Part shown: one piece after another, positions 1 to 64,000 of the stretch | Numbering within the stretch: the first letter of the stretch is position 1 | Layout of the letters: each line of letters begins with the position of its first letter | Source of the DNA: Candidatus Bathyarchaeota archaeon | GTDB taxonomy: Archaea; Thermoproteota; Bathyarchaeia; TCS64 | DNA: 64,000 nt | Reading direction: 5' to 3' | Assembly (NCBI GenBank): GCA_963769425.1 | Contig: CAVYLP010000004.1 | Location: 160,001 to 224,000 of the forward strand | Notes under the pieces: model-generated | Told to the model about the DNA's origin: nothing | What the model saw: only the letters and a program-made list of their open reading frames with translations | Databases searched by the model: none | Program-made: the position numbers and the translations under genes

Positions 1-1024
1 CCTTTTATTATCCCCGTCATCTGGCGAAGGATGTAATCGGTGAGTATGAAGCCCTCGGGGATGTTGATCCTCTCCATCCCGCTGTTGCTGATGTCACGCT
101 CATGCTCAAGCGCAATCGATTCGAGGCTCGCGTTCACGCTCCCCCTGACGATCCGGGCGAGGCCACAGATACGCTCCGTGTTGCTCGGGTTCAACTTCTG
201 AGGCATCGTGCTGCTCGGACTCCGGACGGGTTCAGATATCTCCGCTATCTCCGTCCGCTGCAGGTTCCTGAGCTCCCGCCCCATCTTGTCCATCGTCCCT
301 GCAATGAGGGCGAGCAGACACTGCAGCTCAGCGTGGCGGTCCCTCTGGATTATCTGGTTCGTGATGAGGGCTGGCTCAAGCTTGAGCCTCTCCATGGTGA
401 GTCTCTGTATCTCGAAGCCCTTCTCCCCGAAGCTCGCCATCGTACCGACCGCGCCGCTCATCTTCCCCACCTCGACCCTCTTCCTAGTCTCGGCTAATCG
501 GTCCAAGTGGCGCGCTACCTCCGAGGCCCAGAGGGCGAATTTCATACCGTACGTCGTCGGGAGCGCGTGCTGTCCATGCGTCCGACCGATGCAGACGGTT
601 TCCCTGTGCTCCACCGCCTTGTCGAGGAGCACCTTCAGGAGCGCCTTGAGGTCACCCTCGATGATGTCCATGGCCCTTCGAAGCTGGAGGGCGAGCGCTG
701 TGTCCTCCGTGTCGTAGCTCGTAGCCCCTAGGTGGATGTAGCCGCCCGCGTCCCCCTCGCATACCTCCTGGAGCGCGTACACCATTGCGAGGAGGTCGTG
801 CTTCGTCTTCTCCTCAATCTCCTTGCACCGCTCTACCTTGACGACTCCGACCTTCGCCTTGCTCTCGATCTCAACGGCGCAGTGCCTCGGGATTGTGCCC
901 AGCTCAGCGTGCGCCCACGCCAGCGCGACCTCCACGTCGAGCCAACTCTGCAGCTTCGCCTCCTCGGTGAAGACTCGTACATCTCGTGGTACCTGTACCG
1001 GAACTCAATGGGGTGGACGGGCAA
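1..1024 (-). CDS. purB: adenylosuccinate lyase, frameshift near 973, 3' end beyond the window edge
   Basis: N-terminus MPVHPIEFRY, then after a 1-nt shift manual translation gives WLDVEVALA..HDLLAMV..IHLGATSYD..GRTHGQHA..SSTMPQKLNP (fumarase/ASL signature). Confidence 0.9.
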
Positions 1025-1137
1025 AGCGATCAGCTAAAGGTGGCGGCTTTCGGCGGATAAGTGTTGAGACCCAGCCATACGGACACGTCCAAAATCTTAT
1101 GCACCACCGTTAGAGAGGATACCCCTGAACGACCATG

Positions 1138-1551
1138 ATGAAGGACCTCAAGGTAACCCTGGAGAACCGACCCGGGACGCTGGCCGACCTCAGTGAGGCG
1201 CTCGGAGACGCTGGGGTCAACATCGAGGGTATCTGCGGCTTCGCCCGTGAGGTTAAGGGGAGCGAGGACCGCGAGTTCGTGACACACGTAGCCCACATAC
1301 TCGTCGACGACGCCACCAACGCCAAGAGGGCACTCAAGGCCGCGGGAATTAAGATCGAGGAGGAGCGCGAGGCTGTCGTTATAGACATGAAGGACCGCCC
1401 AAGCGAGCTCGCAGCCGTTGCCCGCCGTATGGCGGATTCCGGAGTAAACATAGAGTTCTTCTACACCGCGACCCGCACACGCATGGTACTCGGCGTATCA
1501 GACACAGAGAAGGCTTGCAAGCTCCTCGACGTCAAGTATGCCCCCGCGTAG
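1138..1551 (+). CDS. tandem ACT-domain protein
   Basis: two ACT repeats (LENRPGTLADL..GVNIEG; MKDRPSELAAV..GVNIEF). Confidence 0.85.
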   Translation: MKDLKVTLENRPGTLADLSEALGDAGVNIEGICGFAREVKGSEDREFVTHVAHILVDDATNAKRALKAAGIKIEEEREAVVIDMKDRPSELAAVARRMADSGVNIEFFYTATRTRMVLGVSDTEKACKLLDVKYAPA

Positions 1552-1618
1552 CCTCGCGGACCTACCCTTTTATACCACCACCAACAGCGTAATTTCAGCA
1601 AAAAGCGGGGATACTTCG

Positions 1619-2416
1619 TTGAGTGTCGGTCTTAACATCGTCATTTGCATAAAGCAGGTCCCTGAGACCACCGAGGTGGAGTTCGACAAGGAAACTGGCC
1701 GCCTCAAGCGCGAGGGCGTCGCGGCGGTTATCAACCCCTTCGACGAGTTCGCCATAGAGACCGGTCTACGCCTAAGGGAGAAGAACGGCGGCCGCGTCAA
1801 GGCGATAAGCATGGGCCCACCCATGGCCGAGCAGGCGCTACGCGACGCCATCGCCATGGGCTGCGACGAAGGCTGGCTAGTAAGCGACCGTGTCTTCGGC
1901 GGAGCAGACACCTGGGCAACGAGCCTCACACTAGCCAAGAGCATCCAGCTCACCGGCCCCCACGACATAATCATCTGCGGCCTCAAGACCACCGACGGAG
2001 ACACCGGTCAGGTAGGCCCTGAGATGGCGGAGCACCTCGGAGAGCCCTGCATAAGCTATGTCAGTCAGATACTCGACGTAAAAGACGGAAAAGTCACACT
2101 GAAGAGGAACCTTGACGATGGGGTCGAGACGCTGGAGGCGCCCCTTCCTCTGATTATCACCGTTAGCAAGGATGTGGGGCAGCCCCGCCTCGCAACCCTC
2201 CGCGGCAGACTCGCCGCAAAGAAGGCCACAATCAAGACCATCACAAACAAGGAGATGGCGATGAACCCCAAGGAGCTCGGCCTAGACGGCAGCTACACGC
2301 GTGTTACCAAGATATTCACGCCAGAACCCCACGCCGGGGGCGAGGTGATAGAGGGCACACCCGATCAACTCGCAGACGCCATATACCAGAAGCTCAAGGA
2401 GGCCAAGATAGTATGA
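1619..2416 (+). CDS. etfB: electron transfer flavoprotein beta subunit
   Basis: IVICIKQVP, INPFDEFA, GADTWATS, DGDTGQVGP motifs; TTG start at 1619. Confidence 0.95.
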   Translation: MSVGLNIVICIKQVPETTEVEFDKETGRLKREGVAAVINPFDEFAIETGLRLREKNGGRVKAISMGPPMAEQALRDAIAMGCDEGWLVSDRVFGGADTWATSLTLAKSIQLTGPHDIIICGLKTTDGDTGQVGPEMAEHLGEPCISYVSQILDVKDGKVTLKRNLDDGVETLEAPLPLIITVSKDVGQPRLATLRGRLAAKKATIKTITNKEMAMNPKELGLDGSYTRVTKIFTPEPHAGGEVIEGTPDQLADAIYQKLKEAKIV

Positions 2417-3612
2417 GCAAGCTGGTGAACGTAGGCGACGCCTGCACCGGCTGCGAGGTCTGCGTCTCCGCCTGCCCATTCGGCGCAATCACAATCGTCG
2501 GCGGCAAGGCACAGATCAGCGACGCCTGCAGAGTCTGCGGAGCCTGCGAGCCCGCCTGCCCCATGAAGGCAATCACAATCAAGAAATCAGATGCCCCCCA
2601 GAACTTCGCTGACTGGCGCGGTGTCCTCGTCTACGCCGAGCAACGCGAGGGCATGGTCCACCCAGTCGCCTACGAGCTACTTGGAAGGGGCAAGGAACTC
2701 GCGACAACCCTCGGGGAACCCGTATACGCCATCGTCATAGGTACCGGCCTAGACAGGGCCGCGGAGGAGTTGGTTAAACGCGGCGCGGACAAGGTCCTCG
2801 TCTACGACCACCCAAGCCTCGCCACATACCGCGACGACCCCTACTCCCAGATACTCACGGAGGCCACAAAGGAACTTAAGCCCAGCATCTTCCTCATCGG
2901 CGCAACATCCATAGGCAGAACGTTAGGCCCACGCGTCGCCGCCATGCTCAGGACCGGACTAACCGCCGACTGCACCAGCCTCGACATCGACCCGCAGATG
3001 AAGGTACTCCTCCAGACCCGCCCTGCATACGGCGGAAACATCATGGCCACCATTTACACCCAGAACAGTCGCCCACAGATGGCCACCGTCCGCTACAAGG
3101 TCATGACCGAGGCCAAGATCGACCCCGCCCACATCGGCGAGGTAGTTAAGAAGCAGGTCGACCCAGCGAGACTGCAGGACCGCGTCAAAGTCCTCGGCTT
3201 CGAGGCGGCGAAGGAGCAGGTGAGCATCGTGGACGCAGACGTGGTCGTCAGCGGCGGCAAGGGCCTCGGTGAGCCGAAGGGCTTCGAGCTCATCAAGCAG
3301 CTCGCCGACGCGCTCGGTGGCGCCGTTGGCGCGAGTCGCCCAACCGTCGATGAGGGGTGGATTGAGTACAGGCACCAGGTAGGTCTCAGCGGCCGCACCG
3401 TCCGGCCCAAGCTCTACGTGGCCTGCGGCATCAGCGGGGCTGTCCAGCATCAGGCTGGCATGAAGACGAGCGATGTGATCATCGCCATAAACAAGGACAG
3501 AGAGGCCCCCATATGCAGGATAAGCACCCTCGCCGCAGTCGGTGACCTTTATGAGGTGGTGCCGCGCCTCATAGAGAAGATTAAGGAGCAGAAAGTCCGT
3601 GGCACACCCTAG
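2413..3612 (+). CDS. etfA: electron transfer flavoprotein alpha subunit with N-terminal 2x[4Fe-4S] ferredoxin domain
   Basis: two CxxCxxCxxxCP motifs, then GLTADCT, RPAYGGN, QVGLSGRTV, GISGAVQH. Confidence 0.95.
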   Translation: MSKLVNVGDACTGCEVCVSACPFGAITIVGGKAQISDACRVCGACEPACPMKAITIKKSDAPQNFADWRGVLVYAEQREGMVHPVAYELLGRGKELATTLGEPVYAIVIGTGLDRAAEELVKRGADKVLVYDHPSLATYRDDPYSQILTEATKELKPSIFLIGATSIGRTLGPRVAAMLRTGLTADCTSLDIDPQMKVLLQTRPAYGGNIMATIYTQNSRPQMATVRYKVMTEAKIDPAHIGEVVKKQVDPARLQDRVKVLGFEAAKEQVSIVDADVVVSGGKGLGEPKGFELIKQLADALGGAVGASRPTVDEGWIEYRHQVGLSGRTVRPKLYVACGISGAVQHQAGMKTSDVIIAINKDREAPICRISTLAAVGDLYEVVPRLIEKIKEQKVRGTP

Positions 3613-4993
3613 GATCGACGAGGAAATCAAACACGCTCTAGAAGCCATCGTTGGCGCCAAGAACGTCTCATTCTCAAAGGACGACATCGAGAAGGCCTCA
3701 GTGGACGAAAGTCCCCTTGAGCCACACCCACCAGAAGTTGTCGTGAAACCAATCACCAGTGCTGAAGTCTCCGAGATTATGAGGCTCGCCAACGAGAAGT
3801 TAATTCCAGTCGTCGCGCAGGGCAGCCGAACCGGCCTCGCAGGCGCAAGCCACCCCATCCGCGGAGGCATCGCACTCAGCCTCGAGCGCATGAATAGGAT
3901 TCTAGAGATCGACGAGGAGAACCTCATGGCGGTTGTGGAACCCGCAGTGCTAGTAGACGACGTTCACAAAGCGGTGGAGAAGGTAGGCCTATACTACCCC
4001 CCTGATCCGGGGCAGGAGTCTGGGAGCATCGGGGGTAACATAAACACAAACGCCGGTGGGATGCGCGCCCTCAAGTATGGTACAACCCGCGACTACGTCC
4101 AGGCACTAGAGATTGTGCTCCCCAACGGGGAAGTCATCAACGTCGGCGGCAAGGTGGTCAAGGACACCACTGGATACAGTCTCCTCGACTTAATCGTGGG
4201 CTCAGAGGGCACGCTAGGTATCGTGACCAAGGCGACGCTCCGCCTCGTCCCGAAGCCAAAGTACACCGCCCTCATCTACGCCCCGTTCGACTCGACACAC
4301 GACGCCGCCAAGGCCGTCAGCGAAGTCATCCGTAAAAAGGTCCAGCCCTTCGCACTCGAGCTGATGAGCAGACACGCCGTCGAGACCGTCGAGCGCTACT
4401 TAGAGCGAAAGCTCCCCGATGACACCCACCCCGCCTACCTGATAGTCGGCGTCGAGTCAAACAGCGAGGCAGAGCTGGGAACCCAGCTTGAGACGGCTGG
4501 GGAGGTCTGCATCGAAAACGGAGCTGTGGACGCCTACATTGCAGACACGGCGGAGAAGCAGCGCCAGATGTGGGAGGCGCGGAAGGCTGTCTACGACGCT
4601 TATAATACCCTTTATGAGGTGGACGAGGCGGACATCTGCGTCCCGAGGAGCTCTATCCCCGCCTTTATGGACCGCCTCGACGAGATCGGTGCACGGCACG
4701 GTGTGCAGATAATCCCCGTAGGCCACGCGGGGGACGGCAACATCCACTGCAACGTCATCCGCCTCGGCGGCACCGACGAGAAGTGGCACGAGGAGCTGGA
4801 GGCCACTATCAGCGACCTCATTGACCTCGGGCTCAGCATGGGCGGGACAGTCAGCGGGGAGCACGGCCTCGGCTACACGAAGCGCCTCTACCTCGTCAAG
4901 AAGGTGGGCGCGAAGCAGATAGAGTTGATGAAGGGGATAAAGAGGGTCTTCGACCCCAATGGCATCCTCAATCCAGACAAGATCTGGGGCTGA
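3599..4993 (+). CDS. FAD-linked 2-hydroxyacid dehydrogenase (GlcD/LctD family)
   Basis: GGNINTNAGG, GSEGTLG, HAGDGNIH, GEHGLG, DPNGILNP. Confidence 0.9.
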   Translation: MAHPRIDEEIKHALEAIVGAKNVSFSKDDIEKASVDESPLEPHPPEVVVKPITSAEVSEIMRLANEKLIPVVAQGSRTGLAGASHPIRGGIALSLERMNRILEIDEENLMAVVEPAVLVDDVHKAVEKVGLYYPPDPGQESGSIGGNINTNAGGMRALKYGTTRDYVQALEIVLPNGEVINVGGKVVKDTTGYSLLDLIVGSEGTLGIVTKATLRLVPKPKYTALIYAPFDSTHDAAKAVSEVIRKKVQPFALELMSRHAVETVERYLERKLPDDTHPAYLIVGVESNSEAELGTQLETAGEVCIENGAVDAYIADTAEKQRQMWEARKAVYDAYNTLYEVDEADICVPRSSIPAFMDRLDEIGARHGVQIIPVGHAGDGNIHCNVIRLGGTDEKWHEELEATISDLIDLGLSMGGTVSGEHGLGYTKRLYLVKKVGAKQIELMKGIKRVFDPNGILNPDKIWG

Positions 4994-5042
4994 CCCTACC
5001 GATAGTTTAAAGATTTCTCACACTCATCTCCACCTGATTCAA

Positions 5043-5195
5043 TTGTCTGGTCTCGACGTACAGGGTGAGATCGTTCAACTCAGGGAGAGGGTGACGCGGC
5101 TTGAGACGCGCCTCGACGAGTTGGTGAAGAAGATGGACGCGTTGTCCGCGTACCAGAGGCAGCTGTACGACTACCTTCAGAGCCAGCGAAGGTAG
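5043..5195 (+). CDS. small coiled-coil protein
   Basis: heptad pattern LRERVTRLETRLDELVKKMD; TTG start. Confidence 0.5.
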   Translation: MSGLDVQGEIVQLRERVTRLETRLDELVKKMDALSAYQRQLYDYLQSQRR

Positions 5196-5615
5196 CTAGA
5201 CCGGTGGCGGTGGGGGTGGCGGGGAGACCTCAGCTGACGCCCTCCCCGTGAACCAGTTGACAACGTTTGGTCTTGTTAGGTAGTAGATTATCGCGCCGTC
5301 TATTACAACAAACACTATCCCAATCGGAAGTGTGGCGAGTCCACTCAGCACGCCGAGTGCTGAGACGATGATTCCAATCCACCTTGCCCAATTCTTGCCT
5401 GTTAACAATCCCCAGGCGATGACGAAGGTTATAATTGCGAGGACGATGAACACACCGCTCGCTACGCCGCTAATCGCAGTATACATCTCGCCGTAAGCGG
5501 CGAAGTATGGGGCCAGAGCCACAAAGCTGACTCCACCGAGTAGATAGAATAAACCCGCGATGATCTCAAGCGCCGCTATGATCGTTACACTCATCGGTCT
5601 TTGACCCATAACCAA
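5196..5615 (-). CDS. 4-TM membrane protein with poly-Pro tail
   Basis: hydrophobic segments; RP-x-SVTIIA start and YYLTRPNV end. Confidence 0.75.
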   Translation of the reverse strand: MVMGQRPMSVTIIAALEIIAGLFYLLGGVSFVALAPYFAAYGEMYTAISGVASGVFIVLAIITFVIAWGLLTGKNWARWIGIIVSALGVLSGLATLPIGIVFVVIDGAIIYYLTRPNVVNWFTGRASAEVSPPPPPPPV

Positions 5616-5703
5616 TCACAATTCACCAGCTTTACTTCAATTGAATTATATATATAACATTTAGACTCGGAGGATGAGGGTGATGTGGACCTCCGGGTCG
5701 CAC

Positions 5704-6117
5704 TCAGTATTCGCGGTAAGCCTCGGCGAGTGGGTGGCCGATGTTGGTCAGCGTGAAGCTCTTGTACCACCCGAAGGGGCTCCTGTGGGCCTCGAAGCCC
5801 TCCGTCTGGAGCGCCTCCTGCAGCTTCTTCAGGAACTCCTTGGCGAGGCGGGGGGAGCCGAGCTGTTTGCTCAGGTGCGCGTATGGGTGAATGAGGACCC
5901 GCTTCGTCCCTATCCTCCCAGTGTCTACCTTGATGTTCTCCACGTACGCCTTCATGATCTCCTCCATCTTCGTCTCGTCTTGCTTCTCAAAGCACGTGAG
6001 GCAGACGAGGACGTTCTCAAGGCTCTCTGCCTTAGGGTTCGGGGGTTGCTCGGCGACAGGAGTCTCCTTCTTAACCTCGTAGCTGAAGTTACTGCAGTGT
6101 AGCTGGAGGACTCTCAT
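5704..6117 (-). CDS. free-standing archaeal threonyl-tRNA synthetase editing domain
   Basis: MRVLQLHC start, HPYAHLS, RSPFGWYKSF, GHPLAE motifs of the archaeal ThrRS editing domain; stop directly after the domain. Confidence 0.88.
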   Translation of the reverse strand: MRVLQLHCSNFSYEVKKETPVAEQPPNPKAESLENVLVCLTCFEKQDETKMEEIMKAYVENIKVDTGRIGTKRVLIHPYAHLSKQLGSPRLAKEFLKKLQEALQTEGFEAHRSPFGWYKSFTLTNIGHPLAEAYREY

Positions 6118-6191
6118 AGCTGGTGAGCGGCGCAACGAAGTTTTAAGCCGTTTGCTCAACACCGGTGGAGATATCACGAAAAAGTATTTGG

Positions 6192-7955
6192 TTATTCTCG
6201 GCGAAGGACCTTGCCAGGGGTCGCGCTAGTGTGTTTCGCCTTCGCTACAACGAGTTTGCCGTTCACAACGACATACTCGATCCCCTTCGGGTAGACACGT
6301 GGGTTGAGTGAGGTTCCGCAATCGGTGATCGTATCGAGGTTGAATATTGTGATGTCGGCGTAGGCGCCTTCCTTGAGTATGCCGCGGTCCTTGAGCCTGA
6401 ACTTGTTAGCTGGTAGGCTCGTTATCTTTCGGATCGCCTCCTCGAGGGTGACTATCTTTGCCTCGCGTACGCAGGTGCGGAGATAGCGGGGGTGGCCTCC
6501 AAAGGTGTTCTCGTTCGGGAGGATGCCTGGGGGTGTCTTTATCTCCCACTTGTCGTCGATGCCAAAGGTGTCCACCCCGATCATGGCTGCTGGGTGCTTG
6601 ACAAGCATCATGAAGCCGGGTACGCCCCCCGCCATGTTCGCCCTCGTGTGGGGGTCGACGCGGAGCACCTCCATGAGGGCGTCGAGGTCCCCAACCTTGA
6701 GTTCCTCCGCTATCTGGGCTATGGTCTTGCCCGTGAATGTCTTCTCCTTGCACTCGGCGACGATGGGACCCATCGCCCAGTTGGGGATGAGGTTTGGGTT
6801 GAGGTTGTACCACTTGCCCGACATGATTGTTGCTTTGATCTCCTCTCTGAGGGCGGGCATAGCGAGGGCTTTACCTAATTGATCGAGGCTCCCCGCGATC
6901 CTCAACCACGGCATCAGCGCCGATGCGAGGTAAGGAGTGGAGTAGATGCCGCCGGTGGTGTTTGGGATGAGGTCGAAGTTCACATCAAGTCCCTCACCAC
7001 GTGCGTCATCAATCGCCTTGAGAGTGGCTTTCGCCGACGCCTCCGCCATCTCCCTGTTACCCGGGGGGTATACGTCATAGAGTGGGCTGAGGTGGCTCAC
7101 CTCGACTGGTATCTTCGCCCTCCTCCCCACGTCGATAGCCTCTAGGACTCCCCCGATCTTCGGCGGGGAGGGTTCGCCTGGGCGCCTCTCCTCTCTTAGC
7201 CCGGTGCGGAGGCTGTGGCTCGTGTAGATACCGCCGTACCTCGCAGCGATCTCAGCGCAGGCGACCAGCTCCGAGGTCTCCGCCCAGTAGCCGGGATTGT
7301 AGTCCCTGCCGACGCTGAGACCCCTGCAGCCGTCCTCCATCGCGCGGGCGACATGCTCTAGCATCACGGTGGTCTCCTTCTTCGTTGCCTTCCGGCGGTA
7401 GTCCCTTCCCATTACGAGGTACCGGATGTCGCCGTGGCCGGCTATTGGGACGAGGTTCGCGGATGTCCCCTTCGCCGCAACGCGCTCCATCCACTCGCCG
7501 AGGGTCCTCCAGTCTATCTCCCAGCCGTATACCTCCTTGTGCAGCTCGTTGACCTTGTCGAGGGGCTGCAGGTGCTCACCATAGTACATGTCGGGGGCGA
7601 TGCGCCAGTAGAGGTCGTATAGGAAGTAGGCGGCGTCGATGTAGTCCCCGTAGGGGCCGGGGCTTGTACCGCAGTTGCCGCCGACGAAGGTTGTCACCCC
7701 TTGTCGGACCCAGCTCTCCGCCTTGGGGTAGTAGAGGATGCTGCAGTCGCCGTGGTTGTGGGCGTCTATGAAGCCGGGGGAGACGACGAGGCCTCTGGCG
7801 TCGACCACCTCCTTGGCGTCGACCCTGAGGTCCCCCTCAACCCTGCCAACGGCCTGTATCCTCTCACCGCTCACCGCGACTGCCCCCTCGAAGGAGGGTG
7901 CGCCGGTACCGTCAACGATCCTCGCATTCTTGATCAGGAGATCGCACTCGGGCAT
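6192..7955 (-). CDS. N-acyl-D-amino-acid deacylase family amidohydrolase
   Basis: IVDGTG, PGFIDAHNH, GNCG, RGILKEGAYADI. Confidence 0.88.
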   Translation of the reverse strand: MPECDLLIKNARIVDGTGAPSFEGAVAVSGERIQAVGRVEGDLRVDAKEVVDARGLVVSPGFIDAHNHGDCSILYYPKAESWVRQGVTTFVGGNCGTSPGPYGDYIDAAYFLYDLYWRIAPDMYYGEHLQPLDKVNELHKEVYGWEIDWRTLGEWMERVAAKGTSANLVPIAGHGDIRYLVMGRDYRRKATKKETTVMLEHVARAMEDGCRGLSVGRDYNPGYWAETSELVACAEIAARYGGIYTSHSLRTGLREERRPGEPSPPKIGGVLEAIDVGRRAKIPVEVSHLSPLYDVYPPGNREMAEASAKATLKAIDDARGEGLDVNFDLIPNTTGGIYSTPYLASALMPWLRIAGSLDQLGKALAMPALREEIKATIMSGKWYNLNPNLIPNWAMGPIVAECKEKTFTGKTIAQIAEELKVGDLDALMEVLRVDPHTRANMAGGVPGFMMLVKHPAAMIGVDTFGIDDKWEIKTPPGILPNENTFGGHPRYLRTCVREAKIVTLEEAIRKITSLPANKFRLKDRGILKEGAYADITIFNLDTITDCGTSLNPRVYPKGIEYVVVNGKLVVAKAKHTSATPGKVLRRE

Positions 7956-8002
7956 GACCCATCGGTGAAGAGTAGTTCTTTGGGGTTAAGAAGCTGCGGA
8001 CC

Positions 8003-9163
8003 TCAGAGCGCCATTCGGTAGAGAGCGACTATCTCCTCGGGGGTAGCCCTCCGTGGGTTGTTGCCGGGGCTGCCGCTGGCGATTGCGTCGGCCGCCATCT
8101 TATCGACCACCGACTCGAACTTCGCCATGTCGATTCCGAGGCCGCGTAGGCTGGGTATCTGGAGGTCAGAGTTGAGACTCCTCACGGCGGAGACCGTTTT
8201 CTTAGCTGCCTCTTCAGTTGTGAGGCCCCCAGTCTCCTCCCCAATCGCCATCGCGATCTCCGCGTATCGGCCCGGGTTACCGGGGACGCTCCACTCGATT
8301 ACTGTGGGGAGTAGGACGGCGTTTGAGACACCGTGGGCGATGTGGAAGTAGGCTCCGATTGGGCGCGCCATGCCGTGGACGAGGGCTACGGAGGAGTTCG
8401 CGAAGGCGAGACCCGCCTGGAGCGCCCCCATGAGCATGTTGCCCCGAGCGGGAAGGTCGTCGGGGTGCTGGTACGCGTCGCGGATGTTCTTCGAGATGAG
8501 ACTGATGGCGCGGAGGGCGAGTGTGTCCGTGAGGGGCTGCGCCCGGGTAGAAACGTAGGCCTCTATGGCGTGGGTTAGGGCGTCGAGCCCCGTCGCCGCG
8601 GTTATGCTCCTCGGCATCTTCACTGTCATCATAGGATCGACTAGGGCAACCGCGGGCAATAGCCTAGGGCTGGAGATGAGCATCTTCACGTCTGTCTCGG
8701 TGTTTGTGATGATAGTGAATGGGGTGACCTCGCTCCCCGTCCCCGCAGTGGTTGGGATAGCCACGAGTGGGGTGCAGGGTCGTGGTATCTTGTTCGCCCC
8801 CATATAGTCGCTTATCCTCCCCGGGTTCGAGGAGAGAACCGCGATAGCCTTACCGGTGTCTATGGGGCTTCCGCCTCCAACGGCGACGATTAAATCGGTC
8901 GCTGACTCCTTGAACGCTCTCAAGCCTTCCTCGACGTATTCTACAGTCGGCTCGGTGACGACTTTGTCGTAGATCGAGTAACCGACTCCGGCGGCGTCGA
9001 GGGATGCCTTCACATCAGTGAGTAGCCCGATCTTCTCAAGATTCGAGTCCGTGACTATCAGAGCACGTTTTCCGAGCTGCCTTGCGTGATCTCCAACCTC
9101 CTTCGAGGCTCCGATGCCCGTGCTGATGATGTTGGGTGACCTAAATTGCCTCGCCTGACTCAT
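8003..9163 (-). CDS. iron-containing alcohol dehydrogenase
   Basis: GGGSPID, PTTAGTGSE, DALTHAIE, HG..H..HG iron ligands. Confidence 0.93.
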   Translation of the reverse strand: MSQARQFRSPNIISTGIGASKEVGDHARQLGKRALIVTDSNLEKIGLLTDVKASLDAAGVGYSIYDKVVTEPTVEYVEEGLRAFKESATDLIVAVGGGSPIDTGKAIAVLSSNPGRISDYMGANKIPRPCTPLVAIPTTAGTGSEVTPFTIITNTETDVKMLISSPRLLPAVALVDPMMTVKMPRSITAATGLDALTHAIEAYVSTRAQPLTDTLALRAISLISKNIRDAYQHPDDLPARGNMLMGALQAGLAFANSSVALVHGMARPIGAYFHIAHGVSNAVLLPTVIEWSVPGNPGRYAEIAMAIGEETGGLTTEEAAKKTVSAVRSLNSDLQIPSLRGLGIDMAKFESVVDKMAADAIASGSPGNNPRRATPEEIVALYRMAL

Positions 9164-9226
9164 CTACTACACCTTCCTAGTCGTAACATTGCTGTGTGGT
9201 CGTTAACCTTTTTCCCCTGAGCGTGT

Positions 9227-10843
9227 ATGGTGGTGGCGATGTGGTTCAACTCGCGCCGCTCCCCCGTCTACGGGACCCGGGGCGCGGTCGCATCGAGCCA
9301 GCCCCTCGCCAGCGAGGCAGGCATGAGGATACTCCAGAGGGGTGGTAACGCAGCAGACGCCGCAGTCGCTGTCGCCGCAGCTCTCAACGTCACCGAGCCA
9401 TGCAGCACGGGCATGGGCGGCGACTGCTTCGCACTGTTCTTCGACGTAAACAAGGGACGCGTTCTCGGTCTCAACGGTAGCGGAAGGGCGCCCATGGGAC
9501 TAACCCCTGAGAGGCTCCTCGCGGAGGGGATTGCGAAGATGCCCTCAAATGGTGTTCACACAGTCACCGTCCCCGGAGCGGTCGCCGGGTGGGTTGACGC
9601 CATTGAGAGATTCGGCACACTCACCATGGGTGATGTTCTCGCCCCTGCCATCGAGTTGGCTGAGGGTGGCTACCCCGTCTCCCCAATCACCGCTCGTGCC
9701 TGGGCGAACGGCGTCCCCTTCCTCAAGTCGGGGCCGTACGGGGACGAGATGCTCGTAAACGGTAGAGCACCCGGAGCGGGGGAGTTGATGAAGAACCCGA
9801 CGCTCGCCCGTAGCATGCGTGAGGTCGTCGAGCACGGCAAGGCGGGCTTCTACGAGGGCAGGATCGCCGAGGCGATAGTCGAGCTGCTCCACCTCAAGGG
9901 GGGCACAATGACCCTGGAGGATCTGAGGAGACACCAGACGACCTTCGATGAGCCAATCACCGTTAATTACCGAGGCATCGATGTCTGGGAGATTCCTCCA
10001 AATGGGCAGGGGATAACAGCCCTCATCGCCCTCAACATTGTCGAGGGATTCAATCTATCAAAGCTTCATTACGATTCCCCGCAGAGGCTTCACCTCCTGA
10101 TCGAGGCGATACGCACCGCCTTCGCCGACACCCGCTGGTACGTTGCCGATCCCTCCGTCACTCATGTCCCTATCAAGGGGCTCATCTCAAAGGACTACGC
10201 CGCCGAGAGGCGACAGCACATAAACCCCCTCAAGGCAACTCTTGACAGGGTACACGGCTCACCCGTAGCGGGCAGCGACACGGTCTACTTCTGCATAGTC
10301 GACAGGTGGGGAAACGCCTGCAGCTTCATAAACAGCAACTACGCCGGCTTTGGCACCGGCCTAATCCCTCGTGGATGCGGTTTCACCCTCCAGAACAGGG
10401 GGGCTGGTTTCAGCCTCGATAAGGGGCACCCTAACATCCTCGCCCCGGGTAAGAGACCATACCACACGATCATCCCCGGCATGATGACAAGGGATGGTGA
10501 ACTCCACGGCCCATTCGGGGTCATGGGCGGTTTCATGCAGCCTCAGGGTCACCTACAGGTCATCACCAACATGGTCGACTTTAATATGGACCCGCAGGAG
10601 GCGCTTAATGCTCCTCGTTTCTGTATCTTGGATGGCACCACTGGTGGCAAGGTGAGCCTAGAGGAGGGGATATCAGTCGAGACGATGGCCACCCTCGCCA
10701 GGATGGGGCACGAGATAATACCAGTCGCAGGCCCCAATCGCGTCAGTTTCGGCAAGGGGCAAATAATCCTCAGAAACCCAAAGACTGGTGCACTCACAGC
10801 CGGCAGCGACCCGAGGGGCGACGGGCAGGCACTCGGCTGGTAG
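9227..10843 (+). CDS. ggt: gamma-glutamyltransferase family protein
   Basis: GGNAADAA, Thr nucleophile in DTVYF, KRPYHTIIP, GGFMQPQG, SDPRGDG. Confidence 0.92.
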   Translation: MVVAMWFNSRRSPVYGTRGAVASSQPLASEAGMRILQRGGNAADAAVAVAAALNVTEPCSTGMGGDCFALFFDVNKGRVLGLNGSGRAPMGLTPERLLAEGIAKMPSNGVHTVTVPGAVAGWVDAIERFGTLTMGDVLAPAIELAEGGYPVSPITARAWANGVPFLKSGPYGDEMLVNGRAPGAGELMKNPTLARSMREVVEHGKAGFYEGRIAEAIVELLHLKGGTMTLEDLRRHQTTFDEPITVNYRGIDVWEIPPNGQGITALIALNIVEGFNLSKLHYDSPQRLHLLIEAIRTAFADTRWYVADPSVTHVPIKGLISKDYAAERRQHINPLKATLDRVHGSPVAGSDTVYFCIVDRWGNACSFINSNYAGFGTGLIPRGCGFTLQNRGAGFSLDKGHPNILAPGKRPYHTIIPGMMTRDGELHGPFGVMGGFMQPQGHLQVITNMVDFNMDPQEALNAPRFCILDGTTGGKVSLEEGISVETMATLARMGHEIIPVAGPNRVSFGKGQIILRNPKTGALTAGSDPRGDGQALGW

Positions 10844-10855
10844 GGGGCATCAGGG

Positions 10856-11761
10856 ATGGGGGAGAAGTCGACAGCGACGGCGACCATCCGCCCCGCTCAG
10901 CCCTTCGACTTCCACCTAAGCTGCAGCATCTATGCACGCACTGGGGTCTACACCCATACTGCCTACCTCGACGGTGTCCTCTACAAGTGCCTTGAGTTTG
11001 ACGGGGCGCCTAGCCTTATCACGGTTAATCAAAAGAATGAGGTGCTGAAGGCTAGGCTCTACGGCCATGGTAACCGAGGGCAGTTAGGATCAACCGCCTC
11101 GTGGATCACCTCATCAGACCTAGATCTCAACCCGTTCTACGCGGAAGCTGATGAAGTGTTAAAGCCCATAGTTGACCGACTTCGAGGGCTTAAGCCCCCG
11201 AGAACCGCGACGGTTTATGAAGCGCTCATCATCGCTTTTACGGAGCAACAGATTAGCCTGCGAGTCGCCATGGCTTTCCAGAAGAGGATAGTTGAGCGCT
11301 ACGGGAAATCCCTCCGTCACGGTGAACTCGCCTTCTACTCCTTTCCATCCCCCGCGGAATTAGCCTCTGCCAACGTCGAGGAACTGCGGGCGCTGGGTCT
11401 GAGCCGAAACAAAGCCGACTTCATAACCGGCCTCTCGAAGAGGGTCGAATCTGGGGAACTCGATCTGGAGTCGCTAAAAGGGATGCCAACTGGGGAGGCA
11501 AGAGAGATATTACAGTCCATCCGCGGCGTTGGGGAGTGGACGAGCGACTACGTACTTGTCCGTGGCCTCGGAAGGACCGAGATGGTTCCGTACGACGACC
11601 TCGGGACGCAGGACTCCGTAGGCCTATACTATAAGGGTGGTGCAAGAGCCACTAGGAGCGAAGTGGAAAAGGTGCTTGGCAGATTCGGTTCCTACGCGGG
11701 TCTCGCCAACTACTACCTCATCTTCTCCAGGTTCTTCAATGTTGAACCTAGACCCACTTGA
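10856..11761 (+). CDS. DNA-3-methyladenine glycosylase II (AlkA-like, HhH-GPD)
   Basis: EQQIS, FPSP, LQSIRGVGEWT helix-hairpin-helix, P..DLG. Confidence 0.88.
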   Translation: MGEKSTATATIRPAQPFDFHLSCSIYARTGVYTHTAYLDGVLYKCLEFDGAPSLITVNQKNEVLKARLYGHGNRGQLGSTASWITSSDLDLNPFYAEADEVLKPIVDRLRGLKPPRTATVYEALIIAFTEQQISLRVAMAFQKRIVERYGKSLRHGELAFYSFPSPAELASANVEELRALGLSRNKADFITGLSKRVESGELDLESLKGMPTGEAREILQSIRGVGEWTSDYVLVRGLGRTEMVPYDDLGTQDSVGLYYKGGARATRSEVEKVLGRFGSYAGLANYYLIFSRFFNVEPRPT

Positions 11762-11967
11762 CCTCTTCGGGGCGATGGTGAACGCTAGTTTCGAGGGCGG
11801 GATCGCAGGCGCCGCTAAGACCGCTGCAATAGGGTTCAAGGTAATGCGTGGTAAGACCGCGAGGCGCAAAAACGCATCGACGAAATGACGACACTCAACA
11901 TTAGCTTGATCGGTTTATCTACGCGAGAAAAAAAATTGGAATGCGATGGGACGAAGAGGACTTGGGT

Positions 11968-12087
11968 TTACTTCTTCTTCGTTGTGGCCTTTTTCTGGAC
12001 CATTTCGCAGTCTCTTTCGTGGGCAATCTTCTCGGCTTGGGTGCTGAACCCTTGGCCGCATCCTGAGCAGCTGAACTTTTCGGGCAT
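11968..12087 (-). CDS. 39-aa zinc-finger microprotein (not in ORF track)
   Basis: manual translation MPEKFSCSGCGQGFSTQAEKIAHERDCEMVQKKATTKKK, CxxC..HxxxC. Confidence 0.55.
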   Translation of the reverse strand: MPEKFSCSGCGQGFSTQAEKIAHERDCEMVQKKATTKKK

Positions 12088-12140
12088 TTTATATCCCAAT
12101 TATTTATCCTGAAAAAATGAATAAAAAGAGGTTAACTCGG

Positions 12141-12755
12141 CTAGACACCGAGTCGCTCCTCGACTAGAAGCATCTTAATCTTTCGGATAGGGCTGACCTC
12201 TCTCTCGAATATGAGGAGCTTTCCGATGTTGGTGCCTGGTTGCCCAGCAGCCTTCATGCTCTTGTCCTCCATCGGTAGGCAGTACTCCCAAACCCTCTTC
12301 AACGCCACTTCTAGTGTAGGTACGATCTTCTGTGTTCCGACGACCCAAATGACATTGGGTGAGCTGTAGACGTAGCTTGGGAGCTGGCTGCCCGTGTTGC
12401 TCGCCACAACTACTTCCCCCGTCTCTGCCACGGCGTGAACGCTTCCTAGGAAGTATTGGGCGAGGGATGTCTTCGCACGTAGCTCGTATCGCTTCACAGG
12501 TTCAGTCACACCATTCATCGTTTCCCTTTGGTTCCTCCACCCCTCTTGCCCGTTCTTGACGAGGTCGTAGAAACCTATCTCAGTGAGGGTGTCGGAGCTC
12601 CCCGTCATGAACTCCGCCCCCTGAGGCAACAGCTCAGTAATCCGTTTTAGGGCTTCCCCCCTATTCTTGAGCAGCTCGACATCGATGTTTCTGGATTTCA
12701 GCGAGGCCATCGTTCTTGCGACTGCGGCTCCGTCTGCGAGATCGACCCAGCCCAT
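12141..12755 (-). CDS. LUD-domain (LutC/YkgG-like) protein
   Basis: GSVHAVAETG, TGSQL, VIWVVGTQKIV. Confidence 0.8.
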   Translation of the reverse strand: MGWVDLADGAAVARTMASLKSRNIDVELLKNRGEALKRITELLPQGAEFMTGSSDTLTEIGFYDLVKNGQEGWRNQRETMNGVTEPVKRYELRAKTSLAQYFLGSVHAVAETGEVVVASNTGSQLPSYVYSSPNVIWVVGTQKIVPTLEVALKRVWEYCLPMEDKSMKAAGQPGTNIGKLLIFEREVSPIRKIKMLLVEERLGV

Positions 12756-12860
12756 CTAGTACACCGTGAGATAGTTTAGAAGACTGGGCTATATTTCATA
12801 AACATCTTGCTTTACCCAAAATGATAATTCCCTAGTGCTAGTTGTATTGAGGCGATCCTA

Positions 12861-14169
12861 TTGGAGTTCAAGATCGGTGTCGATTTCGCCAAGAAGCTCG
12901 ACAAGGAGGATCCGCTCGCCTCCTACAAGAAGAAGTTCTACATCCCTGAGAGGGAGACCCTCAACATGGATGGCAAGACCAAGTCTGTTAAACCCATCAT
13001 ATACATGGACGGCAATAGCCTGGGTCTTGCCTCAAAGGACGTAGAGGAGGAGATCAAGGCCGAGTTCGAGAGGTGGAAGAACCTATCCACCCGCCGATAG
13101 CGGCATCGACAAGAAGGCGGCTGAGTACCAGGCGAAGCTAGTAGGCGCCGAGGCGGACGAGGTCATCGTCACGGGCGGTGCCTCGATAAACCTCCACGCC
13201 CTCGTCGCCACCTTCTACAAGCCTAAGGGGAAGAGGACGAAGATAATCGGCGACGAGTTGAACTTCAGCAGCGACATCTACGCCCTTGCTGGTGAGGTGC
13301 GCCTCAAGGGGAGGGACCCCGAGAAGGACCTAATAGTCGTCAAGAGCAGGGATGGCAGAACCATCGCGGAGGAGGATATAATCGCGGCGATGAGCGATGA
13401 GGTGAGCGTCTGCCACCTCCCAAGCGTCTACTTCGTCAGCGGGCAGCTACTTGACATCAAGCGCCTCACGAAGGCAGCCCACGACAAGGGGATCATCATC
13501 GGCTACGATTGCTGCCACAGCGTCGGCGTCATACCGCACAAGTTCCACGAGTGGGGCGTCGACTATGCCCTCTGGTGTAACTACAAGTACATGAACGGTA
13601 GCACCGGCGCCATCGCCGGCCTCTACGTCCACAGGAGCCACTTCAAGGAGACCCCCGGCCTCCCCACCTGGTGGGGGAACAGCCCCGGCAACAGGTTCGA
13701 CTTCAAGGCCGAGTGGACGCCCACTGGCAACGCCGCCTCTTGGCACCTAGGTAGCAACCTCGGCATCGGCTTCGGTGTCTCACCCGTCTACGCGAGTAGC
13801 AAGATGATCGTCGAGGCAGGCCTTGATAAGATACGTGAGAAGAGTCTGAAGGCCACTGACTACATGATGTTCCTTATAGACGAACTGCTCAGCAAAAAGC
13901 CCTACAACTATAGCGTGGGCAATCCACGCGAAGCTGAGAAACGGGGCGGCCATGTCGCATGCGAGCATGCGGAGGCCCGCCGCATCTGCGAGGCACTCAC
14001 GGCGCGCGGCGTACTACCCGACTTCCGCCCGCCCACGACCATACGCCTCAGCCCCATTCCCCTGTACACCACGTACCAGGAGGTCTGGGAGGTCATGCAG
14101 CACCTCAAGGCCGTCATCGACAACAAGGAATACCTGAAGTACGACGCCAACAAGAAAGAATCCTACTAA
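12861..14169 (+). CDS. kynU: kynureninase, frameshift near 13093
   Basis: YMDGNSLGL in first fragment; DCCHSVG, WCNYKYMN (PLP lysine), RGGHV, DFRPP in second. Confidence 0.88.
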
Positions 14170-14240
14170 AAGCATACACGGGGCGAGTCCTACCCTTTAC
14201 GTTAGTAACCATATAATAACTCAAAGTGGTTTTATAGGCG

Positions 14241-14924
14241 ATGAAACTCGCCGCCCTGTTCTCAGGTGGAAAAGATAGCACCTACGCAGCCCGCCTCGCC
14301 GAAAAGGGGGGGCACGATGTCTCTATATTTGCGTGTATGCGACCCGCTCGTCTGGATAGCTACATGTTCCACGGCGTAAACATCCACCTCGCCCCCCTCG
14401 TCGCCGAGGCACAGGGTAAGCCTCTCGCTTCCGCGCCGAGCAGTGGGGAGAAGGAGAAGGAGGTTGAGGAGCTTAGGCATCTCATAGAGCTACTCGATGT
14501 TCAGGGTGTCATCTCCGGCGCAATAGCCTCAAAATATCAGCGGGACAGGGTCAACCAGATCTGCTCAGAGCTCGGAATCATCCATCTCTCACCCCTCTGG
14601 GGGAAGGAGCCCCAGGGACTCCTCGAGGCTGAGATCAAGTCGGGGATGGAGATCATAATGGTTCATGTCGCCGCTAACGGCCTCGACAGAAGCTGGCTTG
14701 GCAGACGCATCGACATGAAGGCAGCCGCTGAGCTGGCGAAGCTGGGTGAGCGCTACGGGATAAACGTCTGCGGCGAGGGCGGGGAGTATGAGAGTCTCGT
14801 CGTCGACGCCCCATGGTTCAGGAAGAGACTCGAGATAGAGAATGCGGAGGTCATCTGGGAGGGCACGAGCGGCACCTACGCCGTTCAGGGCGCTCACCTT
14901 GCCCCCAAAGCACATAAAGGTTAA
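14241..14924 (+). CDS. dph6: diphthine-ammonia ligase family PP-loop ATPase
   Basis: LFSGGKDS, DSYMFH, GEGGEYES. Confidence 0.85.
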   Translation: MKLAALFSGGKDSTYAARLAEKGGHDVSIFACMRPARLDSYMFHGVNIHLAPLVAEAQGKPLASAPSSGEKEKEVEELRHLIELLDVQGVISGAIASKYQRDRVNQICSELGIIHLSPLWGKEPQGLLEAEIKSGMEIIMVHVAANGLDRSWLGRRIDMKAAAELAKLGERYGINVCGEGGEYESLVVDAPWFRKRLEIENAEVIWEGTSGTYAVQGAHLAPKAHKG

Positions 14925-14945
14925 AAACACCCCCCTCACCGTGAA

Positions 14946-15080
14946 TGCCAGAGGAGAGCGCGGTGACCGCCCGCCAAACAGCCTAGGCCGAGAGGCCCAC
15001 AGCTTACCCAGTCGCTCCCCCGCAGTTCTAGGCAGCCAACCGAGGCTAGGGGATAGAGGGCGCCACCTGCTCCGCAAGGA
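14946..15080 (+). ncRNA. candidate structured RNA / 5' leader of thrS
   Basis: nested pairings and two GNRA-capped hairpins (GGCC-GAGA-GGCC, TCC-GCAA-GGA) downstream of a BRE/TATA-like AAAGGTTAAAAA. Confidence 0.5.
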
Positions 15081-15091
15081 AGTAAAAAACA

Positions 15092-16549
15092 ATGGCTGAA
15101 AACAAGAAGGAAGAGGTCGTATCCGCCGCATTGAAGGCGGAGGAGAAGCTCAAGTCACAGTGGTGGATCCTCGATACTGAGGGTGAGCTCCACAAGATTG
15201 ATGAGTTCAACTTCAAGGGCCGCGATAACCTGCGTAAGTTCGCGGGCTACGAGGTCGACAAGGACAGGACGGTTCACCAGGAGCCCCCACACGTCACTAT
15301 GATGAAGGCTCTGGAGCTTGTTGACTACGAGCCCGCCAGCGATCCCGGTAACATGCGTTACTACCCTAAGGGGAGGATGATCAAGGCGCTGCTGGAGGAG
15401 TACGTATCCTCGAAGGTCGGTCAATACGGGGGGATGGAGGTGGAGACCCCCATCATGTATAACCTCAACCACCCGACCCTCGCCAACTACCTCAACCGCT
15501 TCCCCGCTCGCCAGTACACCATCGAATCCGACGACGACAAGTACTTCCTACGCTTCGCGGCGTGCTTCGGCCAGTTCCTCATGGCGCACGACGCCACTAT
15601 CAGCTACAAGAACCTCCCCTTCAAAATCTACGAGCTCACCCGCTACAGCTTCCGCAGGGAACAGAAGGGGGAACTCACCGGTCTCCGCAGGCTCCGCAGT
15701 TTCACCATGCCCGACGTCCACGCGATGTGCCGAGACCTAGACCAGGCAAAGGAGGAGTTCATGGTCCGTTTCAAGATGAGTGGAGACGTCCTCGACGGCA
15801 TCGGCATACACAACGCCGACTATGAACTCGGAGTCCGCCTCACCGAGGAGTTCTGGGCAAACAACAAGGACTTCGTCGTCAACCTAGTCAAGACCCACGG
15901 CAAGCCCGTCCTCGTGGAAATGTGGAAGGAGCGCATCTTCTACTTTATACTGAAGTGGGAGAGGAACTTCGTCGACAACCTCGACAAGGCCAGCGCCCTG
16001 AGCACCGACCAGATAGACGTGGAGAACGGCGAGCGTTACGACATCAAGTTCATGGAGGAGGACGGCACTACGAAGCACCCGCTCATCCTCCATTGCAGCC
16101 CAAGCGGCGCAATAGAGAGGGACATCTATGCGCTTCTAGAGAAGGCGGCCTTCGACATGAAGGTGGGTAAGCGCCCGACGCTCCCCCTCTGGCTTGCCCC
16201 AACTCAGGTCCGTGTAATCCCCGTCAGCCAGGACTATCTCGGCGTCGCTGACAAGGCCGCTGCGGAGATCGAGGCATCAAAGATACGTGTCGACGTGGAC
16301 AACCGCGACGAGTCTGTGGGGAAGAAGATCAGGGACTCGGAGAAGGAGTGGATACCTTACACCATCGTCATCGGTGAGAAGGAGGCGGGTAAGGAGAAGC
16401 TCCCCGTGCGCATCAGGGAGACCGGTAAGCTCGTGGAATATTCGACGGGTGACCTCGCTGCAGAGATTAAGGGGGTCGTCGGCGACAAGCCTTGGAGGCC
16501 CCTGCCGATGCCGAGGTATATGCAGCAGCGCCCCAAGTTCAGCGGCTAG
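15092..16549 (+). CDS. thrS: threonyl-tRNA synthetase catalytic and anticodon-binding part, lacking the editing domain
   Basis: [55 protein letters not shown]. Confidence 0.95.
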
Positions 16550-16758
16550 ATGCCGTGGCGCCACCGCTCGATCTGATCGGTCTTCTTGTTTCCTTTCTTG
16601 TACTGTTTGTAGTGCTCCTCGCAGAGATAGACTGCCTTGCCCTCGACGTCTAGGCCCGCAGTCTTCGCCTTCGCGACGTTGACGGAGCGCACAGCGTCGT
16701 TCTTGCAGTTCCTCACCGTGCACTTCTGTCCCTTGTCTATCCTACCCAATGCTATCAT
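16546..16758 (-). CDS. small Cys/His zinc-binding protein
   Basis: CTVRNC ... LCEEHY; overlaps thrS stop tail-to-tail. Confidence 0.7.
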
Positions 16759-16835
16759 GAGATACCCGATGAGACGCGATTTAAGCCTAGCCCATCCTCA
16801 ACCCATATTAACCGCCTCAACCCTCCTCAGCCCCT

Positions 16836-17783
16836 GTGCCAAGCCTCAACGCCTCCATCATAGGCTCACTGGAGTACTCGAAGCAGCTCGGGAAGAAGAG
16901 CGGCGAGACCGATGTCACCTTTTATGACCTGAAGAAGGGTGAGACCGTCATCACCATCGTTGAGCCGAGCAGGTACCCGGAGAAGATACAGAGCCTCTAC
17001 TACGCCGCTGCCTTCGGTGACTACGCCGTCCTCGTCGCGGAGAAGTTGGACCAGTACTTCGGGGAGAGCCTCCTCATGATCAACGCATGCGGCATCAAGG
17101 AGGGCACCATTGTGCTCCGAAACTACATCACCGAGGACCAGTTGAAGATGTTCAGGAAAGGCACGGTCTTGGAGGGATACGAGGTTATGGAGGATGATCC
17201 CATTAAGCTCAGGGACAAGCTCATCGCTCTTGCGGAGAGGCCGAGGCAGCTCCAGACGGGGTCAGGCACACTCAGCGTCGAATCCGCCTTCAACGTCCGC
17301 GGCATAGGCACCGTCGCTCTAGCCACAGTCAAAACAGGTATGATCAGGAAACACGACCAACTCAAGGTCTTACCTGGGGATAAGGTAGCCGAGGTGCGGA
17401 GCATACAGAAACACGACGTAGACTTTGAGACAGCAGAAGTCGGGGACCATGTAGGCGTCGCCCTGAAGGGGGTTGAGGCGTCGGATCTGGACAGGGGCAC
17501 AGTCCTTTCTGGGGATAACCTCAAGATGACGACGTCGGTCACTGCGAAGGCAGAGATCATACCCTACTTCCAAACGCAGTTACACGAGGGCAGCACACTC
17601 CACTTAGGCTACTGGTTACAACTCAACCTCGCTCGAATAACCCGCATCGACGATAAAGGGGACAAGAAACCAGAGATGACTATCACTTTAGAGAGGCCAC
17701 TTGTCCACCCTCTTGGTGCACGCGCCGTCCTCGTGTACCTTGACGGGGGAAGATTGCGAGTCGCAGGAACGATACCCCTATAG
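16836..17783 (+). CDS. EF-Tu/SelB-like protein with degenerate G domain
   Basis: FNVRGIGTVAL, VRSIQKHD, GDHVGVALKG, LDRG (EF-Tu domain II); no P-loop. Confidence 0.82.
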   Translation: MPSLNASIIGSLEYSKQLGKKSGETDVTFYDLKKGETVITIVEPSRYPEKIQSLYYAAAFGDYAVLVAEKLDQYFGESLLMINACGIKEGTIVLRNYITEDQLKMFRKGTVLEGYEVMEDDPIKLRDKLIALAERPRQLQTGSGTLSVESAFNVRGIGTVALATVKTGMIRKHDQLKVLPGDKVAEVRSIQKHDVDFETAEVGDHVGVALKGVEASDLDRGTVLSGDNLKMTTSVTAKAEIIPYFQTQLHEGSTLHLGYWLQLNLARITRIDDKGDKKPEMTITLERPLVHPLGARAVLVYLDGGRLRVAGTIPL

Positions 17784-17841
17784 TGAAGTAAATAGCGGGA
17801 TTAATTCGTTCTAATCCGGTTACTCGTTTACCCCCCGCATG

Positions 17842-18236
17842 GGTACCTGCCACTAAGAATCAGATTCCTACTAGGGTGGTATAGCACACTAGCTGGCTGG
17901 GCGTATATGCCTCGCTAGTAGGAACAAGGAAAAACACCACTTTTTGCACCTGCCACTAGGAATCGATCATGGTCGCGGCCTCTCAACAGTCGATTGTGGT
18001 ACCCAGTAGTAGGGTACTTGGTACCAAGTAGGAGGGTACCGTCGGTACCTAGTAGGGTGGTACCGCGGTACCCAGTAGCATGGTACCGTTGTTCGGATTC
18101 TGTGCATATTGGTACCATGTAGTAGGGAACTCGGTACCATGTAGTGTGGTATGTGGTACCCTGTAGGGTGGTTCGGGGGACCCACTAGGGTGGTATAAGG
18201 TTTTTTCATCGCGTCGGTACCATGTAGCTGGGTACC
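17842..18236. repeat. intergenic array of GGTACC palindromes with GTAG/TAGGG flanks
   Basis: 13 GGTACC copies counted by eye, 12 of them within 17998-18236. Confidence 0.85.
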
Positions 18237-18312
18237 GCGTAGTTACGGCCTTCAGATAATAGTAAATTGTTGGTTAGCTTTAACAGCCACTCGATCAACT
18301 CCTAGGCATCCG

Positions 18313-19146
18313 GTGTACTCGATGGGATGCGTTGGCATTACACTCTCGACTGTCGACCCCGTGGGGGCAAACGTCTTCGAAATGCTGAAGGGCCGAGGCT
18401 TCTCCGAGGTCCGGGCGGGGATTTACGTAAAGGGAGACACCTATCTTGTCCCTGTGCCAAGATTCATCGTCCCCGAGGAGGAGTACAAGACCCCAACGGA
18501 GCCGAATCCCTACCCTCTCGACTATGACGCATTAGCCGGAGAGCTAGGAGTCAACTTCTTCGTCGTGGCGAGCCGCCACTGGTCGAAGAGTGGGCAGCCG
18601 AGCCTCACCGCCCACGCCACAGGAAACTTCGGGAAGGCGATATTCGGGGGGCATAACCGCGAACTTCAGGCGGTACCGCCGAATGCCTTGAGGAATGTCT
18701 ACCTAGCGCTACTGAGTAACCCGCCCCAGGGTTACCCGGTTAGTCTTGAGGCGACGCACCACAGTCCAACACAGTTTCGGGTCCCCATGTTCTTCGCCGA
18801 GGTGGGTAGTGGTCCAGATCAGTGGGCGGATCTCAACGCCTGTGAGTACCTAGTTGACGCCATCCTAGACGGGATCGCGTCAGCGGAATCTGTACCCGCG
18901 GCGATCGGTTTCGGAGGCGGTCACTACTGCCCAAAGTTCAGCGTCATGGAGAGGGATCACGCCTTCGGCCACATAGCCGCCAAGTATGCTTTTCCCGAGC
19001 TAACCGATGAGATGATAGCCCAGATGGCTGCAAAAACTGTTGGTGGCGTCGAGAAGGCGTACATCGAGAGTGGGGTGAAGGGATCGGATAAGAGGATGCT
19101 CGAGGCCGCGCTAGGCCGTCTTGGGATAGAGAGCGAGGTTGTCTAG
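18313..19146 (+). CDS. dtdA: D-aminoacyl-tRNA deacylase (archaeal DTD2)
   Basis: ASRHWS, SLTAHATGN, EATHHSPT, FAEVGS, GFGGGHY, GHIAAKY. Confidence 0.9.
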   Translation: MYSMGCVGITLSTVDPVGANVFEMLKGRGFSEVRAGIYVKGDTYLVPVPRFIVPEEEYKTPTEPNPYPLDYDALAGELGVNFFVVASRHWSKSGQPSLTAHATGNFGKAIFGGHNRELQAVPPNALRNVYLALLSNPPQGYPVSLEATHHSPTQFRVPMFFAEVGSGPDQWADLNACEYLVDAILDGIASAESVPAAIGFGGGHYCPKFSVMERDHAFGHIAAKYAFPELTDEMIAQMAAKTVGGVEKAYIESGVKGSDKRMLEAALGRLGIESEVV

Positions 19147-20396
19147 CGCCTCTTACTCTGGACCTTCATCTCGTAGTTCCTGATATCGTTCATCCACTCG
19201 CGATCTGAGGAGACTTCCTGTTCCTCGCAGAACTTGTTCCAGACTGCGCCGACTGGGAGAGTTTTCGCCTCCTCCAGCAGGGCGAGGCGCCCCGTGTAGT
19301 CACCAGCCTCTTCCGCTTCCAGCAGCATCTTATGAGGCTCTAGCAGGGCTGAAAGGAGGGCCTTCTGTGTTGCCCTTGCCCCGATGACCCATGCGGCGAC
19401 CCTGTTTATGCTCGCGTCGAAGTAGTCGAGGGCGAGGTGGACCCTGTCGAGGGCGTCGCAGCGGACAACCTCAAAGATCGTGTCTCGTAGCTGGTCGTCG
19501 AAGACGGGGACGTGGTCGCTGTCCCAGCGGACGCCGCGGCTCACGTGGAGCATCAGCTCCGGCATCTGGAGGAGTATTGCGCTTAGCTTGTCTCCTATCG
19601 ACTCTGTCGGATGGTAGTGTCCCATGTCGATGCAGATGATCAGATCGTGCTTCAACGCGTATGCTAGGTAGAAGTCGTGGCTCCCTACGACGTAACTCTC
19701 GCTGCCGAGTCCGAAGAGCTTCGACTCCAACGTGTCCTTGAGGTGTGCCTGCGGATACTTCTCCACATATATTTCATCGAGGGACTTCGCCAGCAGCCTT
19801 CTGTACCCCATCCTGTCGACGCAGTTGTCCTTCATGCCGTCGGGTATCCAGAGGTCGTGTATGCAGGGCGTGCCAAGGCGTTTACCGATATATGCGGAGA
19901 TTCGGCGCGCGTGCCTGGCGTGCTCGACCCAGAAGCGGCGAGTCTCCTCGTCCTTGCTGCTGAGGGTGAATCCCGTGTCGGATTTGGGGTGACTAAAGAA
20001 CGTGGAGTTGAAGTCGAGTCCTAGGTTCTTATCCTTCGCCCAGGAGACCCAGCCGTCGAAGTGCTCCGGCTCGAACTCGTCCCTGTCGACCTTGCCATTG
20101 AAATCGCCGTATATTGCCTGCAGGTTGACCCTGTGCGGGCCGGGTATGAGGTTCATCGCCTTCTCGAGGTCACTGCGCAGTTCAGCGGCGTTCCTCGGCT
20201 TGCCCGGGTAGTTGCCGGTCGCCATTATTCCGCCTGTGAGGGTGGCGCCGGCTCTCTCGAAGCCTGCCACGTCGTCCCCCTGCCAGCATTGGAGCGATAT
20301 GCTCTTATCCGCCAGCTTCTTCATCGCCTGTTCAACGTCTACACCGAACTCGGCGTAGGTCTTCTCGGCCAGATCGTATGCCTTCTCAGCGTTCAA
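19143..20396 (-). CDS. rhaA: L-rhamnose isomerase
   Basis: CWQGDDV, TGNYPG, WIPDG, ESKLFG, GHYHPTE, HVSRGVRWDSDHV, LDYFDASINR. Confidence 0.95.
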   Translation of the reverse strand: MNAEKAYDLAEKTYAEFGVDVEQAMKKLADKSISLQCWQGDDVAGFERAGATLTGGIMATGNYPGKPRNAAELRSDLEKAMNLIPGPHRVNLQAIYGDFNGKVDRDEFEPEHFDGWVSWAKDKNLGLDFNSTFFSHPKSDTGFTLSSKDEETRRFWVEHARHARRISAYIGKRLGTPCIHDLWIPDGMKDNCVDRMGYRRLLAKSLDEIYVEKYPQAHLKDTLESKLFGLGSESYVVGSHDFYLAYALKHDLIICIDMGHYHPTESIGDKLSAILLQMPELMLHVSRGVRWDSDHVPVFDDQLRDTIFEVVRCDALDRVHLALDYFDASINRVAAWVIGARATQKALLSALLEPHKMLLEAEEAGDYTGRLALLEEAKTLPVGAVWNKFCEEQEVSSDREWMNDIRNYEMKVQSKRR

Positions 20397-21857
20397 TCAA
20401 TCCTCATCTCCTTTAATTCGGTGAACTTGTTGTATGCCTCGTCCCACGCCCGGGTATCCCCGGGTTCGTACTCGATTATATCCGATGAGCCTCGGACTAT
20501 TTTCCTTATATGGTTGAGGTCCCTGACCCTGCCCGTCGCGATGGCTTGGACGAGGAGGTTGCCTATGGCCGTTGCCTCCGCGGGGCCGGCGTATACGCGC
20601 CTCCCCGTGGCGTCCGCGGCGAAGTGGCTGAGTAGCCCGTTTCGCGAGCCGCCGCCGACGATGTGTATCCTCCTTATTCTCCTCGCCGTGGCTTCCTCCA
20701 GCTCGGCGAGGGTGTGCTTGTAGGCGAGGGCGAGTCCCTCCAACGCGACGCGTATAATCTCGCCGTGGCTCCGGGGCGGTCTTCTGCCCCGTCTTGATGC
20801 AGTACCCCACGATGGCGTCTGGCATCGAGGGCGGGTTGAGGAAACCATGCCAGGAAGGGTCGATGACCGCGACGTGTGGCCTCGCCGCCTCAGCGAGGGC
20901 GACAAGTTCATCATACCCATAGCCACCCCCCCACGCCCTCCTACACTCCTGAAGGAGCCAGAGCCCCCCGATGTTCTTCAGCACCCGGTAGGTACCCTCC
21001 ACCCCGCCTTCGTTTGTGATGTTGTATCGGAGGGACGCTGCGTTGACGATAGGTTTCCTAGACTCCACCCCCATTAGGCTCCAGGTCCCTGAGCTGATGT
21101 AGGCGAAGTCTTCTCCCTCAGCGGGGACGGCGGCGACGGCGGAACCCGTGTCGTGGCACCCCACGGCGGCAACTGGAACATCCCCCAACCCCGTCGCGGC
21201 ACGTGTCTCCTTGCTGAGGGTACCGAGGATGGTCCCCGGTTCGACTATCCTCTGGAAGAGCCTCCTCGGGACGCCGAGCGCCGATATGACCTCCTCATCC
21301 CATATGTGGCTCCACGGGTTGACGAGGTGGGTCGTCGATGCCAAGGTGAACTCAGAAGCGGGGACGCCGGTGAGCTTGTAGTTGAAGTAATCCGCGATCA
21401 TGAGCAGGCGGTGAGCGGAGCGAAGCGTATCCGGCTCATCCCTCGCGGTGGCGTCGAGTTGGAAGAGGGTGTTAAAGATGATTACCTGTATCCCCGTTCG
21501 CTCGTAGAGCCTCTCAAGTGGCATCTTCTTTGCGAAGTCATCTATCGTGCCCTCTGTCCGTCTATCCCGGTAGGCGTAGGGTAGCCCAATTTCTTTACCT
21601 CGGTCGTCAAGGAGGGCGTAGTCGACGCCCCAAGAGTCTACGCCTATGCTGTCAGGGTCGCCCCCACACCGGCGCATACCCTCATGAACCTCGGTCAGCT
21701 GCTTCGGCGTATCCCAGTGCATGTGCCCGTCCACATTCACCATGCCGTTCGGGAACCTGTGCACCTCGGAGACCGTGAGCCTGTCGTCGTCGCCCAGTTC
21801 CCCGAGTATGGCCCTACCATTGGACGATCCGAGGTCGAATGCCAGATACCGGGACAC
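20393..21857 (-). CDS. rhaB: rhamnulokinase, frameshift near 20775
   Basis: AFDLGSSNGR, GVDSWGVD, HDTGSA, ISSGTWSL, TNEGG; C-terminus IVGGGSRN, EATAIGN in the other frame. Confidence 0.92.
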
Positions 21858-21892
21858 GAATCAGAAACCGCGGGATCAGTATTTAACGAAAG

Positions 21893-23056
21893 TTACTCGA
21901 AGGTCCAATCGTCTTTTTGTTCCCAGATCTTCTCAAGAATCTTGCGAGCCTGTCCTGGGGGGAGGCTCAGGAAGAACTTGTCGACGTGCTTGCACATCCG
22001 CTTTCGGTCGGTTGTCTTCTTCCAGTCGTCGCAGTCGTGGCGGAGTACCTTGCCCGATAGATCGACCTCGATTGTGTAGTCCTTGATCTTAGCCTTGACG
22101 AGGTCCTTGGTGTTCAGGGTGACCTTTACCTCCTCGGGCATCTGCTCCGCTCTTGCGAGGCGGCCGTTGTCGGTGAAGTGGGTGAGTAGGTCGGCGACGC
22201 TGAGCCCCTCCTCCTGTTCTTTATAGGATTCGAGGGGTTGGATACCACCGGGGCGGAAGGCTCCGCTCCTGTGTTCCTTGATCTTTGCGAGCGCCCCCTC
22301 CTGCTCGGGAGTAGCCCCGCCCATGCCCTGGAGGAACTCGATAGCGTTCTTCACCGCGGATGCGTTGAAGTGGTTGTTGAAGTAACCGTAGGTCCTCTTC
22401 GCCTTCTTACTGACCTCCTCCACCTTCGGCTTCCACTCCTCCAGCTGTGGCTTCGTGTATTCGTAGTCGTACCAGAGGCGTTTGCCTTGGCCATGCCAGC
22501 GAATATATGCGAAGTCAGCTGTGACGTGGGTCTCCGGGGGCAGCAAGGGCTCATCCACTATCGTGTAGGCAACGTTGTTCTTCTCCAGCATTCCGTATGT
22601 CTCCTTCCGGAGCCAACTGTCGTGGCGGAACTCAATTGCCCACTCGTGGTTCTTCGGGAGTATCTCGAGGAACTTCTCCAGGTCCGCTGCGCTCTCCTTG
22701 TAGGTGAACATGGGGCGTGTTTGGATGAGTATGGGTCCGAGCTTCTCGGCTAGTGGCTGCATGAGGTGGATGAACCTCCACATGTCGTCCTCGACGCCCT
22801 CGCTGAGTTTGAGCCACTTGTCGTGGGTGATTAGCTGTGGGAGCTTGGCGGCGAAGACGAAGCCAGGGGGCGCAGTTCGAGTCCATCCCTCGACTAGGCG
22901 CTCCGTCGGGTAGCTGTAGAAGGTGCTGTTGATCTCCGTCGTTCTGAAGACCTTGGTGTAGTTCGTGAACATGCCCTGCTTCTTATCGTAGAATGGACCT
23001 ATCCACTCGTCGTAGCTCCACCCTGAGGTGCCTATGAGGAGACTCAACGCGTTCAC
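21893..23056 (-). CDS. DUF72 protein with C-terminal SWIM-like zinc finger
   Basis: IGTSGWSY, EINSTFY, AIEFRH, YIRWHG, YFNNH; C-terminal HDCDDW..MCKH. Confidence 0.85.
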   Translation of the reverse strand: MNALSLLIGTSGWSYDEWIGPFYDKKQGMFTNYTKVFRTTEINSTFYSYPTERLVEGWTRTAPPGFVFAAKLPQLITHDKWLKLSEGVEDDMWRFIHLMQPLAEKLGPILIQTRPMFTYKESAADLEKFLEILPKNHEWAIEFRHDSWLRKETYGMLEKNNVAYTIVDEPLLPPETHVTADFAYIRWHGQGKRLWYDYEYTKPQLEEWKPKVEEVSKKAKRTYGYFNNHFNASAVKNAIEFLQGMGGATPEQEGALAKIKEHRSGAFRPGGIQPLESYKEQEEGLSVADLLTHFTDNGRLARAEQMPEEVKVTLNTKDLVKAKIKDYTIEVDLSGKVLRHDCDDWKKTTDRKRMCKHVDKFFLSLPPGQARKILEKIWEQKDDWTFE

Positions 23057-23133
23057 CGATAGGGAATCGCTCTACGCCGGTTAAATGCTTCACCGAGGGG
23101 ATGCAAAGTATGAAATGCGCGCCTTCCTAATTC

Positions 23134-23559
23134 TTGTTCCATCGGGTGTTATACTTGATCAGGGTGAGGAGGCTCAACGAGGAACCTGGGGAGCCTGAGA
23201 AGGAGGAGGGCTCCCAAGGCGTCAACTCTATCGATGTCATCTTGAAGAGGTCGGACCTGAAGGCGTTCAGCAGTCGAATTCTACGCATAAACCCAGGTGG
23301 GCACACAGCGTTCCATAGCCACACAAGGGAGCATGTCGCCATCGTCCTCACGGGCAAGTGCAAGGTAGAAACAAAGGAAGCAACGCAGGAGCTGCGGGAA
23401 GCTATGATAGTCACCATCCCCTCCGGGGAGGGGCATAGGTTCATCAACGCAGGGAATGTCCCACTCGCAATACTCATCCTAAACCTCTTCACGGAGGAGG
23501 AGCCTAAGCCAGCGGAGCCAGCTCCCATCGGAATGGTCGAAGGGGATCCCAGAGCTTGA
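23134..23559 (+). CDS. cupin-domain protein
   Basis: PGGHTAFHSH..EH..G, IPSGEGHRF; start uncertain. Confidence 0.75.
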   Translation: MFHRVLYLIRVRRLNEEPGEPEKEEGSQGVNSIDVILKRSDLKAFSSRILRINPGGHTAFHSHTREHVAIVLTGKCKVETKEATQELREAMIVTIPSGEGHRFINAGNVPLAILILNLFTEEEPKPAEPAPIGMVEGDPRA

Positions 23560-24569
23560 AGGTGCTTGAAGAGGGTAAGGGCGAACTCCTCGCGTGGATG
23601 GATCCCGACGATGCACGGGACTGGATGTCGACTAAGAAGAGCAGGCAGCTGACTGACAAGTTGATGCCGATTAAGGAGGCGGTATCAAAGTTCACCTTCG
23701 ATGGCGGATACCTCGCCATGGGTGGCTTTGGACACGTTCGGGTCAGCATGGCGGGGATCTACGAGATGATACGGCAGAAAAGGAAGAATCTCGTCATCGC
23801 GGGGAAGACCGCCGTACATGACGTAGATGTCCTCATCGCCTCCGGCGTCGTTGACCGCGTCGAATGCGCCTACTCCTTCGGTCATGAGCTTCGCGGGCTC
23901 AGCCCTGCGGGTCGCAGAGCCGTCGAGGGCGGAAAGGTCAAGATCGTGGCGGAGCTTAGCAACGCAGCCTTCCAGTGGAGGTTCAAGGCAGCCTCGATGG
24001 GCCTACCGTGGCTACCAGCGCGCGTGATGATGGGCACTGACACCTTCAAGCACAGCAGCTCCAAGGTTGTGGAAGACCCCTACACGGGTAAGCCGATCTG
24101 CCTCATACCCGCCTGCTACCCCGACTTCGCCTTCGTGCACGTCCACCGATGCGACAAGTACGGAAACGCCCAGATCGACGGCACCATCATCGAGGACAAG
24201 GAGCTGGCTATGGCGGCTAAGAGGCTCATAGTCACCACGGAGGAGATCGTCCCTGAGGAGGAGATCAGGGCGGCTCCAGACCGCACCGTAATACCCTTCT
24301 TCATGGTGGACGCCGTCTGCGAGGTCCCCTATGGTAGCCACCCGGGGAACATGCCGCTACTCTACTACAGCGACGAGGAGCACATGGCGGAGTGGCTGGC
24401 GCTCAGCAGGACAGAGGATGGGGTGAAGCAGTACCTCGACAAGTATGTCTATCCGGTCGATGACTTCGCGGAGTACGTCGCCCTCGTCGGTGGGGAGAAG
24501 AAGATGGAGTACCTGCGGAGGCTGGAGAGGCTCGAGGAGCCTCTAACGGCCCCGTGGGCGAAGAGGTGA
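23556..24569 (+). CDS. CoA-transferase subunit A (glutaconate CoA-transferase-like)
   Basis: LAMGGFG, AASMGLPWLP, GTD, DKYGNAQI, PYGSHP. Confidence 0.88.
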   Translation: MKVLEEGKGELLAWMDPDDARDWMSTKKSRQLTDKLMPIKEAVSKFTFDGGYLAMGGFGHVRVSMAGIYEMIRQKRKNLVIAGKTAVHDVDVLIASGVVDRVECAYSFGHELRGLSPAGRRAVEGGKVKIVAELSNAAFQWRFKAASMGLPWLPARVMMGTDTFKHSSSKVVEDPYTGKPICLIPACYPDFAFVHVHRCDKYGNAQIDGTIIEDKELAMAAKRLIVTTEEIVPEEEIRAAPDRTVIPFFMVDAVCEVPYGSHPGNMPLLYYSDEEHMAEWLALSRTEDGVKQYLDKYVYPVDDFAEYVALVGGEKKMEYLRRLERLEEPLTAPWAKR

Positions 24570-25336
24570 ATGTATTGGCTTACAATCCCACCGAATTGAT
24601 GGCCTGCGCCGCGTCTCGGGTGCTGGAAGATGGTAAATCCGTCTTCGTAGGCACCGGCCTACCTATCATAGCGTCGATGCTCGCCCAGAGGACCCACGCA
24701 CCGAACCTCCTGGTTGTCTTCGAGGCAGGGGGCATTGGCCCCAAGATTCCCGCGATACCTATCAGCGTCGGCGACAGCCGCACCTTCTACAAGGCGATCA
24801 TGGCGGCGAGCATGGACTACGTGATGAGCTGCGCCCAGCTCGGCCACATCGACTATGGTTTCCTCGGCGCTGCCCAGATAGATCAGTACGGCAACCTGAA
24901 CACGACCTGCATCGGGCTGCATGAAAAGCCTAAGACGCGGCTACCAGGCAGCGGTGGCGCAAACGACCTCGGCAGCCTCTGCCATCGCACAATCGTCCTC
25001 ATGCGCCAGGATACCCGCAAGTTCGTAGAAAAGATCGATTATCTCACCACACCAGGATACCTCTCTGGGCCTGGAGCGAGGGAGAAAGCGGGGCTCCCGC
25101 GGAACACTGGTCCGTACAGGGTTATAACCCAACTCGGCGTCATGGGGTTCGACCCGGAATCGAAGAGGATGACCCTCGTCTCTGCCCACCCAGGGGTGAC
25201 TGTAAAGGACATTATTGACAACACAGGGTTCAAACTTATAGTCCCCGATGTCGTCCCGACAACGGACATGCCCAGCGCCGAGGAGTTACGCATACTCCGA
25301 GAGGAGCTGGACCCCAACAAGATAGTTATTGGGTAA
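24554..25336 (+). CDS. CoA-transferase subunit B
   Basis: FVGTGLP, catalytic FEAG, GAAQIDQYGNLN, RLPGSGGAND. Confidence 0.88.
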   Translation: MGEEVNVLAYNPTELMACAASRVLEDGKSVFVGTGLPIIASMLAQRTHAPNLLVVFEAGGIGPKIPAIPISVGDSRTFYKAIMAASMDYVMSCAQLGHIDYGFLGAAQIDQYGNLNTTCIGLHEKPKTRLPGSGGANDLGSLCHRTIVLMRQDTRKFVEKIDYLTTPGYLSGPGAREKAGLPRNTGPYRVITQLGVMGFDPESKRMTLVSAHPGVTVKDIIDNTGFKLIVPDVVPTTDMPSAEELRILREELDPNKIVIG

Positions 25337-25350
25337 CAGTCTTCAACGGT

Positions 25351-25635
25351 CTATCTGATTAGTCCTCTGCTTCGGATTTTCTCTTTAGTTTCTTGCGGGA
25401 GAAGCTTGTACGCCTCCGCCATCTCATCCCAGTCGAGCATCTCCCACCACTCGGGTTTGGAGATGCTGATCGAAGGGTTCCCAACCTCGATTTTTACGAG
25501 GTCGCCATCGTTAAATTGCCAATTAGGATCGTCTAAGACGCTCTGAGGTAGGTATAACCGTGCACCTGATTTCTTGAAGTACTTGACCTTAGAGACCGCC
25601 ACTTTCCCCATAGTAGACCCTTCCATTCTCCGCAC
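25351..25635 (-). CDS. small AbrB-like DNA-binding protein
   Basis: ARLYLPQSV...GDLVKIEV swapped-hairpin pattern. Confidence 0.5.
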   Translation of the reverse strand: MRRMEGSTMGKVAVSKVKYFKKSGARLYLPQSVLDDPNWQFNDGDLVKIEVGNPSISISKPEWWEMLDWDEMAEAYKLLPQETKEKIRSRGLIR

Positions 25636-25829
25636 CTTAGATGTTAAGGAGCAGATTTTATAATTACTTAGTAACTTTTAAACTTTTTAGTATTTAATAT
25701 CTTACTAAGTACCAAATTTATATAACATACAATTTATATTGTATCTATCCTCGCCATAGTGGGCGTGAGAGATCCTATGGTATTACGATGAATGGTATCG
25801 CTGTTCTCGAGGTTTGGGGCTGATCTGAG

Positions 25830-26778
25830 CTAGAGTTGGGGCTTCACCTTCTCGGTGAAGAGCCTCATCCCTCGATTTCCTCACCGAAGTGGAATCTGAG
25901 GATGAAGTGGTCGACGCCAAGTGCCGTGTATTCCTTAATGCGGGCGGCGACTTGGTCGGTTGTACCGACTAGGTTGGCGGTTGCTTGGCGAGGTACCTCA
26001 TGTAGGGGGTGTTCGCTGCGTGCTTCGCGTTCCCGGAGCTTTACTTTGAGGGCATCTTCGTCCTCTGCCATAGTGATCATGAGTCCGGCGGACTTCCGGA
26101 TGCTCGAGTAGTCTCTGTCACGAGCCTCGCAGTAGCTCTCTGAACTCATCCAATTTGGCTTTAAACTGTTGGTACTGGAATTGTCCATGCGAAGTTGATA
26201 GCGTCTGCGTGGCGGGCGGCTATCTTGAGGGTGAAGCTGCCTGTGCCGCCGATCCAGATCGGCGGGTGAGGCTTCTGTATGGGCTTCGGGGCGCAGATCG
26301 CGTCTTTTACACTGTAGTATCTGCCCTCGTAGGTGGCCCTCTCCTCCGTCCACATTCTCTTAGCTATCTCGAGCGCGTCGTTGAGCTGCCTGATGCGTGT
26401 GTCTGGGCGAGGGGAACGGGTACCCGTAGGCCTTGTACTCTACGTCTTTCCACCCGCGCCAACTCCGAAGTTGAGTCTACCCTCCGCTCATGTTGTCGAC
26501 GCTCGCCGCCATCTTCGCGGCTAGGGCGGGGTTCCTGTAGCTCTGCGAGGCGACCATGGCGCCGAGGCGGAGCTTCTTCGTGTCCCGGGCGAGGGCGGAG
26601 AGGGTCGTCCAGCACTCGAGACACGGCGTATCAGCAGACTCCGGCGTCAGGAAGAAGTGATCCGACACCCAGAGCGACTCGAAGCCGAGCCGCTCAGCCT
26701 CTGCAGCGATCCCCTGATGCTCTCGTAGGTGAAGCCGTACTGGGGCTCGATCTGCAAACCGAAGTCTAGGCGAGCCAT
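25830..26778 (-). pseudogene. LLM-class F420-dependent oxidoreductase, several frameshifts
   Basis: fragments in successive frames: GFESLWVSDHF, ECWTTLSALA, YRNPALAAKMAASVD, PKPIQKPHPPIWIGG, LVGTTDQVAARI. Confidence 0.8.
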
Positions 26779-26897
26779 CACTCCTGAGTGGCTGGTGGAA
26801 CGATATAACCCATAACACCTAAACCACGGTTTGACGAGCGTTTAGTTATCTGACGGGGAAGCTGAATTTCTCGAGTTTACAATGGGGAGAAGATGAC

Positions 26898-27740
26898 GTG
26901 TCTTACAAGTTGAGTCTCGAGGAGGTTGAGAAACTCGGCTACTACGACTTCATGGGTTACCTGGGCGTGCCCTTCTTCAACATCGGGGGATTCGCCAGCA
27001 TAGACCACCTCGCGGAACTGTGCCAAATAACGCAGGAGACCAGGATACTGGAGGTCGGCTGCGGGACAGGGGACGAACGCCTGCTACCTCGCCGAGAAGT
27101 ACGGGTGTACCGTCGTTGGCATAGACATCGCCGAGTACATGGTGGGGCAAGCGACCAGGAAGGCGGAGGAACGGGGCCTCTCCGATCGAGTATCCTTCAG
27201 GGTAGGGAACGCCTACCGGCTCGACTTCCCCGACACCACATTCGACGCCGTCATAACCGTCTTCGTCAGCCAGTTCCTCGACCCTGCCAAGGCGTTCCCA
27301 GAGTTCATCAGGGTCCTCAAGGACGGCGGCCGTCTCGGTGTAAACGAGATGTACCGGGCGGAGAACGTGCCCCTAGAGATTAAGGAGAAGGTAGACGAAA
27401 ACGAGAAGGCATTCCGCGAGCTGACCGGGCTGCCCTTCACCCTCCGCAGCCCCGAGACGTGGCAGTCGAGCCTTCGAATCCGCTGGGTTCGAACCCGTCA
27501 CGCTTAGAGAAGCACCCCAACGCCCAGCAGCAACCCTACTCGGAAGTATAGTCGAGGAGTTCGGTGGATGGGGCAAACTCATCGGCACCTTCTGGATGTT
27601 GCTCGTCTACGCCCTGAGGAGCGGGGAGATAGAAGAAGACGCTTTACCAAGTAGGCAGCACCAAGAAGACCCTGATAAGAGACAAGGAGACGAGCAAGTA
27701 CATCGGCTACGTTCTCTGCGTGGGTTCAAAGAACCCTTGA
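26898..27740 (+). pseudogene. class I SAM-dependent methyltransferase, several frameshifts
   Basis: ILEVGCGTG then GIDIAE, GNAYRLDFPDTTFDAV, RVLKDGGRL in shifted frames. Confidence 0.78.
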
Positions 27741-28183
27741 ATCCTAAGGTTTCTTATGAATAGCTGAAGATTAGACCAGCCCATCAATACAAAAAAGGTA
27801 AACAGTACAATGAATCCCATTCTCCGATTGAGTCTAAAAGAAACTCCAATGATGCTGAATTCAGCTGCATAAAATACAAGAATATATGAGATATGCATTA
27901 TTAAGTTCTCCCTAAATGGGATAAACAAAATATAATCAAGCAATAACTCTAATAGAAGATAGAGAATGATCACTATATTGGATATTATTATCCGTTTTTC
28001 CTCATCACCCTTCAAGAATTCTATTAAGGTGTAGGTAAACGGGATAATCAAAATTATTATCGGGACACCAATGACCCGAACGAGAGTCATTTGATCAAAC
28101 TTAGAGAAAACGTAGACAGCACTCACTAGAATATTAAACATGATGGAGGCAGCAATGAATATTCTATCTCGGTTTTTGTTCAA
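27707..28183 (-). CDS. AT-rich membrane protein (cassette 1); true stop probably near 27754
   Basis: five hydrophobic segments, LELLLDYIL..PFR; lower GC than flanks. Confidence 0.7.
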   Translation of the reverse strand: MNKNRDRIFIAASIMFNILVSAVYVFSKFDQMTLVRVIGVPIIILIIPFTYTLIEFLKGDEEKRIIISNIVIILYLLLELLLDYILFIPFRENLIMHISYILVFYAAEFSIIGVSFRLNRRMGFIVLFTFFVLMGWSNLQLFIRNLRIQGFFEPTQRT

Positions 28184-28242
28184 AGGATTCTTTACCTGAA
28201 CACAATTCGATCCCTCGTGTACGTGACCACGTCAACCACAAA

Positions 28243-28355
28243 TCACTATTAACTATCAGGTGGATGTGAGGATAAGACTATTACACGTAAGATGAGGCTT
28301 ATACCGAAGTAACTTTGGGATAAGTTTTTTCGAAATCAGGCAGAGCTAAGGATGA
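28243..28355. repeat. cassette repeat copy A
   Basis: TCACTATTAACTATCAGGTGGATGTGAGGATAAGACTATT..AGATGAGGCT..TTTGGGATAAG..GAGCTAAGGAT. Confidence 0.88.
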
Positions 28356-28408
28356 GCACAGGAAAACTTGACGCATGAACAACAAATAAGATGTATACTG
28401 TAACCACG

Positions 28409-29851
28409 TTATTTTTTACCTTCATAGACCTTTGCCAGCTCTCTGGCCTTGTCGAGCGGCGGCTCAATAGACGAGTCTCGTTTATACTCCCTACCCCGAA
28501 GCCGTCTGACATGCTCTCCCTTCGCGTCCCTCAACAGGTTAGGGGTCATTAACAGATCTAGGACAGACCCAGCCATGGTTTTAGACGCGAATAATAGACT
28601 CTTATGACCGATGCCAGACCCGCTGCAGGCAGTAAACTGCCAGCTGTGACCCGGAGCACCATTAACATTACAGGCGGTGTTAAACTCCATGGTCGGAGTA
28701 ATCCAGCTGACATCAGCCACATCGGTGCTTCCGGGACTCGTAGTCCCATCGTCCCAAGCGTCGAAGATCTCCGTTATTAGGTCCTGATCCACATATTTTT
28801 CCCAGTTGGGAACCTTATCCTTCCTTAGACTCGTCTCTCTATCCTCAAGCGGGAAGCTCTTAGCGATCTCCGCCGCGAACTCGTGATCCTCCGGGCTAAA
28901 TCGCTGGGGACCGACGAGCCGCATATTGGCTGTAACAACCTCGCTGAGAACCTTGTTCGGAATCTTATGGTACCCACCCCAACTCATCTCAGCCTCCAGT
29001 CTCGTCTCAGTCATCAACGCAGCTCCCTCAGCTACCTTCAATACACGTTGCTTGATAGGTTCCAGGAGAACCTGCTCGGGAGCCCGGATGTAGTAGTAGC
29101 TGCGCGCATAGTCAGGCACAACGTTGGGCTGACCACCACCGGCCTCGATGACGTAGTGGATTCTAGCCTCGGGGATTATGTGCTCCCTCAGATAGTTTAC
29201 ACCAACATTCATGAGCTCGACGGCGTCGAGGGCGCTTCTACCCGCCTCAGGATTCGCGGCTGCGTGGCTCGATTTCCCGTGGAAGTGGAAGTACGCACCA
29301 CTTATCACGTTGCTGCTGGCCAGGGTAGCCACATTCATATCCCCCGGGTGGTGGCTTAAGGTGGCGTCTACGTCGTCGAAGAGGCCGTGGTTGACCATGA
29401 TTCTCTTCCCGCTGAAGTTCTCCTCGGCAGGGGTACCATAGAATCGAATAGTTCCCTGTATGCCATGTTTCTCCAGCGCCTCACCGGCCGCAATAGCTGC
29501 CGCGAGGGCAGTTGTGCCGTGGATGTTGTGTCCGCATCCGTGGCCCATCCCGCCCTCGATTAGAGGCTCTTTTCGAGGTATGGGTCTGTTGCTTAAGTTT
29601 GGTAGGGCATCGTACTCACCCATGACGGCTACAATTGGTTTGCCTTGCCCTTTTTCGGCCAGAATTGCTGTGGGCATATTGGCGACGCCTTGTTGGACTC
29701 GGAAACCGTTTTTCCTCAGGGTTTCGGCGAGTAGTCGGCTTGATTTTTCCTCGCATAGGCCGTACTCTGCGTAACCCCATATCTCATCGCTAATGGAGGT
29801 TAGTTGGTCCTGGTGGTCTTCTATCCATTTCCACGCCGTTTCTTTGATCAA
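28409..29851 (-). CDS. M20 amidohydrolase, AbgB-like (cassette 2)
   Basis: EYDALP, GHGCGHN, GTPAEE, GRSALDA, GSTDVADVSW, PGHSWQ. Confidence 0.92.
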   Translation of the reverse strand: MIKETAWKWIEDHQDQLTSISDEIWGYAEYGLCEEKSSRLLAETLRKNGFRVQQGVANMPTAILAEKGQGKPIVAVMGEYDALPNLSNRPIPRKEPLIEGGMGHGCGHNIHGTTALAAAIAAGEALEKHGIQGTIRFYGTPAEENFSGKRIMVNHGLFDDVDATLSHHPGDMNVATLASSNVISGAYFHFHGKSSHAAANPEAGRSALDAVELMNVGVNYLREHIIPEARIHYVIEAGGGQPNVVPDYARSYYYIRAPEQVLLEPIKQRVLKVAEGAALMTETRLEAEMSWGGYHKIPNKVLSEVVTANMRLVGPQRFSPEDHEFAAEIAKSFPLEDRETSLRKDKVPNWEKYVDQDLITEIFDAWDDGTTSPGSTDVADVSWITPTMEFNTACNVNGAPGHSWQFTACSGSGIGHKSLLFASKTMAGSVLDLLMTPNLLRDAKGEHVRRLRGREYKRDSSIEPPLDKARELAKVYEGKK

Positions 29852-29960
29852 GTCTTATCGAATATTCATGGCGAGGGTGGATGTATAAAGTATTAAAAGT
29901 ACACATTGGAATTAGGCGATCGATTTTTAGTTGGAGTGAATTGTAATTTTGATCAAGGCT

Positions 29961-30055
29961 GACTATCAGGTGGAACCGGATAAGACATTCACCCCTAGAT
30001 TTCTATTACGTTAGATGAGGCTAATGCCAAAGAGACGTTGGGATTAGATTTTCTT
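29961..30055. repeat. cassette repeat copy B (with a short insertion after GGATAAGAC)
   Basis: GACTATCAGGTGGAACCGGATAAGAC-ATTCACCCCT-AGATTTCT..TTAGATGAGGCTAATGCCAAAG..TTGGGATTAGATTTT. Confidence 0.85.
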
Positions 30056-30113
30056 AACCAAGTAGTTTGATAAAAAGCGCACGTTTTACCCGAATAGATG
30101 GCAATACTATATT

Positions 30114-30629
30114 ATGGGGTATCCAAAGACTCTTTTGGAGATTCTCTTGTCTGACAGAGTTAAGACCCTAAAAGCATTCGCTGAAGTTCTCTTCGGTAGA
30201 TTCGATAACTCGGTGAAGGATCTGAAAGAGGCCGAGGCTGTCTGGAAACCCGTGGGCGAGGCAAACAACATCATGTGGATTCTCACCCACCTTTCTCAGG
30301 AGTGGAATGTAGGCGTAACCCGAGCCATCAAGGGCGACCCGACATTCAAAGTTGCAGGCTGGCCTGATGATTACGTCGGCAACTCGTCATACTCCTTGAA
30401 TAAGATTATGAAGGACCTTAAACAGGGTAGGGAGATTTTCATTGGAGCGTTGGACAAGCTTAGCCCCGCGGACCTGGATGTTGAGATTAACACGGCCCGT
30501 GGGGTTAGGAAACGTGAGATGATGCTTATGATGCTTATATCAGAGATTTCTCATCATGCGGGGCAGATCGCCTACATTAGAGGAGCAGTCGGTCGTAGGA
30601 AACTGACTGAACCTGCTTTCCTCGCATAA
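30114..30629 (+). CDS. DinB family protein (cassette 3)
   Basis: NNIMWILTHL, HHAGQIAYIR. Confidence 0.85.
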   Translation: MGYPKTLLEILLSDRVKTLKAFAEVLFGRFDNSVKDLKEAEAVWKPVGEANNIMWILTHLSQEWNVGVTRAIKGDPTFKVAGWPDDYVGNSSYSLNKIMKDLKQGREIFIGALDKLSPADLDVEINTARGVRKREMMLMMLISEISHHAGQIAYIRGAVGRRKLTEPAFLA

Positions 30630-30690
30630 GGCCCGCACATTATTGGGTAAATAACGTTATAAACAGAGGCGTAAGCGCCTCGCCAATCAA

Positions 30691-30805
30691 TCACTAGATT
30701 ACTATCAAGTGGAGGTGAGGATAAGATTTCTTATACATTAGATGAGGCTAATACCAAAGTGAATTTGGGTTAAGATTTTTCCGGATAGAGTTGAGCTGAG
30801 GATAA
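30691..30805. repeat. cassette repeat copy C
   Basis: TCACTAGATTACTATCAAGTGGAGGTGAGGATAAGATTTCTT..TTAGATGAGGCTAATACCAAAGT..TTTGGGTTAAG..GAGCTGAGGAT. Confidence 0.88.
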
Positions 30806-30866
30806 ATCTATGGCAAGGCTGTACACGCGATAAAAATTAAAGAAGTATCGACGATATAATCGAATC

Positions 30867-31709
30867 ATGGCTGAAACAATGAGAGTGCACGGGTACTCAA
30901 GGGAGGATCTCATGAAGATGGATGTAGGCTCTCTGAGGGCAGTGCTGCACGAGAGAACGCACCACGGTATCGAAGTTCACCTCTACAGGATCCTTAAGGG
31001 CAAAATGGAGAAGCCAAAGGAATACGGCGCCCAGGCAAAATACATTCTAGGGTTATGGGAGGAGAGGGGACTCCCTATCGACACACCGGATATCCAATGG
31101 TGTAAGTGGAACATCGAAGCAGCGGAGAAGCTGAACAGAGGCGAAAGGGTTGAGCTCGAAACTAGTAAGCCTGAGCCCTTCACCGACGGCGAGATGCTGA
31201 CGGTGAGGAAGCTCCTATACGGGAGGAGATCTATCCGCCAGTTTAGGAATAAGCCCGTACCTGAATCGATGCTACGGGAGATCCTCTATGCGGGCCTCAT
31301 GTCTCCGCAGGGATGTAACGTCGACTCGAGGAGGTTCCTGATTCTGAGGACGCCCGAGGAATGGAAACTCGTCAGTAGCGACCTACCGGTGGAGAACTGT
31401 GTAATGATCCTTGTCCTCCAGGACACGAGGGTCTACAAGACTCTGGGGTTCGATAAACGTGCGCCGCAGAATATGCTCTATGACGCCGCAGCCGCAGCTG
31501 ACCATATCTGCCTGATGGCTCACGCTCTGGGACTGGGTGCGTGTTGGCTCACACATGGGGAAGAGACTCAGGTGAAGATTAGGCAGCACTTTGGTCTGGA
31601 CGAGGGTATCGTGAGTCGACTCCACATAATTGTGGGGTGGCCGGATGAGGCCCCTGTGAAGTCTCTTAGAATGAGCCTAGATGATGCAATAATTGAGACT
31701 CGAAAATAG
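30867..31709 (+). CDS. nitroreductase family protein (cassette 4)
   Basis: RRSIRQF, ICLMAHALGLGACW, VGWP. Confidence 0.88.
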   Translation: MAETMRVHGYSREDLMKMDVGSLRAVLHERTHHGIEVHLYRILKGKMEKPKEYGAQAKYILGLWEERGLPIDTPDIQWCKWNIEAAEKLNRGERVELETSKPEPFTDGEMLTVRKLLYGRRSIRQFRNKPVPESMLREILYAGLMSPQGCNVDSRRFLILRTPEEWKLVSSDLPVENCVMILVLQDTRVYKTLGFDKRAPQNMLYDAAAAADHICLMAHALGLGACWLTHGEETQVKIRQHFGLDEGIVSRLHIIVGWPDEAPVKSLRMSLDDAIIETRK

Positions 31710-31761
31710 TCCAAACAACTCGTGGGACGTTGATTGGAGAAAGGAAATTCATCATTATAAT

Positions 31762-31801
31762 TCACTGTTGACTACCAGGTGTAAGTGAGGATAAGACTAT
31801 T
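31762..31801. repeat. cassette repeat copy D (left half only)
   Basis: TCACTGTTGACTACCAGGTGTAAGTGAGGATAAGACTATT, then similarity stops. Confidence 0.82.
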
Positions 31802-31930
31802 GAATTTGAAGTGGCAGGATTTCCATTAATTTTGAATAATGAATTCTATTTTAAAAAAAGGTAAAATCAAATTACCTATCTTTGGTAATGGTGTGAAAAA
31901 ATGAAGAATCTCAGATGAAAACCTACTAAA

Positions 31931-32908
31931 TCACCTGACATAGTCGTCAAATTTCCAGTAGTGCTCTTCTTCCTGCATCACTATGTCTTCGAACATTCGC
32001 CTTGTCAAGGTGTCTCCCTTCTTCATCGCCTCCACTATGATACTTCTGTAGAGGACGATAGCATCATTCTCCGCGGCGTGATCGAGCATGAGGAAGTCGT
32101 CTGGGGTGTCACCCACCTTGGGTAGCGGATCAGGGAGCCCAACCGCCTCTCCCTCGAGGAGGTATATCCTCTCCGAGATCTTCTCCAGGTGGTCCATCTC
32201 CTGCATGAAGACGGGTTTGAGTAGTTCGCTCACAGCCTTCGCCTTGTTGTTGTCTGTGACTACCTCGAGGGGTGTCTCCTTCACCCTCAGCTTCAGATAT
32301 GCGGCCTTCTCGTGCTGGTTCGTATACTGGATGATGGCCATGATCTCGCTTGCGACGGCCTTGTTGAGGAGGGCAAAGTAGTCATCTGTGAAGACCTTCC
32401 TCCACTCACTTAGCTTGATGGTCTCCTTCTGGGACTCATCCTGCATGTGGGTGTATTCCTGGAACTTGAAGAGGTGCCCCTCCTCTTCTCCGTAGATCTT
32501 CTCGAAGAGTTCACGGGTCTCATAGTCACCATTCTCAATGGTTGCCTCGAGGATCTGCCTGTAGAGGACGAGGGCCTCTTCCTCCGCTGCGACACCCAGT
32601 CTCGCGAACTCGCTGAGTGAGTCTCCGACGATTGGTTTTTTCGCCTTGGTCGTCGCTTGGCCGCCGAGGTAGTATATCCTCTCCATGATGGAGGCGGCGT
32701 GCTTCATCTCTTGGATGCCTATCTCGCGTAGGAACTTGCCCACGGCATCGTACGTCGTCTTGTCGAGGAGGACGTTCTCGGGGAGCTTCTTCCTCATCAG
32801 CTTCTCCATCTTAGCGTGCTGGAGGAGGTACTGAATGCTCACCTGTATCTCCCTCTCGATTGCTCCGTTGAGCAGATCTATGTACTCTGGCGTTATCTTG
32901 ACAGCCAT
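31931..32908 (-). CDS. tandem two-domain ferritin-like (bacterioferritin-type) protein
   Basis: two repeats of LLN.A...E...IQY..QH, EM.H...I.ERIY.L, EE.H. Confidence 0.85.
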   Translation of the reverse strand: MAVKITPEYIDLLNGAIEREIQVSIQYLLQHAKMEKLMRKKLPENVLLDKTTYDAVGKFLREIGIQEMKHAASIMERIYYLGGQATTKAKKPIVGDSLSEFARLGVAAEEEALVLYRQILEATIENGDYETRELFEKIYGEEEGHLFKFQEYTHMQDESQKETIKLSEWRKVFTDDYFALLNKAVASEIMAIIQYTNQHEKAAYLKLRVKETPLEVVTDNNKAKAVSELLKPVFMQEMDHLEKISERIYLLEGEAVGLPDPLPKVGDTPDDFLMLDHAAENDAIVLYRSIIVEAMKKGDTLTRRMFEDIVMQEEEHYWKFDDYVR

Positions 32909-33039
32909 TCTTCACAACCTTCTGAATAGTTTTAGGAAGCAAGGGATATTAATAATTCGGGTATTGTGGTGGGAAAATTGGCTAAAAATACATATTATTT
33001 AGTGACAATAATTTCCCTCGTGTTTCCAAGACTTTTTAA

Positions 33040-33603
33040 GTGAAAAATGGCAGAGCAAATGATTACATGCCCCAACTAGGCCTGACAATTCCTTCAGTTC
33101 TGACGATTGGAATAGTCCTGGTATGGCTGGCGTTGATGCTGGCCTATAGCCCCCTGGCGGACAGAATAGCGTCGCGGCTGGTAGGTAAGCCACCGACCCT
33201 CGACGTTTTCAGGGTGCTCCAGCAATCGAGGGGCAAGCTCGTAGCCGGAATCGCGGTAGCCTGGATCCTCAGCTTCGTGGAGGAGTTCGTTTTTCGGGGT
33301 GTCATCCTACTTTGGATTGTGGACTTATTGTTGCCCCTACTCGTTGAATCGACTGCAATCGGAATCGCGGTTTGTATCACGGCTGTTGGGGCGGGCGTCA
33401 TACACCTCTACCAAGGCCCGCGAGCAGCAGTCATCGTGACTCAGCTCTCGGTTCTATTCGGGCTACTCTTTGTCCTGAGTGGCTACAACTTGTGGGCCGT
33501 CGTGTTATGTCACGGGCTTTACGATACAATCGCGTTCATCAGGTTCGCGAACAAGAAATCAAAGTATTCGAACCTCAACGAGGCCAATAACCAAAGTGCC
33601 TAG
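33040..33603 (+). CDS. CPBP (CAAX-type) intramembrane protease, possibly 5'-truncated
   Basis: EEFVFRG, HLYQG, LCHGLYD. Confidence 0.8.
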   Translation: MKNGRANDYMPQLGLTIPSVLTIGIVLVWLALMLAYSPLADRIASRLVGKPPTLDVFRVLQQSRGKLVAGIAVAWILSFVEEFVFRGVILLWIVDLLLPLLVESTAIGIAVCITAVGAGVIHLYQGPRAAVIVTQLSVLFGLLFVLSGYNLWAVVLCHGLYDTIAFIRFANKKSKYSNLNEANNQSA

Positions 33604-33660
33604 TCGGCCTTATCCTCGTTGGATTTGAAAAATGGTTTTTTGATTAGTACTCGTAGGATC

Positions 33661-34539
33661 CTAGGGCTTTGGGAGGCCGAGCATCTTCCTTGCCTCGTCG
33701 GGCTTCGCCACCTCGATATTGAGCGCCTCCGCGATGGTGACGATCCTCTTCACGAGGTCTGCGTTGCTCTTCGCCAACTCGCCATGCCGGATGTAAATGT
33801 TGTCCTCGAAGCCGACGCGGACGTGGCCGCCGAGAGTCATGGCAAACGCGCCCATTGGGAGTTGGGTCCTCCCCAGCGAGCAGACACTCCAGGTCCAGTT
33901 TGGTGGGAGTTGCTCCACGCCGTAGAGGAGCGCCTTCGGGTTCGGAGACCACCCTGTAGTTCCAATCATCACGAACTGCACGTGTAGGGGTTCCTTGAGC
34001 ACGCTGTCCTTGACGAGCATCTTCGTCGCATTAATCATACCGGTGTCGTAGAACTCGAGCTCCGGCTTGATGCCCGCCTCATACATGTACCCCACCCAAC
34101 GCCTGATTCTGGGTATCTCATTCATGAAGACGTTCTCGTAGGGGGGCGTCCAAAGGTTGATGGTCCCCATGTTGAGGCTCATCATCTCCGCGCCGAGGCC
34201 ACACCTCTCCTTGACCATCTCGTCGAGCTTCTCCCCCGTCGTCGGGCGTGCGCCCCCAGTCGTCATGTTGATGATGATGTCGCAGCGATCCTTGATCATC
34301 TTCGCGTATTGCTTGAAGTAGGGGTTTGGGTCCGCTGCTGGTTTACCCGTTACAGGGTCTTTCGCGTGTAGGTGTACGATGGAGGCCCCCGCCTCCCAAC
34401 ACTTGTAGGTCTCCTCCGCTATCTCCTCGGGGGAGCTCGGAACGTAGGGGGTCATCCCCTTGTGCACTGGCTCCCCGCCGGTCAGAGCCGCCGTGATAAT
34501 CATCTTCGCCATAAAGAGTCTATATACCATGTCGCTCAA
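33661..34539 (-). CDS. 3-keto-5-aminohexanoate cleavage enzyme family (BKACE)
   Basis: IITAALTG, AGASIVHLH, KPELE, GGHVRVGFEDN. Confidence 0.9.
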   Translation of the reverse strand: MSDMVYRLFMAKMIITAALTGGEPVHKGMTPYVPSSPEEIAEETYKCWEAGASIVHLHAKDPVTGKPAADPNPYFKQYAKMIKDRCDIIINMTTGGARPTTGEKLDEMVKERCGLGAEMMSLNMGTINLWTPPYENVFMNEIPRIRRWVGYMYEAGIKPELEFYDTGMINATKMLVKDSVLKEPLHVQFVMIGTTGWSPNPKALLYGVEQLPPNWTWSVCSLGRTQLPMGAFAMTLGGHVRVGFEDNIYIRHGELAKSNADLVKRIVTIAEALNIEVAKPDEARKMLGLPKP

Positions 34540-34633
34540 CCAATTTTAACGGTTGCGAGTCGAGCACCCCGAAATGGGACAAAAACCCGAAGTACCCCGT
34601 AACCTTTAGACGCCCAGCGACCTTACACCCCAC

Positions 34634-35047
34634 GTGAAATTTAACGCACTGGTGCCCGAGCTGAGTGTCTCAAACCTCCAACGGAGCCGAGCCTTCTACA
34701 TAGACATACTAGGGTTCAAGGTCGAGTACGAGCGTCCCGCGAACAAGTTCATGTACCTAAGCTTTCAAGGCTCGCAGATCATGATCGAGGAGACGAACGG
34801 ACACTGGGCGACGGGTGATTTAACGCAACCCTACGGTCGGGGCATCAACTTCCAGTTCACGGTAGAGAACGTGAATGCCCTTATCGAATCACTACACGCA
34901 AACGGAATCCCACTCTTCCGCCCATTAACCGAGAGCTGGTACAGGGGTGGAGACACGCTATACGGGCTGAACGAATTTCTCGTCCAAGACCCCGACGGGT
35001 ACCTTCTCAGGTTTGCGCAGGACATAGGAAGCAAAACCGCGAAGTAG
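34634..35047 (+). CDS. VOC/glyoxalase family protein
   Basis: LVPELSV, FY..ILGF, EFLVQDPDGYLLRF. Confidence 0.88.
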   Translation: MKFNALVPELSVSNLQRSRAFYIDILGFKVEYERPANKFMYLSFQGSQIMIEETNGHWATGDLTQPYGRGINFQFTVENVNALIESLHANGIPLFRPLTESWYRGGDTLYGLNEFLVQDPDGYLLRFAQDIGSKTAK

Positions 35048-35157
35048 CGCTCGTATCCAAGGCGTAGAAGATTGAAGAGCAATTCCCATTGTTAACATGT
35101 GAACCGGTCTTCTCGCTATCGCCGCCCTTTTCAACGAGAAACACAATCAGGTACAGC

Positions 35158-35790
35158 ATGCCAATCCGTGTGGTCAGCTTCGACATGGAGGGTACCCTCG
35201 TCGACCACGCCTACAGCAAGCAGATATGGGAGGGGGATATCCCCGCTCTCTACGCCGAGGCGCACGGCCTACCCCTTGAAGAGGCGCGTAGGCGCGTCCT
35301 CGCCGAGTACGCTGAGGTGGGCGAGGGGCAACCGGAGTGGTATGATGTGGGCTACTGGTGGAAGCGTCTCGGCCTCCCCCACTACTGGCGGGACCTCCCT
35401 AAGAGGCGCAAGGAGGAGTGCAACGTCTACCCCGATGTCCCCAATGCACTTGCGCGCCTCGGGAAGCGCTACCCCCTCATAGTCTGCAGCAACACCATCA
35501 GGGAGTTCCTCAAGATACAGCTCGAGTGCATAGACTACCCCTTCAGCAGGGTTTTTTCCGCCCCCACCGACTTCCGTGCCGTCAAGAAGGCCCCAGACTT
35601 CTACCAGCGCGTCTGTGAGGTACTCGAAATCGAGCCCACAGAGCTAGCCCACGTGGGGGACCACGCCGAGTTCGACTACCGGGCACCAAAGCAGCTTGGC
35701 GTCAAGGCTTACCACCTAGACAGGTCAGGGGAACTGAACGGTGAGGACGTGGTACACGACCTCAACGAGTTCGCGGGGCGCTTACTCTAG
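35158..35790 (+). CDS. HAD-superfamily hydrolase
   Basis: SFDMEGTL, KKAP, HVGD. Confidence 0.85.
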   Translation: MPIRVVSFDMEGTLVDHAYSKQIWEGDIPALYAEAHGLPLEEARRRVLAEYAEVGEGQPEWYDVGYWWKRLGLPHYWRDLPKRRKEECNVYPDVPNALARLGKRYPLIVCSNTIREFLKIQLECIDYPFSRVFSAPTDFRAVKKAPDFYQRVCEVLEIEPTELAHVGDHAEFDYRAPKQLGVKAYHLDRSGELNGEDVVHDLNEFAGRLL

Positions 35791-36459
35791 CCCCATCGCC
35801 TTCTCGTACTCGTATACAAGGCGCGAGGTCACCACCCAGGCTTCCAACGCCTCCGGGTAGATGCTCACCGACTCGTCCGCTTCCTTGAGGGTCTCCTCCC
35901 TCATCGGGCCGTTCGGGTAGGCCCCGAGGAATACGAGCGGGTTGGGCTCAGTCGCTAGGTCCATGCAGAGGTCGCTGAGCCTTCTCGCCTTCCCGTGACT
36001 CGTCAGGGCAACCGTACGGCTTGGGTTCACGCCCTTCTTCACATCACTGAGGCTCTTCCGGGACAGGGTGATCAACGGGTCCCCATCCGGCGGGACGCGC
36101 TTTACCGCGAACAGCTGCTCGATCAGGCTCCTAAACCTGTAGCAGTCGCGGGGCAGCCTCAGCTCCGGGGAGACGTCGAGCAGGTCACTGTTCAGGGTGT
36201 GGACGATTAGCTTAAGCTTCCCCGCCTTATTTAGCGGCGACCCCAGTGCTTCAAGCAAGCAGAAGTGGATAATATCCGGTCTCCCCCTCTTCTCCGCCTC
36301 CGGTAGGCTCAGCATTGCATGGTGGTGGAGGCTCCTATCCAGCAGGACTTCCTCCGGGTTCTTTCCCTCTCTCTTCGCATTCCGCGTCACAGATGGATGG
36401 CGGGCGATTTTGCGCGGGACGAGCTCTAGCGAGGCTTCGACGAAGAGAAGGTTGAGCAT
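35782..36459 (-). CDS. nep1: 16S rRNA pseudouridine N1-methyltransferase Nep1/EMG1
   Basis: EASLELVP, KRGRPDIIH, SPLN, RLPR. Confidence 0.9.
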   Translation of the reverse strand: MLNLLFVEASLELVPRKIARHPSVTRNAKREGKNPEEVLLDRSLHHHAMLSLPEAEKRGRPDIIHFCLLEALGSPLNKAGKLKLIVHTLNSDLLDVSPELRLPRDCYRFRSLIEQLFAVKRVPPDGDPLITLSRKSLSDVKKGVNPSRTVALTSHGKARRLSDLCMDLATEPNPLVFLGAYPNGPMREETLKEADESVSIYPEALEAWVVTSRLVYEYEKAMGLE

Positions 36460-36497
36460 ATCTAGGAGAAAGAGAAGGCCCCCGGATAATAACCGTA

Positions 36498-36692
36498 TCA
36501 GACCTCAACTGTGCATGCGCCGTAGGGGCAACCGTTCACGCAGGCCATACACATTATGCAGTCCTGCGCCCTCGTAGGCTGCGCCTTCTGTTTTCCGTTG
36601 ATCTCGACCATGTCATAGACATTCATCGGGCATACCTGGGCGCAGACACCGGCTCCTTCACACTTCGCTAAATCGACTTTAACGTCTGGCAT
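36498..36692 (-). CDS. ferredoxin
   Basis: CEGAGVCAQVCP and CIMCMACVNGCP. Confidence 0.88.
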   Translation of the reverse strand: MPDVKVDLAKCEGAGVCAQVCPMNVYDMVEINGKQKAQPTRAQDCIMCMACVNGCPYGACTVEV

Positions 36693-36789
36693 ATCATCAC
36701 GATGGTCACAACCCAAGCCTCCTTTGTAATCTCGACAAACTTCAGAATCTTCAATAGGTTAACTGAAGTTATACGGGTAGGTGTTTGGC

Positions 36790-37020
36790 TTGGCTGAGGA
36801 GTTCACACTAGCCCCTATGAGGAGGCTCATCAAGAAGCAGGGGGACCTCCGGATTAGCGAGGAGGCCGCTGAGGAGATGAGGCGCGCAGTTGGGGAGCTG
36901 GCGGAGAGGATCGCCGAGGCCGCAGCCGAGAATGCGATGAGGGATAATCGGAAGACTGTTTTAGAAAGAGATATCAGGGCCGCTCGTCTCAACGCATTGG
37001 ACAAGGCGCGTGGAATTTGA
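36790..37020 (+). CDS. archaeal histone
   Basis: APMRRLIK..RIS..A..RKTVLERDI histone fold. Confidence 0.88.
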   Translation: MAEEFTLAPMRRLIKKQGDLRISEEAAEEMRRAVGELAERIAEAAAENAMRDNRKTVLERDIRAARLNALDKARGI

Positions 37021-37631
37021 CTGAGACTCAGCCCAAGCGGAGGGGCTTAACAGGTGCATTCTTCGGGAAGTACTCGGATTATGCGCGGGGCCTTAGACCC
37101 ATCTTCCTCATCTGTTGTTTCCTCTTCGTCTTTAGTCTAATGATGGGCTACGCCCTTGGGGGAAACATGAACGGTAACGCGCTGCAGGACCTACTCGGTA
37201 CTTTTCCAGATATCAACAGCATGACCTTGCCGGAGCTCTTCGCCTTCATCGCAGCCAACAACACGTTCAAGAGCCTCCTCTTCATGTTCGGTGGACTCCT
37301 CGGTGGTGTACTCCCCCTCTTCTTCGTCATCTTTAATGGATTCACCGTCGGGTGGGTAGCCTATGATGTTGGTACTACCCAGGGGCTAGGCTACGCCATC
37401 GCTGGGCTAACACCTCATGGTGTGGTCGAAATACCCGCGATACTCCTTGCAATGGCTATGGGGATGAGTATAGGCTACACGATGCTAAACAGCCTCAGGG
37501 GGCAGGGGAACGTCGTTAAGGAGTTGAAAAATGCGTTCGGTTTCTTCGTAACACGAGTGTTCCCGCTACTAATCCTCGCGGCGTTGATTGAAGTCATCGT
37601 GACGCCCATCGTCATAGTCCTCTTTGGTTAG
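37017..37631 (+). CDS. SpoIIM/DUF95 family membrane protein
   Basis: FIAANN, NGF.VG, PHGVVEIPA, AALIE. Confidence 0.85.
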   Translation: MTETQPKRRGLTGAFFGKYSDYARGLRPIFLICCFLFVFSLMMGYALGGNMNGNALQDLLGTFPDINSMTLPELFAFIAANNTFKSLLFMFGGLLGGVLPLFFVIFNGFTVGWVAYDVGTTQGLGYAIAGLTPHGVVEIPAILLAMAMGMSIGYTMLNSLRGQGNVVKELKNAFGFFVTRVFPLLILAALIEVIVTPIVIVLFG

Positions 37632-37668
37632 GCCTAATCTTTTAGTTAGCCTGGTTGTAGTTTAGGGC

Positions 37669-38127
37669 ATGATCGTTAGAAACGGACACAAGTTCAACTG
37701 CTGCGAGAGCGTCTTGTTGATGGTTAATGAAAAATTCCCTCTCCCAGGTTACGATTTAGCTACCCTCAGGGTGGCTTCAAACCTCGGGGGTGGCGTAGCA
37801 GGTTGGGGCGACATGTGTGGCGCCCTTATTGGAGGCGTAATGGCGGTAGGGCTTATCTACGGGACTAACGGTGATGAATCCCTCCAGAAATTCGATGATA
37901 TGCGAATCGCAGAGCGCAAGATGACGCAAGAAATCATCAGGGAGTTCAAGGTGAGATGGGGGAACGTTGGTTGTTGTAGTCTACTAGGTTGTGAGGGCTG
38001 TACCCCAGAAGAGCGGGCAAAGCGAGGCGAAGATCTCCGAGCGAGGGGCGAGTCCCACTGCGATGACTATGTTGACTGGGTTGCTGAGAAGACCTTGAAT
38101 ATAATAAGGAAAAATGCTGTAAAATGA
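37669..38127 (+). CDS. C_GCAxxG_C_C family redox protein
   Basis: NCCESV, LGGG, MCGALIGG, late cysteines. Confidence 0.82.
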   Translation: MIVRNGHKFNCCESVLLMVNEKFPLPGYDLATLRVASNLGGGVAGWGDMCGALIGGVMAVGLIYGTNGDESLQKFDDMRIAERKMTQEIIREFKVRWGNVGCCSLLGCEGCTPEERAKRGEDLRARGESHCDDYVDWVAEKTLNIIRKNAVK

Positions 38128-38198
38128 GTATATAGTAAAATTACTATCCATATTACAATTCAATAATGTATATTACCCCCCACAGTCTTCTTCGAATT

Positions 38199-38269
38199 GG
38201 CCGAGCGGCTAAAACTCAGGTCTGCCAAGTCACTCCTGAGGGTTTGTCGCAGAACTTCGCCGCTCGGCC
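38199..38269. ncRNA. long GC-rich hairpin (sRNA candidate or terminator)
   Basis: perfect 11-bp inverted repeat GGCCGAGCGGC/GCCGCTCGGCC enclosing a CTCAGG/CCTGAG stem. Confidence 0.45.
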
Positions 38270-38273
38270 GCTC

Positions 38274-38981
38274 TCAGAACCTAAGCCTCGCATCACCCAC
38301 ATAGGGGGCGACGAGGTCTCTGAACCGCTGCATCTCAGATAGGCTATAGGGCGTCACTTCCCCGCACTCTTTCGACAGGGTTGACCCCGGCTTAAAGCCC
38401 TGGAGCACGTACTTCTTCGATCCCCTCAGCGTCTCCGCAATCTCCAGGAGATCCTTTTCATCCAGTAACCCAGGTACAACGGTTGTTCTAAACTCGTAGT
38501 CTACGCCGCTCCTCCGAATGAGCTGGATGCTGTCAAGTAGCTCCTCTGGAGTAATCCTGTATCCAACTTTCTCCTGATACTTCTTCAGGGGGAACTTTAC
38601 ATCCATAGCTACATAGTCAACGAGCTTCTTTCCGAGGGCGTGGGCGAGCCTGCCGGGATGTGAGCCGTTCGTGTCGAGCTTCACTAGGCTCCCGATCGAT
38701 TTGAGTCGCCCTAGGAAAGCTGGTAATTCTCGGTGTACGGTGGGCTCTCCACCGGTTAGGCAGACTCCATCGAGGAATCCAAGCCTTGGATGGAGGAACG
38801 CGATCACTTCATCCTCGGTCACCTTCGGCATCGGGATGAAGTCAAAGATGAGCTCGGACTCTGAGCAGTAGGGGCACCTGAAGTTACAACCCGGAACGAT
38901 GAGGTTCGCACATATCTTCCCCGGGTAATCGCTTAGACTGAGCCTCTCGATCCCCACGATGGGGAGGCCTTGGCTTACCAC
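38274..38981 (-). CDS. nrdG: anaerobic ribonucleotide reductase activating radical SAM protein
   Basis: SLSDYPG, GCNFRCPYC, TGGEPT, KLDTNGS, YEFRTTVVP. Confidence 0.88.
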   Translation of the reverse strand: MVSQGLPIVGIERLSLSDYPGKICANLIVPGCNFRCPYCSESELIFDFIPMPKVTEDEVIAFLHPRLGFLDGVCLTGGEPTVHRELPAFLGRLKSIGSLVKLDTNGSHPGRLAHALGKKLVDYVAMDVKFPLKKYQEKVGYRITPEELLDSIQLIRRSGVDYEFRTTVVPGLLDEKDLLEIAETLRGSKKYVLQGFKPGSTLSKECGEVTPYSLSEMQRFRDLVAPYVGDARLRF

Positions 38982-40363
38982 CCGCTTACTACGGCGTAAG
39001 GACTGCGTAGCCTCACCTCCTCTCTCTCACCGGCTCCTAGATCAGAAACCGCTTTGTAGATGTAACCAATCCTTTCGTATTGCTCCTCACCCGAGGCTGT
39101 CGTGATACTTAACCTCGGGCTGATAGCAAAGCAGGGTACTTGTGCCCTCTCGAATATTTTTCTTACCAGAGTCTTACACTCGGACGGGTCCGTTATCCCC
39201 CTCTCTAGGAATACGTTGAAGATCGACCCGCCTGTGTACATGCCCTGAAGCTTCTTCTGGTGCTCGAGGGCGTCCCAGAGGTCGTCCGTGTAATCCACAG
39301 GGAGGCAGGTCGAGCGAGTATAGAATGGGACCTCGACACCCGATGTCTGCATCTCAGGGAACTTTTCCTTGTCCAACATGGCAAGATGATGTCCTGCATC
39401 ACCGGAAGGCTCCGCCTCGAGACAGAAACGGTGACCAGTATCCTTCTCATGCGCCTCGAGTCTGTCACGCATAGTCTCAATAATCTTGTAGGTGACCGCC
39501 TTCCCCTTCATCGATTCTATCCCTTTACCCATCAAATTTAGGAGAGCTTCATGTACTCCTACGACGACAACCGCGCCGAAAAAGTCGTCGAAGGACTCCA
39601 CAATGGAGGCTGTGGCGGGTAGACGACCTGCCTTAAGCTCCTCCTCAAGGTGGGCACGTTTAGCTTCCAGTCCTTCAACTGCCATATCAATTTGCGCTTC
39701 TATCCGTTCGAAGAAGATCTCCTCTTTGCCCGCGTCATGAGCTGCACGTGGCAGATTAGGTGTTATTGCCCCAATAACTCCCGTGTTTACACCTGAGGCG
39801 CCGCCATCCAGCCAAGGGTTCCTCAGCTCGTATCCCTCCTTGTGCTCTTTATTGATGAATATCGGTGAATTAAGAGACGAGGATGCTTCGAATATTGGGG
39901 AGTCCTCGACTGGCCAACTGTATGAGTTGGAGAGGTTAATAACTGGAGTAATGATTCGACCGCCATTTTCGCTCAAAGAAAAAACGGTTTTAAATAATTT
40001 TCCCAAGTTCTGCTCGTCTAGACCTAGGTAAAGATCCGGCGTTTTTCCTTTTATAGCGTGATCGAGGGCTCTTTTAATAAAGGGTCCGGGTCTCTCCCCA
40101 AATTTGTCTTGAATGAGGGTGGATAACCCGTTTAGCCTCAGGAAGCCATGCCACTCTTTCTCAGCTTTCTCCAGAAAGTCGTCGAGTTTATCCCACTTTT
40201 CCTCAATGCTTTGTCCTGAGTCTATACCCGTTACATTGGAGAGGTCCCAAGAAGACCAATATCCTCGATGATCATCGAATCCGTGAATGTAGAGGTCACC
40301 GACGCTATGGGCCCTAATGACCCTCGTTCCGTAAATGTGTGTAGAAGCCATCGTTGACCACAC
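38975..40363 (-). CDS. degenerate class III ribonucleotide reductase (NrdD-like)
   Basis: AH..GDLYIH, TG.IGAITPNLPR, VGVHEALLN, LEAEP, PFYT, ALEHQ..LQ..YTGG; catalytic motifs missing. Confidence 0.75.
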   Translation of the reverse strand: MWSTMASTHIYGTRVIRAHSVGDLYIHGFDDHRGYWSSWDLSNVTGIDSGQSIEEKWDKLDDFLEKAEKEWHGFLRLNGLSTLIQDKFGERPGPFIKRALDHAIKGKTPDLYLGLDEQNLGKLFKTVFSLSENGGRIITPVINLSNSYSWPVEDSPIFEASSSLNSPIFINKEHKEGYELRNPWLDGGASGVNTGVIGAITPNLPRAAHDAGKEEIFFERIEAQIDMAVEGLEAKRAHLEEELKAGRLPATASIVESFDDFFGAVVVVGVHEALLNLMGKGIESMKGKAVTYKIIETMRDRLEAHEKDTGHRFCLEAEPSGDAGHHLAMLDKEKFPEMQTSGVEVPFYTRSTCLPVDYTDDLWDALEHQKKLQGMYTGGSIFNVFLERGITDPSECKTLVRKIFERAQVPCFAISPRLSITTASGEEQYERIGYIYKAVSDLGAGEREEVRLRSPYAVVSGW

Positions 40364-40410
40364 ACCACTAAGCCCTCCGAGATTTATAGCTAATGTAAGA
40401 ATACGAATCG

Positions 40411-41262
40411 TTGAATAGTGTGCCGGATTATATCAAGTCGATTCTCTTGACCTCTAGGTCCCGGTTTCTCCCTTGGTACAGGGCCACGAAGGCAGCACTC
40501 GGCGATCTCGTGAAAGATCTGAGCGACGTCGACGTTATGGAGTTCGTCTCCGATGACAAGCTCCTCATTATCCCACTCTCCGAGGGCGACAAGGAGAAAC
40601 GGCCACTCCCTATCATCGAAATCGAGGAAGCTGGAGAAACACTGAGCGTATCCCTAGTCTATCGAGATGCTGAGAGCTTGAGGCATCTCCGAAACATACT
40701 TCATCCCAGCCAAGTGGATGCTCAGGGAGCCTTCAACGGTGTCATGAGACTACTACCAGTCTCATTCGAGACTCGGTTGTCGAAGAGGGGCTTTAAGGAG
40801 TCCAGCTTCGCGTTGCAGAAAAAGTATGTGGCGAGTCGTGTGGACGCTGCGATGCTTCAACGTCTCATCGAGGAGGCTGAGGTAATAAGATCCGGTGGGA
40901 GGCGGACAGCGAGTGGAAGGAGTATCTATGAGGCACCAGCGACGCCGGTGTTACAGCTGGTTTACGCCCAGATCAAATTCGATGAGGAGGAGCTTAGGAA
41001 AACGCTATCCGAGATGAAGCAGGTGATTATCCTTCTATCTGCTGTCAAGACCCAGAGAGAGATGATCCACTCGAAGATCGCAAAGCCTGTGGACGATGCG
41101 GCGAGTTATCGTGGATTCATCGAGCTCCTGAACAAAGCGCGATATCTGGGGATGCTCTCAGCGCAGGAGAGGCGTGGACTCGATAAGAAGTGGAGAGAGA
41201 TTCCAGACGAGAGGGGACCATTAGAGGAGGATCTCAGGCGTAGGCTCGGAGAGCCTACTTGA
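40411..41262 (+). CDS. hypothetical protein
   Basis: 283-aa open frame with protein-like composition; no family recognised. Confidence 0.65.
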   Translation: MNSVPDYIKSILLTSRSRFLPWYRATKAALGDLVKDLSDVDVMEFVSDDKLLIIPLSEGDKEKRPLPIIEIEEAGETLSVSLVYRDAESLRHLRNILHPSQVDAQGAFNGVMRLLPVSFETRLSKRGFKESSFALQKKYVASRVDAAMLQRLIEEAEVIRSGGRRTASGRSIYEAPATPVLQLVYAQIKFDEEELRKTLSEMKQVIILLSAVKTQREMIHSKIAKPVDDAASYRGFIELLNKARYLGMLSAQERRGLDKKWREIPDERGPLEEDLRRRLGEPT

Positions 41263-41728
41263 TAGTTTTAGCGAATTCTTTGCCCCAAGTTTTGCACTCG
41301 GCGAGTGTCTCCCTGAGCCTCGTCTTCAGCTCAGTATCGACCTTCACACAGACCTTGGGGTTTACCTTGTAGCCGAGGGCCTCGATGTATCCCTTGAGGC
41401 GGTCCTCCATGACCCAGGCGCCGTCGTATCCGTAGCTCCCGAATACCCCGGCCTTCCTACCTTTCATGTCCATCTTACCTAGCTTCACATAATCAGCGAC
41501 GTGGTCTAGAAAGTCCTTCATCTCGTTGGTTACGTCAGCGTACCTAGTTGGGCTGCCGAATACAACGCCGTCGCTCTCCTCGAGGAGGCTTAGGGGGAAG
41601 GGTTCCCCGATCTTCTTCATAGTAACCTCTGCGCCGGCCTCCTTCGCGCCCTCCAATATGGCGGAGGCCATCTTCTCGGTGTTCCCAGTCTTGCTGTCGT
41701 AGATAATCAGGATCTTCATGTTCTTCAC
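41255..41728 (-). CDS. flavodoxin-domain protein
   Basis: YDSKTGNTEKMA, FGSPT, VFGSYG. Confidence 0.88.
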   Translation of the reverse strand: MKNMKILIIYDSKTGNTEKMASAILEGAKEAGAEVTMKKIGEPFPLSLLEESDGVVFGSPTRYADVTNEMKDFLDHVADYVKLGKMDMKGRKAGVFGSYGYDGAWVMEDRLKGYIEALGYKVNPKVCVKVDTELKTRLRETLAECKTWGKEFAKTIK

Positions 41729-41798
41729 TTTCGCCCAGCTGTTGCTTCAACTCTTCCCAACGGATTATATATAGGTTCCCGGGTGGACGGGGTTAGAT

Positions 41799-42603
41799 AT
41801 GAAGCTCGGCGAGGTCAGGTGCAAGAGCATCCTGGGGACCAGCGGCATCGGCGGGATGGACTACGCCGTTAACCCCTACCTCGGCTGCAGCCACGCCTGT
41901 GTGTACTGCTACGCACGCTTCATGAGGAGGATGGGCCACCCCGGCGAACCATGGGGGAGCTTCGTCGACGCAAAGGTGAACGCCGTCGAGAGGATCCGCG
42001 AGGAGGCGGCAAAGAAACCGCTGGGCAAGGTCCTTCTGAGCAGCGTGACCGACGCCTACCAACCGATAGAGAAAAAGTATCAGCTTACCCGGAATTGTCT
42101 AGAAGTCCTCCTGGATCATGGATTCAGCGTTGACATCCTGACCAAAAGTGACCTTGTACTCAGGGACCTTGATCTCATCGAGCGGACTCGACGACGCAGA
42201 GGTCGGCTTAACCATCACGAGCTTGGATGACTCAGTCAGAAGGGCATTCGAGCCCGGAGCATCCCCGATTCAGGCAAGATTAGAGACGCTGAAGAGGTTT
42301 AGCGATGAAGGCATCAGGACCTATGCCTTCCTTGGACCAATGCTCCCCTATCTAAGCGACGAGCACCTCGAGGAACTACTAAACATTTTAGCAGACCGGG
42401 TGAATCGGCTTATAGTCGATCGGTTGAACATCAAGTGCGGCAACATGCCAGATATCAGAGGGGCGCTTGAGGCTCATTACCCCGACCTTGAACCAATGTT
42501 CGAGGCAGCACTGACCCCCGACTCCAATTACTATAAGGAGCTTGGATCAAAGGTCTCCAAGATGTGCAGGGATAGATCGATCCCGGTGGATATAATCTTC
42601 TGA
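41799..42603 (+). CDS. radical SAM protein (SplB-like), frameshift near 42183
   Basis: NPYLGCSHACVYCYA, TDAYQP.E, LTKS; continues VGLTITS, FEPGAS, PMLP. Confidence 0.85.
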
Positions 42604-42624
42604 GCAAGTTACTTATCCCCACAC

Positions 42625-43662
42625 TTGATTGTTACGGGTATGAGCCTTCGAGACAGGGCTGATGCCTTATTCTCTGCATACACAGGAGCTGTGCCTGGTG
42701 CGTCCTTCGTGATCGTCAAGGAGGGTGAATTACTCCTCAACAAGAGCTACGGGATGGCAGAGCTCGAGTCTAAGATCCCAGTAAACTACTCGTCGAATTT
42801 CCGCTTAGCTTCCGTAACGAAGGCCTTCACTGCTATGTGTGTCCTCAAACTCGTCGACTCGGGGAAGATTAGCCTCGATGACAGGTTGTCCACATTCATC
42901 TCCAGTCTACCCAGGTACGCTCACGATATCACTGTGAGGCAGATGCTTGGCCACACCTCTGGTCTAGTCGATTACGAGGCGGATGTTCCAAATGACTACC
43001 TTGGGCAGGTGCATGAGGATTATGTCATCGAGAAAGTGAAAAGTACCCCTTCCACGTATTTCCCACCTGGTTCAAAGTTCCAGTACAGTGATACCGCCTA
43101 TGTGCTCCTCGCTGTGATCGTCGAGCGCGTATCTGGAGTCCCATTCAGGAGGTTCATGGAGCATGAGATTTTCAATAAAGTAGGGATGTCAGGTTCGAGG
43201 CTCTACGAAGGCGAGAACGTCAAGATCAAGGATAGGGCATACGGCTACACGAAAAGCGGTAGCGGGTTCAAGCCCAACGACCAGAGTAAGACGAGCGCGA
43301 CACTTGGAGATGGCTGCGTTTACTCTTCTACTAACGATCTCGTGAAGTGGGATAAGGCGCTCAAATTGGGTAGACTTGTTAGTGAGGATCTTCTCAGACA
43401 GGCATTCAGCCCTGGAAAGCTGCTAGATGGCACAGCAACGGAGTATGGCTTTGGCTGGTTCATCCTGAACCAGAATGGACAGAAGATATTCCACCACGTC
43501 GGGGAGACCGCAGGTTTCCTGAACAAATTCATACGGATACCCGAGAAGAGGATTGCGCTGATCATCCTCACAAACAGGGACTCTTGGGATCTCTCGCTTC
43601 AGAAGAAACCCACGGAGGCTGAAGACACTATTGGGCTTCTGAAATATTTTGATCTAATTTAA
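42625..43662 (+). CDS. serine hydrolase, beta-lactamase family
   Basis: FRLASVTK (SxxK), HTSGL, QYSD, YGFGW. Confidence 0.9.
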   Translation: MIVTGMSLRDRADALFSAYTGAVPGASFVIVKEGELLLNKSYGMAELESKIPVNYSSNFRLASVTKAFTAMCVLKLVDSGKISLDDRLSTFISSLPRYAHDITVRQMLGHTSGLVDYEADVPNDYLGQVHEDYVIEKVKSTPSTYFPPGSKFQYSDTAYVLLAVIVERVSGVPFRRFMEHEIFNKVGMSGSRLYEGENVKIKDRAYGYTKSGSGFKPNDQSKTSATLGDGCVYSSTNDLVKWDKALKLGRLVSEDLLRQAFSPGKLLDGTATEYGFGWFILNQNGQKIFHHVGETAGFLNKFIRIPEKRIALIILTNRDSWDLSLQKKPTEAEDTIGLLKYFDLI

Positions 43663-43674
43663 AAAAATTCTAAA

Positions 43675-44307
43675 CTAGCGGGTTCTCTCGACGAGCTCTT
43701 CTACCTTCGCCTTAGCACCGCCCATTATGTCCTTGCCGTGGGCGTAGAGGAGGTAATCGAAGTCGTACTTGAGGAGCCTATCCATCTCCTTCGCAGCCTG
43801 CTTAGCGTCAAGGCAGTACTTCTCCGGCGGTGGAATCAGGTTACTATCGACGTCCCCGAAGACTGTGTCACCAGCGATGATCGCCTTCTGCTTTCTGAGG
43901 TAGAAGCTTGAGTTGCCCTCACTGTGGCCGGGGACCCAAATGACCTCGATGCCGCCACAATATGGAATGACCTCACCATCCTCTAAGCCCTCAATTTTAA
44001 CTCCGACTGCTTTCTCAATGAGTGGTGCCTCCAGTTTATGGGCCTTGATGGGTGCGCCGGTGAGCTCCTTGAGTTGGGGGAGGTTCTTTGTGTGATCGCC
44101 GTGTTTGTGGGTGACGAGTATTAGCTTAACATCCCTCCACCCTTTCTTCATCGATTTGAGCTCGGCGCCGATGTTGTCTACGTGCTGTGGGGTCATGCCT
44201 CCATCGACGAGGACGACTCCCTCCTTGCAGTCTAGGACCCAGCACTCCATGCTGTGGTCCTTATTATCTGAGTTGTCTATGCTGTGGACTCCCTTGAGGA
44301 CTTCCAT
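43675..44307 (-). CDS. metallo-beta-lactamase-fold hydrolase
   Basis: THKHGDH, PGHS, AGD, HG. Confidence 0.88.
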   Translation of the reverse strand: MEVLKGVHSIDNSDNKDHSMECWVLDCKEGVVLVDGGMTPQHVDNIGAELKSMKKGWRDVKLILVTHKHGDHTKNLPQLKELTGAPIKAHKLEAPLIEKAVGVKIEGLEDGEVIPYCGGIEVIWVPGHSEGNSSFYLRKQKAIIAGDTVFGDVDSNLIPPPEKYCLDAKQAAKEMDRLLKYDFDYLLYAHGKDIMGGAKAKVEELVERTR

Positions 44308-44350
44308 AGTTGACGTGTTTGAAGGGGTGTACTTAAAATCAAAGCCTGCC

Positions 44351-44941
44351 TCATGGGGCTGGTGTTGTATTAGCCTTTAATGGGGCTGGCGGGATGTATT
44401 TCGCGTAGAGTTTACTGGCTAACTCAGGACTGATGTTGAGCTTCATTACGTCTCCTTTGTGAGGCTCTGTTCCAAAGTAGATGAAGCCCATTTTCTCGTA
44501 GAACTTCCTGAGTTGGCGCCCCTTCTCGTCCTGCTCCTCGGTGTAGAGGGTGACATAACTTTTACCAGCGTTCTGCGCATGGACGACTATGAGTGTTGCG
44601 AGAGTGTGGCCGATACCCTTTCTCTCGACCATTGAGGCCAGGGTATCGAGGAAAAAACCGTTCTCGGGCTCGTCATAGCCGTACACTATGCCAAGCGGCT
44701 GACCGCCACACTCGGCGAGGATGAGGAGGAAGCCTGGGATAGAGCTGTGGTCGAGGACTTCCTCGTGTCTGTATCTTAGTTCCTCTCTGAATTTCTGGGC
44801 ATCCACTTGGAGGATTGCGTGGACGAGGGAGTCGTTCAACCTATGATGGATCTGAATCGTACAATCTTTGCCTACTATCTGGCTAAGTCTAGCCTTCGTG
44901 GCGGCAACGGCCTCGGCGAGCGTCGGAACGCTGGCGCTCAT
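44351..44941 (-). CDS. GNAT N-acetyltransferase
   Basis: RKGIG, FYEKMGF; start uncertain. Confidence 0.75.
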   Translation of the reverse strand: MSASVPTLAEAVAATKARLSQIVGKDCTIQIHHRLNDSLVHAILQVDAQKFREELRYRHEEVLDHSSIPGFLLILAECGGQPLGIVYGYDEPENGFFLDTLASMVERKGIGHTLATLIVVHAQNAGKSYVTLYTEEQDEKGRQLRKFYEKMGFIYFGTEPHKGDVMKLNISPELASKLYAKYIPPAPLKANTTPAP

Positions 44942-45236
44942 CGTTGATTGACTGTGTATCGGTCTCCTCCATATCCTTTGTCGATGTTTTTTCGACCGGG
45001 GTCCCATTGGGGCGATGTATTCCTTTCAAAATTACGCGATTTTAAGCCCCCGTTTCGTGTATCTCCGCTTAAAACGTGTCAATTTCATTTTAGTTGAGGT
45101 GCGTTTTTACCTCCTCGATGACACCTCAGTCGAAAAAATCGACTCTCATCTGAAGCATATTTTTACCCTATTTGGTAAACCAAGCCTATTTTTAGGTTGT
45201 TTCCTAGGATTTTTTGGGGTATTGCTGTGAGGGGTT

Positions 45237-45848
45237 TCATTGCCTTCTAAGAGGCTCCCTCCACATACACCATAAGCTGGGACCGTCCAAGAGGCGGACC
45301 TCTTCGGTGATCTTGAATCCATTACGCTGGTAGAGTGGGTTGTTTCTGGGATTGCTGCTCTCCAAGTAAGCGGGGATACCCTGTTCGTCCAGGCGACTGA
45401 GAGTGTAATGTAAGAGGGCTGAAGCATAGCCCTGCCCCTGCTTGCTCGGATCGACACCTATAACGTCAAGGTACTGGTGGGGGACACGTGGTCTGTGATC
45501 ATCGCAGGCTTTGATGAACGCCATCATCCTGCGGACCCGTCCTAGACCAGAGTAGCCAATCAAATGAGGAAGTGTGAGAATGGGGTCGATAGGGCTGTGG
45601 AATTCGTTCAATGCTTCGGGTGGTGCCCATATGGCACAGGCGTTGAGGTCGGTGGTCGTTGTCTCCTCCCCGTAGCGAAGGGTTCCCTGAATTCCTCTGC
45701 GGAACATTGTGCGAAGGGCGTTCATCCTACCTGCGTCTGTGCGCATTGCCCAGTCGATTACGGGGTCAGTGCTAAATGCTTGGGTTAGGACTTCGGAGAG
45801 GCGCGGGATGTCCTCTTTCCTGAGCTCCCTTACCTCTATGCCCGACAC
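45237..45848 (-). CDS. GNAT N-acetyltransferase
   Basis: YLDVIGVDPSKQGQGYA, AYLESSNPRN..LYQRNGF. Confidence 0.88.
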   Translation of the reverse strand: MSGIEVRELRKEDIPRLSEVLTQAFSTDPVIDWAMRTDAGRMNALRTMFRRGIQGTLRYGEETTTTDLNACAIWAPPEALNEFHSPIDPILTLPHLIGYSGLGRVRRMMAFIKACDDHRPRVPHQYLDVIGVDPSKQGQGYASALLHYTLSRLDEQGIPAYLESSNPRNNPLYQRNGFKITEEVRLLDGPSLWCMWREPLRRQ

Positions 45849-45925
45849 GGGGGATTAGGAGTTGATTCCAGAGATAACCCTTTCATATGGAAAGTTAGAA
45901 AGGGCGGGCTTCCCGTCGAGAGCCT

Positions 45926-46276
45926 ATGCCTTTTGAGCGTCGCGGCGAGAAGCTGCTGCCGAGGAAGGCTTTCGTCTCGAGGGTGGTGAAGTATACCCTT
46001 CTATCCCTCGCTCTAGTCGTAGCCTCGCTCTTAGTCGGAATCCTCGGCTACACACAGCTTGGTGGTCTTTCACTCGTGGATGCTTTTCTCAACTCGGCTA
46101 TGATTATGGGTGGCATGGGCCCGGTCAATGTGCTCAGTAACGACTCGGCTAAACTGTTCGCAGGTTTCTACGCCCTCTGGTGCGGGTTCGTCGAGCTAGT
46201 CGCAGTCGGGATATTCGCTGCCCCTATCGTCCACCGCCTCCTCCACAGGTTCCATCTTGAAGGTGGTCGGGACTAA
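45926..46276 (+). CDS. small two-TM ion-channel-like membrane protein
   Basis: DAFLNSAMIMGGMGP pore-like segment, PIVHRLLHRFH. Confidence 0.75.
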   Translation: MPFERRGEKLLPRKAFVSRVVKYTLLSLALVVASLLVGILGYTQLGGLSLVDAFLNSAMIMGGMGPVNVLSNDSAKLFAGFYALWCGFVELVAVGIFAAPIVHRLLHRFHLEGGRD

Positions 46277-46397
46277 TCATCCTTCAGCGGGGCCCTTTCG
46301 AGCATGGGCCAGATCACATATTAAATGGCAGAATAAGAAATACACTTCAATCTTGAATAGTATGTTAAACGCATCAACTTTCAGAAAATATCTTTTT

Positions 46398-46536
46398 ATA
46401 GAATGTGTATTCGAAGTTTAAGAGGATCAGGAACGGGGAGCACTAGACCCTTGAGACGCTTATCAATGAAGAGGCATTGTTATTCGCCAAGTATCTTAGA
46501 GGAGAGATTAAAGTATGGATTCCTAGAATAGTTTAA
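46398..46536 (+). pseudogene. cas1: 3'-terminal relic of a second cas1
   Basis: KRIRNGEH*TLETLINEEALLFAKYLRGEIKVWIPRIV matches the C-terminus at 52240-52350; internal TAG. Confidence 0.85.
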
Positions 46537-46569
46537 ACCCTTAACGAAAGTCGGTTTAACGCGAACAGA

Positions 46570-47349
46570 CTAGTCCATTAGCGCACCCGCGTCTACGTTT
46601 ATGTCCTGTCCGGTAATGTTAATTGAATCCTCCGAGGCGAGGAAAACAGCCAACTTCGCAACGTCATCCGCCGAAATCAAGCAATTAAGAGAGGACTGTG
46701 ACAAAAACCTCTGCTTGACAACATCTCTCGGGACACCTTCCTTCGCAGCAACCTGATCACAAACCATCTCGATCCTCGGCCCAGCCACAGGACCCGGACA
46801 AATAGCGTTTGCTGTTATCCCGAACTTACCCAACTCAACAGCAAGCCCTCTGGTGAAGCCAATCAACCCCATCTTTGTCGCAGGGTAAGGGGATCTGTTC
46901 GCCAGCGGCTTTTTGGCAGCCGTAGAGGAAATGTTGACGATCTTCCCATATCTATGTTCAATCATTGTCGGCACAATGGCTCTGCAGCAGAGAAATGCTC
47001 CTCTAAGATTCACAGCGAAGATTTCATCCCACTGTTCGGGTGTAACCTCGTAGATTGGCACAGTTGGTCCTGCGATGCCGGAGTTGTTCACTAGAATGTC
47101 TATTTTACCGAACTCATTGATAGTATCCTTAGCTGCATGGTTAACCTGTTCGACGCTCGTTATGTCCATGGTATTAACCAGAGCCTTCCGATCAAGTGCC
47201 CTGATTTCTCGTGCTACGTCTTCCATCTGATTGGTTGACTTCGCTGCTAGAGAAACATGTGCGCCTTCGTGCGCAAACATCAGGGAGATTGCTTTACCTA
47301 TCCCGACGCCTCCACCTGTGATGAATGCGACTCTATTTTCAAGTTTCAA
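46570..47349 (-). CDS. short-chain dehydrogenase/reductase
   Basis: ITGGGVGIG, DILVNNSG, YPATK, NAICPG, ITGQ. Confidence 0.92.
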   Translation of the reverse strand: MKLENRVAFITGGGVGIGKAISLMFAHEGAHVSLAAKSTNQMEDVAREIRALDRKALVNTMDITSVEQVNHAAKDTINEFGKIDILVNNSGIAGPTVPIYEVTPEQWDEIFAVNLRGAFLCCRAIVPTMIEHRYGKIVNISSTAAKKPLANRSPYPATKMGLIGFTRGLAVELGKFGITANAICPGPVAGPRIEMVCDQVAAKEGVPRDVVKQRFLSQSSLNCLISADDVAKLAVFLASEDSINITGQDINVDAGALMD

Positions 47350-47399
47350 ATAAAACGCCTCATTCTTTGATCGATATCAATAGCGCTTGTAATAAAACT

Positions 47400-47436
47400 G
47401 ATGAGAGGGTTTGGGTTTGGGGGATAAGACTTTATC
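47400..47436. repeat. boundary motif R1
   Basis: GATGAGAGGGTTTGGGTTTGGGGGATA-AGACTT-TATC. Confidence 0.85.
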
Positions 47437-48479
47437 TATCATTAAAAAATAGTGATCTCGGTATAAGTGCATATTATAGAGAAAACCCTATTAAATCTAA
47501 TCCAAATAAATTTGCTAGACATTTAATAAAAGAAAAGGTCGATAAAATATTAGAGTATAAACTATTACAAATAGATAATAATTACTTAATGATTGAATTT
47601 ATAATATCATTTGTCGATCATTTTAATGAACAATTAGGGATAATAGTATCTGATAACTATTCTTTAGATGAAATTGAGAAAGGATTTTTTAGATATTTAC
47701 CAATATGGCTAGATGAAGCCATTAAATTTATGCTTAGAACAAAAAGAAATGGGGTTACTTCAATTGAACGGTTATTATATAAAAAACCTTATTTTAATCC
47801 AGATATGCTCAAATCCCAAATTATGAAAGATGAAAGGGAAGAAATACGTAAGAAGGTTGTTGATAGGTTAAATAAAGATGAAAGTATTTCCCTATCCATT
47901 GGAAATGAAAAATATCCAATGAAATTGTTCCATGATTTTTTTATAAGATTAAAATTAATGGGTATTAAAGACATACATAGAATATACCGAAAAAAAGATT
48001 ATAATAGACTCAGTAACGGAGGATTAATATGGAATCTTTTATCAGAAGAGGCTTTAAGCTATAATTTAAATATTTTTTTTAATAACTTTTTTAAGATTTA
48101 TTCAGAAATTATACAACTAAATTTTCCTAAAATATCAAATAAGATTAATAAGTATAAAAATTTGTCAGGGATTTTATTAATTTATAAATCTTTAGATCAC
48201 TATGAAGATGGAAAAGAAGTACCGAGTATACGATATTACTATTTACATAATAAAGAAAATTTCAACTTTAACATATTTATCTATAAAGAAAACGAAATAA
48301 AAGAGTTAAAAAACAACACTCCTGAAGCAATAATTAATATAAACAAGGTAGAATATCAAGCCGTATTAACCGGATCTCAAATATTAGATTTTATTTATGA
48401 TGATTTACCAATGTTCACGTATCTATACGAAGATATCAAAGGAGATTTGAACGAATATTTTGAAAATAATGAAGACTAA
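47437..48479 (+). pseudogene. AT-rich hypothetical gene, apparently 5'-truncated at R1
   Basis: frame is open from the motif onward; the ORF-track N-terminus is read-through of the repeat. Confidence 0.6.
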
Positions 48480-48603
48480 TTATAGAATTTTTGAGAATAT
48501 TTTCCGTTTTTATCTATTCGCTTATACTTTCTTTATCACGTTTTCACATATTATGTGTATTATCGAACAATATTAAAAAAACCAATATTAACATAAATAA
48601 CCT

Positions 48604-49287
48604 TTAAAGGTGGTTAACATTTAATTTAATTAATAAATTAATACTTCCTTCAGGCATTTTTTCTTGAGGCATTTCAATCATATCTTTTGATGTAGGACAT
48701 GAAGGTTGTAATAATTTAAATTGATCAAGAATTGTGTCCCAATGAGCTAATTTAATATTTTCACTTTTATATAGTAATTTTCTTGTGTCAAACATTTTAT
48801 CAAATAATGATTCGTGTCTTTGATGTGGTATTTCGGATTTCCTTTCTATTTTGGTATTACTACTACCTATAATTATTCCACCGATTTTCACATTTTTTGG
48901 ATCTTGTATTTTAAAATCATTTAAAAACTGTTGATTATTTTTTTGATCTAAATAATAATGTAGTAATTGATTTTCTGCTTTTACTAAATCGTCGCTTGGT
49001 TTTAGCCTGTTTTCATTATCTTTTTTAAAAATAAAACATTGTGGAGCTTTAGCTTCCCAAATAAATGCTTCATTATACTGTGTTCCTAAATCATCTTCGG
49101 TTATACCGGATATGATAATATCTGAGTCCCCTGAATTTCCTCGGTATTCTATATCTATTTTAATTTTATTGATCAATTTATCTCTAAATAAATAATTTTC
49201 TAATTTTATTAAATATTTTTTACATTGCTCTTCCTTATTTGAATCGCTTTCAATTAATTTTTTTAATTCGTCGTAATCAGATGTCAT
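48604..49287 (-). CDS. PD-(D/E)XK nuclease, Shedu/DUF4263-like
   Basis: E..C..YL, SDII, WEAKAP, DLVKAENQLLHY, IIIG. Confidence 0.6.
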   Translation of the reverse strand: MTSDYDELKKLIESDSNKEEQCKKYLIKLENYLFRDKLINKIKIDIEYRGNSGDSDIIISGITEDDLGTQYNEAFIWEAKAPQCFIFKKDNENRLKPSDDLVKAENQLLHYYLDQKNNQQFLNDFKIQDPKNVKIGGIIIGSSNTKIERKSEIPHQRHESLFDKMFDTRKLLYKSENIKLAHWDTILDQFKLLQPSCPTSKDMIEMPQEKMPEGSINLLIKLNVNHL

Positions 49288-49612
49288 AATTTAACACCTT
49301 GTTTCATTTTTAAAAAATATGAAATTAAATCTTCTAGATAATCAAGATAATTTTCTTTATTAATTATTTCTCCAAACGATATTAAAATACATAGTTTTAG
49401 AGAATAACTTAAAATTCCGATATCTTTTACATTAATAGATTGTTTATGATTATCTATTATTATTGTACTATCTTTTCCCAGCGTTATACTAAATCCGTTA
49501 ACACTACAATATGAAATAAAAAAATTTCTACTATTATTCACTACCCATGCAGATTTTGTTTCATCTATTTCTGTTTTGAATAAACCAAGAAACGGAAAAA
49601 TATTTTTATCAA
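49284..49612 (-). pseudogene. AT-rich gene fragment, 5'-truncated
   Basis: frame stays open upstream of the called start (VDKNIFPFLGLFKTE..) up to the GC shift. Confidence 0.5.
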
Positions 49613-49753
49613 CTAATCCTCAAGCTTGAACCAGTAACAGGTTCTCCTTGCCCAGTACTTCACAAGCATCAACGGGACTCCATCGAAGTCAAGCTTCACC
49701 GTTGACTTGTCAGAGATTCCGAGGATAAAATTAGGATTCGACTCGCTTGTCAA
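49613..49753 (-). pseudogene. N-terminal fragment of a putative primase-like (DxD) protein
   Basis: manual translation MTSESNPNFILGISDKSTVKLDFDGVPLMLVKYWARRTCYWFKLED*, overlapping the upstream ORF, ends at the GC shift. Confidence 0.45.
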
Positions 49754-50078
49754 CCCAATAACCCCCAGTCGAATATCTATCAGGATTAATCAGAAAATCA
49801 CCACAGGACACTGAAACAAAACGACCCCTAGGGGGATGATTCACAGCATACGCGATACACTGATACAAGTCCCTCCCTGACCCATTGTAGAACTCGTACC
49901 TTCGCGATGCACTACCCTCCCTAGTCACGCTGTAGCCATACATGGCGACACTCTTACCGACAAACGACCTTGAAACCGTGACTTCGACGTACCTCACCCA
50001 GTGTGTGAACCTGCCCCTAGAGTCGCGGGTAACGGTGAACCTCCCTCTATTGCCCCAAGTCTCATTCCGCGTCGGCAT
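49731..50078 (-). CDS. hypothetical protein of the cas1-linked module
   Basis: 115 aa, RDSRGRF motif, overlaps neighbours and has a GGAGGAG SD-like site. Confidence 0.7.
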   Translation of the reverse strand: MPTRNETWGNRGRFTVTRDSRGRFTHWVRYVEVTVSRSFVGKSVAMYGYSVTREGSASRRYEFYNGSGRDLYQCIAYAVNHPPRGRFVSVSCGDFLINPDRYSTGGYWVDKRVES

Positions 50079-50493
50079 TGGTGGGCTCCTCCTTCGGGAT
50101 TCCTAGGAAAATTAGGTTGCCGTTATCGAGTTTCACAATGTCCCATGCTAGGCATGATTTCAGGTAGTCCTCAAGGTAGCGGGTATCTACCCCGATGTAG
50201 CTCCTGAGGCGTGGCTTGATGAAATCATTCCAGTTTCTGCCCGAGTTTTCACTTATGAATAAGATGAATCTTTCCCAGTGTGTGTAGGCGATTTGCTTCG
50301 AGAGGTTCTGTTTCTCGATCCCAATGTGCTTTAGAACCGCCTCAATTTTTTGATTTTCTGAATGCACGAGGTTGAGTTTGGGTTTGATTTGAAAGTCATT
50401 AATTTCAACCCATCTTCTGTGGCATTCTGGACTGCAGAACTTGTGAGGCTCCGGGATCTCCTTCCCGCATTCGGGGTTTCCGCATGTGGGCAT
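50062..50493 (-). CDS. Zn-ribbon protein with possible C-terminal winged helix
   Basis: CGNPEC..FCSPEC; start coupled to upstream stop (TAATG). Confidence 0.72.
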   Translation of the reverse strand: MPTCGNPECGKEIPEPHKFCSPECHRRWVEINDFQIKPKLNLVHSENQKIEAVLKHIGIEKQNLSKQIAYTHWERFILFISENSGRNWNDFIKPRLRSYIGVDTRYLEDYLKSCLAWDIVKLDNGNLIFLGIPKEEPTNADAE

Positions 50494-50633
50494 TAACTCA
50501 CCTCCTTCGGGTCGTTATACTTCGTTTTCATCGTCCGACGTACATCGAGGCGATAGTGCAGATAGAAGCAGTACTTCTGCCCCTCGTGGTTGGATACGAA
50601 CTCTTTCCCACAAAACTCACATTTCTTCAACAT
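50493..50633 (-). CDS. 46-aa zinc-finger microprotein (not in ORF track)
   Basis: MLKKCEFCGKEFVSNHEGQKYCFYLH..; stop overlaps next ATG, GGAGGTGA SD within its 3' end. Confidence 0.62.
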   Translation of the reverse strand: MLKKCEFCGKEFVSNHEGQKYCFYLHYRLDVRRTMKTKYNDPKEVS

Positions 50634-50673
50634 TTAGACCGGATTATGTCTCACTCGCAAAGTATTTAATTAT

Positions 50674-50720
50674 GATAAGACGTGTCATAATATGACAAAT
50701 GTCATGACGGTGATTGTCAT
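50674..50720. promoter_or_regulatory. divergent promoter with TGTCAT/ATGACA operator-like repeats
   Basis: TGTCAT-AAT-ATGACA (50683-50697), TGTCATGAC (50700-50708), TGTCAT (50715-50720). Confidence 0.55.
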
Positions 50721-50735
50721 ACATCGGGTGGTTTA

Positions 50736-51338
50736 ATGGCTAAACGCAAAACTCTTGGATCAACTCAGGAAAAGATCGTCCTCTATCTTGCTAATAACCC
50801 CGGAAAAACAATGAGCGACATGCAAAAGGACTTTGGCATTCCCAGAAACTCATACAACGTAATTCATAGACCCACTAAGGTACTAGAAGAAATGGGGTAC
50901 GTCACATTTAGTGAGAAACCTTCAGAAAAGGCTCGACCAAAGTATCCCGTTTCTCTAACTGAAAAAGGAGTACTCTACGCCCTATCCAAGACGCCAGAAA
51001 TAAAGAAAATAAAAAAGATCCTAGGCAACTACTCTACGATATACCCCGGTTTTAAGAGATACTTGGAATTATCGCAGGAGTTAGGTGATGAACTTTTCAT
51101 AAAAATATCTCCAAACCTGTTCTATTCCTATTCAATGTATGACACTGCGAAAAGTGAAGATGACAGATTGCAAATTGGTTGGTCATTAGGGGCTATTTTC
51201 GGTTCAGAGATGGACGAAGAGGATCGCGAAAAATTCTTTGATGTTATTTTCAAAATTTACCCTGAGTTTTTACCAGAATTCAATAAGATGGCGGAACAGT
51301 TCATGAAAATGTTCCGGAAATATGGTGCGTCTATTTGA
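50736..51338 (+). CDS. winged helix-turn-helix regulator
   Basis: TQEKIVLYLANNPG..LEEMGYV..SLTEKG (MarR/ArsR-like wing). Confidence 0.78.
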   Translation: MAKRKTLGSTQEKIVLYLANNPGKTMSDMQKDFGIPRNSYNVIHRPTKVLEEMGYVTFSEKPSEKARPKYPVSLTEKGVLYALSKTPEIKKIKKILGNYSTIYPGFKRYLELSQELGDELFIKISPNLFYSYSMYDTAKSEDDRLQIGWSLGAIFGSEMDEEDREKFFDVIFKIYPEFLPEFNKMAEQFMKMFRKYGASI

Positions 51339-52378
51339 CCAAATTGGAAACCAAGCTCGTCCTCGATGGGAATGGATCTCTATCTCGGCATGGAGAAGGG
51401 CTGTTTTGTCCTAAAAGACAAGAATGGCGGGATCAACAGGTATCCCTTATTCGAGCAGGAAATAGACGAGGTTATATTGAAAAGTGGTAACAGTATTTCG
51501 ACGGGGGCTTTAGCTTCATTCGGCTTCTGGGATATCGATGTTATGGTGATGACCTCTCGGGGTCGCCCGGTCGCGATGCTCAGGAGCTTCGATGATGATT
51601 CTCACGTTGAAACTAGAGTAAGTCAGTACAGGGCGAGCCTTGATGAGAGAGCCTTCGAGATTGCAAAGACTCTCGTAATTGCGAAGCTTGAGCCAGAATA
51701 TTCTCCTGAGAAAATATGGTCTTGAGCCTCATGATGAAAAATTCAGGGATCAGGTAGAGAAAAGCGATTCGAAGAATCTAGTCTCGTTGAGGCAGAGGCT
51801 TACAGGGATCGAAGGAAAATACACTCAGAAATATTACTGGGAGATATTCAATCTACTCCCCGAGAAGATCCGACCAGAGAAGAGGGAAGGTTTCATGGCT
51901 TATGATGGAGTTAACAACCTCTTCAATCTGGGCTATGAGGTTCTAGGTTGGAAGGTTCACAAGGCTCTCGTTAAGGCGAAGCTTGAGCCCTATCTCGGTT
52001 TCCTTCATAGTAATCAGATGGGGAAGATGAGTCTCGTCTGTGATTTTCAGGAGATTTACCGATATCTGATTGATGATTTTCTGATCAAATACTGCAAGAG
52101 AATTGGCAGGAAAGACTTCGTCACAAAAATAGAGGTTATAAATAAGCGTAGGAGGGGAAAAAAGAGAGTATCTCAATAACTCGGATACAAAGTCTCTCCT
52201 TGATGAATTGAACGCTTTTTTCGAGTCCATTGTTGAGGTTAAGAGGATCAGAAACGGAGAACATCAGACAATTGAAACACTCATTAATGAAGAATCTTTA
52301 TTATTTGCTAAATATTTAAGAAATGAACGAATAGAATGGAGTCCTCGAAATTGGGTGGAAAATAATGGATCTTTTTAG
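51335..52378 (+). CDS. cas1: Cas1-family integrase (solo), frameshifts near 51380, 51690 and 52165
   Basis: reconstructed protein: YLGMEKGCF, RGRPVA, RVSQY, LTGIEG (E), NNLFNLGY, LEPYLGFLH (H), SLVCDFQE (D/E); TTG start overlaps the wHTH stop. Confidence 0.92.
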
Positions 52379-53275
52379 ACTAAAACTTAAAATTAAGTTT
52401 TTCTTAAAGGAAAGAAAAAACTAATTGCTAAGGTACTCAGTATTGGGTTAATTATATTATTTGGCGCTTTATTTTTTTACCTCGGTTCGAATTCTTTATT
52501 GTACTACTATAATCCACCTATTCATAAAATTAATTCAATGTATCAAGGCTTTTCAGTTGGATATAATTCCACAAGGGATTTTAGACCCAACCAAGTAGAA
52601 ATTATGATAACGCCGAATAATACTCTTAACGAAGTAATGATAACAACTAAATTTTATGTCACTATTAAGAACAATGGTACATATAATATTAAATATTTAC
52701 TACCTTTTCATCTAATTAAATTACCAAATAATAATACTAGAATTATATATAAAAATTATTCTCATGGAGTTATTATAGGGACATCAAGAGAATATCAGAA
52801 CATACCAAAAAGTGAATCAGCAGAAGTAAATGATGTCATCATTTTTTCTTTTTATTCTAATGATACATTTATTAGTGGAGAAAAAGGTAAATATTTATTA
52901 GTTTTACCATTTTCATATCCTGATTATTCGAGTAAGGAAATTAACCTGATAAATGATAAATTTGATATTCCATTTATTATTTCAAACCTAACTAAGACTA
53001 TATCTATTAACTTATCAAATCAATTTATTATTACAAACTCCATTCCTAATTATAATAATGGTCCCAATTATTCTAATTACACATTTAATGTTAAATGGGA
53101 AGCACCGAAACTACAAACTTTTAGTTTATATTTAGATTCGCCAAATGAAATTGAATCTTATAATTATACTTTATTTTTAGGAGGTCTTTATGTCGGCATA
53201 GGAATCCCTTTAACTATTCAAGGAATAATCGAATGGATTAAATTAATTATTGAATCACTAGATAAAAATTCTTGA
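52365..53275 (+). CDS. AT-rich membrane-anchored hypothetical protein
   Basis: N- and C-terminal hydrophobic segments; ATG at 52365 needs frameshift correction. Confidence 0.6.
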
Positions 53276-53354
53276 AATCTTTCATTACCCTTTCTTAAAT
53301 TTTTTAATTTCAAAATTGAAGGTTTTATATTTAGTTTATTACCTTTATCCAATA

Positions 53355-54095
53355 ATGGCGGAAATTGAAAAAGAGCATCAAGCTAGACTGGACAAATTAT
53401 TTAAAAAGAGAGAAAAATTACATGGATATAAGATATTAACAGAGTTAGAATCATTAAATAGGACATATTTTATTGTTGAGCATAATTTTGACGATTTAAT
53501 GGAATATATTAAAAAATGTCAAAACGAGTTAATATTTGAAATATTTGAAAATGGACAAATAGCAAATAATACTAAATTGGAAACTTTACGCCTATTACAC
53601 AATTATTTGTCCAGTATACAATCTTTAATAAATCATATAAGAAAAACTAATAAAAATATTGATAGTAATGAATTAAATGAATATTATGAAGATGAAATGA
53701 TTAAATTTTCCAAAAATAATTTGGTAATTTTTATTAAAAATTTTCGAAATTATATACAACATTTTAAGATACCTTTACTTGCACAACAATTTCATATTTC
53801 TAAATTAGAAAACCAAAAAGTTTTGACAATGGAGGACATAGATGCGAGAAACGCTAAATTTGAATTCAATACATTCTTAAATAAAAAAGAATTATTGAAA
53901 TGGGATAGATGGAATAGACAATCAATAACTTATATAAAAAAATATATAGGAAAAAAAGAACTTAAAACCATTATTTCTGAATATCAAAATATGAATAGTA
54001 AACACTATGAGGATTTTTGTGATAAAGTATATGAAATATATAAAAAAGAAATAGATATAGTATATAATATAAATGTTGAAATTGATAATCTATGA
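53355..54095 (+). CDS. AT-rich helical protein with RxxxxH motif (HEPN-like)
   Basis: RLLHNYLSS..FIKNFRNYIQH. Confidence 0.55.
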   Translation: MAEIEKEHQARLDKLFKKREKLHGYKILTELESLNRTYFIVEHNFDDLMEYIKKCQNELIFEIFENGQIANNTKLETLRLLHNYLSSIQSLINHIRKTNKNIDSNELNEYYEDEMIKFSKNNLVIFIKNFRNYIQHFKIPLLAQQFHISKLENQKVLTMEDIDARNAKFEFNTFLNKKELLKWDRWNRQSITYIKKYIGKKELKTIISEYQNMNSKHYEDFCDKVYEIYKKEIDIVYNINVEIDNL

Positions 54096-54225
54096 TAATT
54101 CATCCCATTATTCTTATTTATTATTATATATGAAAAAAATCAATCAGATTATTTAGTAATGCCCAAATAGAGTTAATTACCTAAAATTACAATGTAGTGT
54201 GTGATATACGTGATACGGTGATTTG

Positions 54226-54425
54226 TGTAGGAGAGTATAAGGGAATAGAAGAGAATAGAGGAGAAAAAGTGAAAGTTAGTTCGTGAGCAGATGAGAGGGG
54301 GTTTGGGGGATAAGACTTTAGCCCCAAATCCAAGTCTTTCTTTCCTCCATTACTACCTAACACTAACTCCCTACTCTCTTACACTCTTCCCCCCGCTCTC
54401 TCTACAACCAGACAGACAAACGAAC
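54226..54425. repeat. boundary motif R2 within a head-to-head purine/pyrimidine inverted structure
   Basis: GATGAGAGGGGGTTTGGGGGATA-AGACTT-TAGCCCCAAATCC (54290-54331), purine-rich left arm, pyrimidine-rich right arm. Confidence 0.85.
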
Positions 54426-54516
54426 GAATAATTTTAAAAAAGGGAGTTGATATGTTCTAAGAATTAAGCAAAGTGGCAAATACTGTGCTAATACGTTATT
54501 GTCGGTAGGACACACA

Positions 54517-56458
54517 ATGACTCACTTTCCAAACCTTTTCAGTACGATGAAATTAGGGCCCTATGTGTTAAAGAATCGGATTGAATCCGCGCCTATGGGA
54601 ATGCATGGCACACCAGAAGGATACCTGACCGCTGAGAATGCAGCATATTATGAGCTCCGGGCGAAAGGCGGGGCAGCCATCGTCACCCTTGGGGAAAGCA
54701 TGGTGGATTCAAAGGGGACATCTCACGGGAGGGTAACCCCGCTGGATGACCCGGGGATCCTGCCCTCCCTGATCAACACAACAGACGCGATTAAAAGACA
54801 TGGTGCCATCGCCTCAATCGAATTACTACACGCAGGAATCCGGTCGGGGACACAGCGGCCAGACGACCCAGTATACGGCCCAAGCGCGGGGACATCCTTC
54901 TACGGCAAACAGATCATCGAGATGGGGGACGCGGAGATCGACCAGGTCGTGAACGCCTTCGGAGACGCGGCCGAGATGGCGAAGATGGGCGGCTTGCAGA
55001 TGTGCATGATCCACGGGGGCCACGGCTGGCTCCTGTCGCAGTGGTTCTCCCTCCTGCACAACCACAGGAAAGACAACTTCGGGGGAAGCATCGAGAACAG
55101 GGCACGCATTGCATTGATGATCATCGAGGATATACGGAAAAAATGCGGTCCGAATTTCCCGATCGAGATCCGACTGAGCGGCGATGAGTTTACGGAGGGC
55201 GGCATGAAGCTAGAGGAAACGGTTGAACTCGCAAAGGTGCTAGATGGTAAAGTCGACCTGATCCACGTATCCGCGGCGACCTTTAATGACCGAACCGCAG
55301 GCCTCAGGATGTTTCCCAGCGTGTTCCTCCCCCGGGGCTGCAACGTGTATCTCGCCGAGGCAATCAAGAAAGCCGTGAAGACTCCAGTGGCCACAGTCGG
55401 GTCATTGAACGATCCCGCCCACATGGAGGAGATCTTGGAGAGCGGAAAGGCGGATGTGATAACCCTGGGAAGGGCGCTTCTGGCAGACCCCTACCTACCG
55501 GAGAAGGCGAGAAAAGGGGACGAGGAAGACATCACGCCTTGCATCCGCTGTAATTACTGCATCAGTCAGAACTTTACTCCCTATGTGAAATACCCAAAAG
55601 GTGTCGCCAGGTGTGTTGTCAACCCGATAATAGGCCGGGAGTATGAGAGCCGGTTTGTCCAAGTGAGCGGCGGAAAGAGGAAGGTGATGGTGGTCGGAGG
55701 CGGACCGGGAGGGATGCAGGCCGCGATCACGGCCGCGGACCGGGGACACGAAGTGATCCTCTGCGAAAAAGGTAAACGACTCGGCGGGACGCTGCTATAC
55801 GCCGAGCATGAATACTTTAAAGAGGACATAAAGAAGCTGACCGAGGTACTGATCAGGCGGGTACAGAAACGGCCGATAAAATTAATGATGGATACGGAAG
55901 CCACGCCTGAGGTCGTTAAAGAAATCTCCCCCGATGTTCTGATAGCCGCAGTGGGAGCCGAGCCAATCATTCCCAACATACCCGGAATAAAGAACAAGAA
56001 TGTGGTTGTCGCTGCGAGCATGTATGATGAAGCACGCCATCGGCAAGAAGGTGGTCGTCATAGGAGGCGGGCTGGTGGGCTGCGAGGAGGGGCTACACCT
56101 CGCCCACCAGGGCAGGGAAGTGACCATCCTGGAGATGCTCGAGAAGGCTGCGCCGGAAGCACCCTACCTGCACTGGCTGGGGCTGATGAAGGAGCTCGAA
56201 AAGAGTGTCCGGCTGGAGACACGCGCAAAGGTTACACGAATAACGGAAGAGGGCGTGTTCGCAGTAAATGAAAAGGGAGAGGAACAGTTCTACGAAGCGG
56301 ACACGGTACTACTGGCGGTCGGGCTTAAGCCGAGAACAGAAATGGTTGAGCCCCTGCGAAACTGCGCACCGGATTTCGTAGTGATAGGAGATTGTCTACG
56401 GCCAGCAACCGCTATGGAAGCGATACATATGGGCTATTTCTCCGCCATGAATGTCTAA
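54517..56458 (+). CDS. NADH:flavin oxidoreductase (OYE-like plus FAD domain), frameshift near 56030
   Basis: LKNRI..APM, RAKGG, HGGHGWLLSQ, CIRCNYC, VVGGGPGG, VIGGGLVGCE, VIGDC. Confidence 0.92.
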
Positions 56459-56558
56459 AATTTCATTTAATCTCTATAAATACAATCGTGATAGGTCTCC
56501 AGTAAACAGACAGACGAATTACAGTTTAGCTTTGTTGTCGGCAACTCGATGTATGCTA

Positions 56559-56993
56559 TTATGGATAGAAGTGCACTATTTTTTTCGGCACGACCCTTAA
56601 CGTGACCTGAGTCTTATCATCGAACTCTGAAATGAAAGATGACTCCCTATGATATTTACCCCACACCCATTGCACATACTTGTTATAACCCTCCTCCGGC
56701 TCAAAGCCAAGCTCTGCCAATCCGTAAACCAATGCACATCTAGATGGAGTATCACCTTCACCAAGTTTTGACCCCTGCATGAGGAATGAGAGGGACACGT
56801 TATTGTTTCGCTTGATGTTCTCTACTCTTTTTGATTTCTTTATGGATACGAAGTAGAAGACATTGTCTTTGTAATTGTACCATATGGGGGCAGCATGGAT
56901 GGTGCCATCCTTATTGTGACTACAGAAAATTGTGGTGTAAGATTCCATAAATAAGCTATGCACGTCCTCTTTGGTCATCTTGTTGGTACTCAT
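56559..56993 (-). CDS. pyridoxamine 5'-phosphate oxidase family protein
   Basis: DGTIHAAPIWY, SKRVENIKRNNNVSL. Confidence 0.8.
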   Translation of the reverse strand: MSTNKMTKEDVHSLFMESYTTIFCSHNKDGTIHAAPIWYNYKDNVFYFVSIKKSKRVENIKRNNNVSLSFLMQGSKLGEGDTPSRCALVYGLAELGFEPEEGYNKYVQWVWGKYHRESSFISEFDDKTQVTLRVVPKKIVHFYP

Positions 56994-57155
56994 GAAAGTT
57001 ATATCCCCATATTGCTGACAGGCGACTCGATAATAAAGCAATACTCAAGAACGCGTCGTTCAAATAACATCTACGTTCTCCAGGTGCAAACATGTGTGTT
57101 TGTCCGGTTATTTCCCTATAGTTCTAGAGAAAATATGAGAGAATAAGATAAGTAA

Positions 57156-57191
57156 ATGAGGTTTGGGTTTGGGGGATACGGTTTTATCCCC
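57156..57191. repeat. boundary motif R3 (right end of island)
   Basis: ATGAGGTTTGGGTTTGGGGGATA-CGGTTT-TATCCCC. Confidence 0.82.
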
Positions 57192-57226
57192 GGCTGTCTT
57201 CTGGTGGCGGTGGCTAGGCGTCTGCT

Positions 57227-58444
57227 GTGTCCGGTCAATCGGGCGAGGCTTCAAGTTACCGGTGGGCTGTACTCGGTATCGCGTGGCTCAGCTACCTAGC
57301 CGTCTACATGGTGCGTGTATCTATTCCTCCACTTTCCCCTTTCATAGTGGAGGAGCTTAGCCTCTCGAAGACGGATGTGGGGCTCCTCGTTTCCGCTGGG
57401 GCTATCGGTTACTCGGTTTTTCAGCTCCCAGCTGGATGGCTCATCGACCGATTCGGCGTGAGAAAGATGCTTGTGACCAGTTGCTTCGCCGCTGGCGCGA
57501 TCATCAGTGCTATGTACTTCGCGAGCAATTTTCCGATAGCCTCCGCAGTCCTATTCCTCGGAGGCTTCGGTTACGGCTGTTTTCCAGCCGTGGCGACGAA
57601 AGCCTTGCTAACATGGTTTCCAGTGAACGAGAGGGGCACAGCGGTTGGCCTACAACAGACGTCAATAAACGCAGCGGGGATAATCACCGCGGTGAGCCTA
57701 CCCATCTTAGCGGAGGCTCTTGGGTGGCGCTTCGGATTCATCGGCGTCGGAGCATTCTCAATGATCGTTGCAGGAGTCGTCTACATCTTCTACAAAGAGC
57801 CACCTGCCGTACAACTAGAGCCGTCGACTCGTAGGAAAACGAGCCTTGCCGACATGAAGGAGGTAATATTCAACAGGAACATATTGCTCGTGAGCGCATC
57901 CTGCATAGGCTTCATGGCGGTCGACTACTCACTGACCACCTATCTAGTGATTTACCTGAAGGAGTCCGTGGGAGTAGCGGTCGCCCTCGCCGGAGTCTTC
58001 CTAGCGCTAACAAACATCGGCGGCCTCATGGGGAAGCTCTTCTTCGGCGTCATGAGTGACCGGTTCTTCGGGGGAAGCAGGAAGAGGCCGTTACTACTCG
58101 CCGGGGGCGTTATGCTCGCTATCTCCATCGCCGTTCAGGCTGTGAGCCCAGCGTCCCCAGGGTGGCTAATTGCCCTAATATTCGGCGTTTTCGGCTTCAG
58201 CGCCATCGGCTGGGGCGGGATGAACCTGATCCTAGTCTCGGAGTCGACGAGGAAGGAGAACGCGGGACTCGCAATGGGTTTCTCGCTGATGATCCTGCTC
58301 ATCGGGAACATCGCTGGTCCACCGATCTTCGGGTACATAGTTGACACGACGGGCTCCTACTCGCCGGCATGGTGGTTCCTGACTGCGTGCAGCATTGGAG
58401 CCGTTGCGCTAATGTCGCTAGTGAAGGAGAAGAAAGAGGGCTAA
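57227..58444 (+). CDS. MFS transporter
   Basis: GWLIDRFGVRK, WFP..ERGTA, 12-TM pattern. Confidence 0.92.
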   Translation: MSGQSGEASSYRWAVLGIAWLSYLAVYMVRVSIPPLSPFIVEELSLSKTDVGLLVSAGAIGYSVFQLPAGWLIDRFGVRKMLVTSCFAAGAIISAMYFASNFPIASAVLFLGGFGYGCFPAVATKALLTWFPVNERGTAVGLQQTSINAAGIITAVSLPILAEALGWRFGFIGVGAFSMIVAGVVYIFYKEPPAVQLEPSTRRKTSLADMKEVIFNRNILLVSASCIGFMAVDYSLTTYLVIYLKESVGVAVALAGVFLALTNIGGLMGKLFFGVMSDRFFGGSRKRPLLLAGGVMLAISIAVQAVSPASPGWLIALIFGVFGFSAIGWGGMNLILVSESTRKENAGLAMGFSLMILLIGNIAGPPIFGYIVDTTGSYSPAWWFLTACSIGAVALMSLVKEKKEG

Positions 58445-58446
58445 GC

Positions 58447-58674
58447 TTAGAACATCGGCTTTCTCTGGTTCCTGTTTACAGGCTTGCTCTCGGATTGATT
58501 TACTGGGAACTTTCTGGGTCCCTTGTTCTTGGCTGTGTCTTCGTGTTTGCCGGCTTGTTGTGGTGGTATGATTGTGCCGCAGAAGACGCAGGTGTGTTCC
58601 TTCCCCGCCTCGGAGGCTGGGATGGGGTTTAGTTTGCTGCACTTGGGGCACCTAAGGTAGGTTATAGTGGACAT
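58447..58674 (-). CDS. small zinc-ribbon protein
   Basis: CPKC ... CVFC. Confidence 0.65.
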   Translation of the reverse strand: MSTITYLRCPKCSKLNPIPASEAGKEHTCVFCGTIIPPQQAGKHEDTAKNKGPRKFPVNQSESKPVNRNQRKPMF

Positions 58675-58710
58675 CGCTTCTAGAATCGTCTCGGTGCGGG
58701 AAATGGGTTT

Positions 58711-59076
58711 CTAGAGGCTTAGTCCCTTCTCCATTATCTCGAGGGTGTGGCCGTCCGGGTCCTTGAAGAAGGCGATGTTGCCCCCGTTCATCTGGACCTT
58801 CCTGAGTTCGAGACCCATGGATTCAAGCTTCTTGACCTTAGCGTTCCAGTCGTCGACGTGCAAAGCGAGGTGGGTCCAGTTCCCGCTCGGGGCTGGGCAT
58901 GGCGAGCCGGGGCGCTGGACGAGTTCAAGTAGCCCTTTTCCCATGTCGAGGACAGCGATCTTCGCCTCGCCTGATGTCCAGCTGGTCTTTTCTTTCCACC
59001 CAAAGATGTTCTTGTAAAAAGCTAGGGACTTCTCAAGATCCTTGACGTATACTCCGCAGTGGTCTAGGTATGACAT
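58711..59076 (-). CDS. VOC family protein
   Basis: LDHCGVYV, HLALHV, FFKDPDGHTLE. Confidence 0.9.
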   Translation of the reverse strand: MSYLDHCGVYVKDLEKSLAFYKNIFGWKEKTSWTSGEAKIAVLDMGKGLLELVQRPGSPCPAPSGNWTHLALHVDDWNAKVKKLESMGLELRKVQMNGGNIAFFKDPDGHTLEIMEKGLSL

Positions 59077-59118
59077 GGGGATGGATACGGGGTGTTGGGT
59101 AGATGAGGTTTTCTTGTC

Positions 59119-59262
59119 TCAGCGGCACAGACGTAAGAGCATTCCCTGCCTCCAATACCTGAGGAGACCAGCTTGTTTGTAGTTCTGGAAATAGGGGCAC
59201 TTCTCAACCTTCTCGCACTGGTAGCACGCATTCCTCTTCTCGTTTTCCCTTGGAGGATCCAT
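59119..59262 (-). CDS. possible 47-aa Cys-rich microprotein
   Basis: manual translation MDPPRENEKRNACYQCEKVEKCPYF..LCR. Confidence 0.35.
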   Translation of the reverse strand: MDPPRENEKRNACYQCEKVEKCPYFQNYKQAGLLRYWRQGMLLRLCR

Positions 59263-59397
59263 CGTTATGGGTGTCCCGCATGCTACAATGGATATAAATC
59301 GAATTCAGCTTCCGAAAGCAGAGGAGACCGAATGTGTCTCCAAAAAGAAATAAGGAATAAGTAGAAAAAATCCGGCTTTGCATTACAACTTGAGCCT

Positions 59398-62055
59398 TTA
59401 CTTCTTCTTCTCGCTCAGGATGGCAATCCTCGCGGCTGCGAGGCGCGCCACCGGTATGCGGAAGGGGCTGCAGCTCACATAATCGAGCCCTGCCTCATGG
59501 AAGAAGTAGATGCTCTCTGGGTCACCGCCGTGTTCACCGCAGATGCCTATCTTGATCTTCGGGTTTGCGGGGCGCGCCAGCTTGACGCATATCTTCACCA
59601 ACTCGCCGACGCCTTTCGTGTCGAGTGTCTGGAATGGGTCGTCGGGGAGTATCTTCTTTTCCACGTAGATGGGGAGGAAGGTGCCCTGGGCATCGTCCCT
59701 GCTCAGACCCATCCCCGTCTGCGTCAGATCGTTTGTGCCGAAGCTGAAGAAGTCGCACTCCTTCGCCATCTCGTCCGCTGTCAACGCGGCGCGGGGCATC
59801 TCGATCATCGTCCCATACTTGAAGACGATCTTCTCACCGTACTTCTTCATCGCCTCGTCGTATGCCTTTACCACGAAAGGCTTCAGATATGCCAGCTCGC
59901 GCCACGTGATGGTGCCAGGGATCATTATCTCCGGGTGCGGGTCATCCCCCTCCTTTTTCAGCTCGCAGGCCGCCTCAAAGATGGCCTTCGTTTGCGTCTC
60001 GTAGATTTCAGGGTACAGCACGCCAACACGGCAGGCACGCAGCCCGATCATAGGGTTTGCCTCCTGAATCCTACGGACCTTCCCAAGGAGGACGCGCTTC
60101 GCCTCTATCTCCTTCTTCGGCGCCTTCGCCTTCTCCATCTCATAAATCTCGGTGATTACGTCAACCTCGTGTGGCATGAACTCGTGGAGCGGCGGGTCGA
60201 GGAGCCTGATCTGGACCGGCTTGCCCTTCATCGCCCTGAGCAGGGTCTTGAAGTCCTTCTTCTGCATGGGCAGCAGCTTATCGAGGGCCTTTTGGCGGTC
60301 CTCCTTTGTATCCGCCATAATCATCTCGCGGACCAAAGCCACACGCTCGACGCCGAGGAACATACGCTCCGTGCGGGTTAGCCCGATGCCGGCAGCGCCG
60401 TTCTCGTACGCCTTTATCGCATCCTTCTCGTCGTTAGCGTTCGCCCAGACGCCGAGGCGCCTGTACTTGTCCGCCCATCCGAGGAGCGTCGCGACCTCCC
60501 CGCCCACCTTAGGCTCGATGAACTCGACCTCGCCTACGTAGACGTCCGCCGTGAGGCCGTCGATGGTGATGAGGTCGCCCTTCTTCACCACCGTCTCCCC
60601 CACCTTGAAGACCTCCTTGTCGAGGTCGATGTGTAGGGCCTCGCAGCCGACTATCGCCGGCTTACCGATTCCTCGGGCGACGATTGCGGCGTGGCTCGTC
60701 ATGCCGCCACGGCTGGTGAGCACGCCCTCGGCGGCGACCATGCCCGCGATGTCCTCGGGCGTCGTCTCCGGACGCACCAGTATGACCTTCTTACCCGCGG
60801 CCTTCCACTCCTCCGCCTCCTTGGGCACAAACACAACCTGCCCAGTCGAGGCACCCGGGGAAGCGGGTAGCCCGCGACAGATTGCCTTCTTCCCAGTCGC
60901 TGGGTCGATCGTCTTGTGGAGCAGAAGCTCGATCTGTTTAGGCTCGACGCGGAGGATCGCCTCCTTCTCGTCTATGAGCTTCTCCCCCACCATGTCGACG
61001 GCGCACTTCACCGCAGCCTTCGCCGTCCTCTTCGCGTTGCGGCACTGCAGCATGTAGAGGACGCCCCTCTCGATGGTGAACTCGACGTCCTGCATGTCCT
61101 TGTAATGGGACTCGAGTTTCCCTACTATGTCGACTAGCTCCTTGTGGATCGTGGGCATCTGCTTCTTCAGGTCGTCGAGGCCGATGGGGGTGCGTATCCC
61201 CGCGACGACGTCCTCGCCCTGCGCGTTGAAGAGAAGCTCGCCGAGTATCTTCTTCTCGCCGCTGCTCGGATCACGTGTGAAAAGCACGCCGCTCCCCGAA
61301 TCGTCTCCGAGGTTACCGAAGACCATCGTCTGAATGTTGCAGGCGGTCCCCATGTCGTCCGGGATCCTCTCCATCTTCCTGTATGTGATGGCCCTCGGCG
61401 TGTTCCAGCTGTTGAAGACCGCCGCGATGGCAAGCCTCAATTGCTCGTAAGGGTCCTCCGGGAACTCTCTCTTCACAACCTTCTTGTAGAGCTTCTTCTG
61501 CTCGATGACTACCGCCTTCAGTGCCTTTGCGCTTAGCTCGGGGTCAGTCTTGACCCCCTCCTTATTCTTCCAAGCCTCGTGGACCGCGTCGAACTCCTTA
61601 CGCTCAGCCCCCATGACGACGTCGGCGAACATTGTCACGAAGCGCCTGTAAGCATCGTAGACGAAGCGCTCGTCCTTCGTGAGCTTGGCCAGGCCGGCGG
61701 CGACCTCGTCGTTGATGCCGAGGTTGAGGACGGTGTCCATCATGCCAGGCATGCTGCGTGGAGCCCCGCTGCGGACCGAGAAGAGGAGCGGATTCTTACC
61801 GTCCCCGAACTTCTTACCCGTCGCCTTCTCGACTCTCTTCAGGTGCAGGAGCACATCCTCCCAGAGACCATCTGGGAAGTTTCCTTTCGCCGCGAAGAAC
61901 TCGGCGCAAGTTTTCGTCGTTATCGTGAAGCCGGGCGGGACGCGCAGCCCCATGTTCACCATCTCGGCGAGGTTCGCGCCCTTGCCGCCCAGCAGATCCT
62001 TCATGTCCTTATTTCCCTCAGCGAAGTCGTAGACACGCTTTACCATCGAAGTCAA
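59398..62055 (-). CDS. ppdK: pyruvate, phosphate dikinase
   Basis: LGGKGANL, SVRSGA..SMPGMMDT, GGMTSHAA (phospho-His), FSFGTNDLTQ, GICGEHGG. Confidence 0.97.
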   Translation of the reverse strand: MTSMVKRVYDFAEGNKDMKDLLGGKGANLAEMVNMGLRVPPGFTITTKTCAEFFAAKGNFPDGLWEDVLLHLKRVEKATGKKFGDGKNPLLFSVRSGAPRSMPGMMDTVLNLGINDEVAAGLAKLTKDERFVYDAYRRFVTMFADVVMGAERKEFDAVHEAWKNKEGVKTDPELSAKALKAVVIEQKKLYKKVVKREFPEDPYEQLRLAIAAVFNSWNTPRAITYRKMERIPDDMGTACNIQTMVFGNLGDDSGSGVLFTRDPSSGEKKILGELLFNAQGEDVVAGIRTPIGLDDLKKQMPTIHKELVDIVGKLESHYKDMQDVEFTIERGVLYMLQCRNAKRTAKAAVKCAVDMVGEKLIDEKEAILRVEPKQIELLLHKTIDPATGKKAICRGLPASPGASTGQVVFVPKEAEEWKAAGKKVILVRPETTPEDIAGMVAAEGVLTSRGGMTSHAAIVARGIGKPAIVGCEALHIDLDKEVFKVGETVVKKGDLITIDGLTADVYVGEVEFIEPKVGGEVATLLGWADKYRRLGVWANANDEKDAIKAYENGAAGIGLTRTERMFLGVERVALVREMIMADTKEDRQKALDKLLPMQKKDFKTLLRAMKGKPVQIRLLDPPLHEFMPHEVDVITEIYEMEKAKAPKKEIEAKRVLLGKVRRIQEANPMIGLRACRVGVLYPEIYETQTKAIFEAACELKKEGDDPHPEIMIPGTITWRELAYLKPFVVKAYDEAMKKYGEKIVFKYGTMIEMPRAALTADEMAKECDFFSFGTNDLTQTGMGLSRDDAQGTFLPIYVEKKILPDDPFQTLDTKGVGELVKICVKLARPANPKIKIGICGEHGGDPESIYFFHEAGLDYVSCSPFRIPVARLAAARIAILSEKKK

Positions 62056-62308
62056 CTCTCAGATGCAAACCCTGAAGCGCATGACATTCATAAATGTACC
62101 TTAAGCGACGCTGGATCACCTCATCCTTAATATTCAATAAATTGATAATATTTCGAATTGCCGTCATTTATACGGATTATCAGGCGAAATGGGTCGGAAA
62201 TTTAGCTCAGTTTCACTAAATATGCCCACTTTCCGCCATCTCTAAGGTTTTTAAGAAAGAGTTATAAACGCCGCCTGATTCCATATATTAGTCTTTCGGA
62301 GTGGTTCT

Positions 62309-63232
62309 TTGGCAGCGACACTGCGGAGTAAGACTGTCTGCACCGAGTGCGGTAGCACGAACCTCCTTCGCGACTACGACTCGGGCGAGCTCGTTTGTGA
62401 AAAGTGTGGCTTCGTCCTCTCCACAACGCTCATCGACCAAGGCCCTGAGTGGCGGGCTTTTGATCAGGAGCAGAGGGACAAGCTGCCTCGCGTAGGCGCC
62501 CCCGTGACGTGGACGATACACGACAAGGGCCTGAGCACCACCATCGGCTGGCAGGACAGAGATGCCTCCGGGCGTAGGCTTAGCCCCGAGGAGCGCGCCA
62601 GGCTCTACCGCCTCCGCAAGTGGCAGCGCCGAAGCAAGGTAAGCGACTCAACCCAGCGCAACCTCGCACACGCCCTCAGCGAGATGAGCAAGATCGCCTA
62701 CAAACTCAACCTCCCGAGGAACGTTATCGAGACATCGAGCATGATCTACCGCCGCGCTATACAGAAGCAGCTAATCAGGGGCCGCACTATACAGAGCGTC
62801 GCCGTCGCAAGCATCTACATGGCGTGCCGCCAATGCAACATTATCAGGACCCTTGAGGACGTCGCCGTCGCCGCCAATATCACGAAGAAGGAAGCGGCCC
62901 GCAACTACAGGTTCCTCCTCAGGGAGCTACAGCCAGATGTCCCGCAAGTCGACCCGCACGGCTATATCAGCAAAATCGTTAACAAACTCGCACTCACAGG
63001 CGAGACTGAGATGCTCGCTATGGGCATCCTCAAGAAGGCATCGAACCTCCGACTAACGAGCGGCCGCGGACCATCCGGTATTGCAGCTGCCTGTATCTAC
63101 ATAAGCAGTCAGCTCACCGACGAGCGCCGAACTCAAGGTGAGATAGCCAAGGAGGCCCAGGTGACCGAGGTCACAATCAGGAACCGCTACAAGGAGCTCG
63201 CCCAGCGCCTCGATTTCACGGTGAGCCTCTAA
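62309..63232 (+). CDS. tfb: transcription initiation factor IIB
   Basis: CTECG..CEKCG Zn ribbon, GPEWRAF, HDKGLST, RGR, VTEVTIRNRYKEL. Confidence 0.97.
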   Translation: MAATLRSKTVCTECGSTNLLRDYDSGELVCEKCGFVLSTTLIDQGPEWRAFDQEQRDKLPRVGAPVTWTIHDKGLSTTIGWQDRDASGRRLSPEERARLYRLRKWQRRSKVSDSTQRNLAHALSEMSKIAYKLNLPRNVIETSSMIYRRAIQKQLIRGRTIQSVAVASIYMACRQCNIIRTLEDVAVAANITKKEAARNYRFLLRELQPDVPQVDPHGYISKIVNKLALTGETEMLAMGILKKASNLRLTSGRGPSGIAAACIYISSQLTDERRTQGEIAKEAQVTEVTIRNRYKELAQRLDFTVSL

Positions 63233-63261
63233 GTCTTTATCCAACCCACGCTTCTAATCCC

Positions 63262-63861
63262 GTGACCTCCTTGGGTGACCAGTTTCTCGTTTTCACCGGC
63301 AGGCCCAACGCGGGCAAGAGCAGCATAATCCGCGCAGTCACCGGCTTAAAGGTCGACGTCGGTAAGGACCCCGGCACAACCCAGAAGATAATGCGCTACC
63401 CCGTCGCAGAGGGCCTCACCCTCATAGACATGCCCGGCTACGGCAAGAGCCTCCGAAGCAGCCGCGGAAAGCAGGAGGAGACCAAGGACGACATACTCGA
63501 CTTCCTCGAACTACACGCGGGGAGCATCGCCGTCGCCGTCCACGTCGTCAACGTAAGTACCTACCTCGAGACCGAGATGCGCCTCGCCAAGAAGGGCTTC
63601 ATACCACTCGACGTCGAGATGGTCCACTTCATGAAGAGGGACCTAGGCATCACCGTCCTCGTAGCCCTCAACAAGATAGACAAGGGGCCCAAAGACTACA
63701 TAGAGGACAACGTGGAGGCCATCAAGGAGGGGCTTGGCCCATCGATCCCCGTCTTCCCCGTGAGCGCACGCACCGACGAGGGCGTCGGGGCACTCAAGGA
63801 AGAGGTCAGGAAACGTCTGGCCCTCAGGGGCTTCCAGAGTCCCTTCGAGAACATGCACTAG
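63262..63861 (+). CDS. engB: GTP-binding protein EngB
   Basis: GRPNAGKSS, PGTT, DMPGYG, NKID, SA. Confidence 0.85.
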   Translation: MTSLGDQFLVFTGRPNAGKSSIIRAVTGLKVDVGKDPGTTQKIMRYPVAEGLTLIDMPGYGKSLRSSRGKQEETKDDILDFLELHAGSIAVAVHVVNVSTYLETEMRLAKKGFIPLDVEMVHFMKRDLGITVLVALNKIDKGPKDYIEDNVEAIKEGLGPSIPVFPVSARTDEGVGALKEEVRKRLALRGFQSPFENMH

Positions 63862-64000
63862 CTACTGCTCGCAGCCGACTACGCCCGCGGCGTCCACAGC
63901 GAAGCGGGCCTTGTCCTCTGGGAGGTAGGGGGAGTCGATTATGGTGGCCAGCCTGGTATTCTCTTTACCCTTACGGAGGTAGACTCGGTGGGTGCAGGCG
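63862..64000 (-). CDS. radA: C-terminus of a RadA-family recombinase (partial)
   Basis: manual translation ACTHRVYLRKGKENTRLATIIDSPYLPEDKARFAV. Confidence 0.8.
   Translation of the reverse strand, partial: ACTHRVYLRKGKENTRLATIIDSPYLPEDKARFAVDAAGVVGCEQ

Follow-up and report, generated by a model that had tools for sequence, protein, structure and literature searches.

The attC sites of integrons carry the inverse core motif RYYYAAC ... GTTRRRY and form an imperfect hairpin, and integron cassettes are as a rule promoterless. In Vibrio cholerae the attC sites, known as VCRs, measure about 120 nt, fold into imperfect palindromes and are acted on by IntIA. The pdif sites of Acinetobacter plasmids are 28-bp Xer sites with inverted arms, which alternate in orientation around the modules they bound. 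Among the uncultured archaea of sediments and peat, Bathyarchaeia rank with the most abundant; to our knowledge, their gain and loss of accessory genes is largely uncharted. In Ghaly et al. 2022 (PMC9668308), archaeal integrons were detected via canonical attC and IntI models.

Here we analyse a locus in a 64,000-nt stretch of a Candidatus Bathyarchaeota contig (the window), which a preliminary description had read from the letters as an integron-like cassette array. The features of the locus are listed in Table 1.

A variable island between fixed flanks

A strain-specific island of 4.2 kb (27737-31932) consists of four single-gene units with junction modules, termed L and R, between them. As previously described, the four genes are functionally unrelated and lie in mixed orientation; the analysis identified them as a membrane ORF, an M20 amidohydrolase, a DinB_2 and a nitroreductase gene. 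The GC content falls to 0.34-0.39 at the left end of the island. Searches with the membrane ORF revealed no match in Pfam, NCBIfam or PADLOC and none to our own profile of a DUF4760-like family at E<=1e-5; its sole homologue found in the genus shows 74% DNA identity (G001:C60). In the minus-strand reading this ORF lies 71 nt downstream of L_A. The M20 gene, which has its own conserved upstream region, encodes an amidohydrolase of TIGR01891 (255 bits, above the cut-off). Its nearest DNA homologues (81-83%; G016, G011 and G009) stand in other contexts with no adjoining L core, and no L core adjoins the DinB_2 homologues with 77% DNA identity in G012:C28 and G013:C87. The nitroreductase gene was found in L contexts on other contigs of G002, G012 and G005.

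Table 1. Genes and repeat modules of the island and its flanks (positions in the window)
Feature	Position	Strand	Remarks
Class I methyltransferase gene, left flank	26898..27740	+	PF08241 and related families
Membrane ORF, 158 aa, 35% GC	27707..28183	-	no family match
L_A, L module	28240..28284	+	core 28255-28276, 1 mismatch to consensus core
R_A, R module	28285..28332	+	two short inverted repeats and T-run
L'_A, degenerate second L core 3' of R	28337..28358	+	comparison with L-R-L units at other loci
M20-family amidohydrolase gene, 480 aa	28409..29851	-	PF01546 and PF07687
L_B, L module	29951..29993	+	core 29965-29984, 2 nt shorter
R_B, R module	30008..30055	+	starts 14 nt past L_B
DinB_2-family gene, 171 aa	30114..30629	+	PF12867, E 1.6e-12
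L_C, L module	30689..30733	+	core 30704-30725, 2 mismatches
R_C, R module	30734..30781	+	-
L'_C, partial L core opening the nitroreductase unit	30787..30812	+	homology with other nitroreductase units
Nitroreductase-family gene, 280 aa	30867..31709	+	PF00881, E 1.2e-21
L_D, complete L module without R	31759..31803	+	core 31774-31795, 3 mismatches
Tandem ferritin-like/rubrerythrin-domain gene, 325 aa, right flank	31931..32908	-	PF00210, E 1.4e-35

The flanking genes are shared by related genomes. The ferritin-like gene is conserved in at least nine genomes of the genus with 76-85% DNA identity. The methyltransferase gene of the window contains at least three frame changes and is read through three frames, and its G008 orthologue is open in one frame. 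In G008:C61 the positions corresponding to 27736 and 31933 of the window are only 27 nt apart, so the island is absent there; this empty site contains no L. The same methyltransferase and ferritin flanks enclose 2.9 kb of unrelated GC-rich genes at the island position in G017:C91. The expectation that the genes vary while these two flanks stay fixed thus proved right, and the invariant, vertically inherited cassette content that had been named as the alternative was not found.

Repeat and profile searches recovered the repeat at all four places where it had been reported after the genes (28243, 29961, 30691 and 31762). The repeat search returned three-copy families at 28240-28353, 29978-30052 and 30689-30803 and, at 31759-31801, the left part by itself. 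A profile made from copies A-C detected the three with E values of 6e-34, 6e-25 and 7e-34, respectively, and the left-only copy (31760-31801) with 5e-4. The repeat is composed of two parts: L, with a core of 22-30 nt and about 45 nt conserved overall, and R, which measures about 50 nt and has two short inverted repeats ahead of a T-run. The form met most frequently is L without R, and L alone is the basic unit; therefore the last copy, previously taken for a half-site, is a whole L. The right-half copy proposed at 27745-27779 did not hold up either: it matches copy C at 19 of 35 positions without gaps (26 of 35 in the tentative manual alignment), was not reported by the profile even at E<=10, and falls within the 3' coding end of the membrane ORF, a stretch conserved in the G001 homologue. 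The preliminary description had overlooked degenerate third L copies after R (L'_A and L'_C), of which L'_A is too degenerate for the fuzzy core search and was recognised through comparison. Joints that might mark free circular or excised cassettes were looked for in contigs of relatives from four runs; those observed were L to R, as in ordinary L-R units.

The earlier statements on integron hallmarks were upheld. No recombinase or integrase was found at positions 24.5-35 kb of the window, and the number of attC inverse core pairs was zero on both strands of 27700-31900. The L consensus shows no inverted symmetry or inverted arms, and 306 copies revealed neither hairpin covariation nor other long-range covariation.

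The L module across the genus

L is specific to one genus of Bathyarchaeia. The 18 genomes compared contain between 0 and 140 copies each. The host genome has 12, found with a 23-nt L pattern at up to three mismatches, versus none for the reversed pattern, so the repeat exceeds chance. L is also common in metagenome contigs from sediment and peat (at least 120 stretches), and a literature search found no published description of the element. Of 166 pairs of consecutive L sites, 158 share a strand; the median spacing is 655 nt, and mostly single genes lie between the sites. Across 266 sites, 176 of 240 and 177 of 244 neighbouring genes run antisense to L, so that about 73% of flanking genes have one orientation.

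On the opposite strand, L resembles a gene-start module made of a promoter and a ribosome site. In the minus-strand reading of the window, a TATA-like TTATCC stands about 35-40 nt upstream of the start codon, a GTGA/GGTG motif for ribosome binding precedes the ATG by 5-10 nt, and a nearly invariant 17-nt stretch lies between the two. The TATA match within L is weak. Upstream words in the host genome fit this layout, with a TATA-like peak at 26-40 nt and a GGAG/GTGA peak at 6-15 nt before the ATG. L fits tightly into the gap that separates the stop codon of an ORF from the following start codon. At 16 loci of G012 it adjoins the start of a minus-sense ORF, which lies 5-10 nt from the end of the profile, and among the 266 sites 176 have an antisense gene on the 5' side, 75 of them with 10-20 nt separating the core from the start codon. 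The TCACT leader is kept in window copies A, C and D, yet C and D face no gene; only one of the four window copies, at most L_A, does so.

Of the ORFs beside L/R in G012, 36 of 89 belong to a single family, and five of its six tested members match PF15956 (DUF4760). Numbers of L and DUF4760 genes over the 18 genomes are correlated (Spearman 0.69), the genomes being related and therefore not independent. G001 and G010, with almost no L, possess DUF4760 genes with a variant module in the same layout (TTTTATCCTCA, about 22 nt, AGGTG, ATG). A DUF4760-like ORF adjoins only 88 of 302 L sites, and the remaining sites are about equally conserved in the core, with 1.6-1.9 mismatches of 22 in a set that comprises copies with up to five mismatches. 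No DUF4760 gene was found in the host genome despite its 12 L copies, so the four window copies would be orphan modules marking old junctions. For promoter function alone, no invariance would be required of the 17 bases that separate the TATA element from the ribosome site.

Comparison of arrays revealed mosaics with breakpoints in or near the L core. The same cassette, with 98-99% identity, occurs in two arrays with different neighbours. Homology between arrays mostly ends inside the core, reaching it in 7 of 11 right-only and 13 of 16 left-only pairs. Core positions 6-22 are associated with neither flank, positions up to 5 with the left flank and positions from 23 onwards with the right flank. 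The nitroreductase units of G002:C45 (89%) and G012:C68 (87%) are homologous to that of the window from exactly the GGATAA of L'_C onwards; to the left of it the sequence differs in all three genomes, and in two metagenome contigs a full L stands ahead of the same unit start. The C6 arrays adjoin the same conserved MtmB-like gene in G000, G002 and G012 and differ in content. The tightest breakpoint bracket, from one junction, spans 11 nt (AGGATAAGACT). It contains the TAAGA proposed earlier as the insertion core. Tandem site-specific insertion is not supported: the empty site of G008 is free of L, and the breakpoints vary, with some implied crossovers at core position 8 or earlier and others at +11 or later. 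Among 712 sites searched, no cassette had simply been gained or lost between matched flanks; a single strain-level replacement was found, which ends in R and in the N-terminal coding region of a gene.

Explanations for the arrays

Our preferred reading, to which we give even chances, is that the window segment represents, in small and partly decayed form, a modular array that occurs genus-wide, is built on the gene-start module L and is rearranged by recombination between copies of L, with no dedicated integrase involved. L would primarily be a compact gene-start module of an expanded family of DUF4760 membrane proteins, placed also before or between unrelated accessory genes. Tens to more than 100 near-identical, directly oriented copies would serve as substrate, and recombination among copies of L, R and conserved gene starts would delete, duplicate and swap the genes between them. 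The result would be strain-variable arrays that resemble those of integrons. The repeat, its arrays with their orientation and spacing, the varied content between fixed flanks and the mosaic breakpoints in and near the core are observed; the promoter activity of L and this pathway are inferred. Points against this reading are the weak TATA match, the invariance of the 17-nt stretch, the many L sites without a DUF4760-like ORF, the 12 L copies of a host genome with no DUF4760 match, the three window copies that face no gene, the separate upstream region of the M20 gene, the arrays next to tyrosine recombinases, the narrow 11-nt bracket, and the single replacement with no simple gain or loss among 712 sites. 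Since the breakpoints do not seem to share one fixed base, recombination between repeated modules and a dedicated recombinase are equally likely.

A less probable explanation, which we hold only tentatively, is that L is the attachment site of a hitherto undescribed site-specific cassette system, a functional analogue of integrons. A recombinase acting in trans would excise and insert units composed of the right part of L, a gene and the left part of the next L, with the crossover in or near GGATAAG, and R would be a second type of site or a non-coding cassette. The co-orientation and spacing of the arrays, the wide range of copy numbers inside one genus, the shared cassette with different neighbours and the core that is neutral to both flanks all agree with this. 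So do the junction bracketed around TAAGA, the common start of the nitroreductase unit in three genomes and the differing arrays beside one conserved gene. The cassette functions (glyoxalase, DinB, SnoaL, cupin, nitroreductase, acetyltransferase) are of a kind typical of integron cassettes. Several arrays were also found beside tyrosine recombinases (G002:C34, G012:C29, C15 and C40, G002:C28 and G016:C10). The recombinase on G002:C34 has 441 aa and a Zn ribbon; it is divergent to an array of at least 20 sites, at a distance of 440 nt, and scored 70.7 bits against the integron-integrase model TIGR02249, for which the cut-off is 265. A recombinase of the type on G012:C29 is present in 8 of the 18 genomes, seven of which have at least nine L copies, and both of its G012 copies adjoin arrays. 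Against a site-specific system, no recombinase family is consistently linked to L arrays in the genomes of the genus. G009 and G011, with 35 and 38 L copies, are without the C29 type, and the host genome has this type as a fragment only, besides a single PF00589 match (C4:282254) 90 kb from the array. The varied breakpoints, the empty site lacking L and the missing symmetry and covariation of L also speak against it, and the fixed distance from L to the start codon is unneeded for a pure recombination site. The integron-like array of the preliminary description stands as far as co-oriented single-gene arrays across the genus, shared cassettes and breaks in the L core are concerned, but not with regard to tandem site-specific insertion or half-sites at the ends.

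Both roles could be united in a shuffling system of the genus' own, which we find slightly more doubtful still. Its double-stranded site of 22-30 nt would double as a portable signal for gene start and as the point at which a non-IntI recombinase, acting in trans, makes the crossover, with the array-adjacent tyrosine recombinases of 372-441 aa as candidates. Each captured gene would then arrive ready for expression, and the system would be an integron analogue of independent archaeal origin.

It is improbable that L, R or both encode or form small structured RNAs, for example a riboregulator or a signal for processing in polycistronic transcripts of the array, or a terminator in the direction of L, with the array variability incidental. 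R does have its inverted repeats and T-run, with 87% of cells pairing in 48 copies, and L is squeezed between successive ORFs. However, Rfam gave no match at the gathering score in the window and none at E<=1 over 27600-32000, and fold energies are no better than those of shuffled sequences (z -0.83 to +0.57). The R helices show almost no compensatory change, with position 12/23 unpaired in 15 of the 48 copies, and L is free of long-range covariation. The least probable reading, a miniature non-autonomous (MITE- or REP-like) element inserting in intergenic DNA between ordinary neighbouring genes, would suit a multi-copy, lineage-specific, intergenic repeat of variable number and the short R-bearing units of 60-90 nt between two L cores, but the copies end in neither terminal inverted repeats nor target duplications, searches of the host genome gave no Y1 transposase and no TnpB, the copies keep to gene boundaries in same-strand arrays instead of being scattered, and the change of homology between arrays at L means that L forms the border of the mobile unit, not the unit.

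L marks sites of single-gene exchange in one genus, with as many as 140 copies in a genome. Should it be a recombination site, an integron-like system exists that is invisible to current integron finders. Should it be a promoter module recombining by homology, arrays that resemble those of integrons can form with no dedicated enzyme, and caution is needed before every repeat-bounded cassette array is called an integron. Either way, the flexible genome of these archaea can be probed simply with the 22-nt core.

Comparison with described cassette systems

The pdif (XerC/XerD) modules of Acinetobacter plasmids resemble the L arrays in that modules of one or two genes are bounded by a short conserved site, occur in varied combinations and have no adjacent integrase of their own. 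L differs from pdif in having no inverted arms and in its direct orientation in 158 of 166 neighbouring pairs. The VCR superintegron of Vibrio cholerae shares with L the more than 100 near-identical sites per chromosome, the many paralogous cassettes and a species-specific site sequence; for L, neither a palindromic fold nor an IntIA was seen.

From integrons in general the L system differs in that no IntI was found and in its site of 22-45 nt, which has no R''/R' inverse cores, hairpin or covariation. Unlike the sites of integrons, L also lies at a fixed distance before start codons with the look of a promoter and ribosome site, and its breakpoints do not appear to fall at one base. The likeness to integron cassette arrays and CALINs, including the archaeal integrons (PMC9668308), is nevertheless broad. 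Most arrays are without an adjacent integrase in both cases. Both consist of tandem, mostly co-oriented and mostly single-gene units with one repeated site, the copies of which are homogeneous per genome, and in both the content varies at fixed flanks and comprises the same sort of accessory functions.

Modules of the repeat in the window

The repeat was found at all four positions given in the preliminary description (28243, 29961, 30691 and 31762); a repeat search returned copies A, B and C as three-copy families and, for copy D, the left part alone. The gene content was also as described, with a membrane ORF without family match, an M20 amidohydrolase, a DinB_2 protein and a nitroreductase, flanked by a methyltransferase and a ferritin-like gene and with no recombinase nearby.

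Coordinates of L clusters and of features in and near the window (E values from a profile built from copies A-C)
Feature	Location	Extent	E value
Island under study	window	27737-31932	
Copy A	window	28240-28353	6e-34
Copy B	window	29978-30052	6e-25
Copy C	window	30689-30803	7e-34
Copy D, left part alone	window	31759-31801	5e-4
Proposed right-half copy, not accepted	window	27745-27779	
Methyltransferase gene	window	26898-27740	
AT-rich variable stretch	window	25336-25829	
Third variable stretch	window	32962-33660	
CAAX protease gene	window	33040-33603	
L cluster	G000:C4 (window)	188-192 kb	
L cluster	G000:C1	3-11 kb	
L cluster	G000:C1	313-315 kb	
L cluster	G000:C1	335-336 kb	
L cluster	G000:C6	70-72 kb	
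Recombinase C-terminal fragment	G000:C1	320410-320550	
C/A-rich tract	G000:C6	905168	
C/A-rich tract	G000:C1	335978	

Alignment of all copies in the genome carrying the window (G000) revealed two modules. The junction module L has a 22-nt core, ATCAGGTGGAAGTGAGGATAAG, and is conserved from about 14 nt 5' of the core to 8 nt 3' of it. The second module, R (about 50 nt), lies 0-25 nt from L and contains two short inverted repeats and a terminal T-run. Another L core (L') usually follows R, which gives the common composite L-R-L' seen in copies A and C. Core positions 6-22 showed association with neither flank, positions up to 5 with the left and positions from 23 onwards with the right flank. 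R follows L in 32 of 306 copies; since L most often stands without R, copy D is a whole L and not the half-site it had been taken for. The right-half copy proposed at the opposite end of the array was not accepted either: 19 of 35 positions match copy C without gaps, it was absent from the profile matches at E<=10, and the stretch is coding sequence conserved in the homologue of a relative (G001).

Hairpin models of R combined high pairing with an almost complete absence of compensatory change and were rejected. A C/A-rich tract (CCCAAACCC or CACACA type) directly follows L in 33 of 306 copies, among them two in G000 (table) and many loci of the relative G012; at G002:C45 it is inverted and stands at the opposite side of a half L core.

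Arrays and their content across the genus

G000 is an archaeal MAG of 2.55 Mb in 6 contigs (91% complete) with 12 L copies at <=3 mismatches, three of them single copies outside the clusters. Of the genus's other 17 genomes, 13 contain L at the same threshold (range 0 to 140 copies). The rest of the family gave single 3-mismatch matches in 2 of 19 genomes, and L was absent from all 24 genomes searched beyond the family; a reversed L pattern, used as control, matched once across 61 genomes. An exact 20-mer of L retrieved 92 stretches from 185,579 species genomes, where by our own arithmetic about one match is expected by chance, and 90 of these are titled Bathyarchaeia or Bathyarchaeota. The 20-mer was also matched in one Clostridia MAG and one 3.1-kb contig binned as Thermodesulfobacteriota (stretches L079 and L125), which could be chance matches or mis-binned. 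The 20-mer is present on at least 120 metagenome contigs; viral contigs contained no exact match to it.

Array statistics were obtained from 266 distinct L sites of relatives. Neighbouring sites lie on the same strand in 158 of 166 cases, with a median L-to-L spacing of 655 nt (quartiles 584-1346). Genes are antisense to L at 176 of 240 5' flanks and 177 of 244 3' flanks. Of the 176, 75 have their start codon at a distance of 10-20 nt from the start of the core; of the 177, which precede L in gene sense, 89 have their stop codon no more than 30 nt from its end. Because start and stop codons lie so close to the core, the order in gene sense is a tightly packed stop - L - start. The genes bracketed by L in G000 encode SnoaL-like, HTH regulator, acetyltransferase, beta-lactamase-fold, NHL propeller and FAD oxidase proteins, as well as PadR, cupin, hemerythrin, SDR and glyoxalase proteins.

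The comparison at fixed flanks proposed in the preliminary description revealed variable content. The island is missing in G008:C61, where 27 nt without L separate methyltransferase and ferritin genes, and is replaced by two unrelated genes in G017:C91; in G012:C64 the methyltransferase is missing too. The nitroreductase unit was found again on other contigs in G002, G012 and G005, its homology beginning exactly at GGATAA of a partial L core, with a different left-hand sequence in each genome. The C6 array of G000 abuts an MtmB-like gene, and L/R elements with different content abut the same gene in G002 and G012. One G012 cassette occurs in two arrays at 98-99% identity with different neighbours, and a second cassette is likewise shared, at 89-92% identity. 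The M20 and DinB genes are unsupported as moving units bounded by L, since the flanks of their homologues in other genomes lack the L core.

Several observations concern the surroundings of these loci. In G002:C45 (stretch L024, 2700-2920), two tRNA-like sequences recognised by eye lie on the minus strand, downstream of both the nitroreductase unit and the L that accompanies it. In G012:C13 (stretch L165, about 300-345), an oppositely oriented R stands beside the MtmB-like gene, where G000 and G002 have L. An AT-rich stretch of about 0.5 kb in the window (GC 0.42-0.45), with a 94-aa minus-strand ORF and no adjoining L or R, is missing with contiguous flanks in eight relatives (G008, G012, G013, G003, G015, G009, G011 and G016). 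Within the same 10 kb, a third variable spot holds an Rce1-like CAAX protease gene, which is missing in G012:C64 (flanks 64 nt apart) and likewise skipped in a relative's contig from DNA run X4. The methyltransferase gene contains at least three frame changes, its G008 orthologue being open in one frame, and the SDR gene of the G000 C6 array is split as well (75 + 170 aa); the two are either pseudogenes or the product of single-base indel errors in the assembly.

Gene starts, breakpoints and recombinases

L is plausibly a gene-start module whose copies recombine. Upstream words in G000 peak at 26-40 nt (TATA-like) and 6-15 nt (ribosome site) before ATG, and the layout of L fits these distances. 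Its leader part TCACT is kept in window copies A, C and D, of which C and D face gene 3' ends. In G012, 36 of 89 ORFs adjoining L/R belong to one family of about 180-200 aa, and five of six members tested matched DUF4760 (PF15956), an expanded membrane-protein family. L and DUF4760 counts co-vary (rho 0.69, n=18 genomes that are related to each other) and are separable: G000 has 12 L and no DUF4760 hit, G001 no L and 5 hits, and G010 1 L and 11 hits. In G001 and G010, the DUF4760 genes have a variant of the module laid out as L is, namely TTTTATCCTCA, about 22 nt, AGGTG and then ATG. PADLOC and NCBIfam were uninformative for DUF4760 members and for the membrane ORF of the window.

Among 289 sites, one-sided homology extends as far as the core in 7 of the 11 pairs matching on the right only and in 13 of the 16 matching on the left only. 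At position 4154 of stretch L075, the left side is common to one partner and the right side to another, so that the junction falls within AGGATAAGACT. In a 98.5%-identical pair the implied breakpoint is at +11 or later, and in a 90% pair it is at core position 8 or earlier; the breakpoints do not converge on one base. Their pattern is what recombination between any repeated modules would give. When 712 sites, some of them counted in more than one collection, were searched for cassettes gained or lost between flanks that match, no simple indel and a sole strain-level replacement were found, of 3.1 kb versus 0.85 kb between 98% identical flanks, whose ends lie inside R and inside the N-terminal coding region of a gene. 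Nine DNA runs matched, each with at most 0.15 of sampled words; in relatives' contigs from the four examined, no excision or circle junctions were found, the joints being other L/R copies.

As an alternative, it is rather unlikely that L is a genuine attachment site on which a recombinase acts in trans. A precise site could have been blurred by later gene conversion among copies, so a site-specific system would be compatible with the scattered breakpoints. PF00589 was searched in G000, in five L-rich genomes and across the genus, and four recombinases served as queries. Some arrays adjoin tyrosine recombinases of different families, most clearly in G002:C34, where a 441-aa Zn-ribbon protein is divergent to an array of 20 or more sites; a 372-aa recombinase in G012:C29 and a 330-aa one in G012:C40 are array-adjacent as well. 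No recombinase family tracking L across the genus was found. The best candidate is the G012:C29 type, present in 8 of 18 genomes, seven of which have at least nine L copies; it is missing in two fragmented assemblies, G009 with 35 and G011 with 38 L copies. Short C-terminal fragments of the 441-aa family occur in G000 (table) and at no fewer than 15 places in relatives; one fragment lies 6 kb from the L cluster at C1 313-315 kb. Scattered C-terminal fragments are the pattern left by integrases whose integration splits the integrase gene itself.

An RNA role of the repeat is improbable; R does have inverted repeats and a T-run, and Rfam returned no match. A MITE-like element is very improbable, and neither Y1 transposase nor TnpB was found in G000 at its 91% completeness.

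Comparison with integrons

Literature searches yielded no description of the L/R element and a mention of DUF4760 in one unrelated paper, PMC9668308 being covered by part of its main text. As the preliminary description had noted, there is no integrase beside the array and attC-type ends are lacking: no IntI was found, nor were inverse core-site pairs, and neither covariation nor a stable fold was found for the repeat. These absences set the arrays apart from integrons; the repeat-bounded cassettes and the content varying at fixed flanks agree with the integron-like array that it proposed. The archaeal integrons of PMC9668308 were identified through canonical attC and IntI models; we class the L/R arrays as integron-like cassette arrays whose junction module is not an attC site.

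Follow-up and report, generated by a model that had tools for sequence, protein, structure and literature searches.

The window, by which we mean the whole 64,000-nucleotide stretch of Bathyarchaeota DNA analysed here, is strongly AT-rich in only one place: between 47 and 54 kb the GC content of 1-kb bins is 23–46%, versus 49–62% on either side. This region is bracketed by two copies of a G-rich motif, R1 and R2, and a third copy, R3, follows. A check of the sequence confirms all three, on the + strand. An earlier note had placed each copy at a break in composition or gene content; composition does break at R1 and R2, and at R3 it shifts only slightly (48 to 53% GC). The copies mark three successive right ends, those of units A, B and C:

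46415..46528, + strand: unit A, C-terminal relic of cas1, last ~38 codons (114 nt)
46570..47349, − strand: unit A cargo between the cas1 relic and R1, a short-chain dehydrogenase (SDR; Pfam adh_short, E 2.4e-57)
47400..47423, + strand: R1 element side, GATGAGAGGG plus the G-run (GGGTTT)2GGGGG at 47407-47423; right terminal repeat tip of unit A
47424..47435, + strand: T1, the short-target copy of R1, ATAAGACTTTA(T), with ATAAGACTTTA at 47424-47434
47436..54309, + strand: unit B, the low-GC island (6.9 kb, 23–46% GC)
48604..49287, − strand: island cargo, 227-aa protein matching the Pfam Shedu SduA C-terminal nuclease domain (E 8.1e-4, weak, below cut-off)
49731..50078, − strand: fam3, conserved element gene, 115 aa, function unknown; 48% identical to L028:7688-8011
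50062..50493, − strand: conserved element gene, 143-aa protein with an N-terminal zinc ribbon in its translation
50736..51338, + strand: winged-helix protein, 200 aa, directly upstream of cas1; 62% identical to L027:8294-8905
51366..52378, + strand: cas1 in three frames (51366-51725, 51679-52179, 52208-52378); Pfam Cas_Cas1, E 9.9e-13 and 2.5e-26
52499..54095, + strand: island cargo slot, two AT-rich ORFs of 258 and 259 aa
54191..54309, + strand: unit B right end, a C-poor, purine-rich subterminal stretch ending in GATGAGAGGGGGTTTGGGGG (R2 element side)
R2, + strand: G-run 54297-54309, T2 ATAAGACTTTAG 54310-54321, then CCCCAAATCC 54322-54331
54322..57175, + strand: unit C, without cas1
54322 to ~54420: unit C left end, CCCCAAATCC plus a G-poor stretch
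54499-56458: unit C, OYE-type oxidoreductase, frame broken near 56000
56559-57041, − strand: unit C, PNPOx
57131-57175: unit C right end, a purine-rich stretch ending in GGTTTGGGTTTGGGGG (R3)
R3, + strand: G-run 57160-57175, T3 ATACGGTTTTAT 57176-57187, then CCCC 57188-57191
57227-58444: MFS transporter gene, after T3 and CCCC

In the window and in relatives, the unit common to R is a G-run, ~13 nt and a C-run. R is a composite of a G-rich element end, (GGGTTT)nGGGGG, a 12–13-nt target T (ATAAGACTTTA in the window) and, in some copies, the end of the next element, CCCC(AAACCC)n. Its palindromic look arises where two element ends abut; T1 runs straight into AT-rich island DNA with no C-run. The 11-6-11 geometry proposed earlier fails on this point, as the inverted arm is missing at R1 and amounts to CCCC only at R3. 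The 11-mer arm of the earlier note is by itself weak evidence against chance: allowing one mismatch, it matches three times where 1.30 matches are expected, and as many turned up in 17 of 100 shuffles. The 21-mer GGTTTGGGGGATAAGACTTTA, allowing three mismatches, finds the same three sites (0.00 expected) and none in any of 100 shuffles. Five exact copies of the 11-mer occur in the whole 2,551,316-base genome, three of them within this 10-kb stretch. The 21-mer, too, is rare in the genome. The three R copies are real.

A Xer/dif-type chromosome resolution site had been suggested as a competing explanation, and R2 and R3 do show a superficial arm-spacer-arm symmetry. We reject this reading, whose probability we put close to nil. 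About 10 such ends occur in the genome, and the 21-mer is matched up to 16 times in relatives; the second arm is missing at R1, and the motif borders islands and cas1 genes, not one terminus. The sole tyrosine recombinase gene, the genome's only Phage_integrase-family match, is distant (~58 kb beyond the window's end), and a Pfam search of 287 ORFs around the sites found no tyrosine or serine recombinase, and likewise no family-B polymerase, Cas2 or Cas4.

R might instead be a REP-like intergenic palindrome (a terminator, mRNA-stabilising hairpin or operator) that plays no part in mobility and accumulates in variable regions. R copies are indeed intergenic, some lie beside ordinary operons (e.g. 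after a pst-phoU cluster, locus L035), and in the R2 region 54191-54309 and 54322-54420 fold into a single long imperfect hairpin (z = −2.45). Nonetheless, we consider this most improbable: R1 and several other copies are one-armed, so that no hairpin is possible there, and the motif has a fixed place downstream of cas1, with the terminal repeats, matched flanks and empty site described below.

The earlier note held that a motif common at ordinary promoters, and enriched neither near cas1 nor at island edges, would speak against its proposal; we find strong enrichment downstream of cas1, so that its proposal stands. Among genus relatives, counting cas1 copies at least 55% identical to that of the window, 10 of 12 evaluable solo copies have an R motif 0.7–3.9 kb past the 3′ end, with variable cargo in between; the other two have none within 6–9.5 kb. 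All six genus relatives with a cas1 match at this level carry the motif. Eight genus genomes lack both; in a ninth, G013, the sole cas1 is just 35% identical. G008 and G011 contain the motif and have no match to the middle piece of cas1, G011 retaining 3′ relics. Within the window's genome, a strictly defined end lies 0.76–1.96 kb downstream of four of five cas1 3′ segments (chance ~0.0098 per segment). Of 18 further loci with short cas1 3′ relics, only ~5 have a T-type site no more than 6 kb downstream. The position and orientation of cas1 relative to the right end are fixed, and cargo occupies the interval from its stop codon to that end. The variable slot noted earlier between cas1 and R is real, and present in relatives also.

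The gene content ascribed to the units was likewise borne out: a cas1 relic and SDR in A, a three-frame cas1 in B, and an OYE-type oxidoreductase and PNPOx between R2 and R3. The unit A relic has an in-frame stop and has lost the 5′ part of the gene; it is 72% identical to 52236-52349 in DNA and 78% in translation, and the same 114-nt segment is found again across the genus. No orthologue of the SDR was found in 17 genus genomes. Unit B is a cas1 element minus its left terminal repeat and left core genes; its left end has no C-run and no G-poor stretch. Its flanking direct repeat is 31–35 nt with an indel and extends into the G-run, and so is not a plain 13-bp duplication. The 227-aa protein has no PADLOC or PHROGs match, and neither the adjoining AT-rich ORFs (47325-48479, +; 49284-49541, −) nor the 258- and 259-aa ORFs match any family. 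Of 64 loci, 10 have a member of the fam3 family upstream of cas1, and the 143-aa protein, paired by eye on its CxxC...CxxxC start, joins a zinc-ribbon family found in 6. The winged-helix protein, whose L027 homologue occupies the same position relative to cas1, has weak HTH_24 and PHROGs regulator matches. The three cas1 pieces align in order to intact homologues of 325–383 aa, and their frames imply two +1 shifts, the second within a GGGGAAAAAA run and the first outside any homopolymer. Unit C has terminal repeats at both ends and different T sequences on its two flanks; a related version occurs in G002 and G014. At the orthologue of the R2 site, G002 has an identical T and right flank, and its counterpart of T3 is GGGAACGGTTTTAT. 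The window's own copies are degraded, with cas1 frameshifted or reduced to a relic and the island lacking a left end, and the three units are not equivalent clean insertions.

Other Bathyarchaeia contain cas1 elements of 1.5–6.2 kb with (CCCAAA)n terminal inverted repeats; left tips read 5′-CCCC(AAACCC)n and right tips (GGGTTT)nGGGG-3′. In the window's genus, such tips are backed by about 50–100 nt that are pyrimidine-rich on the left and purine-rich on the right. The elements are flanked by matched 12–13-nt direct repeats that differ from element to element, cleanly so in five only:

L048 element, 4403 bp: ATTAAATTTTAAT
L060 element, 5278 bp: ATTTAATTTTTAT
L079 element, 1520 bp: ATATATTTTTAT
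L047 element, 6231 bp: CATAAAGTTATTA
L026 unit, 3.4 kb: CCATAGTCTTATC on both flanks

A systematic scan covered 19 loci that have a pair of inward-facing arms; at 4 of them the flanks match at 12 or more of 13 positions, a level reached by just 1.45% of 2620 control pairs drawn between loci. T is visible at only one empty site: G053 lacks the L060 element at the orthologous position, and its flanks, 81–84% identical, are contiguous around a single ATTTGATTTTTAT that has no G or C arms. G096 similarly lacks the L047 element between the same two genes (75 nt of spacer versus 6.3 kb). The earlier note suggested that insertions recurred at a single site and that R was an element end or the target; this is supported, and R is in fact both, a right terminal repeat plus a retained short target. 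Given the anatomy of R, the association with cas1, the inverted repeats at the element ends, the matched flanks and the empty site in G053, R probably represents the joints of casposon-like Cas1 transposons without family-B polymerase (PolB) in a decayed tandem array. On this reading, successive elements entered a single 13-base target, and R marks where they meet. The unclean state of the window's own units, the cas1 copies without a motif, the inactive-looking copies and the small number of clean flanks and empty sites weigh against it.

Within the genus T is almost invariant (GATAAGACTATGG), which is also compatible with the core site of a site-specific recombinase. R could then bound loosely integron-like cassettes, with T as crossover core, exchangeable binding arms of G-rich, C-rich, GT-rich or purine-rich sequence, and cas1 as a passenger or accessory. 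Arms do occur beside T in several combinations and both orientations, and many R-bounded units with the same ends carry ordinary metabolic genes and no cas1. Unit C has unlike T on its two sides, and integration through a shared 13-bp core would leave the same empty-site picture. Against this stand the lack of a tyrosine or serine recombinase among the 287 ORFs around the sites, the remoteness of the single Phage_integrase match, the armless target in G053, and the variation of T among elements of one family whose terminal repeats stay alike. Tyrosine-recombinase overlaps span 6–8 bp, for which a 13-nt central region is long. On balance, we regard a recombinase as unlikely.

It is also conceivable, and in our view less probable still, that another transposase (DDE or IS110-type DEDD) mobilises the units in trans and that cas1 is frequent cargo. 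The shared ends of units without cas1 would fit, and IS110-family genes or fragments adjoin R in three loci (L031, L033, L040), while DDE_Tnp_1 insertion sequences lie inside two. The IS110 copies, however, are enclosed as cargo or truncated, and the DDE element of L028 has other terminal repeats (TGTTTAGAAATTA) and is a secondary insertion inside the winged-helix gene. Neither transposase is found in compact intact elements, whereas cas1 is fixed in place and orientation relative to the right end and is under purifying selection.

The only gene common to all the elements is cas1. In its intact copies pN is 0.11–0.37 versus pS of 0.68–0.99, as expected of purifying selection. The IEGK, GFLH and DFQE motifs, in which we place the catalytic E, H and D, line up with solved Cas1 as well as with a solved casposase. 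The Cas1 profile scores higher with a CRISPR Cas1 (4n06, 104.8 bits) than with that casposase (6opm, 69.4 bits), a point against the casposon-like reading. Several copies look inactive from their sequences: the window's, whose frame is broken twice; the second Pfam cas1 match of the genome, which contains a stop; and one intact-length relative with K in place of the motif E of the others. A search of the window's genome and of 106 loci found no CRISPR-like array, and the genome has no Cas2 match. Fuller elements encode a small AEP-like (primase-like) protein as well as P-loop, zinc-ribbon and winged-helix proteins upstream of cas1.

If the transposon reading is right, Cas1 would be the integrase. 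It would join both 3′ ends, predicted to read ...GGGTTTGGGG-3′, to a short AT-rich T on opposite strands 12–13 bp apart, and we infer such a staggered attack of 13 bp at the target. Gap repair would then leave one copy of T on each side of the element. Since T is thereby regenerated, later elements could land in it, and repeated landing would build head-to-tail arrays whose joints, G-run, T and C-run, form an apparent palindrome. Unit A would be a remnant comprising a cas1 tail and the SDR gene; unit B, the 6.9-kb island with frame-broken cas1 and no left end; and unit C, an element with OYE and PNPOx genes but no cas1, bounded by a terminal repeat at either end. Such cas1-less units may have been mobilised in trans.

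Casposons of families 1–4 (e.g. the Methanosarcina tandem casposons, AciBoo-C1 and the Nitrosopumilus family 1 elements) are the closest comparison we drew. As described in the cited accounts, they share a solo Cas1-family gene, terminal inverted repeats, short duplicated target flanks, sequence-preferring insertion, tandem arrays separated by the shared duplication alone, solo ends, decayed copies and element-specific cargo including nucleases (PMC4779613, PMC9939771, PMC6563490). Published arrays are split only by the shared target-site duplication, targets are sequence-specific, and duplications have element-specific lengths of 14–35 bp (PMC4779613, PMC9939771). According to one review, family-B DNA polymerase is conserved in all identified casposons (PMC9939771). 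The Bathyarchaeia elements differ in lacking that polymerase, in being much smaller (1.5–7 kb), and in having a Cas1 of about 340 aa without an extra HTH domain and nearer to CRISPR Cas1 by profile score. Their duplication is 12–13 rather than 14–15 bp, their ends are (CCCAAA)n simple repeats, and their accessory proteins (AEP-like, P-loop, zinc-ribbon, winged-helix) and host are different.

Other systems are alike in part. CRISPR adaptation (Cas1-Cas2 at the leader-proximal repeat) also uses a Cas1-family enzyme, regenerates its target on both sides and reuses the site as the array grows; here there is no Cas2, regular array or leader-repeat organisation, and the inserts are gene-sized elements with their own ends. 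Integron cassette arrays are similarly rows of one-to-few-gene units split by imperfect palindromes, with accessory metabolism and defence genes as cargo, yet no IntI-type tyrosine recombinase lies near our sites, joints occur in both orientations, and the palindrome is two abutting element ends instead of a folded attC site. In Tn7-type hot spots, a comparison drawn for casposons in PMC4779613, repeated insertion at one specific site gives an island where intact elements lie among decayed ones; the present elements lack TnsABC-type genes and have other ends and another duplication length.

Our literature search found no paper reporting casposons in Bathyarchaeia. These cas1 elements are common in soil Bathyarchaeia, and they look like a compact, undescribed casposon relative.

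The three direct copies of the boundary motif R that the earlier note placed at 47400, 54290 and 57156 are indeed there, all on the + strand. Each copy can be divided into a G-run, the right end of an element; a target, T, of about 13 nt; and, where present, a C-run, the left end of the next element.

The three R copies of the window
R1, + strand: G-run GATGAGAGGG plus (GGGTTT)2GGGGG, ending at 47423; T ATAAGACTTTA; then AT-rich DNA, inverted arm absent
R2, + strand: G-run GATGAGAGGGGGTTTGGGGG, ending at 54309; T ATAAGACTTTAG; then CCCCAAATCC
R3, + strand: G-run GGTTTGGGTTTGGGGG, ending at 57175; T ATACGGTTTTAT; then CCCC

The proposed 11-6-11 geometry does not hold across these copies: the second arm is absent at R1 and is only CCCC at R3, and the conserved centre spans about 13 nt. 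Judging from the aligned copies, the apparent palindrome is two inverted element ends meeting at a short central sequence. The terminal repeats at R1–R3 and in the related loci L048 and L060 are simple (CCCAAA)n/(TTTGGG)n runs of 2–6 units, with (GT)n in some copies; unit number differs between the two ends of an element. These runs are telomere-like and could form G-quadruplexes. Three other readings of the site were rejected. The string ...GGGGGATAAGACTATGG looks like a ribosome-binding site with ATG; no ORF consistently begins there. As for a tRNA or known RNA as target, the window contains no tRNA, and an Rfam search of 1-64000 gave nothing relevant (one weak sub-threshold snoRNA match). 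The ORF at 47325-48479 crosses R1 as a split SSV-type integrase might; it has no family match.

The 11-mer of the earlier note is not significant alone, with 3 sites against 1.30 expected and at least 3 in 17 of 100 shuffles. Extending it to a 21-mer with up to 3 mismatches recovers the same three sites against 0.00 expected, and none of 100 shuffles yields any. The exact 11-mer occurs five times in the 2.55-Mb genome, three of them here. R is a repeat found genus-wide: the 21-mer, at the same tolerance, is present in 10 of 41 genomes searched, including that of the window and 8 of 17 relatives in the genus (1–16 matches each), with one match, at 3 mismatches, among 23 genomes outside the genus; the reversed pattern, run as a control, gave 2 matches overall. 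The centre of the aligned copies is constant, GATAAGACTATGG, in most relatives, preceded by (GGGTTT)nGGGGG or a GT-run and followed by CCCC(AAACCC)n, CCCC(AC)n or unrelated DNA. Among about 31 clear genus copies, read by eye from the alignment, about two thirds are two-armed, about 6 have the G-run only, and 3 have a different conserved left flank, taken up below with the 30-nt motif. Some 50–100 nt 5′ of the G-run are purine-rich and C-poor in the genus copies, with the complement 3′ of the C-run, and about 190 nt around R2 are hairpin-capable (z = -2.45). The earlier note had raised a competing explanation, that R is an Xer/dif tyrosine-recombinase site. Within the genus T hardly varies, a pattern expected of a recombinase core, and this counts against a casposon-like reading. 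An Xer/dif site is present once per replicon, and here the genome holds 10 strictly defined ends, a count that, like the multiple matches in relatives, argues against that explanation.

Gene content of the window around R1–R3 is as earlier described, and so is the composition break, GC being 23–46% between R1 and R2 against 53–57% for the genome.

Units of the window and their genes
46415-46528: cas1 tail relic of 114 nt, with an SDR gene between it and R1 (unit A, up to R1)
R1 to R2: low-GC island with AT-rich ORFs lacking assignment and a weak Shedu-like nuclease (unit B)
51366-52378: cas1, readable only across three frames; it lies in the island core together with two small conserved genes and a winged-helix gene
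cas1 to R2: two further AT-rich ORFs
R2 to R3: OYE-type oxidoreductase gene (frame broken), then a PNPOx gene (unit C)
after R3: MFS transporter gene

Three successive right ends thus lie in one orientation. Unit A is eroded to the cas1 tail and SDR gene. Unit B keeps the core, from the small basic protein to cas1, as well as the cargo slot and a long right end, with AT-rich cargo in place of the AEP-like gene, the P-loop gene and the left terminal repeat. Unit C lacks cas1 and has both terminal repeats, the sole window unit with two ends; it is also found in the related genomes G002 and G014, in rearranged contexts. Two features of these units count against a casposon-like reading: the island is flanked by a repeat of 31–35 nt with an indel rather than a clean 13-mer, and the T sequences on the two sides of unit C are unlike. 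No orthologue of the SDR flank turned up in 17 genus genomes, so an empty site for the island could not be found. The window's own element copies are decayed, and their interest lies in the family that they reveal. The OYE/NADH-oxidase gene (54499-56458) changes frame near 56000, and its G002 orthologue is in three pieces. The assembly, in 6 contigs, looks long-read, so some frame breaks, those of cas1 included, may be assembly errors. Left of unit A, 42625-46276 holds a run of accessory-type genes (serine beta-lactamase-like, metallo-beta-lactamase-fold, two GNAT acetyltransferase genes and a small two-TM channel-like ORF) at 49–53% GC, versus 57–63% in the window's first 10 kb.

Cas1 is the sole gene common to all units. 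The window's Cas1 pieces and their intact relatives match Pfam Cas_Cas1 and NCBIfam TIGR00287; the pieces are 54–84% identical to intact relatives of 325–383 aa over matched stretches, the N-terminal piece being 41% identical to the most distant intact copy. The three pieces follow one another as in the intact proteins, which implies two frame breaks in the window copy. Intact copies show pN of 0.11–0.37 against pS of 0.68–0.99, indicating purifying selection, and align with a solved Cas1 and a solved casposase via IEGK, GFLH and DFQE motifs, which we take to be the catalytic residues of Cas1. By profile scores, which are not decisive, a CRISPR Cas1 (104.8 bits) is closer than the solved casposase (69.4 bits), and this counts against a casposon-like reading. 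The full-length Cas1 at L028:9629-10696 has K in place of the IEGK-motif E held by the other four aligned copies, and a DDE insertion sequence lies in the winged-helix gene just upstream; from these two changes, this copy is probably inactive.

In genus relatives, 12 cas1 copies of at least 55% identity could be evaluated: ten have an R motif 0.7–3.9 kb past the 3′ end, and two have none. In the window's own genome, 4 of 5 cas1 3′ segments have a strictly defined end 0.76–1.96 kb downstream; with n = 10 such ends, the chance is about 0.0098 per cas1 segment. The link is weaker for short relics, with a T-type site within 6 kb at about 5 of 18 further relic loci; that some cas1 copies and many relics lack R counts against a casposon-like reading. 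The variable cargo slot earlier noted between the cas1 stop and R is borne out by the relatives, in which the cargo differs every time: MFS transporter, TIR-domain protein, NERD and RelA/SpoT-like proteins, AHSA1, ferredoxin and unknowns. The TIR-domain gene, in the slot between cas1 and the right end at L025:670-1497, matches Pfam CAP12/Pycsar TIR (E 7.4e-35) and the PADLOC candidate PDC-S35 (E 2.8e-58), so the slot can carry defence genes.

Beyond the genus, a scan of one genome per species finds this Cas1 encoded at 64 loci. Almost all of them belong to Bathyarchaeia MAGs from soil, peat and springs; roughly 30 span nearly the whole protein and the other 34 are partial, mostly C-terminal. 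One intact copy matches 1649 proteins at E <= 1e-10, which may include ordinary CRISPR Cas1; the best 120 of these are all at least 58% identical. No relatives were found among viral contigs. At present, these genes are annotated as 'CRISPR-associated Cas1' despite the absence of CRISPR. The commonest shared 11-mers downstream of cas1 are (TTTGGG)n and an AT-rich near-palindrome (for example, ATTAAAATTTAAT), and the same layout recurs in other lineages with a lineage-specific T. Terminal inverted repeats of (CCCAAA)n/(TTTGGG)n are seen in L047, L048, L060, L079 and L026, and in the first four of these loci they are clear and accompanied by matched flanking repeats.

Related elements with terminal inverted repeats
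L048: 4403 bp; flanking repeat ATTAAATTTTAAT
L060: 5278 bp; flanking repeat ATTTAATTTTTAT
L079: 1520 bp, cas1 with internal deletion; flanking repeat ATATATTTTTAT
L047: 6231 bp; flanking repeat CATAAAGTTATTA
L026 (in-genus unit): 3.4 kb; CCATAGTCTTATC at both sides

Matched flanks of 12–13 nt are thus present in five elements, the window's own units not being clean. A blind scan with a loose pattern found an inward-facing arm pair in 19 of the 64 loci, of which 4 have a flank match of at least 12/13, against 1.45% of 2620 between-locus control pairs; L047 and L026, with arms that depart from this pattern, were missed. At the place in the related genome G053 that is orthologous to the L060 insertion, the element is missing: flanks 81% (left) and 84% (right) identical are contiguous round a single ATTTGATTTTTAT, with neither G nor C arm. 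This armless single 13-mer implies that the arms are part of the element and that insertion turns one copy of the 13-mer into two. In the related genome G096, the two genes that enclose the L047 element lie next to each other without it (75 nt versus 6.3 kb), and the spacer there has diverged too far for tracing T. For L048 and L079, 30 relatives checked for each gave no usable orthologous flank. In the mechanism that we propose, Cas1 would join ends finishing ...GGGTTTGGGG-3′ to a T-bearing target, with a 12–13-bp duplication.

Which other genes belong to the element? In 287 ORFs (21 + 105 + 146 + 15), drawn from the window and from 19 related loci and covering 2 compact intact elements, Pfam searches found no family-B polymerase, Cas2, Cas4, tyrosine recombinase or serine recombinase. 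Genome-wide, Cas2 has no match, and a k-mer scan found no CRISPR-like arrays in the genome or in 106 loci. The genome's single Phage_integrase match lies about 58 kb beyond the window's end. One element contains a DDE insertion sequence, whose ends are unrelated. The fuller elements have these genes upstream of cas1.

Accessory genes upstream of cas1 in fuller elements
protein of about 165 aa with a DxD ... SYH pattern: two related families, at 10/64 and 11/64 loci (L053:5882-6376, L058:1658-2209 and relatives, outside the window)
P-loop protein of about 300 aa: adjoins the gene for the 165-aa protein
small basic protein: window 49731-50078
zinc-ribbon protein: window 50062-50493
winged-helix protein

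The 165-aa family has 1207 representatives at E <= 0.001. Weak matches to Pfam AEP-like (PF24387) were obtained for 2 of 3 tested members of the second family and 0 of 2 of the first, and for 9 of 64 representatives, 1 of them above the cut-off. Since these matches are weak and mostly sub-threshold, a primase-type module replacing PolB is a lead rather than a finding; on this sequence evidence, the AEP-like and P-loop proteins may form a replication module in its place. Searches of the accessory proteins against solved structures and phage families gave no matches.

Several known systems share parts of this organization. Like casposons, the elements encode a Cas1-family protein, unlinked to a CRISPR array or cas2, and have terminal inverted repeats (in related elements and, within the window, unit C alone) and a target-site duplication, here of 12–13 nt versus the published 14–15 bp. 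They differ in the family-B DNA polymerase of the 'self-synthesizing' casposons, which is absent here, a sub-threshold AEP-like family being present. That polymerase is conserved in all identified casposons, according to one review (PMC9939771). The element would work like a casposon, yet it lacks this one defining feature. An integron has an IntI tyrosine recombinase beside its array and attC sites all in one orientation, whereas the scanned ORFs contain no Phage_integrase and orientations are mixed in L031 and L034. CRISPR arrays are regularly spaced at about 55–100 nt; R spacing is 2.9 and 6.9 kb, and regular arrays were not found. IS110 elements carry a DEDD transposase between their ends; such genes or fragments lie beside or between R-type ends at just three loci (G000:C2:121982-122002, that is, L040 at about 10001; L031 8457-9505; L033 223-633), as enclosed cargo or truncated, and the window units have none. 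The transposase of the first of these is cut short at the G-run. We found no description of such elements in the literature; supplementary tables of casposon papers, outside this search, might list related Cas1 proteins.

A separate 30-nt motif, TATCAGGTGGAAGTGAG followed by GATAAGACTAT(T/G)G, carries T as in R. It has 13 copies in the genome, two of them in the window (28254-28283 and 31773-31802); the copy at 28254 is followed by a conserved, hairpin-capable segment of about 50 nt and a degenerate second copy. Element ends in several genomes have this motif as the non-element flank beside T. The motif may thus be a preferred natural target, comparable to the leader-like motifs at casposon targets.

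Taken jointly, these observations raise the possibility, which we regard as rather doubtful, that a fifth kind of Cas1 transposon, large as a group and so far unrecognised, is hosted by soil Bathyarchaeia, PolB having been lost or never present in it. Alongside a CRISPR-like Cas1, such elements would carry a mini AEP-type primase-like protein and a P-loop ATPase; they would regenerate a 13-bp target at each insertion and also mobilise cas1-less units sharing their ends. If so, they would constitute a gene-cassette system driven by Cas1 that assembles accessory and defence genes into arrays. The CRISPR adaptation machinery is proposed to descend from casposons, and this system would be a living analogue of the proposed step between casposons and CRISPR arrays. 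To our knowledge, only four casposon families have been described, all with a family-B polymerase. A widespread PolB-less element would broaden known Cas1-driven mobility in three respects: a Cas1 resembling CRISPR Cas1, a target regenerated at each insertion and then reused, and gene-sized inserts arrayed at that regenerated target. Since its Cas1 has about 340 aa, its ends are simple repeats and its target spans 13 bp, it would be small and tractable enough for studying how Cas1 measures its target and uses it again. It would also account for the packaging of accessory and candidate defence genes within the variable genome of these abundant, uncultured soil archaea.
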